Part shown: one piece after another, positions 1 through 64,000 of the stretch
Numbering within the stretch: position 1 is the first letter of the stretch
Layout of the letters: each line of letters opens with the position of its first letter
From: an uncultured Planctomycetota bacterium
GTDB lineage: Bacteria; Planctomycetota; Planctomycetia; Isosphaerales; Isosphaeraceae
Assembly: GCA_963845755.1 (NCBI GenBank)
Contig: CAWJTV010000020.1
Coordinates: forward strand, 352,001-416,000
Length of the DNA stretch: 64,000 nt
Direction of reading: 5' to 3'
Notes under the pieces: generated by a model
What the model saw: only the letters and a program-made list of their open reading frames with translations
The model's database searches: none
What the model was told of the DNA's origin: nothing
Made by a program: the position numbers and the translations under genes

Positions 1-2
1 AC

Positions 3-1268
3 TGGCTCTCGGACAAGATTCCCTATCGCCGATACCAGGAATGCGTTCACTGCGGACTTTGCACGGCAAGCTGCCCGACCTACGTGGAGACCTGCAATGA
101 GAACGATAGCCCACGAGGCCGGATCTACTTGATGCGAGCCGTCGCCGACGGCCGACTGGAGATGGGGCCGGGTGTCCGAGAGCACCTCGAGCTCTGCCTC
201 GACTGCCGGGCGTGCGAGACTGCCTGTCCCTCGGGTGTCCAGTACGGACGGATGATCGAGCCGTTCAAGATCGCGCTCCAGAAGTCCGCCTCACCCGGTG
301 AGAAGACCAGCCTGCTCCAAAGATTGATTCTCCACCACGTGTTCCCTTACCCAAGCCGCGTGAGACTGGCGCTGGCGCCGGCGCGGCTCTTGCAACGGAT
401 CGGTGCCCTCGACTGGGCGGAACGCGTCGGATTAACCCGTCTGCTCCCGCCGACCTTGCGCCGCATGCAGGCGATGCTCCCTCAACTCGGCCGTAACCCG
501 GGGCGATTACCTCAAGTCCTGCCACCGATCGGCCCAAAGCGCGCCCGGGTCGCCCTCTTCCTCGGTTGCGTCGCCGACGCCATGTTTCCCGAAACCAACG
601 CGGCAACCGCTCGTGTCCTTCAACAGAATGGATGCGAGGTCGTGATCCCTCCCGGGCAGGTCTGCTGTGGCGCGATCCACTACCACTCGGGCGTTGAGGG
701 GCCGGCCCTGAAGCTGGCTCGTGCGAACATGGCCGCGTTTCCGGTCGACGACCTCGACGCGGTCATTGTCAACGCCGCGGGCTGCGGCGCGATGCTGAAA
801 GACTACGCGCACATCCTGCCCGCCGGCGAACATGAGCCGGCTAAACGATTCACGGCGAAGGTCAAGGACATCTCCGAGTTTCTGATGGCTCTCGGTCCGA
901 TCCCTCCTCGTGGCTCCCTCCCGATGAAAGTCGTGTATCACGACGCCTGCCACCTTTGCCATGCCCAGCAAATCCGCAGCCAGCCGCGTGCTCTGCTGGC
1001 CATGATTCCGGGGCTTCAACTCGTCCCGCTCGAGGAGAGCGAGATCTGTTGCGGTGCGGCCGGGACATACAACCTCACCCAGCCCGAGATGTCGGAGCGG
1101 CTCGGTCGCCGCAAGATGGATCACATCGAGGCCACGGGTGCCGAGATGGTCGTGACGGGGAATGTCGGCTGCATCCTCCAGATTGCCCGCAAGATCAAGG
1201 AGCGCGGCCGTCCCATGCAGATCGCCCACCCGGTCGACCTACTGGATCAGGCGTACAAGGGGTCTTGA
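3..1268 (+). CDS. glcF: GlcF-like Fe-S oxidoreductase subunit (4Fe-4S dicluster + two CCG domains), 5'-truncated by window edge
   Basis: Frame open from window start: CVHCGLCTASCP and CLDCRACETACP ferredoxin motifs; CCG motifs QVCCGA and EICCGAAG; YHDACHLCH. Confidence 0.85.
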   Translation, partial: WLSDKIPYRRYQECVHCGLCTASCPTYVETCNENDSPRGRIYLMRAVADGRLEMGPGVREHLELCLDCRACETACPSGVQYGRMIEPFKIALQKSASPGEKTSLLQRLILHHVFPYPSRVRLALAPARLLQRIGALDWAERVGLTRLLPPTLRRMQAMLPQLGRNPGRLPQVLPPIGPKRARVALFLGCVADAMFPETNAATARVLQQNGCEVVIPPGQVCCGAIHYHSGVEGPALKLARANMAAFPVDDLDAVIVNAAGCGAMLKDYAHILPAGEHEPAKRFTAKVKDISEFLMALGPIPPRGSLPMKVVYHDACHLCHAQQIRSQPRALLAMIPGLQLVPLEESEICCGAAGTYNLTQPEMSERLGRRKMDHIEATGAEMVVTGNVGCILQIARKIKERGRPMQIAHPVDLLDQAYKGS

Positions 1269-1307
1269 GGAGTGAGCGGCGCACTCTCTCGGAGGCGTCC
1301 TGTACTC

Positions 1308-2057
1308 TCAGCCGCGGCCGACCAAGGGCATCTTGGTGGCCATGACGGTGAGAAACAGGACGTTCGCGTCCAGTGGTAGGCTGGCCATATAGAGAACAGC
1401 CCGGGCCACGTGTTCCACGTCCATGGTCGGCTCGACGGCGAACTTCCCGCCCGGTTGGGGTACACCGTCTTTCATCCGGGCGGTCATCTCGGTTCCCGCA
1501 TTTCCGATATCGATCTGACCGCAAGCGATGTCGTACTCCCGGCCATCCAGGGCCGTCGACTTCGTCAGACCGGTGATCGCATGCTTGGTCGCCGTGTAGG
1601 GCGCGGAGTTCGGTCGAGGTGTGTGTGCCGAGATCGAGCCATTGTTGATGATTCGTCCGCCCCGCGGATCCTGGTCCCTCATGATCCGGAACGCCGCCTG
1701 CGTGCAAAGGAACGTGCCGGTCAGGTTCACGTCGACGACGCGACGCCACTGCTCGATCGGGAGGTCTTCGAGGGGAACGTTCGGTGCGCCCATGCCGGCA
1801 TTGTTGAACAGCAGATCCAGGCGGCCGAATGCCGTTTTCGTCGCCTCGAACAGGAGAGATACGGCGTCGGGATCCGTGACGTCCGTCGGCACGACCAGCG
1901 CCCGAGACCCGTCCGGTCCCGCATCGACGACCGTCTGCTCAAGGGCATCACGGCGCCGTCCGGCCAGAGCCACCGAGTATCCGTCCCTCAGCAGGGCGTG
2001 CGCGACTGCTCGGCCGATCCCGGATCCCGAGCCTGTGACGATCGCGATCTTGCTCAT
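1308..2057 (-). CDS. SDR family NAD(P)-dependent oxidoreductase
   Basis: TGSGSGIG Rossmann motif, NNAG, catalytic YTATK; start MSKIAIVTG. Confidence 0.92.
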
Positions 2058-2291
2058 CGGTCGGCTGTCTTTTGTGGGCCGCGGGCAATTGACGAAAGAA
2101 CGATGATAGTCGGGCCACGTCGCGAACTTCAAGGCATTAGACCAACCGCTCGACACCGGTTTTCTCGATGATGAGATGCCACCGCCGTCCCGAATGGTCT
2201 ATAATCTCGAACGAGCGATTGTGCGCGCCAGTCCGTTTCACGGAATCCGTTTTTCGGGTGAAGATGGGCGTTTGCGCCAGGGAGACTTGCG

Positions 2292-3607
2292 TTGCCGACC
2301 ATTCAGATTACGGGCGGGCGGCTGATCGATCCCAGTCAAGGGCTCGATGAGATTGGCGACCTCTGGATTAGCCGCGGACGTATCCTGCCGATAGGTGGAG
2401 GCTACGAGGAGGCCGAGATGGTCATCGAAGCCCGGGACATGATCGTCTGTCCGGGCTTGATCGACATCCACGTTCACCTCCGAGAGCCCGGTAACGAGGA
2501 GGATGAAACCATCGCGACGGGAGCCAGTGCTGCGCTGGCGGGCGGTGTGACCTCCGTGGCGTGCATGCCGAACACGCAACCGGCGATCGATACCCAGGCG
2601 GCGGCGGAATTCGTCGTGCTCCAGGCGCAGCGGGCCCGGCAGGCGAATGTGTTCCCTGTCGGGGCCGTGAGCAAGGGTCGGCGTGGAGACGAGCTGGCCG
2701 AGCTTGGCCAACTGGTCGCCGGTGGCGCGGTCGCTTTCACCGACGACGGAGCACCCGTCGCCTCCGCCGACCTCATGCGCCGGGCCCTCGAGTACTCCAA
2801 GATGTTCGACCGGGTGATCATGCAGCATTGCCAGGTCCCTGAGCTGACGGTCGGTGGCGTCATGCATGAGGGGTTTGAGTCAATGCGATTGGGACTCTCC
2901 GGCATGCCGGCGGCTGCCGAGGACATCATGGTCGCCCGCGATATCCGCCTTGCCGAGATCACCGGCGGACGGCTTCACATCCAGCATATCTCCACGGCGC
3001 GGTCGGTCGAGCTGGTCCGCGAGGGAAAGAGGAGGGGCGTCCGGGTCACCGCCGAAGCCTGCCCGCACCATTTCACGCTCACGGACGAGATGCTCCGGAC
3101 GTTCGACTCCAACTACAAGATGAATCCGCCGCTTCGGACCTGGAGCGATGTCGAGGCCGTCATCGGGGGATTGAAGGACAACACGATCGAGTTCCTCGCC
3201 ACCGATCATGCACCCCACGCCCGCGAGAAGAAGATGCGGGAGATCGACCAGGCGCCCTTCGGAATCGTCGGACTGGAGACGTTGGTCCCGATTATCGCGC
3301 TGAGCCTCATCGAGCCCGGACATTTGACCTGGCCCGAAGTTCTGGCCAAGCTCACCATCAACCCTTCCAACCTCCTGGGACTCACCGACAAGGGCACTCT
3401 CCGGGCCGGCGCGGACGCGGATATTACCATCATCGATCCCGAGACGCGCTGGACGATCGATCCGTCACAGTTTCGCTCCAAGAGCCGGAATACCCCCTTC
3501 GGAGGTTGGGACGTCCGGGCCCGCGCCACACGGTGATCGTCGGCGGTGAGGTCCGATTCACGCGGGGCGGCATCGTGCATCAGCCCGGGGAGGCCTTGAC
3601 GGTCTGA
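2292..3607 (+). CDS. pyrC: Dihydroorotase (type I); frameshift near 3530 hides C-terminus TVIVGGEVRF...
   Basis: DIHVHLREPG, ACMPNT, KMNPPLR, ATDHAPH, SKSRNTPF motifs; natural C-terminus continues in another frame to TGA 3605-3607. Confidence 0.9.
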
Positions 3608-3727
3608 ACGAACGCAACACCTCGATGGACCCGGAGCAGCCACGAACACGACCTTGAATCTCCGGGGTGCCCATCTAGAGTTACTGAAGGGAGGTGCGGT
3701 GTCGAAACCGGTACGGAATGGCCGACA

Positions 3728-4348
3728 ATGCACTGGGTCATCGACGGTTATAACGTCATGCACGCGGGTGGGCGCCTGGGAGCCAAACTCGGGCGCGAAG
3801 GGTTCCGTCGCGCCCGGCGGCGATTTCTCGGTGACCTCACGGACGCCCTTGGCCCCGACCGTGCCGGCCGAACCACCGTCGTCTTCGATGCCCGCGTCCC
3901 GCCCGGGGATTTCTCGCTCCACGCTACCTATCGCGGCCTCCACCTGCTCTTCGCGCTCGGGGATGAAGACGCCGATTCCCGCATCGAGTCGATCATCGAA
4001 CACGATGCGAACCCGCGGAACCTGACCGTGGTCTCGTCGGACCGGAGGATTCGCCAGGCCGCCTCACGCAGGCGGGCCAAGTCGCTCACGGCCGAAGACT
4101 TCTGGGTCTGGCTCGACCACCTGCGAGAGCAAGCCGCCATCGCCAATGAGAATCTCGAACGCCGGTCCGCCCGGCCGCCTACACACGATCGATCCGACCG
4201 ATCGCCCGTCGATGACTCGGAATTCTGGCTCGAAGTCTTTGGCGACCTGGACACACCCGAGAACCGCGAAGCCATCGCCCCCAATGCCGCCCTCCTCACC
4301 GATGCCGAAATCGCCGAGATCCAGCGGCAGGTCGATCGGGAACCCTGA
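3728..4348 (+). CDS. YacP-like NYN-domain protein (putative RNase)
   Basis: IDGYNV, VVFDA, EDADSRIE, VVSSDRRI acidic NYN/PIN-like motifs. Confidence 0.8.
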   Translation: MHWVIDGYNVMHAGGRLGAKLGREGFRRARRRFLGDLTDALGPDRAGRTTVVFDARVPPGDFSLHATYRGLHLLFALGDEDADSRIESIIEHDANPRNLTVVSSDRRIRQAASRRRAKSLTAEDFWVWLDHLREQAAIANENLERRSARPPTHDRSDRSPVDDSEFWLEVFGDLDTPENREAIAPNAALLTDAEIAEIQRQVDREP

Positions 4349-4354
4349 CTTCTC

Positions 4355-4446
4355 AAGGATGAAGGATGAAGGATGAAGGATGAGTAGAGATTCAGCCCCA
4401 TCGTGAATACAGAATCTCGAATCTGAAATCCGGAATTTGGAATTCC
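4355..4446. repeat. Two adjacent heptamer tandem arrays: (AAGGATG)x4 at 4355-4382 and degenerate (GAATYYS)x6 at 4405-4446
   Basis: Read directly: aaggatg x4; gaataca gaatctc gaatctg aaatccg gaatttg gaattcc. Confidence 0.85.
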
Positions 4447-4539
4447 TCGCCGTCCGTGGTAAAACCGAATTCGTTCTACACTCCGGCGCCGCCATCGGTG
4501 TGGCGTCCAACACTGGTCGAGATCCAGGGCCCTGCCATC

Positions 4540-5790
4540 ATGAAGGTGCACGAATACCAAGCGAAAGAGCTACTCAAGAGCGCCGGCGTCGCGGTTCCCG
4601 AGGGCATCGTGGTGACCCGCCCGGAGGATGCCGCCAAGGCGTACGACACCCTGGGCGGCGGCCTCATCGTCGTCAAGGCCCAGGTTCACGCCGGTGGCCG
4701 CGGCAAGGGGGTGGCGATCGGTCCCGCGGACGACCGCGCTCAGGCTCTGGAGATCGCCAGCGGTCGCCGACCGCGACCCGAATCGATGGCCAAGGGCGTT
4801 CAGCTCGTCAAGTCGGCCCAGGACGCCCAGAAGGCCGCCGCCAGCCTGCTCGGCAAGACGCTGGTGACCTATCAGACCGGTCCGCAAGGTCAAGCGATCT
4901 CCAAGGTTCTGGTCACGGTGGGACACGACATCGCCCGCGAGCTCTACCTGGGCATGGCCGTGGACCGCGGCGCCCAGTGTCCCGTCCTGATGGCCTCGAC
5001 CGAAGGGGGAGTCGAGATCGAGACCGTTGCGCTCAAGACGCCGGAAAAGATCCATCGCGAGCCCATCGACGTGGGAATCGGCCTGGCGGATTTCCAGGCT
5101 CGGAAAGTCGCGAGGGCACTGGGATTGACCGGAGACTCGGCCAGGAAGGGCGCGACGTTCTTCAAGAACTTCGTGCGACTCTTCCTCGACACGGATGCCT
5201 CCCTCGCCGAGATCAACCCATTGATCGTCACGGCCGGTGGCGACGTCCTGGCGCTGGATTGCAAGTTGAATTTCGACGATAACGCCATGTTCCGCCATCC
5301 CCAGATCGCGGCGATGCTCGACGAAGCCGAGGAAGACCCGGCCGAGCTGCGCCACGGGCGGATCGGATTGAGCTTCGTCAGCCTCGACGGCGACATCGCC
5401 TGCCTGGTCAACGGCGCCGGGCTGGCGATGAGCACGATGGACCTGATCAAGTATCACGGCGGTGAGCCGGCGAACTTCCTCGACGTCGGCGGCGGTGCCA
5501 ACAAGGATCAGGTGCTCGAAGGGTTCCGCATTCTCCTGAGCGAGCCGCGCGTCAAGGCGGTGCTGGTCAACATTTTCGGCGGAATCATGAAATGCGACAC
5601 GATCGCCACGGCCCTGCTTGCGGCCTACGACGAGCTGGATTTCCGCGTCCCTCTGGTCGTCCGTCTCGAAGGAACGAACGTCGACAAGGGGAAGGCCCTC
5701 CTGAAGGAGAGCGGTCGCAAGATCATCACCGCCGACGGGCTGACGGACGCCGCGCAGAAGGTCGTCGCGGCGGCCAAGGGGGCGGCGTGA
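4540..5790 (+). CDS. sucC: Succinyl-CoA ligase beta subunit
   Basis: [59 protein letters not shown]. Confidence 0.97.
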
Positions 5791-5826
5791 GACGTCGAAG
5801 ACAACTCCACCTGAAGTGAGGCAACC

Positions 5827-6261
5827 ATGGAATCCGAAACGATGGGAAGAGTCACGGTTACGGCGAAGGTCGAGAACATGGGGGAGTTGCTTCTGGTTCA
5901 TAAGGGCCAGCTTACCGACGACGAAGTGCATCGAATTGAGGTGAGCGAAGCCTTGGTCGATACTGGGGCGACGAGCCTCTCGATGCCCAAGTCGCTCATT
6001 GATCGTTTGGAACTCGTTCCTCTCCGATCTCGGACCGCCCGGACCAGCGCAGGGCTCGCGACCTTCAACGTCTACGGCGCCGTCCGCCTGACCGTCCAGG
6101 GGAGGGATTGTACCATCGATGTCACCGAGGTTCCCGAGGAATGCCCGGTGTTGATCGGCCAGGTTCCCCTGGAACTGCTCGATTTCGTCGTCGATCCGGC
6201 CAATCAGCGCCTGATCGGTAACCCGGCTCATGGTGGTGAGCAGATGTTCGAGATGTACTGA
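5827..6261 (+). CDS. Clan AA (retropepsin-like) aspartyl protease
   Basis: ALVDTGAT catalytic motif and VLIGQVPLELLDFVVDP C-terminal motif. Confidence 0.85.
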   Translation: MESETMGRVTVTAKVENMGELLLVHKGQLTDDEVHRIEVSEALVDTGATSLSMPKSLIDRLELVPLRSRTARTSAGLATFNVYGAVRLTVQGRDCTIDVTEVPEECPVLIGQVPLELLDFVVDPANQRLIGNPAHGGEQMFEMY

Positions 6262-6546
6262 ATGGGCGTCATTGGATGGGAACTTTCGAGAGAAGATCCT
6301 GAAGGCGCGCCGGATAAGTGGGTGAGATTCAGACCGGCCAACGCTGATCCGCGAGAACCACTTGGGCGGCGGATTCGCGAGGTATCGGGATAAGTCTGTC
6401 CGTCTGTCCGATCTTTCGAAAACTGGTCAGGGTTACTCGTGACGAGAGTTGATCGTGGTGCGGGCGTCTCGTCCGTACGATATGAAGGTATCGCCAGGCC
6501 GCCGTGGCTCGAAACCATCTGCGGCCTCATTCAGTTGGGGAGTTCG

Positions 6547-7428
6547 ATGAGCATCCTGGTCGACAAGAACACACGGTTGATCTGTCAGGGCATCACGGGC
6601 AAGGCGGGGGCCTTCCACTCCGAGCAGTGCCAGTCATACGGCACGAGTCTGGTGGGAGGGATTACGCCCGGTCGAGGGGGCACGACCACGCTGGGGGTGC
6701 CAATCTTCGATACGTGCGCCGAGGCGGTCGAGGCGACGGGCGCCAATGCCACCATGATTTTTGTACCGCCCCCGTTCGCGGCCGATGCCATCATGGAAGC
6801 CGCCGACGCGGGCATCGCCCTGGTCGTGGCGATCACCGAGGGCATCCCCGTGATCGATATGGCGCACGCCGTGGCTTACCTCAAGGCACATCGGCCATCG
6901 GTTCGACTGATCGGTCCCAACTGTCCGGGCATCATCACGCCCGGGCAGTGCAAGATTGGCATCATGCCCGGTTATATCCACAAACCCGGCCGGATCGGAG
7001 TCATCAGCCGATCGGGGACCCTGACCTACGAGGCGGTCTGGCAGCTCACGAACCTCGAGATCGGCCAGAGCACCTGCATCGGCATCGGCGGAGATCCGGT
7101 GAATGGTACGAGCTTCGTCGATGCCCTGAGGCTCTTCGAAGCCGATCCGGAGACGGACGGTGTGTTAATGATGGGCGAGATCGGCGGGAATGCCGAGGAA
7201 CAGGCCGCGGCGTTCAAGGCGGCCGGGAAGTTTACCAAGCCACTGGCCGCGTTCATCGCCGGTCAGACGGCTCCGCCCGGCAAGCGGATGGGACATGCCG
7301 GCGCCATCATCTCCGGCGGCTCGGGGAAAGCCTCCGACAAGATTCACGCGCTGGAGGCTGCGGGCATTCGCGTCGCCAAGACCCCGGCCGAGATGGGGAC
7401 CACCTTGAAGGCTGCCCTCAAGGGCTGA
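6547..7428 (+). CDS. sucD: Succinyl-CoA ligase alpha subunit
   Basis: [40 protein letters not shown] phospho-His motif. Confidence 0.97.
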
Positions 7429-7434
7429 TCCACC

Positions 7435-8004
7435 GTGGCGCAAACCGATCCCGATCGAGCCAATCCCTGGACGACACTAAGTAGCCGGTCGGTCTACGAG
7501 AACCCGTGGATCCATGTCCGCGAGGACCATGTGCTCCGGCCGGATGGGCTCCCTGGCATTTACGGCGTCGTCCATTTCAAGAACCGCGCCGTGGGGGTCC
7601 TGCCGGTCAACGATCAGGGCCGAATCTGGCTGGTCGGACAGCATCGCTATCCGCTCGAGGCGTACTCGTGGGAGATCCCAGAGGGCGGCTGTCCTCCGTC
7701 GGAGAGCCCCGAACAGACGGCCGTGCGCGAGCTTCGTGAGGAGACCGGTCTGAGCGCCGGCCGCATCGAGCTGGTGGCGACGTCTCATCTGTCCAATTCG
7801 GTGAGCGACGAGATCGGCTATGTCTTCCGCGCGACCGAGCTGACCCACGGCCCCGACGAGCCGGAAGGTTGCGAACGCATCGAGGTGAAACAATTCGACT
7901 GGGGAGAGGCTTGGGAGATGCTCCGGCGCGGCGAAATCACCGATTCCCTCAGCGTCATCGCCCTGTTGCACGAAGCCGTGCGGCGCCTCGAGGAGGCGAG
8001 ATGA
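7435..8004 (+). CDS. NUDIX hydrolase (ADP-ribose pyrophosphatase-like)
   Basis: Nudix box EGG...ESPEQTAVRELREETG. Confidence 0.9.
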   Translation: MAQTDPDRANPWTTLSSRSVYENPWIHVREDHVLRPDGLPGIYGVVHFKNRAVGVLPVNDQGRIWLVGQHRYPLEAYSWEIPEGGCPPSESPEQTAVRELREETGLSAGRIELVATSHLSNSVSDEIGYVFRATELTHGPDEPEGCERIEVKQFDWGEAWEMLRRGEITDSLSVIALLHEAVRRLEEAR

Positions 8005-8022
8005 ATGAGAAGCGAGCTTCAC

Positions 8023-8081
8023 GTACATCAGGCTTTCCAGCCTGACAGCCCAGACGCGTCAGGCTGGAAAGCCTGACCTAC
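8023..8081. repeat. REP-like doublet (two inverted palindromic units) between convergent genes
   Basis: tcaggctttccagcctgac (8028-8046) and its reverse complement gtcaggctggaaagcctga (8058-8076), ending in cctac (GTAG on minus strand). Confidence 0.8.
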
Positions 8082-8105
8082 TCTCTTCCTGGCGTCATGG
8101 GCGAC

Positions 8106-9239
8106 TCAGTAGGTCGTCGTCGGGCTGGGAATTCGAGCGGGGTCCCAGGTCGTGCGAACCGTGCCGGACTGCGCGGATTCCGAACTCGTCGCGAGGATCG
8201 ACCGCGTGGGGAAGAACTTGCCGGGGCAGACGGTCGGGGTCGCGGCCAGGTGAGAATGGGTCGAGATGTGAGCCGGCTGGACGCGGTAGTGCTGGCTGAG
8301 GTAATCGACCAGCGCGTGAGTGGCCGCGATCTGCCGGGGCGTCGGGGGCTGCTTGTCCAGGTCGCCGATCAGACAGATGCCGATCCCGTACTCGTCAACG
8401 TCGTGAGTGCGGGCGTTCCGGCAATGGACTCCTTGCTTCTGGTTGTTCCAGCGCTGGGCGACTTCGATCTGTCCGTCGCCGCTGCCGTTCCCGTTGCCGA
8501 TGACGAAGTGGTAACCGCAACCGTCATAACCCAGGATCTTGCGATGCTCCTGATCGATCTGATCGTAATTGCCGCTGGCCGACGCGCTGTGATGCAGTAC
8601 GATGTAGCGCCACGGGCGGTCGGCCTTGTTGGGGTAGAACAATTCGCTGGCACTGGATCCCGCAACGAAGGGTTGCAGCCGCTCGCCCAGCGCGGTGCGG
8701 CGGTTGGTCGCAGACGCCGCCGCATTGATCCGCTGTGCTGTCGGGCCGTCTGGCTGCCAGCTCGCTGACGTCGGACTGGCGTTCGGAGGTTGCAGGGGTG
8801 GCCCGACTTTCGAGGTACCCGAGCCCGAGGAGGGTGTCGTGCTCTTGCGCGGCTGGTTCGTCGAGGAGGGAATCTCGTCATAATCCGGCTCGGTCCCGAT
8901 CTTCGCACTCGGCGGTGGCTCGACGACCGAGCGGACGCCGCTCGAGCTCCCCTGGATGGAGGAGCTCGGCGTGACGTTGGAGTTCACAGTCGGATCGCTC
9001 AACGTAGGCACCGAGGTTGTCGGTGCGCTGACGGCTTCGTCGGTGACGACAGCCGGCGTCGAACTACCGCCACAATTGGTACAAGGCGCCACGGCCCGGG
9101 TCGGTCTGGCGAAAATCGGGCGGTAGGAGGTGCGGCTATGGCTGCAACCGGCCGTCATCGCCATGGCGAGCGGCAGCACGAGAACCGCGAAGAAACGTGT
9201 CAGCCGCGGGATTCTCGCGGCGATCTGAGGAAGGGTCAT
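8106..9239 (-). CDS. Lipoprotein N-acetylmuramoyl-L-alanine amidase (Amidase_2/PGRP type) with long S/T/P-rich linker
   Basis: WRYIVLHHSA, GYHFVIGNG, IGICLIG, TVCPGK motifs; signal with lipobox-like MTAGC. Confidence 0.85.
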   Translation of the reverse strand: MTLPQIAARIPRLTRFFAVLVLPLAMAMTAGCSHSRTSYRPIFARPTRAVAPCTNCGGSSTPAVVTDEAVSAPTTSVPTLSDPTVNSNVTPSSSIQGSSSGVRSVVEPPPSAKIGTEPDYDEIPSSTNQPRKSTTPSSGSGTSKVGPPLQPPNASPTSASWQPDGPTAQRINAAASATNRRTALGERLQPFVAGSSASELFYPNKADRPWRYIVLHHSASASGNYDQIDQEHRKILGYDGCGYHFVIGNGNGSGDGQIEVAQRWNNQKQGVHCRNARTHDVDEYGIGICLIGDLDKQPPTPRQIAATHALVDYLSQHYRVQPAHISTHSHLAATPTVCPGKFFPTRSILATSSESAQSGTVRTTWDPARIPSPTTTY

Positions 9240-9651
9240 TGGGGATCTCCTTGCCAGGTTGAAGGCTCGCCCGGCGATACAGGCCGGGACTCGATACAGG
9301 TCCAATCGCAAGCGCGGTGCCGAACGAGTCTTCGATGGGTTCCAGGTGAATTACTCGTCACCCTGGCTTTCGACTCAAGTCTACACGCCGTTTGGCCGAC
9401 AAGCGGGTCACTGAAGTTTTTTTTCATTTTTTCTCAAGTCAACGGCGATGAAATCCGCAAGGTCCCGTGTAAGAAACTCCGTCCTCTTGCAACAACGACA
9501 TCGCCATTGCCTCCCTTGCAACCGGATGGATCGTCCCCATCGTCAAGGTCGCGGATTCCGTGGGTCGAGAGCGATGCCTGGTGACGATCGTGCGTATGGC
9601 AGGGCTTGACGCGAATTGTTATGCTTGAGGGGACATCGAGAGCGAATGCGC

Positions 9652-9681
9652 GGCCCCCCGAACTCGCGGCGGGCCTTTTTT
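9652..9681 (+). terminator. GC hairpin + T6 tract about 70 nt upstream of leuS
   Basis: GGCCCcCCG-aactcg-CGGcGGGCC followed by TTTTTT. Confidence 0.45.
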
Positions 9682-9752
9682 GTCAAGAGAGGGGGCGCGG
9701 ACGCGTGATCGATCCGCGATCGATCGGTTCCGGCCGCCGGAGAGCCTGAGTC

Positions 9753-12575
9753 ATGCCTGCGTATCATCCCCAGCGTATCGAGCCCAAGTGGCAGGCCGAG
9801 TGGGAGCGGAGCAAGATGTTCCGCGCGGTGGACCTCGACACGTCTCGTCCCAAACTCTATGTCCTGGATATGTTCCCCTACCCAAGCGGGGCTGGGCTGC
9901 ACGTCGGACACCCGGAGGGGTACACCGCGACCGACATCGTCTGCCGTTACAAGCGGATGCGGGGATACAACGTCCTCCATCCGATGGGTTGGGACGCCTT
10001 CGGCCTTCCCGCCGAACAATACGCCGTCGAGAAGAACATCCACCCGAGGGTTACGACTCAAGAGAACATCAATAACTTCCGGCGGCAGATCAAGTCGCTC
10101 GGGTTCTCTTACGATTGGGACCGCGAAGTCGATACCACCGATCCGCACTACTACAAGTGGACCCAGTGGATCTTCCTGCTGCTCCATGACACCTGGTATG
10201 ACCTGGTTTCCACCTGGACGGACGTCAAAGGCCGCCCACGCCAGGGCAGGGGCCGTCCGATCGCCGAGTTGCCCATCCCGGAGGGGACGACCGATCCCGA
10301 TGCCTATCGGGATGCGCGACGGCTGGCCTATCGGGCCGAGGTGCCCGTCAACTGGTGCCCGGAGCTGGGAACGGTGCTGGCCAACGAAGAAGTCATTGAT
10401 GGGAAAAGCGAGCGCGGCGGGCATCCGGTCGTGCGCATGCCCTTGACGCAATGGATGCTGCGCATCACGACCTACGCCGATCGACTCGTCGAGGATCTGG
10501 ATGACCTGGATTGGCCTCGCGCGATCAAGGAGATGCAGCGCAACTGGGTCGGCCGGAGTGAGGGGGCCGAGGTCGATTTCTTGATCGACGACCGGACTAC
10601 GCGCGACATAATGGCGGACGGACTGCGCCCGTGGTCCAATCCGCCAAACGCCGATGTGATCCGCGTCTACACAACCCGTCCCGATACGTTGTTCGGCGCC
10701 ACCTACATGGTCCTCTCGCCCGAGCACCCGCTCGTCGATCGGCTGACGACGTCGCCGCAAAGGGATGCCGTCGCCACCTATCGGACGCAGGCCGCCCGCA
10801 AGAGCGACCTGGACCGAACGGACCTCGCCAAGACCAAGACGGGCGTGTTCACGGGCGGTTATGCGATCAATCCGGTCAACGGCGAGTTGATCCCGGTTTG
10901 GATCGCCGACTACGTCTTGATGGGTTATGGCACCGGCGCCATCATGGCCGTGCCCGGTCACGACGAGCGGGACTTCGAATTTGCCGAAGCGTTCAACCTG
11001 CCGATCGTCCGCGTGGTGGCGACGACCCTGGACCGGGCACACGACCCGCTCGCCCAGGCCGAGCCCGAGCCGGGCGTCTCCGTCAATTCCCGGAACGATT
11101 CGATCGCCCTCGACGGCCTGCCCACCGCCGAGGCGAAGACCGCCATCACCGGCTGGCTCGAGGAACGCGGACTCGGCAAGAAGACGGTGAATTACAAGCT
11201 TCGCGACTGGTTATTCTCGCGCGAGCGCTACTGGGGCGAGCCGTTCCCGGTTGTGCTGGATGAGAACGATCGAACTCATGCGTTACCCGTCTCGGAGCTG
11301 CCCGTCCGCCTCCCCGACCTCGAGGACTTCAAGCCGACCGGCAAGCCCGAGCCTCCGTTGAGTAAGGCCAAGGAGTGGGTCCGTTACTCGGACAAGGCGC
11401 GGCGCGAGACCAACACGATGCCCCAGTGGGCCGGCTCGTGCTGGTACTTCCTCCGTTATATCGACCCGAAGAACTCCCAGGTCGCCTGGGACCCGGAGAA
11501 GGAACGCTACTGGATGCCCGTGGACCTCTACGTCGGCGGCGCCGAACATGCCGTGCTCCATCTGCTCTACAGCCGCTTCTGGCACAAGGTCCTCTTCGAC
11601 CGCGGCTATGTGAGCACCGAGGAGCCGTTCCAGAAGCTGGTCAACCAGGGGATGATCCTCGGTGAGGTGGAATACCAGGGCTTCCAGGACGAGTCAGGTC
11701 GCTGGATCTCGAGTGCTCTGGTCGAATCCGACGATCACGGTTACGCGATCAAAGGGACCGGCGACCGTCGTTCAGCCGCACCGATCCGATTGAGTGAGGA
11801 TCAAGTCACCAAGAAGGGCGAAGGCTTCGTGTTCGCCCAGAATCCCGAGATCCGAGTCGACGCCCGGTCTCACAAGATGTCGAAGAGCCGCGGCAACGTG
11901 CTCAGCCCTGACAAGATCGTCAAGGAATACGGAGCCGATAGTTTGAGACTCTACGAGATGTTCATGGGCCCGCTGGAAGCGGTCAAGCCCTGGAGCATGA
12001 AGGGCGTGGAGGGTGTCTATCGCTTCCTCGCCCGTGCCTGGCGGATGGTCGTGGATGCCGAGGCCGACGTGATCCACCTCGACGCCAAAGTCCAGGACAT
12101 CCCGTTGACCCTGGAGCAATCCAAAGTCGTCGCGCGAACGGTCGCGGCGGTCACCGACGACATCGAGGCGCTCCGGTTCAATACGGCGATCAGCCGCTTG
12201 ATGGAATTCACCAACTTCTTCACGGCGCAAGAGGTGCGGCCCAAGTCGGCACTTGAGACGTTTACGCTGTTGCTGGCGCCGATGGCGCCTCACCTGGCCG
12301 AGGAGCTCTGGCAGATCCTCGGCCACGAGCAGACCCTGGCTTACGAGCCCTGGCCCGGCTACGAGTCGGCGCTGCTCAAGGATGAAGAGATCGAGATCCC
12401 GGTACAGGTCAACGGCAAGCTCCGCGGTCGGGTCGTCGTCCCCGCCGATGCGGACGGTGCGCAGATCGAATCGGCCGCCCGTGAGGACTCCAAGATCGCG
12501 GCCATGCTGGAGGGCAAGACGATCCGCAAGGCCGTGGTGGTGCCTGGCAAGCTGGTCAATTTCGTCGTGGGGTGA
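9753..12575 (+). CDS. leuS: Leucine--tRNA ligase
   Basis: [14 protein letters not shown] (HIGH), [14 protein letters not shown] and [15 protein letters not shown] editing-domain motifs, 940 aa. Confidence 0.98.
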
Positions 12576-12944
12576 TACGGTCCACAGAGGTGCCTCCAGC
12601 TACCGGCGGCGCGCCGCAGGATGCTGCGCGGACGGGCCGCTTTCCCGCCCGAGTGTGGCGGGTCGCACAGGTACGGATTCGCAGTCGTGAATGGCAGTCG
12701 ATGGCACTTTTTCGAGACCGCGCAATCGCCGATCCCTGGAACCACCAGCCACTTCGGGCGATTCTGGAAACGAGTCGGCCCGCTCCGCGCGCCTGCCACG
12801 TGGTCCAGGGACTCCCGGGAGACGTGGGATTCGCCGACTCGTGCCAAAAAAAGCCTAGATAATGAATCGCTTCACGAGCATTCAGCGAGGAATCCATCGA
12901 CTCATGGAGGCTCCTCAGTGCATGCACTTACGGGCCGGGATCCT

Positions 12945-13018
12945 CGTAGAGACTCACTTTCCGCCGTAGAGACTCACCACTCAGAGTGAGTATCTACGGA
13001 TCGCGGTGAGTATCTACG
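12945..13018. repeat. Symmetric four-box element: two direct 13-bp boxes followed by two inverted boxes, 20-bp period
   Basis: CGTAGAGACTCAC at 12945 and 12965; GTGAGTATCTACG at 12986 and 13006 (reverse complement CGTAGATACTCAC, 1 mismatch). Confidence 0.85.
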
Positions 13019-13396
13019 GCGAGTACTGTTATGATGCATGCGCTCGGGTGGACTGGCTATCGTTGTCTGGTCGGGTGGATCTGGTCGCGATGATTAACGC
13101 CATTTTAGGCCATTTGGTGAAGCGGGGTGAGACGGGCTTGAAGGGGTGAGGTCCATTCGAGACGACCACGAACCATCGTTGATCCTTGATGCGTTCGGGG
13201 AAGGATGTCGCTGTTGGGCTGAGCCCTGAGAGGGGATGCCCGCCTCCGAGCCGGGCTCTACAATCCGGATGGGGGTGCACCAGGCGCGATGCATCGGGAT
13301 CGATCCCTCTCGGGAGTCACGTTTGCGGCAAACCCGGCGCCGGGTAGAATCATGATATCGACCCGATTTCGAGCAACTCGAGCCGCCGAGGGAATC

Positions 13397-15330
13397 ATGA
13401 GGTTATCTTTGCTCCTCGGTGTGGCCCTCACTCTCTTTGCCGGGACGCGCGGGCAGGCCGGTGATGAGCCGGTCATGGGTGGCAAGACGGCCGCCCAATG
13501 GATCGCGATCTTTCAGGACAAGAACCGTTCCTGGGTCGAGCGACGGCAAGCCGTAGAGGCGATCGGCTACCTCGGCCTGGCGGCCAGGAGTGCCGTCCCC
13601 TGCCTGATCCAGGCCATCGATCCTACGAAGACCGGCGACGCGAAGCTCGATAGGACCAACGACTCGCTACGCCATGATGCCATTGAGGCTCTGGGCCGGA
13701 TCGGCCCTGTGGCTGCTGAGGCCATACCGAAGCTCTTTCCCAAGACGGGAGATGGGAGATTGCTCGCCATCCGGACTTGGGAGTGGTTCGATTCGGGTAT
13801 GTCCAGGGCGTTGGGTCGGATTGGTCGGCCGGCTGTACGGGCCTTGATCAATGCGTTGCAAGGCGAAAACCCCGAATTGAGAATCTTCGCCCTCTGGACC
13901 TTGGGAGAGATAGGGGATGAGGCGGAGGCGGCGGTGCCGGCCCTGATCGCCGCGCTCGATGACCCATCCATCGGGCCCTCCGCGATGGGGGCCTTGGTCC
14001 GGATCGGTCCGGCGGCCGCACCGGCGATCCCTGCTCTCGAAGCCAAGTTCAAGCGAGGGGAATTGGGATCCGACGATTTCACCGGCGCTCTTCAAAGAAT
14101 CGGCAGGGCTGGGGTGCCCCTCCTTGTCCAGAGCTTTCAGGAAGAAGCGAGAAGTTACGTCCGACCCGATGACGACAGCGGTCCGGGTGTGGAAGCGTTT
14201 CTGCAACTCGGCACGGAGGCTCGCGAGGCCGCTCCCGCGCTGCTTCCCTACCTGACAGACAAGCATCCGATGATTCGAGCAGCAGCCGCGGTCGCACTGG
14301 GAGCCGTCGCACCGGACACTCCCGGAGTCGTCCCGGCGTTGATCGAGATCCTGAAGTACCCGTCACCCGATCCCAAGAACGCCATTGGAGGCACGCCCGA
14401 GCAACTTACCAAGAAGGAGTTTGGACTGGAGGCCGCGCTCGCCCTCGGCTGGATCGGACCCACCGCGAGCAGCGCCCTGCCGGCCTTGCTCGAAAACCTG
14501 AAAGAGCAGGAAGCAGATGAGGCGTCATTCTGGAACCGGGATTGGAAACCGATTCCGGGCCTGATCGGAATCATGATCCGGATCGATCCCGGGAGTAAGC
14601 TGGTTATTCCTCCACTTCTACGAGCCATCCGGCAGGGCGATGGGACTGCGATGCTGGAAGCGACGATGCTCGAGCCGATCCCGAAGATCGTGCTCAAAGC
14701 TCTCAACGAGGCTGCGGATGCCGAGGATGCGGATGTTGGGAACATCTCTATCTCTATGTCTCTGGTTGCCCATCGAATCGGGTCGGCTGCTGCGCCGCGG
14801 TCCCAGCCCTGATTGACTCATTGGATGACGAGGAGTTTGGAGGTTCTGCGGCTGAGGCTCTCGGCGCAATCGGCTCAGCCGCCAAGGAAGCAATCCCTGC
14901 GCTGGAACGCAAGCTGAAAGCCAAGGAACGCCCATGGATTCGGGCACTGATAGCGCTTCTGCAGATCGACCCGACGAACCGGGCGGCTAATGAGTTCCTC
15001 GCGAAGGAGGCCGACACCCTGCCCTGGCAGTCTCGCGCGATCCTGGCCGGTACGCGCGGCAAGTGGAGTCCGGAGGGGGACGCCCTGACTCGCGAAATGC
15101 TGTTCAAAATGAGTAGGCGAAATCTCTATAGCTCATATGACTATTACAGCCCAGGGTTATGTGACCCATATTGTGGTATCTCTTGGGTAGCCCAATATGG
15201 CCCCGGTGCCAAGGCGGCGGTTCCGGTGCTAAAGAAGCTGCTCACATACCGCGACCGATTCGTCCGCCGCTGGGCCGCCGATGCTCTCCGTCGAATCCAA
15301 GGGGCGGCAAGTGCCCCGGCCCCTTATTGA
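13397..15330 (+). CDS. Secreted HEAT/PBS-lyase repeat protein; frameshift near 14790 joins ORFs 13289-14812 and 14821-15330
   Basis: Signal peptide MRLSLLLGVALTLFA; many ALG.IGP.A..A.PAL repeats continuing across the break. Confidence 0.8.
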
Positions 15331-15413
15331 GAAAGTCACTCAACCCGACCATTGAGGCCGGAACCTTTGTCATGATCTCTTTACCAAGACATTCTTCGTT
15401 TCTCCGATCTTCA

Positions 15414-15441
15414 CTGCCTACCGCCTACTGCCTACTGCCTA
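15414..15441. repeat. Heptamer tandem repeat (CTGCCTA)x4, one copy CCGCCTA
   Basis: ctgccta ccgccta ctgccta ctgccta. Confidence 0.8.
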
Positions 15442-15466
15442 CCCGGAAGGCCGGAGGCCGAAAGAG

Positions 15467-18347
15467 ATGACTCGGTCACGCTATCTCGTCGGGATCGACC
15501 TGGGGACGACCAACTGCGCGGTCGCGTATGTCGACACGCACGGCCGGGAGCGGCCGTCGGCCGATATCCGCGACTTTCCCGTGCCGCAGCTCGTCGCCCC
15601 GGGCGAGACCGCGCCCGCGCAATGCTCCCGTCGTTCCTCTATTTGCCCGGCGAACATGAGCTGCCTCCGGGAGCATCCAGGCTGCCCTGGAATGAAGGCT
15701 CGGACCAGATCGTCGGCGAGTTTGCCCGATTTCAGGGTGCGAAGGTGCCCAGCCGGCTGGTCAGCAGCGCCAAGAGCTGGCTCTGTCATGCCGGGATCGA
15801 CCGCGAGGCGGACATCTTGCCGTGGGGAAGTCCGCCGGAGATCAAGAAGGTCTCGCCGGTCGAGGCATCGGCCGCCTACCTCCGGCATATCCGCGACGCG
15901 TGGAATGATGCGTTCGCGAAGAAGGACGAATCGCATCGACTCGAGCAACAAGAGGTCGTGCTCACCGTGCCCGCGTCTTTCGACGAGGCGGCTCGGGAGT
16001 TGACGCTCGAGGCTGCCAAGCGGGCTCAATTGACATCGATCACCCTGCTGGAGGAGCCTCAGGCGGCGTTCTACTGCTGGATCGTCACGCACAAGGACCG
16101 ATGGCAGCGCGAAGTCCGGGCCGGCGAGCTAATCCTCGTCTGCGACATCGGCGGCGGGACGACCGACTTCAGCTTGATCACCGTCATCGAGACACCCACT
16201 GGGCCGGGATTCCGCCGGGTCGCCGTTGGTGACCACTTGATGCTCGGCGGCGACAACATCGACCTGGCCCTGGCGCATCATGTTGAGAAGAAGCTCGGCG
16301 GAGCCCGGCTGGATACCGAGCAGTGGAGTGCCCTCCGGTTCGCCTGTCGGACGGCCAAGGAGAAGCTCCTCGGCGAGCAGCAGCCGGCGCTCGAGCGCTG
16401 GCCGGTCACCATCGCCGGGCGAGGCTCGCGGATCATCGGTGGCAGTATCCAGTCGGAACTGACGCACACCGAGGTCACGGCGATCGCGCTGGACGGCTTC
16501 TTCCCGAGGGTCTCTCGCGGTGAAGACCCCCATCGCACCGCGAAACTCGGCCTTCAGGAGTTCGGATTGCCGTTCGTGGCCGATCCGGCCGTGCCCAAGC
16601 ATCTCGGCTACTTCCTCCGCCGTCATCGGGCCGAGGCCATCGAGCCCGAAGGGCACCATCCCGAAGACCGGCCCGCCCGACCCGACGCGATCCTCTTCAA
16701 TGGCGGCGCCCTCACCCCGAATGTCGTCCGCGGGCGAATCGTCAACGTGATCTCGTCCTGGTTCGAGGACGATCCCGAGGCGAACTACACGCCCCGAGTG
16801 CTGACGAATCCCTCGCTCGATCTGGCGGTCGCGCAGGGGGCCGCGTATTACGGAGTGGTCCGCCGGGGCGGCGGGATCCGGATCGGCGGCGGGACCGCGC
16901 GATCGTTCTACGTCGGGTTCGAGACGTCGGCGACGGATCTTCCCTGGCTCTGCGTCGTTCCCCGTGCTGCCCAGGAAGGAGAAGAGATCGCGATCACGGG
17001 CCATGACTTCGACCTCTTGATGGGCCAGCCCGTCGTCTTCCCCCTGGCCAGCAGCTCGGTCCGCCCGGACGACAAGCCGGGCGACCTGCTCCGTGCCGAT
17101 CCGGATTCGATTCGCGTGCTCCCTCCGCTCCAGAGCCTGATGCGCGTGGGCCGGAAGGCGAAGGCCGAGCGCGCTCCTGTCAGCCTCGCGGCGCGTGTCA
17201 CCGAGGTGGGGACAGTCGAGCTCTGGTGCCAGTCGCGGACCGACGACCGCCGCTGGCGGCTCCAGATCCAGCTCCGTGGCCCGGCCGGACAGCCCGCTCC
17301 GCGTGGACCCGTCACCGGTGGCGATTCCGATCGGGTGGTGATCGAGCAATCCGTAATCGATGCCGCCATCGTGGCGGTCCGTACGGCCTTCGAGGGCGGT
17401 GCGACATCGTCGGGTGACCCAAACGGCCCCGCGCCAGTTTGGTCAAGCGCCTCGAAGACGTGCTCGAGGCACCTCGCGACCAGTGGCCGCCGTCGGCGCT
17501 CCGCGCCCTGTGGGATCCCCTTCGCGACCTGGCCGATCATCGGCTCAAGAGTCCGCAGCACGAATCCCGATGGTTCAACCTCGCCGGGTTCGTCCTCCGG
17601 CCTGGTCGGGGATTCCCGCTCGATGAAGTCAGGATCAAGGCCCTCTGGCCGTATTTTCATCAGGGTGTCCGCTATACCAAGGAGGTCCAGTGCTGGGCCG
17701 AGTGGTGGATCCTCTGGAGGCGGGTGGCTTCCGGGCTCTCGCGGCCCCATCACGAGGAGATCTATCGACGACTGGCTCCATTCCTCGTTCCCGTCAAGGG
17801 TTCGAGTCCGTCGAAGAAAGCCGGTCGGTCCAAGCCCGAACCTCACGAGGTGGCCGAGATGTGGCGATGCGCCGCCAGTCTGGAGCGATTGACTCCCGAA
17901 GCCAAGGAATCCCTGGGAAATGGCCTGCTCAAAGAGACCAGGCAGGCCTCACTGCCGGGTTATGTCCTATGGTCGATGGGCCGGCTCGGTGCCCGCGTGC
18001 CCCTCTATGGACCGGCGAATACCGTCATCCGCAAGGAGACGAGCGAGCACTGGATCACGGTCCTTCTCGGTCGCGCTTTCAGCCCAGGTCGAGAGACCGG
18101 CGATGCGATCTTCGCCCTCTGCCAACTGGCCCGAGTGGCCAACGATCGGGCTCGTGATATCGACGAGACGTTGCGATCCAAGGTTTTGGATCGCCTGAGC
18201 GTGCTTGGGGCCGACGAGACGGCCTTGCGTCCCGTGCGGGAGTATCACGAGCTGGAATCGGAGCAGCAGGGCCAGGCACTTGGGGACGCGCTGCCGATCG
18301 GCCTGCGATTACTCAGCGATGCCGGCGCAGGAACAACTTCTGCTTGA
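15467..18347 (+). CDS. Hsp70-family ATPase with long C-terminal extension (DUF3731-type); frameshifts near 15620 and 17440
   Basis: VGIDLGTTNC, LTVPASFD, LLEEPQAA, CDIGGGTTD, GGDNID; C-terminal WFNLAGFVLRPGRG, WWILWRRVASGL, GRLGARVPLYG. Confidence 0.85.
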
Positions 18348-18401
18348 TCGCCCTCGTTGGACTCCTGTCGTGTCTCTCGAATGCTCGCGAACGCGTCCCG
18401 G

Positions 18402-20484
18402 TCACTTCATGTCGGTGCTCAGCCGGATGGCGGAGTCGGCTCCCGGATTCCCGAAAGTGATCGGGACATTCCAGCGGTAGTTGACGATCTTGCAGAGGTT
18501 CGAGGTTTCGCTGCAAACAAAGGTCTGCAAGGAGACTCGCAATTCCAAGGAATCCCCAGCGGCAGCGTCCTTGGCGAGGGGCACGGTGATCGGGAATTCG
18601 GTCGTGGGCGGCTGGATCGTCCCTCCCTCGGCCGGGACCTCCGGCGCAAGGATACCGGTCTTGCCCGGCGTCTCGACGAGGTAGGCCATTGCCACCTCCT
18701 CGTTGAGCTTATCGCCCTTCGGCAGCGGAATCGCGACGGCGAGCTTGATCGTTTTCCCCGCGGGTACCTCGACCGACGGAACCGACATTACCTTGGCCCG
18801 CGCGAAACTCGGCGCGTGGCGAGCCGGGCGAGGCGGCGATAATCCGGCGAGGGTCAGCGTCTTGACCGTGTTGGTCTTCAAGTCAACGACGCGGACCTTA
18901 TTGTTGTTGGTGTCGGCGACATAGAGGTTCGATCCGGCGACACTCAGTCCGCCCGGCTCGAAGAACCGCGGCGGATCGTCGCTCTGGCCCGGCTCGTGCG
19001 CACCGACGAGTGCCTTGACCTCTTGCGTCCGCGGGTTGCAGACCTTGACTCGATTGTTATACGTATCCGCGACGTAAAGGTGGCCGTCGCCGAACGCCAG
19101 CCCGAGGCAATGCTGGAGCCGGACGTGGGAGCCCTGACCGTCGCGATCATCGTAATCGAAGAGACCGGTACCCACCACGGTTCGCACCACAGGGTTCTTC
19201 TTGAGGATCCCCGTGATGGCGCGAATGCCCGAGACCTCCGAGTCGGCCACGTAGAGGGTTTCCCCATCGGTCGCCAGCCCGCTGGGCTGGGCGAACCGGG
19301 CGGACTCGGGGCGGCCGTCCAGGATGTTCTCGATTCCCGACCCCGCGAACACGCCGATCGTGTCCGTCTCGAGGTTGAGTTTCCAGATCTGGTGAGGGCC
19401 GGCCATCGCGATGTAGAGCGCCTTCTCGCCCGGCAGCCGGATGACGTCCCATGGGCTGCTCAACGCAGTCTGCTTTCCCGGGCGGGAGAAATGAATATCA
19501 TGGATCCGAGGTGACTGCGTGCCGATCCCCGCGATCGTGGAGACCGTTCTTGCCTTCAGATCGACGGCCCGGATGGCGTGGTTTTCGGTGTCGGCGATGT
19601 AGAGGATTCCGCCGTCGAGGAAAATGCCCTGGGGCCGGTTGAATCGGGCCTTCTCGTAAGGACCGTCCTTGAAGCCCTCTTCGCCATCACCGATCACCAA
19701 CGGATTGGCGCACTTCCAGGTCCGTCTGGATGATCCGGTTATGGCCGGTATCGGAGATGAATAGGCGATTGCCGGAAGGATCCGCGTGGACCTTGCCGGG
19801 GAACAGCAGCGGGTCGTTCGAGGCCCGCTCCATCTCCGGGCTGAACTTCAGCGGTGTCAGGTTCAGCTCCCCCTTGGCCTTATGTTTCTCGACGAGCTGG
19901 CCGATGGCCTTGTCGAAGACATCGAAGTGCCCCTCGCCGCTCATCATGCCCACGAATCGGCCGGTCGCGTCGATCAAGGCCAGCGTCGGCCAGCCCTGCA
20001 CGCCGAACCGCTGCCAGATCACCTGGTTGGCATCGTTGACCACGGGATGCTTGATGCGGTACTCGCGGACCTTCCGGCGGATATTCTCGGTGTCGCGCTC
20101 AGCCTCGAACTTGGCGGTATGGACCCCGATGACGACGAGCTCGTTCGGGTACTTCTCCTCGAGCTTGGCCAGATCAGGCAGGACATGATGGCAATTAATG
20201 CAGCAGAACGTCCAGAAATCGAGGAGCACGATCTTCCCGCGCAGCTCGGAGAGGTCGATGGGGCCGCTATTGATCCAGCCCGTGCCGCCGCTGAGACTCG
20301 GCCCCTCTCCCTGCTCGTATGATGCAAGTTTCACCTGCGGCCCGGCTCCGAAATCCTGTTGGGTGAGGAGGGCCCGATCGACGCCCGGCCCGTAGACGCC
20401 CACCAGGTAGTAGATGAGTGCGAAAACAGCGGCGGCGCTCACGCCCGCCAATGACCATCGCGTCCAGGAGCGAGTGGAATTCAT
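18402..20484 (-). CDS. Thioredoxin-like + NHL beta-propeller protein (NHLRC2/SOQ1-like architecture); frameshift near 19700
   Basis: DFWTFCCINC redoxin motif; repeated LYIADTENH/LYVADSE/LYVADTYN NHL repeats; N-terminal hydrophobic anchor. Confidence 0.85.
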
Positions 20485-20822
20485 GCCAGCGACCTTTCGT
20501 GGTGGCGGATCTCTGCCATTCGACCGCACGGCGATGCCGTGAATCCCCATCGCAACATTGTAAACAACCCACGTCCGTTCGACAGTACCTTTCGAGATTC
20601 GAGCCAATACGGTCTCGCAGAATCGGATCGGGCGCGCGCATTCCTCGAAACATCGGATCGCCGAACCTAGCCTCGCCGTCGGCAGGTTGTTAAGATCGTA
20701 GATGACGCCAATTGACACGAGAGGCCGCATCCGCGGCGCGACGAAACGATGCGTGAGTGATATTCGCTCAGGTTCGGGGCGATCCAACCAACATCGGATT
20801 CAGCGGAGCGACCACCGTGGGC

Positions 20823-21869
20823 ATGGATAAATCCCTGATCTGCAACGATGACTCGTCGAAGAAGACCGACCCGTACGGCGAGCTGAAAGTGTTCGCGGGC
20901 AGTTCCGGCCAGCATCTCGGCCAGGCCATATGCAACCGCCTGGGGATGAGCCTCGCCCGGTCGGAGACGAAGGTGTTCAGCGAAGGCAACGTCTTCGTCC
21001 GCGTGCTGGAGAACGTGCGCGGCCGCGACGTGTTCATCGTTCAAGGCATCGATTATCCGGTCAACGATAACTTCGTCGAGCTCCTGTTCTGGATCGATGC
21101 GTTCAAGCGGGCCAGCGCCACCCAGGTCACCGTGGTCATCCCGTATTTCTCCTATGCCAAGGGAGACAAGAAAGACGAGCCGCGGGTCTCGATCCGGGCC
21201 CGAGTGTGCGCGGATTGCATCGAGGCGGCCGGGGCCGATCGCGTCCTGACCATGGATTTGCACAGTCCCCAGATCCAGGGATTCTTCAAGATCCCCGTCG
21301 ACCACCTCTACGCGATGCCAGTGCTCGTCGAATACTTCCGAGCCAAGCGGATTCCCGACCTGGTCGTGGCGGCGCCCGACGTGGGGTTCGGCAAGCAGGC
21401 GCACAAGTTCGGTGAGATGATGAATGCGCCGGTGGTCTTCGGGAACAAGACGCGGCGGGGCCATGACGAGAAGGCGGAGATGCTCGACATCGTCGGGCAG
21501 GTTCATGGGAAGAACGTCCTGATCGTGGACGATTTCACCATCTCCGGCGGGACGCTCTGTGAGATGGCCGTGGCCTGCAAGCAGCTCGGCGCCAAGGACG
21601 TCTATGCCTGCGTCTCTCACGGCGTGTTCTCCAAGGGATCCGCGGCGAAGATCGCTCGTAGTCCGATCAAGGAGCTCGTACTCACCGACACGATCGAGCA
21701 TCGCTTCGAGCCGCTTGCGCCCTGTTGCAAGGTCGTGAGCATCGCCAGCCCCTTCGCCGACGCGATCATTTCCATCCATCGCCGCGAGAGCGTCAGCCGC
21801 CTCTTCCACTACTGGGAGAGCGAGCCGGCTCCATCCCCATTGCCCCAGCGCTTCCCCGGCGAGGATTAG
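20823..21869 (+). CDS. prs: Ribose-phosphate pyrophosphokinase
   Basis: ENVRGRDVF, PYFSYAKGDKK, DLHSPQIQGFF, APDVG, IVDDFTISGGTL. Confidence 0.93.
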   Translation: MDKSLICNDDSSKKTDPYGELKVFAGSSGQHLGQAICNRLGMSLARSETKVFSEGNVFVRVLENVRGRDVFIVQGIDYPVNDNFVELLFWIDAFKRASATQVTVVIPYFSYAKGDKKDEPRVSIRARVCADCIEAAGADRVLTMDLHSPQIQGFFKIPVDHLYAMPVLVEYFRAKRIPDLVVAAPDVGFGKQAHKFGEMMNAPVVFGNKTRRGHDEKAEMLDIVGQVHGKNVLIVDDFTISGGTLCEMAVACKQLGAKDVYACVSHGVFSKGSAAKIARSPIKELVLTDTIEHRFEPLAPCCKVVSIASPFADAIISIHRRESVSRLFHYWESEPAPSPLPQRFPGED

Positions 21870-21982
21870 GGCGTTTGCACGCCGATCGGTCTCGTTGACT
21901 TCCTCTCCGCTCGTGCCTAGCATGATGATTGACTTTCGTGTTACGCCGTGCGCGGATCGATTCCACCCGGAGAGGCAGGCAC

Positions 21983-23422
21983 ATGATGATGACGGATCGG
22001 CCCGGGACCCTGGGCGAGCTGAAGTCGAGCGGTTATCGAATGGAGTCGGTCAAGGACGAGATGAGGAGAAACCTGATCGCCAAGCTCGAGGCGGGCGAGT
22101 CGATATTCCCGCACATCCTCGGCTACGAGGAGACGGTGATCCCGCAGATCGAGAACGGCATCCTCTCCCGGCACGATCTGTTGTTCCTGGGCCTGCGCGG
22201 GCAGGCCAAGACCCGGATGCTCCGCCAACTGGTCCATCTCCTCGATGACGCGATCCCGATCATCGCCGGCTCCGAGGTCAACGATCATCCGTTCGCCCCG
22301 GTTTCCAGATACGCCCGCGATCTGATCGCCGATCAGGGCGACCGGACTCCGGTCGAGTGGATCGGCCGGGACCGTCGCTATCAGGAGAAGCTCGCGACTC
22401 CCGACGTCACCATCGCCGACCTGATCGGCGAGGTCGACATGATCAAGCACGCCGAGGGCCGATACCTCTCGAGCGAGCTGACCATGCACTTCGGCCTGAT
22501 CCCTCGGACCAACCGCGGCATCTTCTGCATCAACGAACTCCCGGATCTCGCACCCAAGATCCAGGTGGGCCTGTTCAACGTGTTGGAGGAGCGGGACATC
22601 CAGATCCGCGGCTACCCGGTCCGGCTGGATCTCGACGTCTGCATGGTCTTCTCGGCGAACCCGGAGGACTACACGAATCGCGGCCGGATCGTGACCCCGC
22701 TCAAGGACCGCATCGGCTCGGTCGTCCGGACTCATTATCCGCTCACGCGGGAGATCGGCATCGCGATCAGCGACCAGAACGCCTGGCTCGAGCGAGGGGG
22801 CAACGGTAATGCCTCCCTGGTCATCCCGCAGTACGTCAAGGAGACGGTCGAGGAAGTGGCACGGCTGGCGCGATCGTCGCCGCACGTGAATCAGCAATCG
22901 GGTGTCTCGGTGCGGATGTCGATCGCGAACCTGGAGAATGTGGTCTCGAACGCCGAGCGCCGGTCGATCATCAACCGGGAGCGGTGGATCGTCCCGCGCG
23001 TCTCCGACCTTACCGCGGCCGCGGCCAGCGCGCGCGGCAAGCTCGAGCTGACGATGTCGGAGGATGATGGGCATGAAGACAAGCTGATCCATAGGATCAT
23101 CGGCGAGGCGACCAAGAACATCTTCGGTCTGCATGTCGACGTCCGTGAGCTCCGCCCCGTGGTGGATTACTTCGAGTCCGGTCATAGCGTCGAGGTCGGC
23201 GATCGGTTGCCGGCTCGCACGCTGCTCGAGCGCATCGCCAAGGTCCCCGGCCTGCGGAAGCGGGCCGAGGAACTCGCCGCCAAGGCCACCCCCGACGTCT
23301 CCGATCGCGATGCCCGCGAGGCCGCGATCGCCGGCGCCGCGGAATTCCTCCTCGAGGGACTCCATGTGCACAATAAGCTGAACAAGTCCGCCAAGGAGGG
23401 CGGGGCGAGCTACCGGCGGTGA
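21983..23422 (+). CDS. Mg-chelatase-like AAA+ ATPase (partner of downstream vWA protein)
   Basis: Walker A-like GLRGQAKT, INELPDL, FSANPEDYTNRGRIVTPLKDR. Confidence 0.85.
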   Translation: MMMTDRPGTLGELKSSGYRMESVKDEMRRNLIAKLEAGESIFPHILGYEETVIPQIENGILSRHDLLFLGLRGQAKTRMLRQLVHLLDDAIPIIAGSEVNDHPFAPVSRYARDLIADQGDRTPVEWIGRDRRYQEKLATPDVTIADLIGEVDMIKHAEGRYLSSELTMHFGLIPRTNRGIFCINELPDLAPKIQVGLFNVLEERDIQIRGYPVRLDLDVCMVFSANPEDYTNRGRIVTPLKDRIGSVVRTHYPLTREIGIAISDQNAWLERGGNGNASLVIPQYVKETVEEVARLARSSPHVNQQSGVSVRMSIANLENVVSNAERRSIINRERWIVPRVSDLTAAAASARGKLELTMSEDDGHEDKLIHRIIGEATKNIFGLHVDVRELRPVVDYFESGHSVEVGDRLPARTLLERIAKVPGLRKRAEELAAKATPDVSDRDAREAAIAGAAEFLLEGLHVHNKLNKSAKEGGASYRR

Positions 23423-23491
23423 GCGGTGGCTCTTTTCTCGATCCGATCTCTCGAATTGGAAACTGATCTTACGAATTCCCGAGGGCCGGTC

Positions 23492-24631
23492 ATGGCACTC
23501 TTCGAATACACCAAATGGGACGGCTCTCAGCATTTCCTCCCCCAGTCGGCCGACAAGGTCTTCGACCAGCTTTCCGAATTTCTCATGCAATATGGCGAGC
23601 GCGTCCTGCAGAACATGGATGAGCTCGAGGAAGAGATGCCGGAAATCGTCGAGCTGATCCAGAAGGAAGGCCTGATCGAGAAGGACCTCGAGGGCCAGTG
23701 GCGAGTCACGCCTCGCGGAATGCGGCGCGTCCAGGATAAGGCACTCGAGGACCTGTTCCAGTCGTTCCGCCGTGACTCGCTCGGCCGTCACGACACGCAG
23801 GAAAAAGGCGAGGGGACGGTCCCGGTCGAGGACACGCGGCCCTACGTTTATGGTGACTCACTCGCCAACCTCAACATGCACGAGACCGTGAAGAACGCCT
23901 ATATTCGGCAAGGCGGCGGCGTGCCGATCCGGCTCAGCTCCGAAGACTACGTCGTGCACGAGACGGAATATCAAACGCGTTGCGCGACGGTCGTCCTGAT
24001 CGACATGAGCGGGTCGATGAGCCGCTACGGGAAGTATTACACGACGAAGAAGGTCGCCCTGGCCCTCCAGGCGATGGTCCGGTCCAGGTACCCGCAAGAC
24101 TCGCTCCAGATGATCGGATTCTATACGTTCGCCAACCTGATGAACGAGCGGCAGCTCATCAACTCGGCGCCGAAGCCGGTCAGCATGTTCGATTCCCGGA
24201 TTCATCTGCGATTCGACCTCGATCATCCGGCCGGCCGTGTCCCGCAGCACTTCACCAACATCCACGCGGGCCTGCGGCTGGCGAGGAGTGTCCTGACCCG
24301 CCAACCCGCCGTGAACAAGCAGATCATCGTCATCACCGACGGCGAGCCCACCGCGCACATCGAGGGCCGCGAGGTCGTCCTGATCTACCCGCCCGCCGAG
24401 AAGACCGCGACGCACACCCTCGCCGAGGTCCGCCACTGTGCCAACGCGGGGATTCGCGTCTCGAGCTTCGCGCTAATCGAGGATTATTTCTATCTGAATC
24501 TCGTCAATTTCGTCGAAGACATGGCCCGGGTCTCGAAGGGCGTCGCCGCCTATTGCTCGACCGACGACATCGGCAATCTCGTCTTCGAGAGCTTCGTCGG
24601 CGGGCGACGAACGCGGCGATTCGGAAATTAA
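23492..24631 (+). CDS. von Willebrand factor A domain protein
   Basis: MIDAS DMSGSM, TNIHAGL, IIVITDGEPTAH. Confidence 0.87.
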   Translation: MALFEYTKWDGSQHFLPQSADKVFDQLSEFLMQYGERVLQNMDELEEEMPEIVELIQKEGLIEKDLEGQWRVTPRGMRRVQDKALEDLFQSFRRDSLGRHDTQEKGEGTVPVEDTRPYVYGDSLANLNMHETVKNAYIRQGGGVPIRLSSEDYVVHETEYQTRCATVVLIDMSGSMSRYGKYYTTKKVALALQAMVRSRYPQDSLQMIGFYTFANLMNERQLINSAPKPVSMFDSRIHLRFDLDHPAGRVPQHFTNIHAGLRLARSVLTRQPAVNKQIIVITDGEPTAHIEGREVVLIYPPAEKTATHTLAEVRHCANAGIRVSSFALIEDYFYLNLVNFVEDMARVSKGVAAYCSTDDIGNLVFESFVGGRRTRRFGN

Positions 24632-24659
24632 CTCGGCCCCATTCGGAGATCTCTGGCTG

Positions 24660-25076
24660 AAGCGACCGTTTCCCTTGAGTGCCCGCTCTAGGAAGGGGAC
24701 GAACCAGTAGCCACGCCCTGGGTACCGATGCAGGACGCCGCGTTGGCCTGCCCCGCCCATGACACCCAGATCCCTGGAGGGAGAATGGACGAGAAACGTG
24801 AGATCGCGCTGATCCGGTCGCCCGTCCGTAACCGTGGTCTCATGGAAGCGGACGACCCATCTCTTAAAGGGCCAGGCGACCTCACCATTGACGACCTCAC
24901 CCCTCGCGGCGATGCGCACCTCAACCACAAGTCGCCTCGCTAGCAAACAACGGCGTCGATGGTGCCGACGTCGGCTCTCGCTCGCCTCGACTCATCCGCG
25001 ACGAGAGTAACGCCAGTGTCAAGCAGAGACCAAGGCCGATGCAAAGGCTCCAGAGTCTCGTTGCTAGCTGGTTCAT
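24660..25076 (-). CDS. Possible small secreted hypothetical protein, frameshifted near 24935; 3' end uncertain
   Basis: Purine-rich RBS-like GAGGGAGAGG before ATG 25076; MNQLATRLWSLCIGLGLCLTLALLS signal-like segment; continues as VEVRIAARGEV...LTFLVHSPSRDLG in the adjacent frame. Confidence 0.35.
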
Positions 25077-25110
25077 GGCCCTCTCCCTCAGTTGTGCAAG
25101 ACCCTTTCGG

Positions 25111-25699
25111 TCAACCGTCCGGGTTCTCGAGCAGCTCCTTCAATCGCTCCGATAACGGGGCAGGAAGTCGAGACAGCCAGGTCTCGTCCAGCAGCCCGAC
25201 GTCGATCATGTCTCGCAAGTGCGTTCGGTCCTTGTCTCGAAACGATGTCAGTTTCATCCGAACCAATGACTCCAACGCGACCACGCGAAATGTCGGTGTC
25301 GCTTCCGCCTCGGTAACCTCCGGCGCCGCCACGGGATCTTGCGATCGGACGCGTTCACCGGCGAAAATGATGTGGACGGCATCGCGGGCCTTGGCGCGGC
25401 CCATCGAGGAACATGTCGATCCCCTTGACATGCCGAAACACGAACCCGGCCTTCGCGAATGCAGATTTCGCCGCCTCGAGGTCGGATCGTCTCAGCAGGA
25501 TGTCAACATCCTGAGTATTGCGCACGGCGGATTCATCGACTCGAGCAACCCATGCAGCCACGGCGTTGCCTCCGATGACGGCGTAGGGGATGTTCGCCTC
25601 TTCGAGGGCGCCGGAGGCACGGTGTAAGCGTTCCCGAACTTTTTCCACGGCTCTCACCATCCTGTCCAGAATGTCTTCTCCCCAGCGAATGCTCGTCAT
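25111..25699 (-). CDS. Nucleotidyltransferase-superfamily protein (AbiEii/DUF6036-like); frameshift near 25395
   Basis: VIGGNAVAAW...RNTQDVDIL (GG..DxD) motif; C-terminal LVRMKLTSFRDKDRTHLRDM. Confidence 0.75.
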
Positions 25700-25727
25700 C
25701 GTTACTTCCTCGGTACGCTTGACCAAA

Positions 25728-27072
25728 TCACGCCCATTGCTTCTCGAGCGTATACGGGAGCACTTTGACCCCTCGGCTTTTCAACGAAGCTAGCGCGTCC
25801 TTCAACCGCATCTGCTGCTCGGACCAGGCCGATCGTTCCAGGAAGGTCAGACCCGGACGGCTGGCGAGCGGGTCCCGGACCTCGTTCTCATCGAGGAGGA
25901 AAACGAAATCGCCGCGGCCGAGATCTAGCGACTCGATCAATTGGGCCGTTTGGGCGACATGCGGATCGGCGTGCTCCACGCCACCGGCGCCGACCAGGGA
26001 CAACAGGCTGATCTTCAATCCGGATGCCCTGAGATCGATCACCGTGGTACGCAGCTCGTCGTCGGTCCAGGTCTTGTGGTACAACTCACGCACCATCGGG
26101 GCGCCCGATTCTACGCCGAGACTGACACGGACCAGTCCTCGCTCGGCGAACGCGCACCAGGCGGCTCGATCCGGACGAGGGGGAGTGAAATCGTCGAGGA
26201 AGGCATGAATGCCATCGAGCCGTGGCGTGACCAGGTCGGTATCATCGCGATCGGCCGCTGAAGATGATCGCCCGGCTGCGATCGGGAACATCTTTCGGAC
26301 TTCTTCGAGATAAGCCGCGACGTCTGCCGCCGGGCAGCGAAGCACGTCGCTCCCAGCCAGGAACGCGAGCCGACCCTGCAGGAGCCGGCGCCCCCAGAGC
26401 GACGATACCTCACGGGCATGCCGTTCGAACTCCGCTGGCGTGGCGCACATAATGCTCGGCCACGGGACTCATGCCGAAGCTTCGCCCGTCGGCATGTCCG
26501 AGCGTCGCCTGGAGGATGACCGCATTCAGGCAATCGGGTGGCAGGAAGGGCAGGGGGCCATAGGTCGCCAGGTAGCGCTCGCGGTGGGCGAACCAGGCCG
26601 CCGTATCCCAGCGACTGATTCGGTCCAGGAAATCGTCGAGCTCGTCGGGCCCGAGGGATCGCGCTTTGTCCGGGGGCGGCTCGCGGAACCGGAGGCGGCC
26701 GGCACTCGAGTCCGCAAGCAACTCCAGCGCAACGGAACGGATCCCGAGATCAAGGTCCGTGGCTTCCTCGTAGCCCAGTCGGCGCCGTCTCAGCACGAGA
26801 TTCGGGCCCTCGCGGACCCGATCGATGGCATGGATCTCGGCATCCAGTCCCTTGAGGTAGTGGATGCCATCCGCGAAGATCCGCTGCCAGCGGCCCTCGA
26901 GGTCGAAATGGTAGATCGGAGCATCGCCGAAGTAGAGTGAGAATGCCCCTGGCTTGAAGCCGGCGAAGATCGGATCACCATCCCCCCCCCGCGGTTCCAG
27001 GCCGATCCGTTTTCGATATAAGCCGCCCTGCGCGAACAGGCACGCCGCTTCGGTGAGATGCTCGGACTCCAT
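25728..27072 (-). CDS. Radical-SAM-fold homolog lacking the CxxxCxxC motif; frameshift near 26450
   Basis: LPPD..AVILQATLG then HADGRSFG where the Cys triad is expected; GLVRVSLGVESG and LVGAGG downstream core motifs. Confidence 0.65.
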
Positions 27073-27207
27073 GGCACTCCACTCCGGTTTTGGAGGACAC
27101 GCGAAATCGCCCTCCTCGTAACTGGGGACACTCATTATATTACCCGCCGCGAACGAAGAGCCTAAGTATTCCCGGGATCGCAGGAGGGAACCGTGGAAGA
27201 GGAGACC

Positions 27208-28884
27208 ATGCCGCCAGGCATGCGCGGTGAGGATGTCGTCCCCGGCCACGGATCGCGGTGGATCGAGCCGATCGCCATCTTCGTGTTGGCGCTGGCTCTC
27301 AATCTGGCCGGCAACCGCGGGACCGGTCTCTGGGACCGCGACGAGCCAAGATACGCCGTTTGCGTCCGCGAGATGCGGGCCAGCCATGACTGGATCTTTC
27401 CGACTTACAACGGCGAGCCGCGTTACCATAAGCCGATCCTGATCTACTGGCTGATGGGGTTGACCACCGCCATTGCCGGTGACAATCCGTTCGGCGTCCG
27501 CCTGGTCTCGGGGCTGGCCGGGGCCATCACGGCGGTGGGAGTCTGGTGGCTGGGCCGGCGAATGCTCGGACCGCGTGGAGGGTTCCTGTCGGCGTTGATC
27601 TTCACCACCGCGCCGATCGTGGTTGCCGAGTCGAAGCTGGCGACGACCGACGCCACCCTGATGCTCTGCCTCTTCGGCTGCCAGAGCTGCCTCTGGGTCC
27701 TGAGTCGGCGTCCATGCCGAAAGGCGGCAGCCGGGTTCTGGGTGCTGCTGAGCCTGGCGATCCTGACCAAGGGACCAGTCGGGCCGGCCTTGATCGGGGT
27801 ATCGGCACTCGCGAGCTGGTGGTGGGGCTGGCCGGTACCGCCTCGGGAACGGCTGCACTGGCGCTGGGGGCTGGCGGGACTCCTCATCCTGACATCTCCC
27901 TGGTTTATCGCCGTCACCGTCGCCTCGCATGGCGAGTTTCTCCGGTTCGCAGTCGGCAAGCAGATCGTCCACCGTCTCGCGACCGACATGGAGGCACACG
28001 GCGGGTTTCCCGGCTATTATCCGGTCGTCTCGACGCTCGTCTTCTATCCCTGGTCGTCGCTCCTGCCCGCGGCGATCGTCATGGGCTGGTCGCGACGGAA
28101 GGTCGATCCCAACGTGAGTTTCCTGCTCGGGTGGGTGGCCGGTCCCCTCCTCCTGCTCGAGTGCTTTCAGACCAAGTTGATCCACTATTATCTCCCGGCG
28201 TTCCCGGCCTGTTCTCTCCTGGTTGCCTGGCTGATCCGCTCGCTCGAAGAGGAGAAGGTCCATTTTCGGAGACTCGCTTTCGGAAGGATCGGACTGATCG
28301 TTCTGGTCGGGATCGGGCTGGCCCTGACGGCTCTCCTGGTGGCCGGGACGACGTTGATACCGGGGGACCTCCGTTCGCCCTTGATCGCGATCGCCGCGCT
28401 CATCGTGATGGGAACGCTGGCCGGAGCTCGACTGTTGCGGCGGGGTGCCGGCGAACGGGCCATCGATGTCCTCGCCACGACCTGGGCGCTGGTCCTCCTG
28501 GCCTTCTGTGGTTGGCTCGTCCCGATGGGCGAGCCCTATCGCACATCGCGGGTCGTCGGCGAACGACTGGCCTCACTCTCGAATCGGATGGGTTTGGAGC
28601 CCGTCCTCCTGGAGTACCAGGAGCCGGGTGTCATCTACGCGCTGGGCCACTCCGCCGCGCTCACGCGCGACCGCGACGGTTTCTTCGCCCATCTCGAAGG
28701 CGGTCGAGCCGTGCTGACCGTTCTACTCGCGAATGAAATCCAGGTGATGCGCAGTCACTTCGGACTGGATGTGAGACCGATCGATCACGTTGACGGATTC
28801 GTGCTGACCAAGGGGAAACGGCAGACCCTTCACCTCGCGGCAGTTCGACAGGCTGGTGCAGCGACGGACACGAAAGTCCGATAG
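27208..28884 (+). CDS. ArnT/GT83-like membrane glycosyltransferase
   Basis: WDRDEPRYA, YHKPILIYW, LAILTKGPVG, TKLIHYYLPAFP; many TM helices. Confidence 0.88.
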   Translation: MPPGMRGEDVVPGHGSRWIEPIAIFVLALALNLAGNRGTGLWDRDEPRYAVCVREMRASHDWIFPTYNGEPRYHKPILIYWLMGLTTAIAGDNPFGVRLVSGLAGAITAVGVWWLGRRMLGPRGGFLSALIFTTAPIVVAESKLATTDATLMLCLFGCQSCLWVLSRRPCRKAAAGFWVLLSLAILTKGPVGPALIGVSALASWWWGWPVPPRERLHWRWGLAGLLILTSPWFIAVTVASHGEFLRFAVGKQIVHRLATDMEAHGGFPGYYPVVSTLVFYPWSSLLPAAIVMGWSRRKVDPNVSFLLGWVAGPLLLLECFQTKLIHYYLPAFPACSLLVAWLIRSLEEEKVHFRRLAFGRIGLIVLVGIGLALTALLVAGTTLIPGDLRSPLIAIAALIVMGTLAGARLLRRGAGERAIDVLATTWALVLLAFCGWLVPMGEPYRTSRVVGERLASLSNRMGLEPVLLEYQEPGVIYALGHSAALTRDRDGFFAHLEGGRAVLTVLLANEIQVMRSHFGLDVRPIDHVDGFVLTKGKRQTLHLAAVRQAGAATDTKVR

Positions 28885-29063
28885 GAGTGCCGCCACCGTG
28901 CGCTCGACTCGCTGTAGTTGGTCTCGGGTGGATTTCCAGCCACTGGTCGCATTTGAGAGAATCCATGCAAGGTAGCGCGACCGCCGTTCCTGAAAGCTCG
29001 ACCGCGCGTGTTGTCCCGATCGAGACGGACTTGCAGGTTGGAGTGGTTGGTGCTTTCTAGCCG

Positions 29064-29185
29064 ATTATACTGCCGTGGCCTCTGGGGACACTAACCCGAA
29101 GCGTGAGCGAGGGCGTCAAACCGTTGCCTCGTTTACACTTCGGGTTGGTATGGAATGTCTCATTTCTGACCGCGTGCGGTATAAT
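29064..29185. repeat. Nested inverted-repeat element (MITE/REP-like)
   Basis: Outer ATTATAC (29064-29070)/GTATAAT (29179-29185); inner arms ctaacccgaagcgtgagcgagg (29091-29112) and cctcgtttacacttcgggttgg (29127-29148). Confidence 0.65.
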
Positions 29186-29622
29186 TACATTTTGTTGATA
29201 TTGCCGGTGATGAGTTTTTTGAGTTCGTCCTCCGAATCGGAAGAATCACACACTGATTGATGGTTCCATGTATCCAACTTGTCGTGCTCGCTCGCGTTTT
29301 GATGGACAACTGGGCCTGACGCGCCCTCGTAGGCGCCGGTCCCGAGTCGGGGGCATCGATCGCGAGCGACCTCCCAGACACAAGAACGAAGGTCAGATCA
29401 TCAGGATGCCGCAACCTTGAAAAAACGTGAACGCGTTTTGGCCGAAATGGGCAAGACCATCGACTTAAGTTCTTATGCTACAAGGAAAAAGTTTTTTGAA
29501 AATTTCGTGTGCCGGTGGATTAGGTCGGGTACCCGACCGGACGTCGGCCAATTCCCCCCGCGAGGAGAGCGGCCAGGTATCCGGCGACCGCCTTGTGAGA
29601 TATCGAGTTCCTGGCGGTTGCC

Positions 29623-30234
29623 TCATCGACCTGGCGAACCGGCTTGCTGCTGTCGGATCAGGTCATAATACTCCCGTGCGGGGCTGGAGGGATCGGGCCG
29701 CCAGGCCGGGCGGTCGTGGGCTACAAGGCGCTCGGCGTACAGGAGAAGCAGGCCCGGATGCCTGCCGAAGTCCAGGGGCGTGCGGGGGGATTCATCGACG
29801 TCGGACAGGACTCCCGAGAGCGGCCAGGACTGCAAGACATCGGCCAGCAGCGCATTCAGCGGATCGGCGGGGTCGATTGCGCGCGCCCGGTTGAGGATTT
29901 GCGGGAGGTATCGGAGTAGGAGGTCGGCCGACAAGTGCTGCGATGGCGTTCGCGGCGGCTCGGACATCCGGATCCGCCGCCTGAGGTCGCCCAGCCGCTC
30001 GTCGTGATTGACCAGGGCCCAGCTCGATTGGCGCACGAGGTCGGCGGCCTCGAGGGCGGTCGCCGGATCAAACGCGATCCGAGGTCCGGCAACCGAGAGG
30101 ACATGCGCATCGAACGCCTCGGCAAGGATCGCCAGGTCGCGCTCTGTCGGCTGGTCCCGCGGACCCTTCGACGCGTGGAAGATGATCCTTCCCTGGTCCA
30201 GAAGGTGAGTGAGGAAATCCCGAAAGGCGGGCAT
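29623..30234 (-). CDS. Hypothetical protein resembling the bpX4 domain of MoxR-vWA-beta-propeller ternary systems
   Basis: SADLLLRYLP...DPL...WPLSGV...HPGLLLLYAERL pattern recalled for bpX4 family. Confidence 0.6.
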   Translation of the reverse strand: MPAFRDFLTHLLDQGRIIFHASKGPRDQPTERDLAILAEAFDAHVLSVAGPRIAFDPATALEAADLVRQSSWALVNHDERLGDLRRRIRMSEPPRTPSQHLSADLLLRYLPQILNRARAIDPADPLNALLADVLQSWPLSGVLSDVDESPRTPLDFGRHPGLLLLYAERLVAHDRPAWRPDPSSPAREYYDLIRQQQAGSPGR

Positions 30235-30524
30235 GTCCGTGTGTGATCCCCATCTCGAGGCCCGATCAACCTGCCATCCAGGATACCCGAACGAGAATGT
30301 TTTCGACGACCCGATCGGCTGTGAAACCCGTCGAGGTCGATGTCAGAGCGAGCGTCCTGTACGACCGACGAGGCGACTCCGCGGAGTCTGCTCGAGGGCG
30401 AGCTCGTCCCAGCCGATTGACATGGACTCGACGCGGAGGACAATGGTCCGGCCGGGGCATCTCTTTCGCCGCGAGCATCCATCGAAATCCGGGACCGATC
30501 CCAGCTCAATGTCAGGAGCGACCC

Positions 30525-31788
30525 ATGGCTCGTTTCACGCTACCCGCCATCTTTCTGATCCTCATCCCGCTCAGTGCCGTCCGTGCGGGCGAACTGCCGA
30601 AGTCCGAGCCGGCCGAGGTCGGGCTCTCGGCGGAGACGCTCGGAAAGCTGCAGCCGGCGCTCCAGAAGCTCGTCGACGAGGGGAAGGTTCCCGGCGGCGT
30701 CACCGTGGTCGCCCGTCATGGAAAAGTCGGCTACCTCACCACCTTCGGCTATCGCGACCTCGCCAGCAAGGCCCCGATGACCGAGGATACGATCTTTGCG
30801 ATCGCCTCGATGACCAAGCCGATCACCTGCACCGCCGTGATGACGCTGGTCGAGCAGGGCAAGCTCCGGCTGGACGACCCGGTGTCGAAATACATCCCCG
30901 AACTGAAGGACCTGCGCGTCCTGGGCAATGCCAAGGATGACACCAAGGACGAGGTCTCCACGGTGCCGGCCAGGCGGCCGGTCATGATCCGCGACCTGCT
31001 CTCGCACACCTCGGGATTCGCCTACGGCGGGATCCTGTCGTTCAACGCCCGGCTGGGGCGGACCTATGAACGCGCCGGAGTCGAACGCGATGAGGGGTGG
31101 TCTGAAGACGATCAAGGAGCAGGTCGAACGCCTCGCCAAGGTCCCGCTCGCCCACCAGCCCGGAGAAGGATGGACCTACGGACTCAGCCACGACGTGCTC
31201 GGCCGCGTGGTCGAGGTGGTCTCCGAGAAAAGCCTCGACCAGTATCTGCAAGGGCGGATCTTGCAACCGCTCGACATGCACGACACGTTCTTCTTCGTCC
31301 CCGAGGGCAAGCGGGATCGCGTGGCGACGATCTATCGCTCGGCGGATGGAGGAACCCTGACTCCCCTCCCCAAGAGCTATGGTTCCAAGACGTTCTTCTC
31401 CGGGGGCGGCGGCCTGTTCTCGACGGCCCGCGACTACACCCGGTTCGCCCAGATGATGCTCAACGGCGGCGAGCTGGACGGTGAGCGGATCCTCAAGCCC
31501 GAGACAATTGCGATGATGACGACGAACCAGATCGGCGACATCGACGCGAAGATCGCCGGGATCAACCTGGGGAAGTATGGACTGGGGTTCGGGCTGATGC
31601 TGATCCCGCCGAGAGCGGAAGGACCGCCGGTCCTGAGCAGCTATTACTGGGGCGGCTACTTCTCGACCAACTTCTGGATCGACCCCCGCCACGACCTGGT
31701 CGCCGTGATCATGACCCAGGTGTTGCCGACGAACCACGGCGGCTCCCTCGAGGTGTTCCGCCGCGCGGTGGGCTCCGCGATCCATTAG
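30525..31788 (+). CDS. Secreted serine hydrolase (beta-lactamase class C/AmpC-like family); frameshift near 31090
   Basis: IASMTK (SxxK), LLSHTSG, WTYG, GGGLFSTARDY, WGGYFSTNFWIDP; signal peptide. Confidence 0.88.
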
Positions 31789-31896
31789 AGCGCGTAACGA
31801 TTGCATTGCGAATGCGCCCGCCGCGAGCGATCGCGCCCACCGCAGCCAGGGGGGACGATGTCCGGCGGCGGACCGCAGCGCCGCAGGAAACTTCCG

Positions 31897-31987
31897 GCAC
31901 CCCTTCAGGGTGCACACGAGGAAGGCGCGGGGTGCACGAGTCCCAGGGTTTCACCCTGGGCTGGGTTTCCGCGGCCCTTCAGGTCGC
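31897..31987. repeat. Cluster of three short palindromes (REP-like)
   Basis: gcaccccttcagggtgc; cccagggtttcaccctggg; gcggcccttcaggtcgc. Confidence 0.65.
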
Positions 31988-32187
31988 AGAACATCGGCTG
32001 ACAGAGTGTGCGCAACCCATCTGTTATGCGCTCAAGAGCGATAGACGAATGGACCTCGCCCGGATCGGGTAGACCTCGGGGCGACACGACCCCAGCCGGC
32101 TTCCCCCGTGCGGCGGTCGAAGCGCCTCGGCGCAGTCGGACCGAAACACTCTGGTGATCCTTCGCACGCTTCCTGACGGGGTCCGTA

Positions 32188-33003
32188 TTACGGGTAGGAT
32201 TCATACGGCCTGCGGTGCCGCGGCGGAGCCCAGCCGAGGTTGGACGGGCGCTCTCCCAGCGCACGCGCCCGGTACTGGTAAACAAACGCAAAGGCGATTC
32301 CGGCCGCCGCACCGCCGATATGTGCCGCGTAGGCGACTCCGCCTTTCTGGCCGGCGGAGGACAGCTCCCCCATCCCGAGCACCAGTTGCATCACGATCCA
32401 GAGGCCAATGACGATCAGGGCCGGCATCCAGGTGATCGTGCGCAAGGCCAGCACGCGCACCCGATTGTGGGGGAACCAGATGATGTACATGCCCATCACG
32501 CCGGCAATCGCGCCCGAAGCCCCCAGCGTCGGGATCAACGAGTTTGGCGCCAGCGCGATATGTGAGAGGCTGGCCACCAAACCACATGTCAGGTACACTA
32601 ACGCGTAGCGCACGTGGCCCAGCACCTCCTCGACGTTGTCGCCGAAGATCCACAAATAGAGCATGTTCCCCCCGAGGTGGGCGAGCCCTCCGTGCATGAA
32701 GATGGAGGTCAACAGGGTGAACCAGACCGGGAACGGGATCGGCCCCTGGGGAATCACTTGCTCCTCGGGTCTCAGTTGAATTCGCCCGAGCGCATCCTGC
32801 TCCGCCGACTCGTGAGTGACGACCACCGGGCGGGCGATGTCGCGGTTGTGCGTGATCTCGTACGGGGTCGCCGCATAGGCGATCGTGAAGGACTCGGGTT
32901 GCGATTGCTGCACGAAAAAAACCAGGACGTTGAGCGCAATGATCGCGTAGTTGACGACCGGCACGATCTGCGTCGGGGACTCGTCACTGAGCGGCATGAC
33001 CAT
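32188..33003 (-). CDS. Rhomboid intramembrane serine protease
   Basis: FMHGGLAHLGGNM, GASGAIAG (catalytic Ser), AHIGG (catalytic His). Confidence 0.92.
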   Translation of the reverse strand: MVMPLSDESPTQIVPVVNYAIIALNVLVFFVQQSQPESFTIAYAATPYEITHNRDIARPVVVTHESAEQDALGRIQLRPEEQVIPQGPIPFPVWFTLLTSIFMHGGLAHLGGNMLYLWIFGDNVEEVLGHVRYALVYLTCGLVASLSHIALAPNSLIPTLGASGAIAGVMGMYIIWFPHNRVRVLALRTITWMPALIVIGLWIVMQLVLGMGELSSAGQKGGVAYAAHIGGAAAGIAFAFVYQYRARALGERPSNLGWAPPRHRRPYESYP

Positions 33004-33341
33004 GGTCTGAGTCTCACACGGGAGTTGTTCGCAACGATCGGTGAGTCGGCCACCGTGGCAGCGACGGGGATCGCCTTGCCCCGCCGGTGAGCATATCGGA
33101 TGTGTTGACCGGTGGCCAGAGAGTTGCAGTTCGTATCCCGCGTCCGACCGGCCGGACAACCGATGTCCGAGTTTCTCGCGTCCGCATCTCCCATGTTTAT
33201 TGATGCCGAGGGTGCGACGAATGTCGGGATAATGCGGGACGGGTCGTAAGGTAAAGTCGCTCGATAATGATAGGGTCCGCGGCCGGGCGATCGAGCGGCG
33301 GTGGTCTGGGCGGACCTCAGATGCACAGCGAGGGACGAGCC

Positions 33342-34133
33342 ATGTCATCGACATTGAAGCGGACGGGGGTCCTGGTGGGCTCCGCGGTAGTGCTGGTCGT
33401 GGCAGTCGCCGCGGGCCAGGACCAAAAGGGGGCGCCGGCGGACGGGCGACGGATCGTGAGCGTCTTCAACTCGGTCGAGGGCCGCACGACCATCGTCTCG
33501 AGCCAGCCTCACGGGGCGAGAGTTCAGAAGGGCGACGTGCTCTGCGAGCTGGATCCCGGCGATCTTCAGGACCGGCTGTCGATTCAGGAAATCGTCATCC
33601 AGGGTGCCGAGGTTGAGGCCCAGGCGGCAAAACTCATCCGCGAGGCGGCCGAACTGGCCCGGACCGAGTACATCGACGGCCTTTTTCGGAAGGATCTCGT
33701 CACGGTCGAGGGCGAGATCAAGCTGGCCGAGGTCAATCTGACCCAGGAAGAGGATGCCCTCGATTGGACCCGGCGCATGTACGAAAAGGGCTATGCGTCG
33801 ATGGCCGCGAAAATCGCCGTGGAACTGAAGTTCAAGCAAACCCAGTTTGCCCTCGAGCAGGCTCACAGCAAACTCAAGGTCCTGGTCGGATACACCAAGA
33901 CCAAGACGATCAAGGAGTTATCGGGAGCGATCGAGACAGCCCGGTCTCGCGAGCTGGCCAAGCAGGCGGCCCTCGAACGGGAGCGGTCGATGAAGAAGCG
34001 GCTGGGGGACCAGATTCGTCGTTGCAAGGTCGTGGCGCCGGTGAGCGGACTCCTCCATCACGTGACGCCGATCGGACCAGGAGCGGTCCTGCATGACGGT
34101 CAGATTCTCTTCCAGATCGATCCTCGAGGGTGA
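33342..34133 (+). CDS. HlyD/membrane-fusion-like periplasmic adaptor (short; lipoyl halves + coiled coil)
   Basis: GARVQKGDVLCELD, long helical hairpin, CKVVAPVSG. Confidence 0.7.
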   Translation: MSSTLKRTGVLVGSAVVLVVAVAAGQDQKGAPADGRRIVSVFNSVEGRTTIVSSQPHGARVQKGDVLCELDPGDLQDRLSIQEIVIQGAEVEAQAAKLIREAAELARTEYIDGLFRKDLVTVEGEIKLAEVNLTQEEDALDWTRRMYEKGYASMAAKIAVELKFKQTQFALEQAHSKLKVLVGYTKTKTIKELSGAIETARSRELAKQAALERERSMKKRLGDQIRRCKVVAPVSGLLHHVTPIGPGAVLHDGQILFQIDPRG

Positions 34134-34194
34134 ATCCGTGAAGAAGGCGGAGTAACCAGCAACCCCATCGCTTTCGACCATTGGAGGCACTTCC

Positions 34195-35466
34195 ATGCGG
34201 ACGCTGTTAACGGGTTTCCTGGCGTGCGTGGTCTATACCCTGGCCTCGGCCTCGGTTGTCGGTCAACCCCCAGCTCCGCCTCCGCCGGAGGGGGAAGTAA
34301 ACCGAATCCGGACTCAGGAGGCGCTCGACCTCGCCCAGATCATGCAGCCGGTCGTCCTTTCATCTCTGGATGTTGACAAGGCAACCGCCGGCCTGTCGCC
34401 GGACAGTCATCCGGAACTCCTCACCTGGGAACGCGTCTACGCGCTGGCCCTGGTGTGCGCCCGAGGCGGCCATGGGCCGCATGCTGAGACTCTCGACCCG
34501 AAGGCCCTTGATGAACAGGCGACGCGGAATGGAGTCGCCGACTTTTCCAGGTTCCGCAAGGAGTTCCTCACGCCCAGTGCCGGTGAGGCGTTTCGCGACC
34601 CGAGCGGCGACTACCTCGAGCTCCTTGGCCGGCTCCAGAAGGTCGACCACGCGCGGCGCAACGTCGCATTTTATGAGAACATGTTGAAATTAATACAGGA
34701 ACTGATTCAAGGCGAGTCCGGGGGCCTGAGTCAGCTCCAACTTGACCTGGTGAACGCCTCGTTGGTCCAGGCTCGCCAGGGCCTGTCGGATGAGGTTGCC
34801 GACTTCCGCGATCAGCTCGAGGCGCTGAAGGTCTCGCTGGGTCTCTCGCCACACGCCCCGGTCATCCTGGACCGGCAGAGTGTCGCGGCCTTCCCGAGGG
34901 TGTCGGAGCAGGTCCAAGGCTGGCAAAGTCGAGCCGATCGTAGTCTCCGCGAACTTTCCCAGCTCATCGAGAGACTGCCGGCCCTGCGTGAGGTCACGGT
35001 CGGCGGCCGCCCCATCCTCGCGCTGATGGGAGGGAATCCGGATCAGCAGGAGGAGGTACTGACCCGTGCGGCTCGGTTCGCGATCCAGAATCGGAGCGAC
35101 ATCGACAAAGGCGCGGCTTCCGGAGATGCCGCCGCCACGCTCGAGCTGAACGTCCGACGACGGATCCGTCGGCTGTTCGAGATGCGACGCGCCTATGAGG
35201 GGCAGCAGCGAGGCTTCGAGCTGGCCATCCGGTTGCTGGATCAGGCGTTCGAGCAAGTCGTCGCCCCGTCCGCGGCCATCGTAGCGTCGCGCGGGGTGGC
35301 GCTCACCGGAATCCTCGCGCCGGAAAATCAGAGACGCCAAGCCGAGGACCGGCTCGTCAACTTCTGGGTTTCCTTCCAGACGGAGCGGCTGGCCCTCTAT
35401 CGGGAGCTCGGAATCCTCCCCTACGACGATTGGAACGCCTTCTTCAAAGACCTCTCGGCCCGATGA
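34195..35466 (+). CDS. Secreted helical protein, possibly TolC/outer-membrane-factor-related (paralog 1)
   Basis: Signal peptide; LSQLQLDLV, LKVSLGL, RLALYRELG segments; follows HlyD-like gene. Confidence 0.5.
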   Translation: MRTLLTGFLACVVYTLASASVVGQPPAPPPPEGEVNRIRTQEALDLAQIMQPVVLSSLDVDKATAGLSPDSHPELLTWERVYALALVCARGGHGPHAETLDPKALDEQATRNGVADFSRFRKEFLTPSAGEAFRDPSGDYLELLGRLQKVDHARRNVAFYENMLKLIQELIQGESGGLSQLQLDLVNASLVQARQGLSDEVADFRDQLEALKVSLGLSPHAPVILDRQSVAAFPRVSEQVQGWQSRADRSLRELSQLIERLPALREVTVGGRPILALMGGNPDQQEEVLTRAARFAIQNRSDIDKGAASGDAAATLELNVRRRIRRLFEMRRAYEGQQRGFELAIRLLDQAFEQVVAPSAAIVASRGVALTGILAPENQRRQAEDRLVNFWVSFQTERLALYRELGILPYDDWNAFFKDLSAR

Positions 35467-35550
35467 GCCATCGGTGGCGGCTTGCGTGTCGTCAAGGGCG
35501 ATGGTGGAATAACCGACAGCCAATTCCTTCTCGGTCTTGGAGGCATTCCC

Positions 35551-36843
35551 ATGCGGATGATCTCGATGCGATTCCTGGCCTGCGCCGTCTGTGTGTTGGC
35601 CCCGGTCTCGGTTCTCGCCCAACTCCAACCTCCCCCTCAACAGGAGGAGGAAAGGGACCAATCCTTCACGGCGCATGGCCTCGCGAAGGTGATAGAGCCA
35701 CGCATCCCTTCGTCTCTGGATGCAGTCCTTGACAAGGAGGTCGCCGGCCTGGCCGCGGGCCGTCATCCGGAGGTCCTGACCTGGGAACGCGTCTACGCCC
35801 TGGCCCTGGTCCGCGCCCGTGGCGGCGCTCGGCCGCGTACCGAGAGTCTCGACCCGAAGGCCCTTGCGGAACAGGCCGCGCGGTATGGGGTTGCCGACTT
35901 CGCCCGGTTCCGCAAGGAGTTCCTCGCCGCCGGTAGCCGTGACCATGACGGTCTCCGGGACCCGAGCGACGACCTCCTCGCGCTCCTGGGCAGGCTCAAG
36001 GGGATCGACCACACGAGACAGAATGTTACATTTTATGAGAATATCTTCAGATTAATGTCGGAGCTCGCTAAAGGTGAGTCTTCGGGAGTGACCCAGCTCA
36101 ATCTTGACCAGGTCGAGGACGTCAAGGTCAAGGCCCGCCAGAACCTGGACCACCAGATCGCCGAATACCGCAATCGTCTCGATCGGTTCAAGGTCGCGCT
36201 CGGCCTGTCTGTTCGCGCGCCGGTGGTGTTGGACCGGGAGAGTGTGGCGTCATTCGGGAGGGCGTTTGATCAGGCCCGGGACTGGCAAATGCGACCCGAC
36301 CGTACTCTCCGCGAACTTCCCCAGATCATCAAGAGACTGCCGGCCCTGGGTGAGGTCACGGTCGACGGCCGCCCCATCCTCACGCTGATGGGAGGGAATC
36401 CAGATCAGCAGGAAGAGGTACTGACCCGTGCGGCGCGTCTCGCGATCCAGAACCGGAGCGATCTCGACAAGGGCGGTGCTCCCGGAGATGCCGCCGCCGC
36501 CGCACTCGAGGTGAACGTCCGGCGCCGGATCCGTCGGTTGTTCGAGCTGCGCCGCGATTATGAGGCGCAGCAGCGACGCTACGAGCTGTCCATCCGGCTG
36601 CTGGATCAGGGGCTTGAGCAAATCTTCGCTCAGTCCAAGATCAGCGCACTCGCGATCTCGGCCAGGGTCGCCAGTGGCATCACCGGTCTCCTCGCGCCGG
36701 AGAATCAGCGGCTCAACGCGGAGGGCCAGCTCACCACCCTCTGGACTTCATTCCAGATGGAGCGGCTGGCCTTATACCGGGAGCTCGGAAGCCTCCCCTA
36801 CGACGATTGGAACTCCTTCTACAAAGATCTCTCGGCCCGATGA
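35551..36843 (+). CDS. Tandem paralog of preceding gene (paralog 2)
   Basis: Shares LTWERVYALALV, GRPIL.LMGGNPDQQEEVLTRAAR, RLALYRELG.LPYDDWN.F.KDLSAR. Confidence 0.6.
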   Translation: MRMISMRFLACAVCVLAPVSVLAQLQPPPQQEEERDQSFTAHGLAKVIEPRIPSSLDAVLDKEVAGLAAGRHPEVLTWERVYALALVRARGGARPRTESLDPKALAEQAARYGVADFARFRKEFLAAGSRDHDGLRDPSDDLLALLGRLKGIDHTRQNVTFYENIFRLMSELAKGESSGVTQLNLDQVEDVKVKARQNLDHQIAEYRNRLDRFKVALGLSVRAPVVLDRESVASFGRAFDQARDWQMRPDRTLRELPQIIKRLPALGEVTVDGRPILTLMGGNPDQQEEVLTRAARLAIQNRSDLDKGGAPGDAAAAALEVNVRRRIRRLFELRRDYEAQQRRYELSIRLLDQGLEQIFAQSKISALAISARVASGITGLLAPENQRLNAEGQLTTLWTSFQMERLALYRELGSLPYDDWNSFYKDLSAR

Positions 36844-37055
36844 GGCACCGAGGTCGGCTCGCTCGTCGTCAAGGTCGCCCAGGTCCGAGGATTCGGCACG
36901 ACCAGCTCCAGTGGTCGCTCGTTCCGGTTTTCCGGGAGTTCGGCTGATCCCAGGCCCTGTCCGAGCCGAACAATGATGTCTGCCTACTCGGCGCGGCGGT
37001 CCATGCCGACGGTCGGGATTCCCAGAACGGAACCGGAGAGACAAGGAGGTAGCCG

Positions 37056-37355
37056 ATGAGCCCCGATACCCAGACGACCTCGTCCGATCTCGTGCGCTGG
37101 ACGTTCACGATCAACCCGGACCACCGAACCGAGATCGAGAACCATCTGATTGACCTCGGCGCCGATGTCCTCGTCCGGGAGGGGAGCGAGTTCCTCGTGA
37201 CCTGGGATGAGCCCAATGAAGATCTGGCCGAGGTGGTCGAAGCCATCTGGTCCCTCAATGGCGAGCCGTTCGACGTGATCCAGGAAGAGTTCCAGCGGCT
37301 GGGTCTCCATACGCTCCATTTCTCCGAGGATGAGCCGGCCCAGGAAGCGGCGTGA
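37056..37355 (+). CDS. Small acidic hypothetical protein
   Basis: AAGGAGG RBS 5 nt upstream of ATG; 99 aa globular-looking sequence. Confidence 0.6.
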
Positions 37356-37371
37356 ATGGGGCTGAGCCGCG

Positions 37372-38242
37372 TCAGGAGAGCGGAATTTCCCGCGCGCGCC
37401 GCCCGGCCTGGTCGCGGAGCCAGCCATACCAGGCATCCAGGTGATCGCCGCGCGTTGCCGAGACTTGCAGGATCTGGATCTTGGGATTGACCTGCCTCGC
37501 ATATCCGATGCAGCGCTCCACGTCGAACTTGGACATACGGGAGCAGGTCGATCTTGTTCAGGATCATGAGTTCGCTTGCTCGGAACATGTGCGGATACTT
37601 GATCGGTTTGTCATCCCCCTCGGTGACGGAGACGATCACCACCTTCGCCCACTCGCCGAGGTCGAAGAGTGCCGGGCAGACCAGGTTGCCGACGTTCTCG
37701 ATCATCACCACCGAGCCTTGCGGCGGGTTGAGTTGTGGCAAGGCGCGGCCGATCATCGAGGCGTCGAGGTGGCAGGCCGTCCCTGTATTGATCTGGACGA
37801 CCGGGCAGCCGGTGGCTTGAATCCGCTGTGCATCGTGGAGCGTTTGCTGATCGCCTTCGATGACGGAGATCGGTATCTCCCCGCCCAGGTCGGTGATGGT
37901 GCGTTCCAGCAATGTCGTCTTGCCCGCCCCGGGTGAACTCACAAGGTTAAGGGCCAGGATGTCCCGGCCAGCCAGCCAGCCCCGGACCCGCTCCGCAAGC
38001 TGGTTGTTCCGGGACAAGACCTCCTGCTCGAGCGAGATGACGGTGCCGTGCTGATGAGAATGCGTGTGATCCTCGACATGGTCATGATCGTGGTCGTGGT
38101 GATGGTGATGGTGGTGCCCCTCGTGCCCATGATCGTGGGGATGTGAGTGATGATGGACGGGATTCAAGATGAGGGTTTCCCCGCTTTGCAGGTTGGTGAG
38201 TTTGGTCTCGGACTCGTCCGAGCAGCCGCAGGTTGCGCACAT
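37372..38242 (-). CDS. hypB: Hydrogenase nickel incorporation GTPase HypB (CxxCGC + His-rich N-terminus); frameshift near 37530
   Basis: MCATCGC, poly-His tract, [26 protein letters not shown]; shifted frame reads [15 protein letters not shown]...VSATRG to stop 37372. Confidence 0.92.
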
Positions 38243-38572
38243 TCAGGTCACCTCCATTTCCTTGATCTTGATCTCGCCACCAGCCAGCCATTGCAGGTCG
38301 CAGCTCCCACAGGAGCACATCCCGAAGGGTTGTTCGAGCGCGACCTCCGCGCCACACTCCCGACACTGAGCCCGGCCCGGGATCTCGCGGATCTCCAGTC
38401 GGGCACCCTCGACCGCCGTCCCCTCGCTGCACAGGTCGAAGCAGAACCGGATCGAGTCGGGTAGGATCAAGGCGTGCTGGCCGATCTCCAGCACCACGCG
38501 CGTGACCCGGGACTTCCCGGCGCGCTCGGCGACGATCTCAATGATCTCCTGAGCGATCCCCAGCTCGTGCAT
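38243..38572 (-). CDS. hypA: Hydrogenase nickel metallochaperone HypA
   Basis: MHELGIA, CREC and CSCGS zinc sites. Confidence 0.95.
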   Translation of the reverse strand: MHELGIAQEIIEIVAERAGKSRVTRVVLEIGQHALILPDSIRFCFDLCSEGTAVEGARLEIREIPGRAQCRECGAEVALEQPFGMCSCGSCDLQWLAGGEIKIKEMEVT

Positions 38573-38593
38573 GATCACCTTACACTCGATGGC

Positions 38594-38714
38594 TTACATG
38601 TTCTTCACCCTGAGATACCGGCCCGTGTCCGGTATGAACAGAACAACCCCGACCAGGCCCATGACGAGCAGAGTCAAGAGTCCGATGAAGAATCCCGCGA
38701 TGTCGCTCGAACAT
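38594..38714 (-). CDS. Small membrane protein of hydrogenase cluster (DUF6893-like), ~39 aa, one extra base near start
   Basis: AGGAGG RBS; reads M..SDIAGFFIGLLTLLVMGLVGVVLFIPDTGRYLRVKNM* after removing 1 nt. Confidence 0.65.
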
Positions 38715-38833
38715 GTCAGATCCTCCTAACCAGGCTATTCATTCGCTCGCGCCGGCTGTCAGGGCGGCCCAGGATTGCATTGGGTACGCCCCAGGGCCGA
38801 TGCGAGTGCACCCCCTGGCCCTTCTCAAGGGGG

Positions 38834-39406
38834 TCAGGAGGGTTCCCCATGCGTATTCAACACAACCGTGAAACGCTCTCGAGGCATCGTGCTCCGTTTG
38901 TGGGTCTCCGCGAGAAGGTTAGCGACGAGCGAATCGATGAGTGGGAGGGCCTCGTCCACGGCCCCCTCCACAGCGGCGCTCATTCCCATGACTGGGTCCT
39001 CGTCGGTGCCGAGCGTCTCGGGCTCACAGCCGACGAGGAGCACGCGCATGGGCTGGCCATTCAAGGCCCTCGCCAGGCGAAGGACCTTCACCGGATCCAT
39101 CCCGTGCGTCTGGATCAGCAGGTCGGCATCCTCGGGCCCGTTGGCGTCGCGAGAGTCCGGTTCGATCACGTAGAGCGTACCCGGTGTGCCGCCTCGCGGT
39201 GTCGCGTCCACAAGGATGGTCGCGTCGTAACCGTCGAGCAGCGCATAGGTGAGGTCAAAGCCCCTGATGCCGAAATCCACCACGCGTACTCCATCGGGAA
39301 GAGGGTGGGTACGGCTCGCCAGCCGTCGCGCCACCTCCGAGCCGAACGCGTCGTCTCCGAAGAAGATGTTCCCGATCCCGGCGATCAGGATCCTTGGTAT
39401 CGTCAT
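38834..39406 (-). CDS. Hydrogenase maturation endopeptidase (HupD/HyaD family)
   Basis: IAGIGNIFFGDDAFG, ILVDA, THGMDP, LVGCEP. Confidence 0.92.
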   Translation of the reverse strand: MTIPRILIAGIGNIFFGDDAFGSEVARRLASRTHPLPDGVRVVDFGIRGFDLTYALLDGYDATILVDATPRGGTPGTLYVIEPDSRDANGPEDADLLIQTHGMDPVKVLRLARALNGQPMRVLLVGCEPETLGTDEDPVMGMSAAVEGAVDEALPLIDSLVANLLAETHKRSTMPRERFTVVLNTHGEPS

Positions 39407-39717
39407 GGGTTGCCTCGTTCCTCGCATTCGATCGGCTCGAGTTCCTCGGGCCGGAAGAAGAACCGGTGGCCGGGTTTTCCCTCCGCGCCCAGGTCCTGAC
39501 CGGGATCCTCATCCACCGTGACGGCCACATGGACGCGATCCTCCAGGTCCTGCTCGATCGCGGCGATGGTGGCATCCTTCCCCTTCAGCGCCAGGTCGAA
39601 GATGTCGGCCGCGCCCAGTGGCCAGATCCGCACCCGGTCGCCGAGCTTGAACTCGACTCCGGCGACGCGAATGTGATCGATCCTCGGCGGTTCTTCCCAG
39701 GGCTCGCGGTCGTTCAT
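39403..39717 (-). CDS. Conserved hydrogenase-cluster hypothetical protein
   Basis: GDRVRIWP...ADIFDLAL.GK.ATI...GHRFFFRPEELEP; ATGA overlap with protease gene. Confidence 0.7.
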   Translation of the reverse strand: MNDREPWEEPPRIDHIRVAGVEFKLGDRVRIWPLGAADIFDLALKGKDATIAAIEQDLEDRVHVAVTVDEDPGQDLGAEGKPGHRFFFRPEELEPIECEERGNP

Positions 39718-39765
39718 GGGTTTGCTCGCTTCATACCTGTCATGTTGTGGAGAGAGTCCAGTCGC

Positions 39766-39903
39766 GGATTCGAGATTCCGGATTCGAGATTCCGGATTCG
39801 AGGGCTAATGTTCAATATTTAATAATCTTATTATCATATTATTATTTGTTAAATTACTTGAATATAATCGCGATTGTGAATCTCGAATCCGGGATCGGCA
39901 ATC
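39766..39903. repeat. Heptamer arrays in inverted orientation flanking a ~60-bp very AT-rich core
   Basis: gattcga gattccg gattcga gattccg gattcga ... AT core 39806-39868 ... gaatctc gaatccg ggatcgg caatc. Confidence 0.75.
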
Positions 39904-40911
39904 AGAGCGGCCGAAGGCCGCGGATGGTGCCATGGAGTCCCATGAGCTGTTCGCGCGCGATCGATTCCGTGCGTTCCAGGAGCGCTCGGGCTCGCTCGTC
40001 AACGTTTACCATCGCCCGCTTCTCGTCGTCGGTCAGAGTGAGGATTCGGAGGGTCAGGATCTCGTCGATCTCGGTGGAGTCGAACAGGTCTCCTGGGCTC
40101 TCCGGGGCGATCTGGGGATAGTCGTAGAGAATGTTCGGCGCCGAGAGCATGGTGTCCCGCGCCTCCCGATTCGCCGACCAGGACCGGCCAGGTCCCCAGG
40201 TTACAACAGGCTGCCGCGATCTCTCGCCAGGGCTCGGGTGGATCGATCGACGAGACGAAATCGCCGCCACGCGCACCGAGGATCGCGTGCGTGGAAACCA
40301 GCGAACGCAATAGGGACTCGTCGCGGCTCGACGGCGTGGATGTCTCGAATGGCGTGGTGTTCTCGATCCGCACTCGTACCTGGTAGAGTCCCTCCGCGAC
40401 GAGTTCGGCTGAGAGCTCCACAGACCCGGAGATCGACGCCTGCTCGCGGATCACGGTTCCCTCGAACGGGCCATGAGGACCGCGCAAGTGCTCCTCCTCG
40501 CGCCGTGAGGGGAAATGGAACGCGCGCGTTTGCGGCCGGGCGATGAGCGCTGCCAGATCGTGCGAGCCGACATCGATGTCACGCTCGACGGCTTCTTGCC
40601 AGTCGGACGGGAGCGCGAAATCAGGCTCGACAGCCGGGGCATGGGCTGGTCTCTCGACCCGGCGCAATTGAAGGTGGAGGAATCGGATCCGTACGCTCAC
40701 ACTCGCCGTTTCGCCGTTCGCGCACCTCCAGCAGGCATTCTGTTCGCGACATCCAGGGATCGGTCCCGTCCTGGGCCTCGCTGTATGACCGGGGATACAA
40801 CCCGCCGAACGTCCAGCGCTGGCGATTCTTCACGGACGGCCGATAGGGATAAAGGAGGTAGCCCTCGTAGAGGACGGCATGTGCGATCTGATCCACGAGC
40901 GCGGCGTTCAT
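39902..40911 (-). CDS. Conserved hydrogenase-cluster hypothetical protein; frameshifts near 40710 and 40150
   Basis: AVLYEGYLLYPYR..KNRQRWTFG, WQEAVER, NLGTWPVL, ILYDYPQIAPESPGDLFDSTEIDEILTLR. Confidence 0.75.
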
Positions 40912-41560
40912 CGCGTCACCGCCTTCCCGGCTTGCGAGAGGAGACATTCCAGGGCTTGCTCCCAGGTCGGCAGTCCCCGGCGCATCTTGAACGCGTGGAG
41001 TTCATCAAACACATCTTTTCGCAAGCAGAGCCAGGCCGTGTTGGGGTAGTAGAGATCCATCATCTCGCGCAGATTCGGACAGGCAGCCGGAACTCGGCCT
41101 CTTTCTCCCAGGAGATGGGGGCGGCTTGCAAGGCGCTGTCGTCCGTCGCGTGGAAGATGGTTCCGCTGAACAGGAGCTGGAGCGGGACCTCGCCATTCTC
41201 GAGCGCCGCGAAGTACTTGGTCGCGGCCACGTTGAAGTCGAACGTGCAGGGAATGGGCAGGTCGACAACGGTGTGGCCGGTGAATGACGGGACGACGAGG
41301 CTCGCGTGGGTCCAGAGGAGCCCGCGCAACGTCTGGCCCCAGCGCGCCGGCTCGCCGAACAGGTCGAGTAGTCCCCTCTGCTCGGCTGCGTCGTACCGAC
41401 GTCGGGTGGGCTCGATCCGGATCTGGCACCGCAGCGCGACAGCCGGGATCGGCAGAGGCCGCGGATCGGAGTCGCTGATCCGGAGCTGGAACACCAGATG
41501 GGGCGACGCGGCCATCGGCATCGGAGCGGCCCCGGCCACGTCAAAGGTCAGTTCCGGCAT
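40908..41560 (-). CDS. DUF6084-like hydrogenase accessory protein; frameshift near 41070
   Basis: LRCQIRIEP.RRRY, DLFGEPARWG, CTFDFNVAATKYF, LLFSGTIF, YYPNTAWL. Confidence 0.75.
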
Positions 41561-42194
41561 TCGGGGGCCCTCCACCAGGTCGCACGCGGTCGCGCAACTC
41601 ATCGAAGAAGCGCTTGATGCCGTCCCAGACTTCCGACCCGCCGGAGAGGCCCCGCCACTGGCTACGGAGCAGGCCGACGAGCTTGTAGCATTCATCGATC
41701 GGGACGCGGAAATAGTCGCGCGCCTGGCCCACGCGGTTGACCAGCAGGGCCTCCACATCTCCCTCCAGGTCGCGGAGGACCGGGTTCTCGGCCTCCAACT
41801 CTTGCCAGGCCTCCAGCGACAGGAGCGATTCCATCGCCCCCGCCGGGCTCGGGTAGAACGCCAGGACCCGGCCCGCCGGCGTGCTCCGGAAGAAGAACGC
41901 CAGGCCGATCGGCAGGTGAAGGCTCTCCCACTGAGCGTCGGTGATCTGGAAGTCGCCCAATGCCTCGACGCGACGCGGCACCCTGCGGAACCGGGCACCC
42001 TCGCGGTTGCTGAATAAGATTGCGCAAGCCGAACAGGCACAATGCAATTGGCGGCTGGCCGGCTCGACCAGGTGCTCGTGCTCGTGAGCCAGCGCGGCGC
42101 CGCAGAGCTCGCAGCGCTGCTCGGGCGGCCGCGGCCGTGCGAATCGGCGGAGCGCCATCAACGGGTTAACGGGCGTGGAGGTGATTGGCGTCAT
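41541..42194 (-). CDS. DUF5947-like hydrogenase accessory protein
   Basis: CELCG..HEHL, CACSAC, PIGLAFF, AFYPSPAGAMESLL, PIDECYKLVG. Confidence 0.78.
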   Translation of the reverse strand: MTPITSTPVNPLMALRRFARPRPPEQRCELCGAALAHEHEHLVEPASRQLHCACSACAILFSNREGARFRRVPRRVEALGDFQITDAQWESLHLPIGLAFFFRSTPAGRVLAFYPSPAGAMESLLSLEAWQELEAENPVLRDLEGDVEALLVNRVGQARDYFRVPIDECYKLVGLLRSQWRGLSGGSEVWDGIKRFFDELRDRVRPGGGPPNAGTDL

Positions 42195-42826
42195 CTCGGA
42201 GGTCCCACCAACGGCCGGCCGTCGCGCTCGGGACGGACTGATCCATTTCCAGGGCCGCTCCACAACTGCTCGACGGAGATGAAGCCGGACGACGGCGCGG
42301 GCGTCGGCTCGGCAACACCGTCGACCGCGATGCCCGTGGCGTCCGGCGCGGCGGCGACGATCGCCTCCTCGATCCGGTTCCGAAGGGTTTCCGACGACGA
42401 TGGGCAGCTCTGGCAGCTTCCTTTCATGCGGAGCCGCACCACGCCGTCGGTAATGCCCACGAGCTCGACCTCGCCTCCATGCGAGTGGAGGAATGGCCGC
42501 ACCGAGTCGAGCGCCTGTTGTACGCGAGTTTCCAGGTCCAGGGGATGGAGCCCGTGGAGCATCAGCAGACTGCCGACCAGGTCGTCGCGGGCCAGCTCGT
42601 CCAGGAGCGACCGGCCGGGCTCTCCGGCCGCTCCCAGGCGCTCGCAAACGCGAGAAAGGCCCATCCCGTGCAGGTCGAGGACGGCCTGAACCAGCTCCTG
42701 GGCACCGGCCCGCGTCGCGGGATCGGCCGATTGCTCGATCGTCTGGATCAACGACTCGATCCGCTCGATTCGCTGCCGAAATGCGCCGTTGACGGTCGGT
42801 TCCACGATCACCCCCCTGATTGTCAA
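42191..42826 (-). CDS. NifU/NfuA-like Fe-S scaffold protein
   Basis: LHGLHP, VRPFLHSHGGEVEL, GSCQSCPSS (CxxC). Confidence 0.88.
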   Translation of the reverse strand: MTIRGVIVEPTVNGAFRQRIERIESLIQTIEQSADPATRAGAQELVQAVLDLHGMGLSRVCERLGAAGEPGRSLLDELARDDLVGSLLMLHGLHPLDLETRVQQALDSVRPFLHSHGGEVELVGITDGVVRLRMKGSCQSCPSSSETLRNRIEEAIVAAAPDATGIAVDGVAEPTPAPSSGFISVEQLWSGPGNGSVRPERDGRPLVGPPR

Positions 42827-42840
42827 TGCGAGATTCCTTC

Positions 42841-42902
42841 GTAGGGTGGGTGAAACCCACCAGTGATAGGGACCCGATACTGGTGGGTTTCACCCACCCT
42901 AC
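42841..42902. repeat. GTAG-family REP doublet downstream of hydrogenase large subunit
   Basis: gtagggtgggtgaaacccaccag ... ctggtgggtttcacccaccctac, perfect 23-bp inverted repeat with GTAG ends. Confidence 0.88.
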
Positions 42903-42932
42903 AAAGGCCGGAGTTGTTATTCGGACCGTTTG

Positions 42933-44730
42933 CTACCGCGGCGCCCCGAACATGGGCGAGTGCCGGACGTCGAGCGTCTTGCCATCGCCGAGATACATGT
43001 GGACGCCGCAGGGCAGGCATGGGTCGAAGCTGCGGACGGCGCGCATGATGTCGATCCCCTTGAACTTATCGGGGCCGTTCTCCTCGAAGATCGGCGTGTT
43101 CTGCACGGCGTCTTCATAGGGGCCGGGCGTACCGTAGGTGTCGCGCGGATTGGCGTTCCAGGGAGTCGGCGGGTAGGGGTGATAATTGGCGATCTTCCCA
43201 CCGCGGATCACCACATGGTGCGAGAGCACCCCGCGCACCGCCTCGTGGAAGCCGCAGCCGATCGCCTCGTCGGGGACCTTGAAATCGCTCCAGGTCGCGG
43301 TCCGGCCGGCATTGAGCTCCTTGAACGCCTGCTCCACGAAGTAGAGCGCCGCCGCGGCGGCGTAGACCTGGAAGTAAGTCCGCGCCCGGTCGCGCTCGAT
43401 GGCGTTGCTCCACTTGGGGATCTTCCACTCGAACTCGACTTCCGGCAGCATGGCCGTCTTGGGCAGGTACATCTTGACGCTGTTGCCGGTCGACTTGATG
43501 TAGCCGATGTCGACCAGCCCCGCCAGCGCCGTGGACCAGAGGCGGGCGATCGGACCACCGCCGGTGTCGAGCGCGAGGTGTTCCTTGGTCCGCTTATCGT
43601 ACCATCGCGGCGACATCACCCAGGTGTACTTGCCCTTGAAGTCGCGTTTCTGGGGCTTGGGGATCGTCAACTGGTTCCACGGATGCCGCCGGTCCACCGG
43701 GTTGCCCAGCGGGTCGGTCTTCACGAACGTCTCGGAGTTCTCCCAGTCATCGTAGTACGAGCTGCCCAGGAGGATGCGGATGTTGAGGTTGATGTCGACC
43801 AGGTCGGTGGTGACGAGCTTGCCGTCGACCACCACGCCGGGGGTCACGTACATCGCCGCGGCCCCACTTGGTCATGGTCCTGTAGTCGTAATCGCATACG
43901 TCGGGATTCTGGAACGAGCCCCAGCAGCCCAGCAGGATGCGACGGCGGCCGACCTCCTCGTAGCCGGGCAGCGCCTCGTAGAAAAAGTCGAAGAGGTCGT
44001 CGTGGAGCGGGACGACCTTCTTCATGAACTCGACGTACTTCATCAGCCGGACGAGGTAATCGGTGAAAAGCTGGACGGTCGGCACGGTCCCGACGCCGCC
44101 CGGGTAGAGGGTTGAAGGATGGACGTGCCGCCCTTCCATCAGGCAGAACATCTCCCGGGTCATCCGGCTCATCTGCAAGGCTTCGCGGTAGAAGCTGCCG
44201 GTGAACGGGTTGAGGGCCCTCATGATGTCGGCGATCGTCTTGAAACCATGCAAATGGGCGTGGGGCGACTCGGTGCGCTCGGCTTTCTCCAGCACGCCGG
44301 GATTCGTCTCCTTGACCATCTGCTCGCAGAAGTCGACGCCCACCAGGTTATCCTGGAAGATGTTGTGGTCGAACATGTATTCGGCCGCCTCGCCGAGGTT
44401 GACGATCCATTCTCCGAGGGCGGGCGGTCGGACGCCGAATGCCATGTTCTGGGCGTAGTTGGCGCAGGTGGCGTGGTTGTCGCCGCAAATGCCGCAGATC
44501 CGGCTGGTGATGAAATGGGCATCGCGGGGATCCTTGCCCTTCATGAAGATGCTGTAGCCGCGGAAAATCGACGAGGTGCTGTGGCACTCGGCGACCCGGC
44601 GGCTGGCGAAGTCGATCTTGGTGTAGATGCCCAGGCTGCCGACGATCCGGGTGATCGGGTCCCAGGACATCTCGACCAGGTTCCCGGTCTGGGCGGGGGC
44701 CTCAGGCTCGGTCAGTGTTGCGGTTGCCAT
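42933..44730 (-). CDS. hhyL: [NiFe]-hydrogenase large subunit, group 1h type; frameshift near 43857
   Basis: L1 SRICGICGDNH, L2 SFDPCLPCGVH, WDPITRIVGSLG; C-terminal extension after His. Confidence 0.93.
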
Positions 44731-44745
44731 GGAGAGGCTCCTTTC

Positions 44746-45819
44746 TCAGCGGGCGGCATAAGTGGTGGGGTGATATCCGGTGGTCAACTCGGGGCGTTTG
44801 TGCCGCCACTTGGGCTCCTGGTCGAGCGAGCGGTTGGTAAAGCCGCGGAGGGCTCGAATGATCCGGCCGTACATGCCGATGGCCGTCGAGGACAGCTTCG
44901 AGCCGGGAGGCGCGTCCATGAACGGCATGAACTTGTCCGGGAAACCGGGCATGGTGCAACCGATGCAGATCCCGCCGACGTTGGGGCAGCCGCCGAGGCC
45001 GGCCATCCAGCCGCGCTTGGGCACGTTGCACTGGACCACCGGGCCCCAGCAACCCATCTTGACCAGGCATTTGGGGGACCCGTACTCGTGGGCGAAGTCG
45101 CCCTGTTCGTAATAGCCCGCGCGGTCGCAGCCCTCATGCACCGTCTTGCCGAACAGCCAGGTGGGTCGATGCGCATCGTCCAGGGGGATCATCGGCGAGA
45201 GGCCCGCGGCCTGGTACAGCAGATACAGGAATGTCTCCATGAAGTTGTCAGGTTGAACCGGGCAGCCGGGCACGCAGACGATCGGAATCCCCGCCTTGGT
45301 CTTCCAATCCCAGCCGAGGTAGTCGAGCAGTCCCATGCAGCCGGTGGGGTTGCCCTCCATCGCGTGAATGCCGCCGTAGGTCGCACAGGTGCCGCACGCC
45401 ACGACGGCCAGCGCCTTGGGCGCCAGGCGGTCGATCCAATCGCAGGTCGGGATCGGCTGGCCGGTCTTCTTGTCGGTCCCGAGCGCGGCCCAGTAGCCCT
45501 CCTTCTTGATCTTCTCGTTGGGGATCGAGCCCTCCACCACCAGGACGAAGGGGTCGAGCCGCCCCTCCTCGGCCTGGTACCAGTAACTCATGAACTCGTC
45601 GCCGTTCTCGTAGGCGAGGACAGGATTGTGCAGGTGGACCTTGGGGAGCCCGGGGATCGCGCCCAGGATCACGTCCTCGATGCTGGGCTGGGTCGCGGCG
45701 GTGATGGAGACCGAGTCGCCGTCGCAACCGAGTCCCGCCGTGATCCAGACGACATGTACCTCCTTCACGGCGGGCGCCTTCTGCGTCTTGCGTCCGTAGG
45801 GGACTGTCGCTTCGGCCAT
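44746..45819 (-). CDS. hhyS: [NiFe]-hydrogenase small subunit, group 1h type, no Tat leader
   Basis: GLGCDGDS, ACGTCATYGG, PGCPVQP, VHEGCDRAGYY, CLVKMGCWGP, CPNVGGICIGC. Confidence 0.93.
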   Translation of the reverse strand: MAEATVPYGRKTQKAPAVKEVHVVWITAGLGCDGDSVSITAATQPSIEDVILGAIPGLPKVHLHNPVLAYENGDEFMSYWYQAEEGRLDPFVLVVEGSIPNEKIKKEGYWAALGTDKKTGQPIPTCDWIDRLAPKALAVVACGTCATYGGIHAMEGNPTGCMGLLDYLGWDWKTKAGIPIVCVPGCPVQPDNFMETFLYLLYQAAGLSPMIPLDDAHRPTWLFGKTVHEGCDRAGYYEQGDFAHEYGSPKCLVKMGCWGPVVQCNVPKRGWMAGLGGCPNVGGICIGCTMPGFPDKFMPFMDAPPGSKLSSTAIGMYGRIIRALRGFTNRSLDQEPKWRHKRPELTTGYHPTTYAAR

Positions 45820-45877
45820 CTCGGGTTCTCCTTTCGGCCTGGGTCCACGGATCGAAACGAATGAGGGGACGGATGGT

Positions 45878-46999
45878 TCAGCAGATCCTCGGCAACTGTT
45901 CTCCTGCCAGCATGGTGACGACACGTTCGCCGCCCACCACCGAGCGCATGGTGACCATGCCCGCGTGTTCGGCGACGACCTCTCCAATGATTGCTGCCTG
46001 ACGTCCGAGCGGATGAGCCTGCATGGCCTGCACGACGCGGGCGGCATCCGCGGGCGGTACGACCGCGATGAGCTTCCCTTCGTTGGCCACATACAGGGGA
46101 TCGAGACCGAGCATCTCGCAGGCGCCCCGGACCTCATTACGGACAGGGATCGCCTCCTCGACGAGCCGGACCCCGACTTGTGAGGCGACGGCCAGTTCGT
46201 TCAAGGTACTCGAGACACCACCGCGGGTCGGGTCGCGCATGGTGCGGATCTCGGGGCAAGCCGCGAGCATGGTGCGGACCAGCCCGGTGAGCGGCGCACA
46301 GTCGCTCTCCAGCATCGTCTCGAATTCGATCCCCTCGCGCACCGACATGATCGCAATCCCGTGGTCGCCGATCGTCCCCGAAACCACAATGCAATCACCG
46401 GGCCGCGCGGCTGCGATCGAGAGATTTCGCCCTTCCGGGACCACGCCGATGCCCGATGTCGTGATGAAGACCTGGTCCCCCTTGCCCCGATCCACGACTT
46501 TCGTGTCCCCCGTGACCAGCGATACCCCCGCCTCATCGCACGCGGCGCGCATCGAGGCGACGATCCGCATCAAGTCCGACAACGCCAATCCTTCCTCGAG
46601 GATGAATGCCGCCGAGAGGAAAAGCGGCTCGGCCCCGCCCACCGCCAGGTCGTTCACCGTGCCGTGAACCGCCAGCCGACCGATGTCGCCACCCGGGAAG
46701 AAGAGCGGCTTGACCACGAACGAATCCGTCGTGAACGCGAGTCGCGGCGCCTTCACACCGTTGTCGCCACCGAGCCGGAGGGTCGCCTGGTCCTCCAGCC
46801 GGGCGAGCACGTCGTTGCCGAACGCGGGGACGAAAAGACGTCCGATCAACTCGGCGGTCAACCAGCCGCCGCTGCCGTGCCCGAGCACGATCTGGTCGTA
46901 CTGAGAGCGCGGGATCGGACAGGAACCGAAGAGCTCGGGAGCGAGGCTCGAGCCGGGATCGGTCGTGTCAGATGACGTCTTCTTCCCCGCGGATGACAT
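45878..46999 (-). CDS. hypE: Carbamoyl dehydratase HypE
   Basis: GHGSGG, TTDSFVV, GTVNDLA, RDPTRGG, C-terminal PRIC. Confidence 0.97.
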   Translation of the reverse strand: MSSAGKKTSSDTTDPGSSLAPELFGSCPIPRSQYDQIVLGHGSGGWLTAELIGRLFVPAFGNDVLARLEDQATLRLGGDNGVKAPRLAFTTDSFVVKPLFFPGGDIGRLAVHGTVNDLAVGGAEPLFLSAAFILEEGLALSDLMRIVASMRAACDEAGVSLVTGDTKVVDRGKGDQVFITTSGIGVVPEGRNLSIAAARPGDCIVVSGTIGDHGIAIMSVREGIEFETMLESDCAPLTGLVRTMLAACPEIRTMRDPTRGGVSSTLNELAVASQVGVRLVEEAIPVRNEVRGACEMLGLDPLYVANEGKLIAVVPPADAARVVQAMQAHPLGRQAAIIGEVVAEHAGMVTMRSVVGGERVVTMLAGEQLPRIC

Positions 47000-47600
47000 G
47001 GATCAAGTCCCACAAAATGTGCAGCAGAGTCTCATGCGTTTCCTGAATACGATGGATGCTGAAGCTGGGGACTGTAAAGCAGTAGTCACAGATCTCGGGC
47101 ATTCGCCCACCGTCACGGCCGGAGAAGCCCACGGTCCGCATTCCCAGTTCGCGTGCCGCCTGGAGTGCGCGGTTGACGTTGGCCGACTTCCCGCTGGTCG
47201 AGATGCCCAGGGCCAGGTCGCCGGCGCGGCCCAGCATCCGGAGCTGCTCGATGAAGGTCATGGAGAAATCCTGGTCGTTGCCGACCGCCGTGAGGAACGC
47301 CGTGTCGGTCGTCAGCGCCATGGCCGGCAGCGCCGGACGTTTTTCGATGATCGGGTGCATGAACTCGACCGAGACATGCGCCGCATCGCACGAGCTGCCG
47401 CCGTTGCCCATGACGAAGAGCCGGCCCCCTTCGTCGAAGGCCCGCGCCATGGCGGTGGCGCACTCGGTGATCCGATCGGCATTCTCGTTGAAGAACTGCT
47501 CCTTCGTCGCCATGCTCTCGCGGCACTTGCGCAGGATCGCCGCGTGCAACACGTCGGAAGCGGACGCTCGGGGCGCGTTCGGGTCGGCGATGACGGCCAT
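46968..47600 (-). CDS. gmhA: SIS-domain protein, GmhA (phosphoheptose isomerase)-like
   Basis: GNGGSSCDAAH, TAVGND, STSGKSAN, RIQETH. Confidence 0.8.
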   Translation of the reverse strand: MAVIADPNAPRASASDVLHAAILRKCRESMATKEQFFNENADRITECATAMARAFDEGGRLFVMGNGGSSCDAAHVSVEFMHPIIEKRPALPAMALTTDTAFLTAVGNDQDFSMTFIEQLRMLGRAGDLALGISTSGKSANVNRALQAARELGMRTVGFSGRDGGRMPEICDYCFTVPSFSIHRIQETHETLLHILWDLIHVIRGEEDVI

Positions 47601-48781
47601 CAGAGGGTTCCTCCGATCTGGACCAGTTGGGGGTCGGCAAGGGGACTCACCTCGGCGGATCCTGACCCATCGGCCCGCCTCGTCCTGGCCGCCTCGAGAT
47701 GGCGGCCGTACGCGTAGTACGCCGCGCAGGCGCCCTCGGACGAGACCATCGTGGCGCCCAAAGGCATCTGCGGAGTACACTCCTTGCCGAATGCGGGGCA
47801 GTCGTGCGGCTTCTTGAGCCCCTTGAGGATCTGTCCGCTGATGCAGAGCGGCGACTCCTGCGTCTCGACGTCGTCCACCTCGAAGAGCCGCTCGGCATCG
47901 TGGGCCCGATACTCGTAGCGCAGCTTGAAACCGCTCTTGGGGATCAGGCCGACCCCGCGCCACTTGCGGTCGCAGACCTCGAACACGTCGTCGATCAGTC
48001 GCCTCGAATCGAGGTTCCCCTCGCGACGGACGACCCGGGCATAGGGGTTCTCGACCTCGGCGCGGCCGGCTTCGAGCTGCTGGATGGTAAGATAGACCCC
48101 TTCGAGCAGGTCGACCGGCTCGAAGCCGGTGACCACGATCGGAACCCGGTATCGGCGGGCGATCGGCTCATATTCCGTGTGACCCATCACGGTGCAGACA
48201 TGCCCCGGTCCCAGGAAGCCCTGGACCCGATTCCCCGGCGCCTGGAGGATGGCCGTGATCATCGGCGGCACGAGCACGTGGGAGACCAGCACGCTGAAGT
48301 TCGTCAGGCGTCTCTTGTGGGCCATCGCGACAGCCATGGCGTTGGGGGGCGCCGTCGTCTCGAAGCCGATCGCGAAGAACACCACGTTGCGGTCCGGGTT
48401 CGCGGCCGCGAGGTTCACGGCGTCCAGCGGTGAATAGACGATCCGGATGTCGCTGCCTCGCGACTTGAGCTGCAAGAGGTCGCCGCGCGAACCGGGCACG
48501 CGGAGCATGTCGCCAAACGAGCAGAAGATGACCTTGGGCCGGGAGGCGATCGCATGCGCGCGGTCGATCATCTCCAACGAGGTGACGCAGACCGGACAGC
48601 CGGGGCCGTGCACCAGCTCGACTTCCGCGGGCAGGATCCGGTCGATCCCGTATTTGACGATGCTGTGCGTTTGACCGCCGCAGACCTCCATGATGGTCCA
48701 GGGCCGGGTCACAATCCGCGCGATCGCACTCGACAACTTACGAACGGCCGACCTGTCGCGGTATTCGTCGAGATGTTTCAT
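47600..48781 (-). CDS. hypD: Hydrogenase maturation factor HypD
   Basis: [41 protein letters not shown]. Confidence 0.97.
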
Positions 48782-49026
48782 GGCGGCGCCTTCAATTCGT
48801 CCAGTTGATCCATGCTTTCGAGGAACGCGAAGACGCGACGGGCCTCGGCCTCGTCGATGCGCGAAAGCGCGAAGCCCACGTGGACCAGCACGTAATCGTC
48901 GGGGACGGCCTCGGGCACGTGCTCCAGGCACACGCGCCGGGAGACCCCGCCGAACTCGACTTTCCCCATCAGGATGTCGTGTTCGCGATAGGTCTCAACG
49001 ACCTTCCCCGGGATGGCAAGACACAT
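48778..49026 (-). CDS. hypC: Hydrogenase maturation chaperone HypC
   Basis: [16 protein letters not shown]. Confidence 0.96.
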
Positions 49027-51316
49027 CAACACCTCCCTCGGTCATTCGTACCTGGGCCACGGCGATGGCGAGCTGGCCCAGGCACAGTCCGCCGTCGTTC
49101 GGGGGCACGAGATGATGTCGGAAGACTCGGAACCCGTCGCCCGTCAGCCTGACCTCGACTTCGGCCGTCAGAAGGGCATTGAGGAACACACCGCCGCTGA
49201 GCACCACGGCATCGAGCCCGGTCTTCAACCGCAAACGCCCGCAAACCCGCGCCACGACTTCCACGATCGTCGAATGGAACCGTCGGGCGATCTTCGCCGG
49301 CACCACTCCGCGACGGGCCTCATCGGCGATCACGAGGACCATCGGCCGCATGTCGATCACGAGCGGATCCACGTTGCCGGTCTCCAGGATCTCGAACGGA
49401 TAGGCTCCCTCGGGCATGACCTCGGATGCGAGCCACTCCAGCTCCATGGCCGCCTGTCCCTCGAAGCTCACTCGTTGCCGGACACCGGCCAGTGCAGCCA
49501 CCGCATCGAAGAGCCGTCCCATGCTGGTGGTTCGCGGCGCATTGAACCGGCCCTCGATCATCCGCTCAATCAGGCGCCGCGATGGGAGTGGGATGATCTC
49601 TGATAAATTCGCAAGTGTCTTGCCTGCGTCGATCAGATGGGCCGCCGCCATCCGCCAGGGCTCCCGGATCGCCTGTTCGCCGCCGGGCATCCCAACCGGA
49701 CGAAGATGAGCCGATCTGCGATAGTCGCGATAATCCCCCGTCAGAAACTCACCGCCCCAGATGACTCCATCGGTCCCGAACCCGCTGCCGTCAAAGGTGA
49801 CGCCGATCACCGGCTCATCCAGGCCATGCTCGGCCATGCAACTGGCCATGTGCGCGTGATGGTGCTGAACGGCGATCTTCGAGGTCGCGCCCGAATGGTT
49901 CCGTGCATAATTCGTCGATTGATAATCGGCGTGCAAATCGTGGACCAACACCTCTGGCCGCAGGTCGAAAAGCTGTTCGTAATGGTCGATCGCTTCGCGG
50001 TAGGCGCGGTAGGCTTCGTAATGGTCGAGATCGCCGATATGGTGACTGAGGAACGCGTGATGTCCGCGTCCCATCGCGAACGTCGTCTTGAGTTGGCCGC
50101 CGAGGGCGAGGGTCGGCCGTCGGCACTCGACCGGCAGGGAGATCGATCGCGGTGCGTCGCCTCGCGAGCGGCGAATCGGCAACTCGGCCCCGGCGACGAC
50201 CCGCGTCACCGAGTCGTCGCAACGGAGATGAATCGGCCGATCGTGGGTGAGGAAGAAGTCGGCGATCCCTGCCAGACGCTCGCACGCATCCCGATCGTCG
50301 TAAGAGATGGGCTCGTCGGACTGATTCCCGCTCGTCATCACCAAGGGCGTACCGCCTAGCTCGCGCAGGAGCAGATGGTGCAAGGGCGTATAGGGGAGCA
50401 TCACGCCGAGCCAGGGATTGCGCGGTGCGATTCCCTCGGCCAGGCAAACGCTCGCCCGACGGCGCAGCAGGACGATGGGTCGGCGAGGCGCGAGGAGCAG
50501 GGTTTCCTCTTCGGGAGAGACCTCACAAAGCTCGCTGCACTGCGGCGATGTCCACGACCATGATCGCGAACGGCTTCTCGTCGCGATGCTTCCGCCGGCG
50601 GAGCTCGGCCGACAGCCTGCTCGTTCCCCGCGACACAGGCCAGGTGATAGCCGCCCAGTCCCTTGATCGCCCCGATCATCCCCTTCTGGAGGGCCGCGGT
50701 CGCATGCGCGACGGGATCGGCCGTCTCGATCGGTCGTCCCCGATGGTCGAGGTAGGTGAGCTGTGGCCCGCAAGCCGGACAGGCGGTGGGCTGGGCGTGG
50801 AATCGTCGGTTGGTCGGATCCTCGTACTCGGCCCGACAGGCGGGACACATGGCGAAGGCGGCCATGCTCGTCCGCTCGCGGTCGTACGGTGTCCCCGTGA
50901 CGATGGTGAGCCGAGGCCCGCAGTTGGTGCAGTTGAGGAACGGATACCGATATCGGCGGTCGTCGGGATCGAAAAGGTCCGCCAGGCAATCCGCGCAGGT
51001 CGCGATATCGGGCGAGATGAAAATCGGACCGGTCTCGTCGAGCACGCTGGACTCGATCCGGAACGAGAGGTCTCCCACGCGGCGGCTGGGACGACCAGTG
51101 CAGTTCGTCGATCCGGGCCAGGGGCGGCGGCTGGGTCGTCAGCTCGGCGAGGAATCGATCCAGGGAGCTCGGCTCCCCCTCCACCTCGATGAGGACGCCG
51201 CCGGTGCAGTTTCGGATACAGCCACGAAGGCCCAGCCGGGACGCGAGCCGGTAGATGTGGGGTCGAAATCCGACACCCTGGACGATCCCGCTGATGGTGA
51301 TCGCGCGACGGATCAT
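48995..51316 (-). CDS. hypF: Carbamoyltransferase HypF; frameshifts near 51075 and 50600-50540
   Basis: [10 protein letters not shown] acylphosphatase domain; zinc fingers [41 protein letters not shown]. Confidence 0.93.
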
Positions 51317-53657
51317 GCAGCGCGCTCCGGCCGATCGCTTCCTTGCGATGGAGCCACGGTCCGCGAATCGTGGTTGTGCTGGGGTTCTTCTTGTACTTTG
51401 GGGGGTGCCGGTGACCCTGTCAACCCACCGTCCTTCGACCAATGGTGAGACGACGGTATAGCGATGGAGCCGTCATGTCCGATTCCTCGTCGGGCCGATC
51501 GACCTCATGGCACAGCTCATGGTACAAGCAAAAGGGCGGAGGGGACTCGATTCGGATCGTGCAGCCGCAGGAAAGTGTAACCGATCCCGGCGGTTCCCAA
51601 CATCAAGGAGGGGTTTGGGCCGCCGGAGTAAAGGCCCGAGGGCCAGTCGCCCGAGTCTGAGTGGCGGGCGATCAAGGCGCGCGCCGCGGCGAGGGCGCCG
51701 TCGCGACACGATGAATCATCGAGCGTCTCGCCGGCGATGAATAGGATCTCGATCAATCCTCCCAGGCCGTGGCATGGGGTTGCGTCGCACCGCGGCGACG
51801 CGAGTTTCTGCTCGATCGCAACACGGGTCGTAGCGATCCCGACTCGGGCCATCGCGAGGTAGTCGTTCCTACACTCCGGGTCGAGCGTGGCGGCACGCAG
51901 CCGCGCCAGAGCAATCCCGGGTGCCCCATGGCACCAGGCCGTTTCGAAACGCAAGCGGCCCGAGCGACGTTTCCGATCGGCCCAGTTGCCATGTTCCGGT
52001 TCGAACAGCGTATCCTCGAATTCAAATGCTCGACGAGCGGCATCCCGGAAATCGACACGTCCGGTCGCCGCGTGGAGCTCGAGCAAGGCCAGGCCGATTC
52101 CGGCCGCGCCGTGGGAGATACCACTGTAGAGCAACTCGGCGGGCGCCGGATCGGTCGCGGAGTCTCCCTCCTGGGGCTGCAAGACCACTCGCCAGAGATC
52201 GGATCGGATTAGATCCTCACCGAGCGTCGTCGCGAGATCGCAGCAGCGCTCCAGGCCGGGCGACTTGCTCAATACGAGGATGCCGGGATCGCCCCGGCAT
52301 TCCCGGCGATCACGTTGACCATGTGGGGCAAAGAAACCGCCTCGACTACCCGATCCAGTATCGATTCGGCCTGGGCGAATCGTTCCTCGGACCGCGTCAG
52401 GTTCCCCATTCTCCAGGCCACATATGCCACTCCCAGATCCCCGCTGAAGAACGACAGTGGAGAGAGGGGCTGCTTCACGGGCCAACGCTCGAACTGACGA
52501 ATCGAGCGGGCCACGGCTCCGTCGGAAATGCGCCGAAACTCGTCGTCGCCGACCGCCGCATCGAGTTGCGCCAGGAATAGCGCCATGCCTGCGGAGCCCC
52601 CGTAGAGATCCGGTCCGAGGGCTGCCGATGCCGGCGTGATCATGCCATCGGTCTGGGCGACCTCGTCGGTTGATCGGCCGATCCAGTTGCAGAACCGGCC
52701 CTCCCGGTCCCAATATGCCGATCGACAAAGGCTCCGACCGATCTGGATGGCTGCTCCAAGAAGCGACGCTGACGCGGGGTGAGCCGGCCCGAACTTGAAG
52801 GTCTCAGGCGTTCTCTCGCGATCTGCGGTCTTCTCGTCGCTCGCCCAGGCAGACGACAACGCCCCAGGGTCGTAATCTTCCCTCGAACCCGGCCCCAGAT
52901 GAGGTCGGAGTGGATCGAGACTCTGGCGGATGAATGCCGCCGCCAAGGCGTCGGCACGACGACAGCGATCGACTTGCCCGCTCAGGAACGATTGCCATAG
53001 GGACTCCGCAACGAGCTGGCATCGATGTTCGCCGAAACTCAACGAACCGCTCGGGTCTTCCGCGAACCCCAATCCGTCGGCCAGCCGCTTGGTGAAGAGA
53101 GGTACCTCCGGGCGAAGTCCGGATGCCACGCTCGAGTAGATGCGGCCGATGACCGCCTCGACCCGGGCCCGGTATCGGCGGCGCAAATAGATCACGCCTG
53201 CATCGGCGCGGTGGTAAGCGTGCGGGTGTCTGAGCACCTTGACCTGGAATGGGAGCCGCGATTCGTTCAAGAGTGAGGTGGCCGTGGCGATGAACGAGAC
53301 CGCCGCGCTGGCTTTCAAGTGCCAATAATAGCGCACGAGGGAGTCCACCCCATCGCGGCTGCTATCGGAGTCATTCTCTTCATCCCCGATGGCGAGATAG
53401 TAGCCCGGGACCAGATTGCGCAGCTCCTTCGCGACTCGAACCGAACAGATTTCGCCAGGCCGGATCGAGCCGTTCTGAACGCGCACATCCGTCGCCTTTG
53501 CCCAGAACTCGACGCCCTCTCTTGCGACCACAATCCGTCCGTCCTCCGCGAGCCGGAGGACAGACCAACCCGACTCCCAGTGCCCTCGGCCGGCGTTGGC
53601 CGCCGAAAGGGCGGCGAGCAGGTCACGCTCGGCGAGCTCATCGCGCTGGGTTAGGGG

Positions 53658-55149
53658 CAATACCGTTGAAATAGGCGCAAGCCACAGCCTCCTGTTACTT
53701 TGGGTTTACTCACGACCCAAGCAACACGGAGGCCATGACTCGCATGCCGCACGGACATTGCACGCTGCCGCCCGATGCGTCGGGCCGGATCTTGGATCGC
53801 TTGGCGGGACTGGAACAGATTATCTCGCCCGAGGCCGTTCGCCAAGTCCTCGCGGCCACCGGTAAAACCAATCAACGACGTTGCACACTGACCCACGAGA
53901 TTGTTTGCTGGGTGGTCCTGGCCATGGGGCTGTTGACCGACTTGCCGATCCGCCAAGTCTTCAAGCATGCACGCCGGCTCCGAGTCGGCGAGGAGAGTCC
54001 CCATCGATCCAGCCTGTGTGTGGCCCGGCAACGCCTGGGCATCGCGCCGGTCCGCCACCTGTTCGAGCACGTCGTTCATCCTCTGGCCCGGCCCGATACG
54101 CCCGGAGCCTTCTACCGCGGGTTCCGCCTGGTCGGCATCGATGGGACCGTCTACGATGTCCCCGACTCGGAGGCCAACGCCGTGGCCTTCGGCGCCCCTC
54201 GGCCGGGCCGCGCGGCGACGGGGCGTTCCCCCAAGTCCGCAAGCTGAGCCTGGTCGAATTGGGGACCCACATCGAACTGGCCTTCGTGGTCCGGTCGATC
54301 GCCCACGGCGAACCGTCGATGGTCGGCGGCTTGCTCCGCCATCTGACTCCGGAGATGCTCCTGTTGGAGGATCGCGGGTTTTTCAGCTATGACCACTGGA
54401 AAACGGCGATGTTGCGGGGCGTCAAGCTGTTGGCACGCGTGAAAAGCGGCTTGATCCTCAAGTCGATCCAAAACCTGGCGGATGGCTCGTACCTGGCCAA
54501 GATTTATCGGGGTTGCTACGACCGTCAGATCGATCGGGATGGGATCGTCGTCCGGGTGATCCGCTATACACTGGACGACCCGCAACGAGTCGGACACGGT
54601 GAAACTCATGTGCTGATCACGAATCTCCTTGACGCGGAGCTTTATCCTGCTGAAGAATTGATCATTCTTTATCACGAGAGATGGGAACAGGAGTTGGTCT
54701 ATGACGAGCAAAAGACCCATCATGATCCGCGGCGGGCGACCAAGCCGGCACAGATGCGGAGCGAGACCCCGGCGGGGGTGATCCAGGAGATCTATGCGCT
54801 GTCGCTGGGTCATTTCGTGATCCGAGCCTTGATGGTTGCGGCCGCCGGGACCGTGGGGCTGGACCCGGATCGGCTGTCGTTTCTGGGGTGCTTCCAGATC
54901 CTCAAGTGCCGGTTGCCAGAATGCAACAGCTCGACCCCCGAGGCGTTCGAGGAGTGGTATCAGCGGATTATTGTGGGAGATGCAGGGGGAACGCACCGAT
55001 GACGAAGTGCGGAGGAACCGGATCAATCCGCGAGTGATCAAGCGTAAAGATGTCGAAATGGAAGAAGAAACGATCCCAAACATCGACACATTCCGCCCTT
55101 GAAGAAAACCTTTGCAGAGACAGTGGTTATGCTTCGTTAAACGGTATTG
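53658..55149 (+). mobile_element. IS4-family insertion sequence, 1492 bp, 10-bp target-site duplication GGGTTAGGGG
   Basis: Left end CAATACCGTTGAAATAGGC, right end reverse complement CAATACCGTTTAACGAAGC; TSD at 53648-53657 and 55150-55159. Confidence 0.93.
53735..55140 (+). CDS. IS4-family DDE transposase; frameshifts near 54195, 54965 and 55045
   Basis: LVGIDGT, LLLEDRGF, LYHERWEQELVYDEQK (Y-R-E-K signature); N-terminal ARQRLG.APV..LF; stop TAA lies in right TIR. Confidence 0.9.
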
Positions 55150-55359
55150 GGGTTAGGGGAGGCGGGGAAGGTCGGAGATAGAGCCACTCGTAAAGGTGGT
55201 CCGCAAGCGCCAAGGTGAGGAGAGTCGGCCCGGCCGTGGAGGACGATTCGGAGAGGGCGTCGTCCGGGATCTCGCGCAGCCTGCCGAGCAGGGCATAGCG
55301 CGATGGTGACAGGATCTCCACCGCGTCGAGAATCGTCAGGAGATCATCGTGGACAGGAG

Positions 55360-56494
55360 TCATGACGCGACAGCTCCCGGCGGAATCCCGAAGAGTTGCA
55401 CCTGGCCAAGCTCGGGTTCAGCCAGTAGGTTCGCGCTAATCTGTAGCAGGAGCACCGGTTGACCGGTGAGACGGTCCGACTTGCCTGTAAGCTCGTAGGT
55501 CGAACTGGATGAGTCGGACTGCGGCGAACGCCACCGCCCGCCGCAAGAACCCGCCCTCCTCGGCAACCTCGAGACCGGCCGCCGCGCGAATAACCAGCCC
55601 ACAAGGCACGTGATGCGGCCCGCAACTCGTCCAGCGGGACCCGCGCCCGTGCGGTCATCTCCTCGGTGGTCAGCTCATCGGAGAGCGGCATCGAGGAGAC
55701 CCAGAGGACCAGGAAATCCTGCAAGGCACCCGCCAAATCCCATGCAGGATCGCCGATCCGGACCATCTCCCAATCGACGATCCACAGCTCGATGGCGTCA
55801 ACTTCCTCGTCCGCCCGCGGTGACCTGACCAGCACGTTGTCGAACCGGATGTCGCCATGGATCACCGTTTCGGGCCGCCACGACCGCGTCAATCGCTCGA
55901 GGTGTTCGACGAAACCCGCGTTGGCCTGAAGAATCCGCAGGATCTCGAGGTCAGCCCGGCTCAATCCGGCGCAATTCTCGGGCCCCGGTTGGTGAAAAAC
56001 TAGGATTGAGGGCAACGCCGGGGGAGCCAATCCAGACGTGGATCGCGTTCCGGATCCATCAGGCGAAAGTCGCGGTGGAGCGTACCCAGGGCTTGACCGA
56101 GTTCCCGAGCCGCCCGGAGGCTATGGCACCGGCCGCCGTGTTCCGCCGATTTGATCTGAAGCGTCGTGGCATCGGAGATCAACTCGAACACGAGAATGGC
56201 ATCTTCGACACAATTGTGCACAAGCCGCGGAAGAAAATGTGTCAAAGCGGTCGCGGCCGGCTCCTCCCGGCAGAACGTGTGGAATAACAATTCGCGACGA
56301 AGCGTCGCATGGCCGCCATGTGACAGGTGGTCCGGCTGTTTGATCAAGAAGCCCACGCCTTCGGGGCCGTCAACCCTCAGATTCCGATTTCGCCGCGAGA
56401 CGCTGCGGATGGTCAAGGTACCGTCGATGATCCATGCGACTTCGATCAGTCCCCGCTCGAGCAGGAAAGGAACGACACTGTCCACATCAAGCAT
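55360..56494 (-). CDS. APH/choline-kinase-fold phosphotransferase (class V LanK/TvaC-like); frameshifts near 56020, 55590, 55500
   Basis: SRRNRN, FLIKQ, IHGDIRFDNVLV, IVDWEM..IGDPAWDLAG; ATGA overlap with downstream HopA1-LanC start. Confidence 0.85.
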
Positions 56495-56626
56495 CGCGGG
56501 ATGTCTCACGGATGCGGGATTTGCCCCATGACGGTCTCAGTTACAGGCGGGTGTAACCGCATCATTTCGGTCGACAAACAAGCACGACCTGGCGCGGCGG
56601 TGCGAGGGGTGATGCCGCCGGTTTAA

Positions 56627-57137
56627 TCAGTCGAGAAGGCTCCGGATGGGCGAGATCACCGAAGGTGATGGCCTAGGAGTTGGCGTCGGGGAAGAGCAGG
56701 CGGCTTCGCTCGGTACTGGAAAGAGTCCCGACGCGAATCCAAGGACGTCGGTGTTTAGCGCAGACTTGATCGAATTAGCCGACACGATAGAGCCTCTCAG
56801 GAATGACGCCTCGACCGACTGGACGAGCTTGAGGGGCCCATCCAAGTTGACGACGATCCTCGTCGGCTGGGTTTCATCCGACGGGTCGAACGGCTCGAGG
56901 TATAGGATCTTGCCCTTGGGCACCTCGACATAAGCCTGGAACCTCAGATCAAGGTAGATGCGAACCAAACCGTTCGGATCGGTGCGCACCGAGGAACCCG
57001 ACCACTACGACGGTTTCGCGTGGCTCGCCGGAATCCTGCAAGATCCTGGCAACTAGCGGATGTGGAGTGAGAACGACGCCCTGCGCGCCAGGGTAGGACG
57101 GTGTCCCCTTGCTGCTTGGATCCTGCTTATCAGCCAC
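56627..57137 (-). CDS. Candidate RiPP precursor with large leader and Ser/Thr/Pro-rich, one-Cys C-terminal core (~169 aa after removing 1-nt insertion near 56988)
   Basis: ORFs 56949-57137 and 56627-56989 join as ...VVVVGFLGATDPNGLVRIYLDL...SFLRGSIVS...SEAACSSPTPTPRPSPSVISPIRSLLD; first gene upstream of kinase. Confidence 0.6.
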
Positions 57138-57354
57138 AGCTCGTCCCTCACAACGTCCGAGGGGGATCTACTCGAGAAGCATGACTACCATAATCATGTT
57201 GCCTGGATCTTCGAGAATATACAGCGTCGTTAGGGATGTCGCAATAGAGTCGTTTCCCGATGGTTAATCTCGCCGCACCGATCGGTGTCATCTAAAAGAA
57301 TAATACAAATAGTTTCTATCATCTTCTTGTATCGCAGATTCCAAGGCGGGGCGA

Positions 57355-60300
57355 TCATGGAATCGTCCGCGCGACACGCATCCCGACATCGGGCTCGAAG
57401 GCTGCTGCCTCGGCCCAGGCTTGATTGGCAGATCGTAGTCCGAGCGAGGCCCTACGGAAGGAGGAACCGCGAAGGATGCGGTTTTCACGAAGGACCGTTT
57501 CGCCAAGAATCTCGTCCGCGATCATGCGGCCCGGAATGATGGCAGATTCCGATTGTCGATCGTGACACCACTCGATCACGTTGCCCAACAAATCGAACAG
57601 TCCCAAGTCGTTAGGAAGCAAACTGCCGCAGGGGCGAGTTCGGTGTCCACCCTTGACGCCCGCATTGTCCAGATACCACTCGTAATACGAGAGCAACCCG
57701 GGGGGACTGCCGAAGTAGCGGGACGTCACGGTTCCAGCCCGGCACGCATACTCCCACTCCGCTTGCGTCGGGAGGCGATACCCGCCAGCAGCCACGGCCT
57801 CGGCATCAACACGCATCCCTGCCGCATATTGGCCTTTATCATTCGGCAGGTAGCATGGTCGTAACTTTTCCTTCGCGCCGAGCCAGTTGCAATAGGCAGC
57901 GGCTTCGTACCAGGTCATGTTGGGTTGGGGGCAGTCCGGGGTGGGACTGTACTGTACCTCGTACCCGTGACGCCTCTTATGCGTCTCCATCGTGTATGTC
58001 TGGAAGCTCTCGACGTTCACCTCCCTGGAAGCGATGGCGAATCGCCGGGGGATGAGTCGTCGATGGAACGGTTTGAAATCGCCTCGAGTCGGTTCGGAGC
58101 GCGGCGAGCCCATGTCGAACAGAGCCGGGCCGTCGATGAGGACCATCGTCTGGCCCTCCCGGTTGACGTACCAGCGCCGGCGGATCGCTTCACCGGCCCG
58201 AGGTGGCTGTCCGGGCTCGAGATTGAGCCGATCGACGTACCCCCATCGTCTCAGGACCAGCTCTGCCGACGAGTGGACGCCTCCGTCAGGATCGTTTCGA
58301 TACAACTTGATCAGAGTCTGGATCAATCGAGATGGTTCTTCGGGGCCGAGGGCCGTCTTCGGATACGCCGCCAATGCCTGGATGAGTGCCCGTTGCCGCG
58401 AGATCAACGGGTCGAAGAGGTAAGAGTTCTTCTCCGAGACCGCTCCCACGTCCTCGCCAAGTCGCTCGAGCTCCACCGCGAGGATCGAGGGGTCTGCGCC
58501 ATAGGGTGCGAGCGCAGTGATGAAATTGCTTCGCACTTCCGGGTCCTTGCTGTGTTCGAGCAACTTCCAGACCTCCTTGTCGGAACCCAGGCGGACCAGG
58601 GCTACTGCCGCTCTTGCCCGGCGCGGATCGCCGAGTCGCGGCCATGCCGCCTTCACTCGGCTGGTGGCCCTCCTTTCCGGAAGCCGGAGACACGGCGGGG
58701 CTCATCCTGCCCATCGAAGCGGGCTGCGTAGACTCTAATTCCTTATGGAGGTCCAGGAGGACTGCCGCAGGATCTCTTTGGATCACGTTGAAAAACAGGG
58801 AGAACGCCTTAGGATCCGCATCGAGCATGACATCGAGCAGATCATTCGGTCTGCCGGCGGCGTAGCGGGACAGAAACTCGGTCGCCAGGTTATGTTCGCC
58901 CTCGGGACGGCCTTCATCGCGAAAGATCCGTTTCAAGGGATCCAAGAGGTAGAGATGGACGCTCGACATGGCATCGAGCCAGCCTTTCGCGTCGAACTGC
59001 CCCCGACCATCGCGCCCGCGACGATGTCGGCGACCTCCGACCAATGCCGATTCGTCGCGTCGTAATCTGCCAGGAGGCCCGCCAAGGGGAGGATCCGGTT
59101 GTCGCCGGGCCTGGCACCCCGCAAGTCACGCCACGACCGATCGAGCAGCATGCCCCGATAAGGTCCCAGGCAAACCCGGAGCACCGCCATCTCGCTCGAG
59201 TCGACGACCGTGTTGGGCGACTTGTCAGGGACCAGGTAGTTGTAGAGGTAATCGACCGGCTCGTCGTTGAACGCAAGGAGAGCGAGGCTGGCGTGAAGCT
59301 TCTGTTTGGTGCGATTCGGCGCCTCGAGGACGATGCGCCTGAGCTCCGGATAGGTCCACCGTCGGAACGCCCAGATCTCGTGAACGATGTCGGGCACTTC
59401 GGCGATCTCGGCCGTGAGGAGCTGTTGCATCAAACCAGCGGCATGGGTTTCCGCGTTGGCCTCGATGAATCGATGACGGATCATGAGTCCCGCGACGAGG
59501 AGGCCGGCGAGCAGGACTGCCCCACCGAGGCCACGGAGCCCGATAATCCAGTCCGCCCGCCTCATCATCCGGCCCTGAGACTCGGTCCACCCCTTTGGCT
59601 TCGTCAGCGACCGGATCGAGAGCCACTCCACGGCCGAGGGCAGGTAACGGTCCTCCGGCTTGGCGTTCCACATCGCCGCGCGCTCCGCCAGCCGGAGTTC
59701 AGCCCGACCTTGGCGGGTCTCGCGTTGCTTGCGCGTCAACCAGTCGCGCAAGGCATGGACCAGGTAATCGTGTGTGAGTTGGTAGCAGCGGCCAGCCGCC
59801 GCGTGAGACGGCATGTCCTCATCGATCGAGCCCTCGGGATCGACGGGTGTGATCAGCCGAAGCTCATTGTCAAGCATGCGGATCAGGTCGATGAAGTCCG
59901 CGCGGGCGATCTCCGTATCCCGATAGACCTCGCAGTTCCTCGATCGATCGCATCCGCCCTTTGATATCCGCGTTCGACTCGGGCAGGAGCGCCTTCAGGA
60001 CGGCCTGCGCCGCCTTCTGGTGATATCGGTGATTTGGGTTGGCTCGCGGCGAGCTGAAGGTCTCCTCCAGGAACGTGACTCCGACTCCGTCCATGCCGCC
60101 GACTTCCCGCAAGGTTGCAGGGACCCAAGCCTTCCTCTTGACCATCTCGGCGAACAGTGCCAGCCGAACCGGGACGACTCGACTATCCTGCGCCAGCCCG
60201 TCGACCGCCTGATCGAGGAAGGCGCGCTGCTCACGGGTAAGGTCGTCGGCCCGCGGCGGCAAGGCTTCGTAAGCGCGCCCGTAGGCCGCCAGGACCTTGC

Positions 60301-62300
60301 GGGCGTGCTTCGGATCGAAGAGGTCGACAGCCGCGACGTTACGATCGGGGACCAGGTCGATCTCGAGGTCTCTCATCAATCGGGTCGCGGCCATCCAGAA
60401 GTCGTCGCGCACGAGGCAGAGGGCCTGGAGATGTTCGCCGTCGCATTGCCGCAGCGCCGCGACCAACTCGGCTGCCGGCTCACCATGATGGGCGAAAAGC
60501 CACTGCTCGAACTGGTCGAGGACCAACAAGACCTTCCGGTCGTGCGTGATGCCCTGGCCGCGCCGGAGGCTCGCCAGCGATTCGACCAGCCCGACGTCGG
60601 CGGGCAGGCTGGGAAACCGCTTGCGGACGCCCCGGAGCAATCGCGCCTCCGTCTCGCCGACGGTCGACTCGACGTAGACCGTCGCGACGTGTTGGCCTAG
60701 CATGGGCAGCAGCCCCGCCTTGACGAGCGACGACTTGCCGCAGCCCGATGGCCCGTAGATGAGCCCGACTCGGAACGTCCTGTCCGGATCGGTTGCCTCA
60801 ATCCGCGTCTTCCAGAACCGCAGTCCTTCGGGGAGCCCTTCGCGATCGCGAGGGCCGGGGAGGAGCTCGAGGAAGAAGTCGGCATCGTTTTCGTCGAAGG
60901 ACCCTAGCCCCTTCGGGACGATCCGGATCGAAAGGAGGATCGAATCCGATGATGCCGGGATGAGGGTCGGCGAGCCTTCGGTCGTCGTCGGTGTCGAGAC
61001 GGTCTTTGCTGCTGGGCTCACGCCGTGCATCGACATCGTCCGCAACTTCGATTCGAGGAAGTGCCGCAAGTCCTCGGCGAGGTCCCTGGCGGTGGCATAT
61101 CGCTCGGAAGATCGTTTGGAAAGCGATTTCAGGCAGATCCGCTCGAGTTCCCGGGGAATCGTGTCGTCGATCTGCCGCGGCGGGCGGGGCTCGGCGTGGA
61201 TGATCTGCTCCATGACCTGGTCCTTCGACGAACCCCGAAACGGTCGGCGGCCGGTCAGCAGCTCGTAGAGGACGACGCCGAGGCTGAAGATGTCCGAGCG
61301 CCCGTTCGACGCGATGCGCTTCACCACGCGCCTGCTCCGGACTCATGTACGCCGCCGTGCCAAGGTGGCGCGATCCCTTTCCCAGGTTTTCCTCCTTCAA
61401 GGCCAGGCCGAAATCCGCCAGGTATGGTGCACCGTGGGCATCGAGCAGGATATTCGCGGGCTTGATGTCCCGGTGAAAGAGGTCATGAATATGAGTGTAG
61501 TGCAGTGCCTCGCAGAGGACCGCGATCATCTCGGCGGCCTCGGCAACGGCAAGCCGTCCGCGACGAAGCCGGGCGGCGAGGTCGCCCCCATCCATATACT
61601 TGGACACCACGTAACAGTGGCCGTCCTCGGTGCGGCCCACGTCGTAGACCGGCACGATGTTCGGATGGGAGAGCCGGGCGATGATCCGGGCTTCCTCGAG
61701 GTAGGACTCAACATCCAGGAACCAAGACGACTGTGAGTGTACCGGCTTCTTAATCGCGACGTCGCGGTCGAGCTCGGCGTCGTGCGCCAGGTAGACTCGC
61801 CCGAACCCGCCCTCGCCGAGGACCCGGATCACCCGGTATCGGCCGATGGAACTCGGACATGGGTCCGGCCCGGTCTTGTTCGCCGCTCGGTCACCGTCAT
61901 CTCGGGCCAGAACAGGCGGGTCCGACGAAGGATGTCCCGGAAGGACTCCCGGATCGGCCACGGGTTCCACTGGTGAGTGCTTCAGGAAGGCATACAGCCG
62001 TTTCTGCCGTTCGGTTCTTTCACGCAGCGCTTCCAACAATTCGGGGTCATTGACACCGAGAGACTCCGGGGAAGCGTCCTCGCCGCGACCATAGCGCTGT
62101 TCCCACTGCGCGAGGAAGTCGAGAAGACGGTCATCCCGGTCATCGCTGGGCCCCATCCATACTTCGCCACGCTCGATCTTGGGCTTGCGCAGGGACTCCC
62201 TTTGGGTGTCCTCGCTCGTGGACTGCGCGGGGGTCTCACCGGCCTGGGCGCCGGCCTCAATTCGGGGAGTGGGCTGTGAGTCCGCGTCGGGGTCGTTCAT
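57355..62300 (-). CDS. Ser/Thr kinase - nSTAND1-like P-loop NTPase - TM - helical region - FGE/sulfatase-modifying-factor domain protein; several frameshifts (~61315, 59895, 59000, 58660)
   Basis: LGEGGFG, HRDIKPANILL, DFGLA, YMSPEQARG; PKGL.SFD, GPSGCGKSSLVKAG, LDQFEQ; RLPTQAEWEYACRAG, FDLLGNVIEWC, GMRVART. Confidence 0.85.
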
Positions 62301-62329
62301 CGGCCGCTCCGCTCGATCGTCCCGTAATG

Positions 62330-62592
62330 TCAGAAGGGTGTATTCGATCCATCCAGCCAGTGCGCGGCACGGTCGCTTCCAGGGCGACGACCAGCCGCAT
62401 CCAGACCTCGCTGACGACGCTTTCCAGGTCGTGACGGCCGTGCAGGCCGGAGAAATCGTCCTGATAGATCCGGGCGGCGATTCGCAACATGCGGTCGTGG
62501 GCGCGCTCCAGTAACTCGCACCGAGCCGTGATATCGCCACGGCGGAGCCGGTCGATCAGATTCTTGAGGTTAGCCGAAGTGTCGCCTACCAC
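62330..62592 (-). pseudogene. ECF-type sigma factor remnant with large internal deletion
   Basis: N-terminal LIDRLRRGD..ARCELLERAHDRMLRIA...DLESVVSEVWMRL (region-2-like) followed almost at once by HWLDGSNTPF* in another frame; no region 4 HTH. Confidence 0.6.
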
Positions 62593-62882
62593 GTCGAGGA
62601 CGCCTTTCGGCGGGATGTCCGAGCCGATGGATGTGCCGGATCGATCGCGCCTCAGGAATCCCGCGGCCCTCCATCGTAATCAAATCTGGCACACGCTCTC
62701 AACAAATCCCGGATTCTTGCAAGGTTTTTTGTCCCAGGTCGCGATACGGATTGCCTGGCGATAGTGAGCAACCCATCGAAGGCCAGGCCGCATCCGGGCG
62801 AGACCAGAGTGACGAATGAGGAGCCGACAGAGTGGATCCGAGAAGATGTCCCGTGAGAGCCCGCCGCGGAGGACGATCCCGC

Positions 62883-64000
62883 TCAGGGCAGGGTCCTGAC
62901 GGGGCGGAACCCCAGGTCGGACCGGGATCCCTCCGGCACTAACCAGAATCGGCTCCAGGAGCGGAGCGAGTCGGGGTCGTTCCGGCAGGATCCGCCGCGA
63001 AGATAGCGATATTCGCCCTTCCTCACGGTCTCGTCTGCAATCACATCGCCTTTCCCGTCGGCTGGCCGGTCCTTGAGGTTCCACCCGGTATGACGATCGT
63101 GGCACCACTCCATCGCGTTGCCCAGCATGTCGAATAGCCCGAACTCGTTGGGAAGTCGCATGCCGCAGGAGTGGCGCGGAACCCCGAGGTGTAGTCGATC
63201 GCATAGACTGCGAGCAGGTCGAGGGACTGACCATAGTGGCGGCTGGTCACTGTCCCTGCCCGGGCGGCGTACTCCCATTCGGCCTCGGTCGGCAGGCGAT
63301 AGCCGCCCTGAGCAACCGCCCTGGAGTCGAACCCGCAGCCCCTCCGCGAACGTGCCATCGTTGGTCGCCAGGTAACATGGCGGTAGGCCCTCCCGCTCGC
63401 TGAGCCAGTTGCAGTAGGCCGCGGCGTCGAAATAGGTGATGTCGACCATCGGGCCATCCGGGTCTGGGTCGTAACGCTTGGTGTACTTGTGGGGGGCCTT
63501 TCGCACGTCTCTTGCGAAGGTCTGAAACTCCTCGATCGACACTTCCTTGGAGGCCATGGCCAATCGGTGCGAGATCCGTTGTCTGTGATATACCTCCTCT
63601 TCCTGACGGAGCGGGTCCATCGGCGGGGCGCCCATGTCGAAGTCGACCCGGCCATCGATGAGGATCATCGTCTGGCCAGCCCGATTGACATACCAGCGGC
63701 GGACGATCGGTTCTCCCGCCCGAGGCGCGCCCCCGGGCTCAAGCTTCAGTCGATTCTGGCGACCCCAACGCCTCAGGATCAATTCCGCCGCCGAGTGGAT
63801 GCCGGCGTCGGGGTCGTTGCGGTAGAGGTCCTCCAGGGTTTCGAGCAGCGCGTCGCGCTCGCGAGGATCGGAGTCGAGCGCCACCTTGGGGAATCCCGCG
63901 AGCGCCTGGATCAGCGCCCGGCTCTTCGATCTGGCCCGGTCGAAGAGGTAATCGTTTTTCCCTCCGCCCAGGCCGGGCCTGGCAAGTTCCATCGGGGCGT
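62883..64000 (-). CDS. C-terminal FGE-domain part of a paralog of the 57355-62300 gene (runs off window); frameshifts near 63330 and 63185
   Basis: LYRNDPDAGIHSAAELILRRWG, RRWYVNRAGQTM, YRLPTEAEWEYAARAG, FDMLGNAMEWC, LGFRPVRT. Confidence 0.85.
   Translation of the reverse strand, partial: APMELARPGLGGGKNDYLFDRARSKSRALIQALAGFPKVALDSDPRERDALLETLEDLYRNDPDAGIHSAAELILRRWGRQNRLKLEPGGAPRAGEPIVRRWYVNRAGQTMILIDGRVDFDMGAPPMDPLRQEEEVYHRQRISHRLAMASKEVSIEEFQTFARDVRKAPHKYTKRYDPDPDGPMVDITYFDAAAYCNWLSEREGLPPCYLATNDGTFAEGLRVRLQGGCSGRLSPADRGRMGVRRPGRDSDQPPLWSVPRPARSLCDRLHLGVPRHSCGMRLPNEFGLFDMLGNAMEWCHDRHTGWNLKDRPADGKGDVIADETVRKGEYRYLRGGSCRNDPDSLRSWSRFWLVPEGSRSDLGFRPVRTLP

Follow-up and report, generated by a model that had tools for sequence, protein, structure and literature searches.

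A probable class V-type lanthipeptide operon with fused LanY and LanC domains, interrupted by an insertion sequence in a planctomycete genome

The window analyzed here is a stretch of 64,000 nt from the genome of an uncultured soil planctomycete of the Isosphaeraceae. Three genes have been identified at positions 51517–57137, all on the minus strand, encoding a protein of approximately 169 aa, an APH-type kinase and a HopA1-LanC fusion (lanY-lanC, hereinafter lanYC). Both the ORFs and the Pfam matches bear out the common orientation claimed in the original prediction, and the overlap proposed for the last two genes is present in the sequence as ATGA at 55363–55360 (minus strand), where the ATG of the fusion overlaps the TGA of the kinase, that is, the two genes are translationally coupled. 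The profile searches suggested at the same time as a check matched all three enzyme families: APH (6.2e-11), HopA1 (4.5e-37) and LANC_like (3.5e-09 and 2.5e-34). The predicted fragmentation of annotation by an insertion sequence (IS) and indels is evident as well, with a 1,492-bp IS and five frameshifts in total within 5.6 kb. Among 18 neighboring ORFs scanned (40.5–64 kb) we observe no decarboxylase, methyltransferase, transporter or protease, in agreement with the minimal cluster described initially. LanD (flavin Cys decarboxylase) and LanX (a second APH-like protein) are absent from these 18 ORFs, and also from the gene families common to related loci.

The first gene, encoding the LanA-like precursor candidate (57137–56627, minus strand), is covered by two ORFs (56949–57137 and 56627–56989) with one frameshift near 56975–56985. 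Its product is composed of an N-terminal beta-rich leader domain of about 100 aa followed by a Ser/Thr/Pro-rich core of about 50 aa, with a conserved FLRGSI motif encoded at 56786–56803. The core contains one Cys and 14 Ser/Thr and, judging by this composition, could form one ring at most; over 56517–56667 a short-read contig is identical to the assembly. No other leader-domain gene is present in the genome, and this one can be aligned with 38 leader domains from other loci. Four out of five relatives from the same taxonomic family have from 4 to approximately 22 Cys in the core, compared to one here, and the closest relative, locus L002, has none in one copy of the core and one in the other copy. 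The cyclase seems to be under-used in the sub-clade formed by this locus and L002.

The leader domain is predicted to be folded (pLDDT above 84 over residues 11–100). When six to eight precursors are compared with Pfam and NCBIfam, the domain is assigned to no family (a weak match of precursors to zf-HIT was disregarded), Foldseek finds no PDB match at E ≤ 0.001, the best of 48,161 chains compared by VIA-align has Z of 3.6, giving no fold assignment, and the ESM Atlas yields only unnamed clusters with recognition below the useful level. The leader profile nevertheless collects 3,529 representative relatives, usually with Cys/Ser/Thr-rich cores of up to about 800 aa behind the domain; among the best 150 of these representatives, 139 have at least two Cys after the domain, and in many phyla the domain is encoded upstream of the kinase. 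No match to the leader profile was found in 300 other Planctomycetota genomes, where 14 candidates were scored per genome, so that this result speaks of rarity at most, and a metagenome scan for close relatives of this particular precursor produced 591 pattern matches, none of them confirmed.

The second gene (56509–55360, minus strand) encodes a LanK-type APH kinase and is split into four frame segments by three frameshifts, near 56012–56024, 55589 and 55502. The catalytic loop and the Mg-binding motif of the APH family (PF01636) are retained in the ORF translation as VIHGDIRFDN and VDWE, the HGDIRFDN and DWE residues corresponding to the near-invariant H217, D219, N224 and D245-W246-E247 of the kinase alignment A4. 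The best NCBIfam match of both kinase halves is LxmK (NF038156), with E-values of 4.9e-17 (62 bits) and 5.9e-07 (28.9 bits), both far below the cut-off of 315 bits, the halves having been scored separately as the gene is in pieces. The kinase family profile matches the structure of LxmK (9dk1_A) at 1.3e-19.

The fusion gene (55363–51517, minus strand) is interrupted by the IS: its 5′ part, residues 1 to about 71, lies at 55363–55150 (tblastn of intact relatives, residues 1–64), and the remainder, with one frameshift near 52284, at 53657–51517. The LanY part, a HopA1-like phosphoSer/Thr lyase domain (PF17914), is encoded at 52896–53417, and the LanC-type cyclase domain, which contains the frameshift, at 51517–52619. 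One ORF spans HopA1 and the start of LANC_like, and relatives of 770–811 aa bear both domains. The lyase motifs RYYWH, QVKVL and YHRADAGVIY contain the invariant columns R177, K208 and R218 of alignment A1. In the cacaoidin lyase CaoY, Arg187, Lys219 and Arg229 are essential and Tyr236 is conserved (PMC9486802), and all four have equivalents here with the same spacing (31, 10 and 7). The LanY profile matches LxmY (9dk1_B) at 1.7e-19, and this, together with the match of the kinase to the same structure, supports the initial assignment of the kinase and the lyase as homologs of a class V dehydratase pair. The motifs SHG, WCHG and CHG of the LanC part provide the acid/base His and the Cys-Cys-His zinc ligands (invariant H580, W639-C640 and C693-H694 in A1). 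This part matches LicM2 (2.3e-29) and NisC (4.6e-14), as well as LANCL1 and LANCL2, and, weakly, NF038150 and 8car.

The IS belongs to the IS4 family (53658–55149, plus strand; Nterm_IS4 1.4e-18, DDE_Tnp_1 6.5e-07), terminates in 13-nt inverted repeats and lies between the two copies of a 10-bp target duplication, GGGTTAGGGG, at 53648–53657 and 55150–55159. It interrupts lanYC after about codon 71, and a short-read contig reads across its left junction. The genome carries 17 full-length copies; out of five other copies examined, four have 10-bp duplications and four retain a frame of 487 codons. In the copy from the window the transposase frame is broken, and 12 unique substitutions and three unique single-base insertions are observed. 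As this lanYC is the sole copy found in the genome, the system is probably inactive here, and the combination of the interrupted synthetase gene with a single-Cys core leads to the same assessment of the locus. The original prediction mentioned neither the single Cys of the core nor the sole-copy status of the synthetase.

Alternatively, the locus as a whole could be decaying, with real frameshifts accumulated after the insertion and the low-Cys core being a degenerate remnant. The number of lesions (five frameshifts and the IS in 5.6 kb) fits this explanation, as does the core with one Cys, compared to 4 to about 22 in four out of five family relatives; the degenerate state of the IS copy, in turn, indicates that the insertion is old. 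On the other hand, the assembly and short-read contigs disagree by a single base at 56018/19 and at 55589, exactly at two of the three kinase frameshifts. These contigs, of 151 nt and with depth of 2–4 over unique parts, come from four soil-metagenome runs whose relevant content is mainly the multi-copy IS, and could stem from a related strain; no contig across the uninterrupted target site was found in the four runs, which is uninformative either way. Unrelated neighboring genes, those for HypF, a Ser/Thr kinase and the hydrogenase large subunit, are fragmented too, and the assembly is 87.9% complete in 49 contigs, a picture typical of long-read consensus error. At least two frameshifts resemble errors of the assembly, long-read consensus error is the most likely origin of the frameshifts in general, and their reading as a local pseudogene has been largely rejected. 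Given also that the catalytic motifs are all intact, we consider general decay of the locus unlikely.

The arrangement of genes is not confined to this genome. The fusion profile fetched 79 loci, 62 of which have a match to the lyase part as well as to the cyclase part; the kinase is directly upstream in 58 of them, and the remaining four have less than 600 nt of upstream DNA. Recurrence of the same gene order in 58–59 loci from other genomes means that it is not due to chance. Antisense shadow ORFs aside, only the kinase, the lyase/cyclase and the precursor are widely common to these loci. The leader HMM matches 35 out of 59 kinase-bearing loci, always on the same strand and upstream of or abutting the kinase; 18 kinase-bearing loci with sufficient upstream DNA are not matched by it. 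In the taxonomic family of the window, the domain is present in five out of six further loci, and some loci have a second, leaderless Cys-rich ORF. Related operons come from Planctomycetota, Myxococcota, Acidobacteriota, Chloroflexota, Gemmatimonadota, Bacteroidota, Verrucomicrobiota, Pseudomonadota, Actinomycetota and one archaeon. LanY and LanC are fused in ten out of 58 related loci and split in the others, in 18 of these with a 4-nt overlap; the fusion is a recurrent variant inside a mostly split family.

Based on these data, we interpret the locus as a class V-type lanthipeptide operon containing a cyclase ("class Vb" enzymology), with the order lanA-lanK-lanYC (probability about 0.8). 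The homology of the three catalytic modules, their intact motifs, the coupling, the recurrent gene order and the place of the small protein in a large family that combines this leader with Cys-rich cores are established, and the chemistry, docking and product of the operon are inferred from them. In the proposed mechanism, the FLxGxI motif at the end of the beta-rich leader domain of about 100 aa would dock on the C-terminal helices of LanK, which would phosphorylate Ser/Thr of the C-terminal core; the HopA1-like domain would then eliminate the phosphate, yielding dehydroalanine or dehydrobutyrine, and the fused zinc LanC domain would close (methyl)lanthionine rings by addition of Cys thiols. 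Modeling of the complex of LanK, LanY and leader from locus L004 is consistent with the first step: the score is 0.78 compared to 0.19 for the best control, a mark attained by 116 out of 157 solved complexes and by two out of 215 mismatched pairs, with at least 73% of contacts agreeing between runs and partner pLDDT of at least 64. The predicted interface places leader residues 100–127, including the FLxGxI motif, on the kinase; as the model used our own alignments, which are outside the calibration of the tool, and as the solved LxmKY structures may partly account for the pass, the score should be read with reserve. Some observations count against the operon reading: the cores of this locus and of L002 have one Cys or none, neither the 18 ORFs nor the shared families include a protease or exporter for release of a product, and the leader HMM leaves 18 kinase-bearing loci with sufficient upstream DNA unmatched.

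The identity of the substrate is the point where this interpretation could be challenged, as the small protein might act as an accessory or a scaffold or provide immunity, the substrate being encoded elsewhere or being a cellular protein. A folded domain (pLDDT above 84, residues 11–100) is unusual for a leader, Cys residues are almost lacking in this copy and in L002, and the second, leaderless Cys-rich ORF of some loci could be considered as a substitute. However, the conserved N-terminus followed by a hypervariable, usually Cys/Ser/Thr-rich C-terminus is a signature of precursors, the motif predicted by modeling to contact the kinase immediately precedes the variable part, and in Streptomycetaceae proteins encoded beside LanB/LanC a related domain is followed by an FDLD-like box and by cores rich in Cys and Thr. 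We regard the accessory role as very improbable and take the small protein, with high probability, to be the precursor; the large-leader precursor of about 169 aa suggested initially is credible.

Another explanation involves a protein-repair or regulatory module that would generate dehydroamino acids on cellular proteins, with LanC capping them by a small thiol. Eukaryotic LanCL proteins cap dehydroamino acids in this way, and the LanC profile does match LANCL1 and LANCL2; absence of export and protease genes from the 18 ORFs scanned would also be natural for such a module. But in most loci the partner gene is dedicated, co-transcribed and hypervariable, and the LanC part resembles the LanM and NisC cyclases more closely than it does LanCL, making this explanation hardly plausible.

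Returning to the lanthipeptide operon, its enzymes can be compared with several known systems. Among the closest is class Vb, reportedly represented by SmoK/SmoY/SmoC and the precursor SmoA of Streptomyces in the work of Pei et al. 2022, J Am Chem Soc 144:17549. In passages of two reviews, LanK, LanY and LanC without LanD and LanX constitute class Vb (SmoK/SmoY/SmoC), with one characterized product, mSmoA of Streptomyces (PMC11186320, PMC12291118). Relative to these passages and one in PMC12328550, the locus shares the APH-type LanK, the HopA1-type LanY, the LanC cyclase, the lack of LanD and LanX, and products with lanthionine rings only (the product here being predicted); it differs in that LanY and LanC form one polypeptide, SmoY and SmoC being named separately, in the planctomycete host as opposed to Streptomyces, and in the single-Cys core and the gene cut by an IS. 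The folded leader domain of about 100 aa stands beside these features, the leader of SmoA not being covered by the passages. Since LanK/LanY with a zinc LanC is already called class Vb there, the locus is enzymologically no new sub-class, and the part of the original prediction suggesting an undescribed one finds no support in that form, as opposed to the class V homology, LanC, the minimal cluster, the precursor and the fragmentation, which are supported.

Class Va shows homologous kinase and lyase enzymes in LxmK/LxmY of lexapeptide (PDB 9DK1-3; E-values as above) and, in CaoK/CaoY of cacaoidin, the lyase residues whose equivalents are retained here; in both cases, as in our locus, the kinase and lyase genes neighbor each other and are coupled. 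Binding of the leader by CaoK is described in a passage of a review (PMC12328550), and the contact of leader and kinase here is modeled. In contrast to class Va, the locus has a zinc LanC and lacks LanD, LanX, F420 reductase, methyltransferase, transporter and protease, and its kinase halves remain under the LxmK cut-off. Class IV LanL (CuvL, PDB 8car) likewise employs a kinase, a phospho-lyase and then a zinc LanC cyclase, but its kinase is of the Pkinase rather than the APH family, its lyase is OspF-like rather than HopA1-like, and a single lyase-kinase-cyclase chain takes the place of the separate K protein and Y-C fusion. In class I LanB/LanC clusters of Streptomycetaceae (loci L113 and L114), a beta-rich domain matches leader-HMM positions of approximately 11–100 and is followed by a Cys/Thr-rich core with LanC adjoining, whereas the dehydratase is LanB of the glutamyl-tRNA type and DEFDLDLRL is found in place of the FLxGxI motif. 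This sequence is similar to the FNLD-type box known from leaders of class I.

Class V lanthipeptides are treated as an actinobacterial speciality in the review PMC12328550, and distant homologs of the kinase/HopA1 pair were mentioned in Planctomycetes (Kloosterman et al., 2020; PMC7794033). Our search of the literature, to which the primary class Vb paper does not belong, listed no paper on a LanY-LanC fusion, on the leader domain or on giant cores; SmoA is unmentioned in the supplements of papers citing the class Vb work, and none of six size-related terms for precursors occur in the available text of Walker et al. 2020 (PMC7268733). Neither a description of the leader-domain family, with its 3,529 representative clusters, was found, nor a Pfam or NCBIfam model.

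The cores in this family reach about 800 residues and more than 80 Cys, often in tandem repeats. It is conceivable, though we put it forward tentatively and at somewhat less than even odds, that the folded leader domain of this large family works with an exchangeable docking motif, namely FLxGxI where the partner is the class V kinase and the FDLD-like box where it is class I LanB, and in this way hands cores of protein size over to lanthionine machinery. The products of these operons, which have neither protease nor exporter, would be poly-thioether proteins and not peptides. The operon with the Y-C fusion would then be one disabled member of a "lanthi-protein" system found in at least ten phyla. 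The copy in the window is probably dead and of little worth as a producer; it links class Vb-type enzymology, as delimited in the passages cited above and with its one characterized product, to a far broader range of operons, the candidate substrates being not short peptides but proteins in which a folded leader domain is joined to very long and repetitive cores rich in Cys. Should the chemistry be borne out, lanthionine-modified products would span a wider range of sizes, genome mining could use the leader domain as a new handle, and nature would offer an example of a single leader scaffold redirected to two dehydratases that are unrelated.

The locus consists of three genes, all on the minus strand according to the ORF listing and Pfam matches: a small protein in two ORFs (56949–57137 and 56627–56989) that matches no Pfam family, a fragmented APH-type kinase (56000–56509 and 55344–56030; Pfam APH, 6.2e-11), and a gene combining HopA1 and LANC_like domains, likewise fragmented (55127–55363, 52269–53660, and 51517–52728; HopA1, 4.5e-37; LANC_like, 3.5e-09 and 2.5e-34). 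The TGA of the kinase gene overlaps the ATG of the lyase-cyclase gene in the ATGA at 55363–55360. This overlap and the three-gene arrangement had been described in the original prediction, and ORFs, Pfam matches to all three expected domains, and mapping by tblastn confirm them.

The family profile of the kinase matches chain A of PDB 9dk1 (1.3e-19), and the lyase-cyclase profile matches chain B (1.7e-19), this structure being described in PMC12141560 as the LxmK-LxmY lexapeptide dehydratase. In NCBIfam, each half of the kinase matches the class V subunit LxmK best, with a score below the cut-off, and the translation retains the kinase motifs HGDIRFDN and VDWE. In the lyase, alignment columns corresponding to CaoY Arg187, Lys219, Arg229, and Tyr236 are conserved with unchanged spacing; for cacaoidin CaoY, PMC9486802 reports impaired elimination upon mutation of Arg187, Lys219, or Arg229. 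The LanC part keeps the SHG, WCHG, and CHG motifs, and in the profile search is closest to the cyclase domain of the LanM enzyme LicM2 (2.3e-29) and to NisC (4.6e-14). Homology of the enzymes predicts that the kinase would phosphorylate Ser and Thr residues, the lyase would perform elimination to dehydroamino acids, and the LanC domain would catalyze zinc-assisted Cys addition. The enzyme type proposed earlier, a class V kinase/lyase pair with LanC, is thus borne out by the 9dk1 matches and the conserved motifs.

As outlined in PMC11186320 and PMC12291118, class Va comprises LanK, LanY, LanD, and LanX, without LanC, and class Vb comprises LanK, LanY, and LanC and has no rings other than lanthionine. 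By enzyme content the locus belongs to class Vb, and since the set of LanK, LanY, and LanC has already been described there, it is not an undescribed sub-class, as had been suggested. One review (PMC12328550) places class V so far in actinobacteria only, and distant homologues of the kinase/HopA1 pair were noted in Cyanobacteria, Planctomycetes, and Proteobacteria (Kloosterman et al., 2020; PMC7794033). The locus represents a class Vb variant from a new phylum, in which lanY and lanC are fused and the fused gene is disrupted by an IS.

The word-indexed search yielded 207 relatives of the 463-aa piece; among the 120 listed, most combine the two domains in 700–811 aa, and several bear the names Isosphaerales, Isosphaeraceae, or Gemmataceae. 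When one genome was scanned for each species, 480 relatives emerged, and the 79 loci kept come from no fewer than ten phyla and from one archaeon. Fusion was counted from the ORFs of the 58 kinase-bearing loci: a single ORF covers both domains in ten (L002, L007, L011, L012, L018, L031, L035, L047, L063, and L066), the lyase and cyclase genes overlap by 4 nt in 18, and the remainder are separate or ambiguous. L010, L014, L037, L059, and L061 were scored as split, as a separate LanC ORF is present there despite the automatic “FUSED” tag. The fusion is a variant within the family. An intact split set, with a precursor containing four Cys followed by LanK, LanY, and LanC, is found in a cultured rhizobium, a Mesorhizobium cantuariense isolate (L008:8001–10327).

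The locus is flanked downstream by genes encoding HypF, HypC, HypD, a HypE-like protein, and NiFe hydrogenase, and upstream by FGE-sulfatase-domain and STAND/Ser-Thr-kinase genes. Its minimal character, as originally predicted, stands: no decarboxylase, methyltransferase, transporter, or protease is seen among the scanned neighbours, and none is common to the related loci, judging from the ORF families of all 79.

Mapping by tblastn with intact relatives as queries places one frameshift in the small-protein gene (near 56975–56985), three in the kinase gene (near 56012–56024, 55589, and 55502), and one in the LanC part (near 52284). Most likely these frameshifts, or at least some of them, are not real. 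Two of the three kinase sites are contradicted by short-read contigs otherwise identical to the window: a 151-nt contig has one extra base exactly at 56018/19, and a second one lacks a base at 55589. Other genes of the window are also fragmented, namely HypF (48995–51442, with the zinc-finger part in another frame at 50401–51078), a Ser/Thr kinase/STAND gene (59870–62540), and the NiFe hydrogenase large subunit gene (43747–44730), which points to pervasive assembly indel errors. The genome has a completeness score of 87.9% in 49 contigs, and its nearest relative, a long-read MAG, carries breaks of the same kind. As the short-read contigs have a depth of 2–4 and may originate from a sister strain, the case for assembly error is good, but not final.

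A 1,492-bp IS4-type element (53658–55149; Nterm_IS4, 1.4e-18; DDE_Tnp_1, 6.5e-07) with 13-nt inverted ends and the 10-bp direct repeat GGGTTAGGGG on both flanks splits the lyase-cyclase protein between residues ~71 and ~72, and the protein sequence on either side runs on as in uninterrupted relatives. The left junction is bridged by a soil-metagenome short-read contig (53571–55149), and the closest relative, L002 (86% identity), has no IS at the corresponding site. One short-read contig contains an internally deleted form, joining 53785 to 55092. The genome holds 17 full-length copies (this one and 16 others) with 98–100% identity. Of five other copies examined, four are flanked by 10-bp duplications of their own, centered at TTA(A/G), and a 487-codon frame is open in four. 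The window copy looks like an older one: its transposase frame is broken, and it carries 12 substitutions and three single-base insertions that the other copies examined lack.

The predicted core, IKSALNTDVLGFASGLFPVPSEAACSSPTPTPRPSPSVISPIRSLLD, contains one Cys and 14 Ser/Thr, its final part being confirmed by a short-read contig, so that one ring at most is possible. The two precursors of L002 are similarly poor, with no Cys in one and one Cys in the other; a second pair of precursor and kinase genes in L002 (15275–17156) lies on the same contig about 9 kb from the first. The genome has a single HopA1-family gene and a single leader-domain gene, and as the only lanYC gene is interrupted, no product is expected in the source organism unless an uninterrupted allele exists.

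Of greater interest is the family to which the precursor belongs. BLAST clustering of all ORFs in the 79 loci gave, besides antisense shadows, three widely shared families: the lyase/cyclase (79 loci), the kinase (58 loci), and the upstream proteins (49 ORFs in 38 loci). The latter, of 91–917 aa with 0–83 Cys, share an N-terminal domain of ~100 aa (consensus ...LxGFxGxSxxxGxxRLYLDxxLxxYxEIP...VWV...AxFLxGxI) followed by hypervariable sequence, mostly Cys/Ser/Thr/Pro-rich and often repetitive. Among 59 loci with the kinase, 35 match the leader-domain HMM, and every match lies just before the kinase gene on the same strand; in six of the remaining 24, the upstream DNA is shorter than 700 nt. This co-occurrence, together with the variable Cys-rich cores, upholds the proposed role of the small protein as the precursor. 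In the taxonomic family of the window, HopA1 genes occur in five of 36 other genomes, and the leader gene precedes the kinase in five of the six loci fetched, with cores of 0 to about 22 Cys.

Searched against 1.84 billion representatives, the leader profile has 3,529 matches at E ≤ 0.001, of which 2,393 also pass E ≤ 1e-10. Among the best 150 of the 3,529, the domain is N-terminal in nearly all, lengths run from 115 to 846 aa with a median of 309.5, and at least two Cys follow the domain in 139 proteins, at least ten in 103, and none in seven. The largest relatives (L037:4062–6815, L050:4009–6603, L028:4365–6743, L010:4426–6717, L023:4002–6074, and L061:5114–6907) have 597–917 aa, with the 917-aa ORF in L037, and 53–83 Cys. 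Tandem motifs occur in them, among others GPTGWxGCT, TAATVCTQIGC, and CPS/CQS repeats, and certain motifs are common to Bacteroidota, Gemmatimonadota, and Chloroflexota loci. In Undibacterium and Kordia loci (L025:5641–6672, L024:5028–6785, and L048:5760–6701) a long Cys-rich ORF without a detectable leader domain comes after a short leader-bearing precursor. The domain matches no Pfam or NCBIfam model. AlphaFold2 predicts a beta-rich domain (mean pLDDT 77.7, above 84 for residues 11–100, then about 50), with no structural relative found by Foldseek against PDB or by VIA-align over 48,161 chains. No description of the family was found in the literature searched, which did not extend to the key class Vb paper (2022).

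When LanK, LanY, and the leader of a Myxococcaceae locus (L004) were folded together, with a custom alignment for each, the complex scored 0.78 against 0.19 for the best control, a mark that 116 of 157 solved complexes attain, as do two of 215 mismatched pairs, although the solved LxmKY structures may contribute to this result. At least 73% of contacts are shared between the runs, and the partner pLDDT is at least 64. Confident contacts join leader residues 100–127 (QTIEASYLRGRIARDYL..., containing the FLxGxI motif) with kinase residues 268–288 and 342–374, and the model supports, rather than demonstrates, binding of this motif to LanK. The window protein retains it as EASFLRGSIV (56786–56803).

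A related leader domain is present in nine of 301 sampled Streptomycetaceae genomes. Full examination of two loci (L113:9050–11358 and 15596–17794; L114:4458–9855) shows the domain in front of Cys/Thr-rich cores and adjoining genes of the class I machinery, LanC and LanB, with no match to LanK. There the HMM match ends at position ~100, and FLxGxI is replaced by DEFDLDLRL, which we take to resemble the class I leader box. The association of a related domain with LanB/LanC supports a modular leader, and one leader scaffold seems to serve two unrelated dehydratases.

Follow-up and report, generated by a model that had tools for sequence, protein, structure and literature searches.

Lanthipeptide systems in which a kinase, a lyase and a cyclase (LanK, LanY and LanC) are separate proteins have been described as class Vb (PMC11186320, PMC12291118), which includes the SmoA pathway of Pei et al. 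2022, as cited in PMC11186320, PMC12291118 and PMC12328550. In this Streptomyces system a ribosomal precursor is modified by an APH-type kinase that is a protein of its own, a lyase of HopA1-like type and a zinc cyclase of LanC type, and the genes follow the order precursor, kinase, lyase, cyclase. Two further reports give R187, K219, R229 and Y236 as the catalytic residues of CaoY in dehydration by CaoK/CaoY (PMC9486802) and describe LxmK-LxmY as an obligate heterodimer (PMC12141560). In a genome-survey remark without biochemistry, Eyles and colleagues (2021, Chem Sci 12:7138; PMC8153245) have also noted HopA1-LanC fusions as a possible new and uncharacterised lanthionine synthetase, and we found no biochemical characterisation of a fused LanY::LanC enzyme in the literature searched. 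With both the fusions and class Vb already described, the novelty that an earlier note on the present DNA had seen in a lyase-cyclase fusion was overrated.

The locus lies in a 64,000-nucleotide stretch (hereafter the window) from a planctomycete-like soil bacterium. The minus strand from 57137 to 51517 very probably carries a compact three-gene lanthipeptide cassette (precursor, LanK and LanY::LanC) that has been cut by an insertion sequence and whose frame breaks are mostly or all assembly indels. Its features are as follows.

56627-57137, minus strand: precursor peptide gene; a leader profile (21 relatives) matches two adjacent frames, at HMM positions 5-40 and 42-119
55360-56494, minus strand: LanK, APH-type Ser/Thr kinase, read in three frames (Pfam APH, E 6.2e-11)
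55160-55363, minus strand: 5' fragment of LanY::LanC, codons 1 to ~68-70, 58% identical to residues 1-64 of the homologue P0002
55150-55159: target-site duplication, right copy of the 10-bp direct repeat GGGTTAGGGG
53658-55149, plus strand: IS4-family insertion sequence of 1,492 bp, recognised by Pfam, terminal inverted repeat, target duplication and copy number
53735-54247 (Nterm_IS4) and 53881-55002 (DDE_Tnp_1), plus strand: transposase, in two frames (Pfam)
53648-53657: target-site duplication, left copy of the 10-bp direct repeat GGGTTAGGGG
52896-53417, minus strand: HopA1-like (LanY) phospho-Ser/Thr lyase domain, amino acids 82-255 of ORF 52269-53660
52284-52619, minus strand: opening part of the LanC domain, sharing the reading frame of the lyase domain, covering LANC_like positions 3-111 and containing LYGGSAG
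52281-52287, minus strand: frame break inside LanC, where the tblastn matches of P0002 switch frame
51517-52284, minus strand: rest of the LanC domain (LANC_like, PF05147, positions 138-350, E 2.5e-34), with the catalytic His and zinc ligands

The gene order is precursor, APH-type kinase, LanY::LanC, and the kinase stop overlaps the start of the fusion in an ATGA. Supply of the kinase in trans, as the earlier note had proposed, agrees with this separate gene directly upstream. LanK carries HGDIRFDN and DWE motifs and is collinear with the intact kinases of 370-390 aa found in relatives, with frame breaks at about 56018, 55589 and 55504. In relatives the kinase likewise sits between the precursor ORF and the lyase gene, and an upstream precursor ORF on the same strand is conserved in 34 of 71 related loci.

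The cassette represents class V(b) lanthipeptide machinery in a fused version, and by analogy would work like class Vb. It has the enzyme types and the gene order of that class, and in 46 of 60 copies from relatives lyase and cyclase are still encoded separately, side by side. It differs from class Vb in joining LanY and LanC in one polypeptide by an in-frame fusion, in a precursor whose ~110-aa folded leader domain matches no Pfam or NCBIfam model, in its host, and in being broken by an insertion sequence. Class Vb in the strict sense, with LanK, LanY and LanC all separate, was set aside on account of that fusion. The lyase half and the APH-type kinase recall class Va (LxmK/LxmY, PDB 9dk1-9dk3) and CaoK/CaoY, but class Va has no LanC and uses LanD and LanX for AviMeCys rings, both of which are absent here. 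LanL (class IV, e.g. CuvL, 8car) and LanM (class II, e.g. LicM2, 6st5) likewise tether a zinc LanC-type cyclase domain to dehydration machinery; LanL, however, unites an OspF-type lyase and a Pkinase-type kinase in a single chain, and LanM performs the elimination within a kinase-like domain, whereas the kinase here is a separate APH-family gene and the lyase is of HopA1 type. Since, in addition, Pfam gives no Pkinase match in the cassette, class IV LanL and class III LanKC were rejected, and the arrangement is, as first proposed, distinct from LanM, LanKC and LanL.

The lyase assignment rests on a strong match of ORF 52269-53660 (minus strand) to Pfam HopA1 (PF17914, E 4.5e-37, 128 bits where 22.7 is the cut-off). 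The same ORF also holds LANC_like profile positions 3-111 (amino acids 348-459, E 3.5e-9), so that the HopA1-to-LanC junction is in frame, far beyond chance. The HopA1-like motifs RADAGVIYL (53210-53184), LFTKRLADGLGFAEDP (53099-53052) and SFGEHRC (53039-53019) thus run unbroken into LYGGSAG (52607-52587), as the earlier note had said. The lyase domain retains an Arg (RYYWH), a Lys (QVKVL), an Arg (HRADAG) and a Tyr (VIYL) that align to LxmY (9dk1_B); in an alignment of 41 fusions, R177, H181, K208 and R218 are invariant and the Tyr position is Y or F. The spacing of these residues is common to the fusion family and CaoY (31-32/10/7; 31/10/7 versus 32/10/7), and, taken with PMC9486802, suggests that they are the equivalents of CaoY R187, K219, R229 and Y236. 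For structural comparison we used an intact homologue, P0002 (780 aa, 72% identical to the window ORF), standing in for the broken gene of the window. P0002 matches LxmY, an experimentally characterised LanY, in sequence (9dk1_B, phmmer E 5.7e-8), and the first ~335 residues of its AlphaFold2 model (mean pLDDT 80) match LxmY in the solved structure of LxmKY, the lexapeptide dehydratase (9dk1_B), in Foldseek (E 9e-16, target-normalised TM 0.78).

The cyclase half is complete in content but not in frame. LANC_like is covered by the two parts (positions 3-111 and 138-350) across two reading frames: the first frame ends with NAGAIPA at 52281 and the second resumes with GILVLSK at 52284, the assembly being one base short there relative to intact homologues, so that an uninterrupted LanC coding sequence is absent from it. 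All seven motifs quoted in the earlier note are present, but GISHGAAG (52122-52099), AWCHGAPG (51939-51916) and PCHGLGG (51777-51757) lie in a different frame, in ORF 51517-52728 (minus strand). We aligned this half to LicM2 and to NisC; the three motifs align with NisC GLAHGLAG, AWCYGGPG and ICHGYSG, whose His and Cys/Cys-His we take to be the catalytic His and the zinc ligands, in agreement with the earlier assignment. The corresponding residues are conserved in most of the 41 aligned fusions (C640 in 40, C693 in 38, H694 in 36 and H580 in 39). By sequence, the LanC half finds its best match in the LicM2 cyclase (E 1.3e-23), and in the fold search the C-terminal part of the P0002 model matches LicM2, CuvL, LanCL and NisC.

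A second interruption lies near the start of the gene. The element that splits it is bounded by a terminal inverted repeat of 10 bp (CAATACCGTT) and sits between the copies of a 10-bp target duplication; its transposase matches Nterm_IS4 (E 1.4e-18) and DDE_Tnp_1 (E 6.5e-7) in Pfam. The genome holds 17 full-length copies at 98.2-100% identity, four of them with an open 487-codon frame, and a 10-bp duplication flanks most copies. Short-read contigs begin or end at 53658 and 55149-55152. An active, multi-copy IS4-family element has inserted in opposite orientation and cut the fusion gene after about codon 70; because of this cut, the window copy is most likely non-functional. The earlier description of an intact "single polypeptide" falls on both this element and the LanC frame break in the assembly, and the locus is better read as an IS-disrupted gene in an indel-prone assembly. 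The same note had overlooked the 1,492-bp element and the first ~70 codons of the gene, which sit in a 78-codon ORF at 55127-55363.

It could be argued that the organism has an intact, functional single-polypeptide lyase-cyclase and that the allele with the IS is either an error of the assembly or a variant carried by a minority. Intact members of the family exist elsewhere, and the thin short-read cover, in which no contig spans the right IS junction or an empty site, is compatible with an empty-site allele. The perfect 10-bp duplication and the two gene halves that abut exactly on either side of the element are, however, not what a repeat mis-join would give; one short-read contig (53571-55149) bridges the left junction, and the genome has no second copy of the fusion gene. 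We consider such an intact allele exceedingly improbable, and retain the reading of a genuinely IS-disrupted gene.

The one-base frame breaks call for a separate judgement. Five short-read contigs, which may share a sample with the assembly, cover ~740 nt of unique kinase and precursor sequence at a depth of 2-4, and depart from the window solely by one-base indels exactly at 55589 and 56018, two of the three kinase breaks and the only frame breaks under short-read cover. Both of these sites are assembly errors, and the precursor, kinase and LanC breaks are probably, mostly or all, of the same kind; this probably extends to the LanC break at 52281-52287, which lies outside the cover, as do those at ~55504 and ~56985, and any of these three could be a real mutation. 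A broader alternative sees the entire cassette as a pseudogene cluster in decay, in which real frameshifts in precursor, kinase and LanC followed the IS disruption. With five frame breaks in ~4.1 kb it is more densely broken than the window's first 30 kb, which include intact LeuRS, SucC and SucD genes, and relaxed selection once the IS had inserted would produce such a pattern; among the 17 IS copies, the one in the cassette stands furthest from the rest (98.2-98.9% identity to the others), and the cassette is patchy, occurring in 4 of 41 related genomes, this one included. Against decay, the otherwise identical short-read contigs contradict both kinase breaks that they cover, all catalytic residues are still in place, and similar breaks affect conserved genes of the window: six further genes are split between frames (a beta-lactamase, DUF6084, the NiFe hydrogenase large subunit, HypF, a Ser/Thr kinase and an FGE-sulfatase protein). 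In related long assemblies (L001, L005 and G001), too, these cassette genes have frame shifts in pairs or in greater numbers. We therefore regard decay of the whole cassette as rather unlikely, and assembly indels on top of a single IS disruption as the preferred account.

Despite the damage to this copy, the fusion itself is no indel artefact. Among the matches listed, 86 of 119 non-self relatives are full-length fusions (at least 700 aa), 79 of these 86 carry the [SAG]HG, WCxG and CHG patterns, and precomputed annotation places PF17914 and PF05147 together in 103 of the 119. The earlier note had raised the case of homologues encoded as two separate genes, and this is indeed the commoner state, with 46 split among 60 copies having both parts in species-representative genomes; but the other 14 are fused, and so are the nearest relatives of the window gene, which argues that the fusion here is real. 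Fused members are spread over at least seven bacterial phyla, with a further case in one archaeal MAG, and in the LanY tree fused and split forms are mixed inside one clade. Fused LanY::LanC enzymes are thus common, with at least 86 full-length proteins in this clade alone. Taken together with its kinase and precursor, an intact relative would provide a compact two-enzyme system for thioether rings. The window copy as it stands, IS-disrupted and in an indel-prone assembly, is a poor expression candidate.

By analogy with characterised relatives, from which the activities of the cassette proteins are inferred, LanK would form a complex with the lyase, docking on the LanY domain, and phosphorylate the precursor tail at Ser/Thr residues. 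The LanY domain would then eliminate the phosphate to give dehydroalanine or dehydrobutyrine, and the tethered LanC domain would add a Cys thiol with the aid of zinc, so closing a (methyl)lanthionine ring; in the window precursor this is probably the one S-x3-C ring that the SEAAC motif offers.

The presumed substrate belongs to a family for which we found no Pfam or NCBIfam model and no name in the literature searched. The window gene has a GTG start and a conserved leader domain of ~110 aa, and is broken near 56985, where the window is one base longer than L001; the same ORF is found by tblastn upstream of the kinase in relatives. Its tail (...SEAACSSPTPTPRPSPS...) has many Ser/Thr and a single Cys, and may be affected by assembly indels. 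Across the family, a folded, beta-rich domain of ~110 residues stands in place of a short disordered leader and is followed by a tail of a few dozen to more than 800 residues, which in many lineages is a tandem array of modules rich in Cys, Ser and Thr, with 50-60 cysteines. The folded leader and the very long repeat tails are unexplained by current lanthipeptide models. The cognate precursor family is more interesting than the broken fusion copy itself. We tentatively suggest, as a possibility somewhat short of even, that a free kinase with LanY and LanC, fused or separate, serves this large unnamed family, and that, should the enzymes act along the whole tail, it would be a widespread route to protein-sized, many-ring thioether polymers in place of small lanthipeptides. 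The window holds a single, broken cassette from the branch with small tails and fused enzymes.

Within that branch, the Cys-poor tails sit awkwardly beside a cyclase: the window tail has one Cys, that of the closest relative (L001 copy 1) none as read, and L001 copy 2 one. Together with the LanCL proteins among the fold matches, this could mean that the fused LanC does not cyclise the peptide's own Cys but, in the manner of LanCL, joins dehydro-residues to a thiol from outside, or that its role is mainly that of a scaffold. We hold this to be very improbable, given that the zinc ligands and catalytic His are kept as in NisC and LanM, that most family precursors are Cys-rich (median 11.4% Cys in the tail, with at least 10 Cys in 100 of 145), that the Cys-poor readings stem from indel-prone assemblies, and that the window's own tail contains an S-x3-C motif. 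Ring closure by the tethered LanC thus remains the favoured activity. The leader profile finds a single copy of the precursor leader in the genome.

The gene that the earlier note had described as an intact lyase-cyclase fusion, of an arrangement different from LanM, LanKC and LanL, is a real member of a fused LanY::LanC family, but it is disrupted by an insertion sequence and the family had already been noted in print, so that observation and interpretation were each partly right. The source assembly (14.27 Mb, 49 contigs) is rated 87.9% complete, and the window has a G+C content of ~64%. The cassette and the element within it are laid out as follows (E-values from Pfam):

57137-56627, minus strand: precursor gene, upstream of the kinase
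56494-55360, minus strand: APH-type kinase (APH, E 6.2e-11), directly upstream of the fusion gene
53658-55149, 1,492 bp: IS4-family element, transposase on the strand opposite to the fusion gene (Nterm_IS4, E 1.4e-18; DDE_Tnp_1, E 6.5e-7)
52269-53660, minus strand: ORF of 463 codons with the HopA1 domain (aa 82-255, E 4.5e-37) and the first third of LANC_like (aa 348-459, profile 3-111, E 3.5e-9)
51517-52728, minus strand, other frame: ORF with the remainder of LANC_like (profile 138-350, E 2.5e-34)

The junction between the HopA1 and LanC parts is indeed in frame, with RADAGVIYL, LFTKRLADGLGFAEDP, SFGEHRC and LYGGSAG all lying within ORF 52269-53660. The zinc-motif half, which had been assigned to the same polypeptide, is not part of this ORF, which stops at 52269; GISHGAAG, AWCHGAPG and PCHGLGG sit in ORF 51517-52728. 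A tblastn search with an intact homologue places the frame switch at 52281-52287, where frame A ends in ...NAGAIPA and frame B restarts with GILVLSK.... Given this break and the split caused by the insertion sequence, the gene as assembled does not encode an intact single polypeptide. When the zinc ligands were aligned, the His and Cys/Cys-His motifs of the C-terminal frame matched those of NisC. No second copy of the gene was found in the genome, either by tblastn with the intact fusion P0002 or the relative P0118, or by a genome search.

The closest full-length homologues among the matches listed, P0002 (780 aa, 72% identical) and P0003 (777 aa, 69% identical), have an N-terminus that runs from M-x-x-(I/V)-H-D-D-L-L... 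through ...LYLRPSPPP. In the window these first ~70 codons form a separate 78-codon ORF (55127-55363), with the HopA1 domain 1.5 kb downstream. The ends of the intervening element form a perfect 10-bp terminal inverted repeat (CAATACCGTT), and a perfect 10-bp direct repeat (GGGTTAGGGG) brackets it; because its flanks are the abutting halves of one gene, the arrangement reflects a genuine transposition rather than a mis-join. In all, 17 full-length copies of this active-looking element are present in the genome (e.g., C44:100029-101518 and C11:872663-874151, on two contigs), mostly with their own 10-bp target duplication, and the duplications mostly share a central YTA(R) core. An open 487-codon transposase frame is present in only four of the 17, and copy lengths range from 1,485 to 1,492 bp, a variation that fits assembly indels. 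The left junction is carried by one short-read contig (53571-55149), while neither the right junction nor an empty site was seen in the contigs of the four soil runs compared with 51400-56800. In the structure model of P0002, the insertion point falls in a predicted low-confidence loop (residues 67-73) that links two helices at the N-terminus of the LanY fold and comes directly after the invariant R64.

Five frame breaks mark the cassette: the precursor has one (~56985), the kinase three (~56018, ~55589 and ~55504) and LanC the one described above. As read evidence we used Logan contigs from the four soil runs, whose cover lies mainly over the insertion sequence, with none over 51400-53570. 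Unique kinase and precursor sequence is covered by five 151-nt contigs (~740 nt in total, at a depth of only 2-4 and from runs that may share a sample with the window assembly). These contigs match the window exactly apart from one base omitted at 55589, and a 13-letter loose contig end before 56019 reads as the window sequence plus one extra base. Both differences coincide exactly with frame-break sites of the kinase, which is hard to explain other than by assembly indels. Contig indels inside the insertion sequence (54191, 54964, 55045/55049 and 55075) were discarded as proof of assembly error, because with 17 copies in the genome they are not assignable to the window copy.

Read cover does not extend to the breaks in LanC and the precursor or to the third one in the kinase (~55504). 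They could represent real decay following the insertion, and the density of breaks in the cassette does exceed that of the first 30 kb of the window; we nevertheless consider all three probable artefacts. Pointing likewise to assembly indels, related long assemblies carry similar defects and six other genes of the window are also frame-split:

30213-31785: beta-lactamase
40911-42157: DUF6084 gene
42936-44745: NiFe hydrogenase large subunit
48998-51472: HypF, with the zinc-finger part in another frame
59873-62555: Ser/Thr kinase-STAND NTPase
62886-63998: FGE-sulfatase protein

In the related loci, the fusion of L001 has a compensating frame-shift pair at residues 20-55 and the kinase of L005 is split, while the copy in the related genome G001 is in four pieces. 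Gene calls in the source assembly should be treated as indel-prone.

Among the matches listed, precomputed annotation assigns both PF17914 and PF05147 to 103 of the 119 non-self relatives, and 86 of the 119 are at least 700 aa long; 79 of these 86 contain the [SAG]HG, WCxG and CHG patterns. Where source names are given, they point to Isosphaerales, Gemmataceae and Planctomycetes. Across 41 aligned fusions (P0002 numbering), R177, H181, K208 and R218 are invariant, and the zinc and acid residues are almost always conserved (C640 in 40/41, C693 in 38/41, H694 in 36/41 and H580 in 39/41). The P0002 model (mean pLDDT 80) has a predicted disordered linker at residues 338-362; its first ~335 residues match LxmY from the LxmKY dehydratase structure (E 9e-16, TM 0.78 on target), and its C-terminal part matches LicM2, CuvL, LanCL1/2, MadC and NisC. 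Sequence searches agree with these fold matches (LxmY E 5.7e-8, LicM2 E 1.3e-23, NisC E 8.8e-5), and the LxmY match, together with the Pfam HopA1 match of the window ORF, bears out the proposed homology of the N-terminal half to HopA1/LanY. LxmK and LxmY have been reported to form a stable heterodimer in which the two subunits share a substrate cavity (PMC12141560). In CaoY, mutagenesis (R187A, K219A and R229Q) and a role for Y236 have been described (PMC9486802), and in the fusion family the R/K/R/Y set is spaced in the same way. In P0118 (783 aa), the C-terminal half of a kinase is joined to the lyase with no intervening stop, while its LanC part lacks the SHG and WCHG regions and has NG instead of CHG; this relative may have degenerated or been mis-called.

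A scan of one genome per species returned 478 stretches encoding a relative, from which 71 loci with 72 gene copies were retained. Separate-gene homologues, which the earlier note had named as evidence against a fusion, are common: the lyase and cyclase genes are split in 46 of the 72 copies, adjacent and often overlapping, with an in-frame linker stop in four of the 46. Yet 14 copies are fused, 13 of them stop-free and the other, L001 copy 1, with paired frame shifts. In two copies just the lyase is seen and in ten just the cyclase part. A lyase-part tree (quick maximum likelihood, 62 rows, LG+G4) places all fused forms inside one well-supported 30-row clade, intermixed with split forms; at least three changes of the fused label are forced by starred branches and parsimony gives seven, although gain and loss of the fusion are not distinguishable because the tree is unrooted and quick. 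Within the 41 genomes related to the source genome, its own included, four gave a match. In a Nitrososphaeraceae archaeon MAG (L034, 580-3995), a contig labelled archaeal encodes a LanY::LanC fusion free of stops, with an APH kinase upstream.

The primary paper for class Vb lanthipeptides is reportedly that of Pei et al. 2022. Class V systems pair a separate APH kinase (LanK) with a HopA1-like lyase (LanY), and class Vb has a dedicated LanC as well (PMC11186320, PMC12291118). HopA1-LanC fusions were mentioned by Eyles et al. 2021 (PMC8153245) as a possible new, uncharacterised lanthionine synthetase; beyond this, neither another mention nor a biochemical study of a fused enzyme was found in full-text searches of a literature collection that excludes most subscription journals. 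In two supplementary files of that paper, 'Family 11', 'Family 20' and 'Family 22' do not occur and LANC_like is mentioned only in a co-occurrence table.

The TGA of the kinase overlaps the ATG of the fusion gene and, read across its breaks, the kinase is collinear with the intact 370-390-aa kinases of relatives. Judged from sequence, the product of 57137-56627 is the precursor of the cassette. The position and strand of its gene are kept in relatives, and a profile built on its first ~110 residues detects a matching ORF in 34 of 71 related loci (many others lack the upstream flank) and exactly one copy in the source genome. C-terminal tails are hypervariable, mostly with abundant Cys, Ser and Thr (e.g., ...GTFELGCYTLAGTLCLTCTPTFICPQ in the related locus L009); that of the window (...SEAACSSPTPTPRPSPSVISPIRSLLD) contains a single Cys along with many Ser/Thr. 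No common protease or exporter was found in the Pfam-scanned flanks of L001, L003, L008, L009 and L018, and an upstream FGE-sulfatase gene is the only flank gene common to the window and L001. The latter, the closest related locus, has two full cassettes 9 kb apart (8212-12340 and 17275-21480), whose fusion proteins are 85% and 53% identical to P0002; between them lie Ser/Thr kinase-STAND and FGE-sulfatase genes resembling those upstream of the window cassette. G+C content is 57-60% at 54500-57500 (insertion sequence, kinase and precursor) versus ~65% in the flanks, consistent with a horizontally acquired cassette. Directly downstream, on the same strand, a NiFe hydrogenase cluster (36872-51472: small and large subunits, HycI-type protease, HypB-like, HypD, HypE-like, HypF, DUF5947, DUF6084 and NifU-like) appears unrelated to the lanthipeptide genes.

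Pfam and NCBIfam searches with seven precursors returned no family, leaving the leader domain without a model. Its profile matched 3,513 of 1.84 billion representative proteins at E <= 0.001 (2,382 at E <= 1e-10). In the best 150 of the 3,513 matches, the domain is almost always N-terminal and protein length has a median of 322 aa. Of these proteins, 145 are longer than 145 aa; in them, the residues after position 135 have median contents of 11.4% Cys and 14.1% Ser+Thr, with at least 10 Cys in 100 of the 145. The domain is predicted to fold into six strands (pLDDT 96-98 over residues 30-90). No clear solved relative was found by Foldseek against the PDB (best E 0.22) or by a wide VIA-align search (best Z 3.7, Hfq/SH3-like small barrels, 38-47 residues aligned). 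Some precursors are 600-930 aa long and made of tandem repeats; examples are the ORF of L040 (934 codons from stop to stop) and P0230 (846 aa), which has 62 Cys in its tail. Loci of the precursor family include:

L040: 6011-8812
L026: 5810-8071
L053: 6003-8600
L031: 6350-8740
L012: 4541-6859

In the loci examined, giant tails accompany split enzymes and tails of ~50-100 residues accompany fused ones. In many family members, tandem repeats make up a protein-sized tail of as many as ~930 codons with 50-60 Cys.

Follow-up and report, generated by a model that had tools for sequence, protein, structure and literature searches.

The locus examined here raises the question of whether two short minus-strand open reading frames (ORFs), at 57137-56949 (62 aa) and 56989-56627 (120 aa) of a 64,000-nucleotide stretch of Isosphaeraceae DNA (hereafter, the window), belong to a single gene and, if so, what that gene encodes. 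The initial annotation had proposed a hidden precursor-like gene that is split by one extra base near position 56988, and the two ORFs lie where it placed them. Alignment with an intact homolog of 169 aa (P0002) agreed on one surplus base but moved it by 4-7 bases: residues 1-51 of P0002 match 57137-56985, and residues 53-147 match a different frame at 56980-56696, which places the surplus base within the interval 56981-56984 of the minus-strand gene. Without this base, the gene (56627-57137, minus strand) comprises 169 codons, from a GTG start, directly 5' of which lies a GAGGGA resembling a ribosome-binding site, to a TAA stop at 56627-56629, and all of the previously quoted motifs, as well as the 52-residue tail, were recovered in its translation. 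The joined protein has five close homologs (E values of 4e-68 to 6e-16), and P0001, a protein from another assembly, matches the window protein at every residue from TPHPLV onward except the one at the break. The joined 169-codon gene is therefore real and not a product of chance. It has no paralog in the window genome (G000), and the single sigma70-like promoter match at the gene is within chance expectation.

The encoded protein comprises (i) a conserved leader domain (approximately 56819-57068, minus strand) with an HPLV helix followed by six predicted strands; (ii) an SFLRGSI motif (56786-56806, minus strand; [FY]LxGxI in the family), which is predicted to be helical and is likely the recognition site for a kinase-lyase-cyclase set; and (iii) a variable 52-residue tail (56630-56785, minus strand), made up of a spacer and a putative core, whose only Cys codon lies at 56696-56698. 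The tail holds this one Cys amid 11 Ser, 3 Thr, and 8 Pro residues, in line with the earlier description. A profile search (E ≤ 0.001) returned 752 clusters at 50% identity, of which the best 150 were considered. Leaders and tails were examined in 138 of 152 proteins, those with a leader of at least 85 and a tail of at least 15 residues. Leaders (median of 117 aa) were 38% identical in 600 random pairs, vs. 19% after shuffling, whereas tails, which range from 25 to 403 aa, were 24% identical vs. 22% after shuffling (600 random pairs). Conservation is thus confined to the leader and does not run the full length of the homologs, which bears out the proposal of a conserved leader with a variable core. 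Furthermore, repeated 7-mers occur in 39 of the 138 tails and in none of the leaders.

Both Cys and Ser/Thr are present in all 138 tails, with two or more Cys in 121 and a median of five, although the query profile contained the Cys column and the 138/138 count may therefore be inflated. At loci carrying both the motif and a kinase, most of which were found through a barrel-only motif, 35 of 39 tails contain Cys, and the other four FLxGxI-bearing tails do not. Single-Cys tails are a minority type (17/138) that includes close relatives of the window protein. The Ser/Thr/Cys enrichment that had been anticipated for the tails holds for Thr, at 11.3% of tail vs. 6.0% of leader residues, and for Cys, at 8.2% vs. 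0.4%, as well as for Pro, but not for Ser, which is not enriched (5.6% vs. 7.8%). Many tails are also rich in both Cys and His, and, in 85 short tails, Thr is enriched 3-5 residues ahead of Cys (z of 2.7-5.1).

Neither Pfam nor NCBIfam held a meaningful match for the leader family (two stray matches in 133 members), nor did a PDB sequence search yield one. The NCBIfam and Pfam models of NHLP and Nif11 leaders matched none of the 133 members, which agrees with the earlier suggestion of a different leader family, and the family alignment has no conserved GG after the leader. A pattern-based locus search from a five-row alignment gave 51 matches, none of which was confirmed, and a long fusion, P0166 (one of 7994 candidates), was interpreted as a chimera in which a frameshift joins precursor and kinase.

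An AlphaFold model of P0001, built with 133 alignment rows, predicts one helix, six strands, a helical FLxGxI segment, and a coil tail, with a pLDDT of 89-97 across residues 31-110. This model agrees with the folded, β-rich N-terminal region of the initial annotation, and we describe the leader as a predicted small β-barrel that is weakly SH3/Sm-like. In a comparison of the whole P0001 model with 48,161 chains, the best match had a Z of 3.6 (rmsd of 2.9, 47 aligned residues) and none reached a Z of 5; the top rows were Hfq, LSm, SH3, and Tudor barrels, mostly over residues 46-95, with Hfq and LSm at Z values of 2.7-3.3. The likeness of the modeled leader to these folds is thus at most a common arrangement, and a Foldseek search gave no match to the P0001 model. 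The Atlas contains tail-less proteins of 93-114 aa in Thermodesulfobacteriota and Spirochaetota that may be stand-alone relatives and are treated as leads only; the automatic name of such clusters, 'Inorganic pyrophosphatase Ppa family protein,' has no Pfam support and was judged unreliable.

On the same strand, the precursor gene is followed on its 3' side by an APH-family kinase gene, a HopA1-LanC fusion gene, and hypF. The LanK-like kinase gene (55372-56494, minus strand; PF01636) retains the LIKQ, IHGDIRFDN, and IVDWE motifs and contains three frame changes. The fusion gene is interrupted: an N-terminal stub (55150-55363, minus strand) precedes an insertion sequence (IS) with a DDE transposase (53658-55149, plus strand; 1,492 bp, 10-bp inverted ends), and the rest of the HopA1-like lyase (LanY)-LanC cyclase fusion lies at 51517-53657 (minus strand; one frame change). 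Its LanY part matches PF17914 (E of 4.5e-37) and contains the lyase motif FQVKVL...RAD (K...RxD), while its LanC part (PF05147) retains HGAAG, WCHG, and CHG, which we take to be zinc-ligand motifs with roles as in NisC. The roles of the catalytic kinase and lyase residues follow excerpts of PMC9486802. In the genome G015 (L009), the cassette is intact, with the precursor at 3480-4142, the kinase at 4237-5367, and the lyase-cyclase, a single 773-aa ORF, at 5367-7685 of that locus. Scanning 20 window ORFs gave no flavin decarboxylase, neither LanD nor LanX was seen in the window, and no LanB match was found in the window genome. The IS interruption is real, as evidenced by a 10-bp target duplication. 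Because the lyase-cyclase gene is cut by the IS, the window copy of the precursor probably makes no ring, and the local pathway in this genome is probably dead.

Upstream of the precursor gene lies a frameshifted Ser/Thr kinase-nSTAND1 NTPase-FGE-sulfatase-domain gene (57355-62540, minus strand), a conserved neighbor within Isosphaeraceae, which is tandemly repeated further upstream; the second copy (62883-63992) runs past the window end. On the other side, a NiFe hydrogenase small subunit gene and the maturation genes hypE, hypD, and hypF occupy 44746-51442. A link between the cassette and these hydrogenase genes was discarded, hypF following the cassette in only four of nine planctomycete loci.

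To place the window in its wider context, 84 loci were examined; 5 of them had no usable match and another 14 duplicated other loci, so that 65 distinct loci remained, 12 of them on contigs that were too short. A motif scan supplied loci from genomes, where 26 of 27 were confirmed, and from metagenomes, where 45 of 48 were, and six of the relatives' loci proved to be the same DNA as motif-scan loci. Of the 53 informative loci, 48 had an adjoining APH gene and 2 were class I in type, while the remaining 3 had no enzyme. Lanthipeptide enzymes (APH/HopA1/LanC or LanB/LanC) thus adjoin the barrel gene in 50 of 53 cases, the linkage to RiPP enzymes that the initial annotation had looked for. Each of the 39 informative loci at which FLxGxI is matched strictly contained an APH kinase, usually together with a HopA1-like lyase and LanC, and another nine APH loci lacked a strict FLxGxI match. 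LanY and LanC are fused at some loci and separate at others. The family matched 22 of 121 Isosphaeraceae genomes vs. 0 of 300 others sampled across the phylum; 18 further Isosphaeraceae loci (three of which repeat earlier ones) had APH, HopA1, and LanC in 15 cases and no enzymes in three. Overall, genomes carrying the family span about eight phyla and include type strains of Mesorhizobium (L019) and Catellatospora (L029).

A sub-family of leaders (L029, L042, L055, and P0156-P0165) carries [DE][FY]DLD instead, 3' of the barrel, and precedes LanC and LanB. Both informative FDLD loci have LanC and no APH; one (L029/L042) also has LanB, and the other (L055) lies at a contig end. Such cases are few, and the two are probably kin. 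Homology between the two leader types, FDLD and FLxGxI, extends over 88 columns and stops short of the motif (probability of 98.9). Thus, the motif 3' of the barrel exchanges with the enzyme class, FLxGxI accompanying APH and FDLD accompanying LanB-LanC, and since the same barrel carries FDLD for class I enzymes, we regard the barrel as a portable module and not as the element by which an enzyme class is recognized. According to sections of PMC12328550, NisB and NisC read an FxLx motif, which FDLD fits. The FDLD precursors of Catellatospora have a short TCPxRxCxQ core before class I LanC/LanB (L029:6875-11772, L042, and L055), and P0164 and P0165 are longer, Cys-rich versions.

Other members depart from the window arrangement. 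Three precursors of 500-700 aa (L036:5530-7239, L104:4722-6893, and L034:2055-3587) consist of repeated Cys-Thr units with Ala/Gln spacers, and we counted 36-41 Cys in two of them. Kinase and lyase genes occur without LanC at L024:4833-7167, L031, and L112, where FLxGxI is kept in slightly altered form, so that LanC is unlikely to be the sole reader of the motif. The tails of L024 and L031 contain Thr and Ser but no Cys, and would yield dehydro residues without rings; a general tie between Cys-free tails and LanC loss was rejected, as it fits these two loci and fails for L112, L012, and L018. In Streptomyces (L039:6328-7209), the barrel is fused to a domain of the AIM3/BBC1 cysteine-proteinase fold, with neither motif and no lanthipeptide enzymes nearby, and the incomplete sequence at L084:1-540 resembles this fusion by eye. 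At L058:2079-2597 and L091:221-739, a barrel with a Cys-free tail, with no motif and no enzymes, is followed by a large ORF that has no Pfam match.

The leader-only conservation and the enzyme neighbors support the precursor-like gene of the initial annotation, and we regard it as likely that the gene encodes the precursor (LanA) of the kinase/HopA1-like lyase/LanC cassette, with a predicted barrel leader, an FLxGxI motif, and a variable tail. The precursor would be organized, in order, as leader barrel, address motif, spacer, and core. In models of CaoK and LxmK (parts of PMC9486802 and PMC12141560), a hydrophobic groove of the kinase takes up the leader, and the FLxGxI helix likely docks on the APH kinase in a similar way. 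The kinase would then phosphorylate Ser/Thr residues of the tail, the HopA1-like domain would eliminate the phosphate, and the resulting dehydro residues would accept a Cys thiol through the zinc-type LanC domain. With its single Cys, the window tail could form at most one thioether ring, whereas many could form in relatives with repeated cores.

The gene product is best read as a class Vb-type lanthipeptide precursor whose protein-like leader is of a third kind and has no relation to those of NHLP and Nif11. Class Vb is defined by LanK, LanY, and LanC, as in mSmoA (Pei et al. 2022, via excerpts of PMC11186320 and PMC12328550), and one product of the class has been characterized according to the former excerpt. 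The window resembles it in having an APH kinase, a HopA1-like lyase, a dedicated LanC, and a core with Ser/Thr and Cys, with no LanD or LanX seen; the assignment is based on the enzyme set. Unlike class Vb, the barrel family has a predicted β-barrel leader of about 117 residues with long and often repeated tails, has LanY and LanC either fused or separate, and extends over about eight phyla. Class Va (lanthidin; LanD and LanX, no LanC) does not describe the window, which has LanC and no flavin decarboxylase among the 20 ORFs scanned. Class I (LanB and LanC, with FxLx/FDLD leaders) describes the L029/L042 sub-family; in contrast, the window protein has FLxGxI in a genome with no LanB match, and known class I leaders are short. 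Likewise, the lanthiphages belong to an antiphage class I LanB/LanC clade enriched in defense islands, whereas the window cassette is of the kinase/lyase type.

The HopA1-LanC clusters of Eyles et al. (2021), with their Family 11 and Family 20 peptides, have, in the sections consulted (PMC8153245), the same enzyme set as the window, including the HopA1-LanC fusion, which that study termed uncharacterized. By eye, an F[LI]xG[DE] motif similar to FLxGxI is present in 15 Family 11 precursors of the supplement, but these peptides, as described there, are actinobacterial, about 90-110 aa long, and lack the barrel motifs. Within the portion of supplementary dataset 2 that was searched by motif, no barrel-family member came up; Families 20 and 22 may bear on novelty. 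Compared with the NHLP (proteusin) and Nif11 leaders, as presented in excerpts of PMC12537861, the barrel leader is similar in that (i) a long structured leader is followed by a short C-terminal recognition segment and (ii) a single leader family serves different enzyme classes. It differs in that the barrel is predicted to be mostly β, whereas theirs have a helical nucleus, and in that the barrel family has neither a conserved double-glycine site nor a C39 transporter. We found no evident description of the barrel leader family in literature that covered few subscription journals.

The strongest alternative holds that the leader is never removed and that the product is a small protein whose barrel binds a partner, such as the kinase-STAND-FGE protein, while it displays a thioether-stapled tail in intracellular defense or signaling. 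Its chemistry would be identical to that of the precursor reading, and the two differ in fate and role. Consistent with an uncleaved leader, the neighbors scanned across the barrel loci included no conserved protease, no recurrent transporter, and no C39 match. Moreover, 8 of 9 planctomycete loci have the kinase-nSTAND1-FGE gene upstream, as do 11 of the 15 enzyme-bearing loci of the further set, which partly overlaps the nine, and in two genomes the STAND-FGE, precursor, kinase, lyase, and cyclase genes occur twice in tandem, with diverged precursors (L117/L118 in G631 and L119/L120 in G633). These STAND-bearing loci are, however, all kin, and the window genome has about ten STAND paralog loci, only one of which (that of the window) precedes the cassette, so that plain synteny suffices to explain the neighbor. 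Known defense genes lie directly upstream at L017:678-2666 (SIR2), L093:5359-10060 (SIR2-TIR and WD40), and L041:7911-12229 (Gabija), but these loci were hand-picked without a baseline, and PADLOC models matched none of the precursor, the kinase, and the lyase-cyclase. Transporter-poor lanthipeptide clusters that act intracellularly against phage, as outlined in part of 10.1101/2024.06.26.600839, also speak for this alternative. Against it, the repeated cores with Ala/Gln spacers and the S8 proteases at 4 of the 65 distinct loci suggest cleavage. Unclustered proteases are, in any case, common. We therefore consider an uncleaved leader unlikely, though it deserves weight, and its fuller form rather unlikely, namely, that the family is a third protein-like RiPP leader family with a plug-in enzyme address that is never cleaved and yields stapled small proteins working intracellularly with a kinase-STAND-FGE sensor in defense or signaling.

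A second alternative concerns the window copy, in which the break at 56981-56984 would be a real mutation in a pseudogene that decayed with its cassette after the IS cut. The IS insertion is indeed real, the neighboring kinase gene carries three frame changes, and, among 17 near-identical IS copies in the genome, that of the window has diverged most (18 substitutions) and may therefore be old. However, the assembly is error-rich: rpoB is in two frames (one frame change) and rpoC in three (two frame changes), although tufA and a further control gene read intact. Nine frame changes occur across six window genes (about 10.6 kb, relative to the orthologs of a relative), hypF has three, and an alignment of the 17 IS copies of the genome has 0.84 indel columns per kb. 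Furthermore, P0001, identical over the domain and the tail, reads through the break; its own N-terminus is frame-scrambled, with upstream frame errors that differ from those of the window. Four public sequencing runs contained 7-10% of the sampled words, mostly from the IS, and none spans 56804-57600; no RNA run was listed as containing the sequence. Since rpoB and rpoC are frameshifted too and the near-identical P0001 reads through, the break is probably an assembly error, and a genuine mutation appears rather unlikely.

That the protein is instead an accessory or metal-binding operon component, with a Cys-rich tail that binds metal or forms disulfides, is suggested by the many Cys- and His-rich tails, by the possible stand-alone barrel relatives, and by the 3 of 53 informative loci at which the barrel stands without enzymes, but is very improbable given the hypervariable, often repeated tails, the enrichment of Thr ahead of Cys, the switching of the post-barrel motif with enzyme class, and an unsystematic look that identified no other short Cys/Ser/Thr ORF as an alternative precursor.

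In summary, the precursor reading points to a widespread family, as yet unnamed and likely undescribed, that combines a predicted β-barrel leader with an exchangeable enzyme address. The precursor survey of Liang et al., as described in part of PMC9486802, collected ORFs under 110 residues, and short-ORF surveys limited in this way would skip the barrel family. For LanK/LanY/LanC enzymes, the family would offer cognate substrates across about eight phyla, some of them precursors with 30-40 Cys. In addition, one folded leader that bears one or the other recognition motif, for dehydratases unrelated to each other, constitutes a natural swap experiment, and the role of protein-like leaders is therefore directly testable. 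Finally, the barrel suggests a soluble scaffold for thioether peptide engineering.
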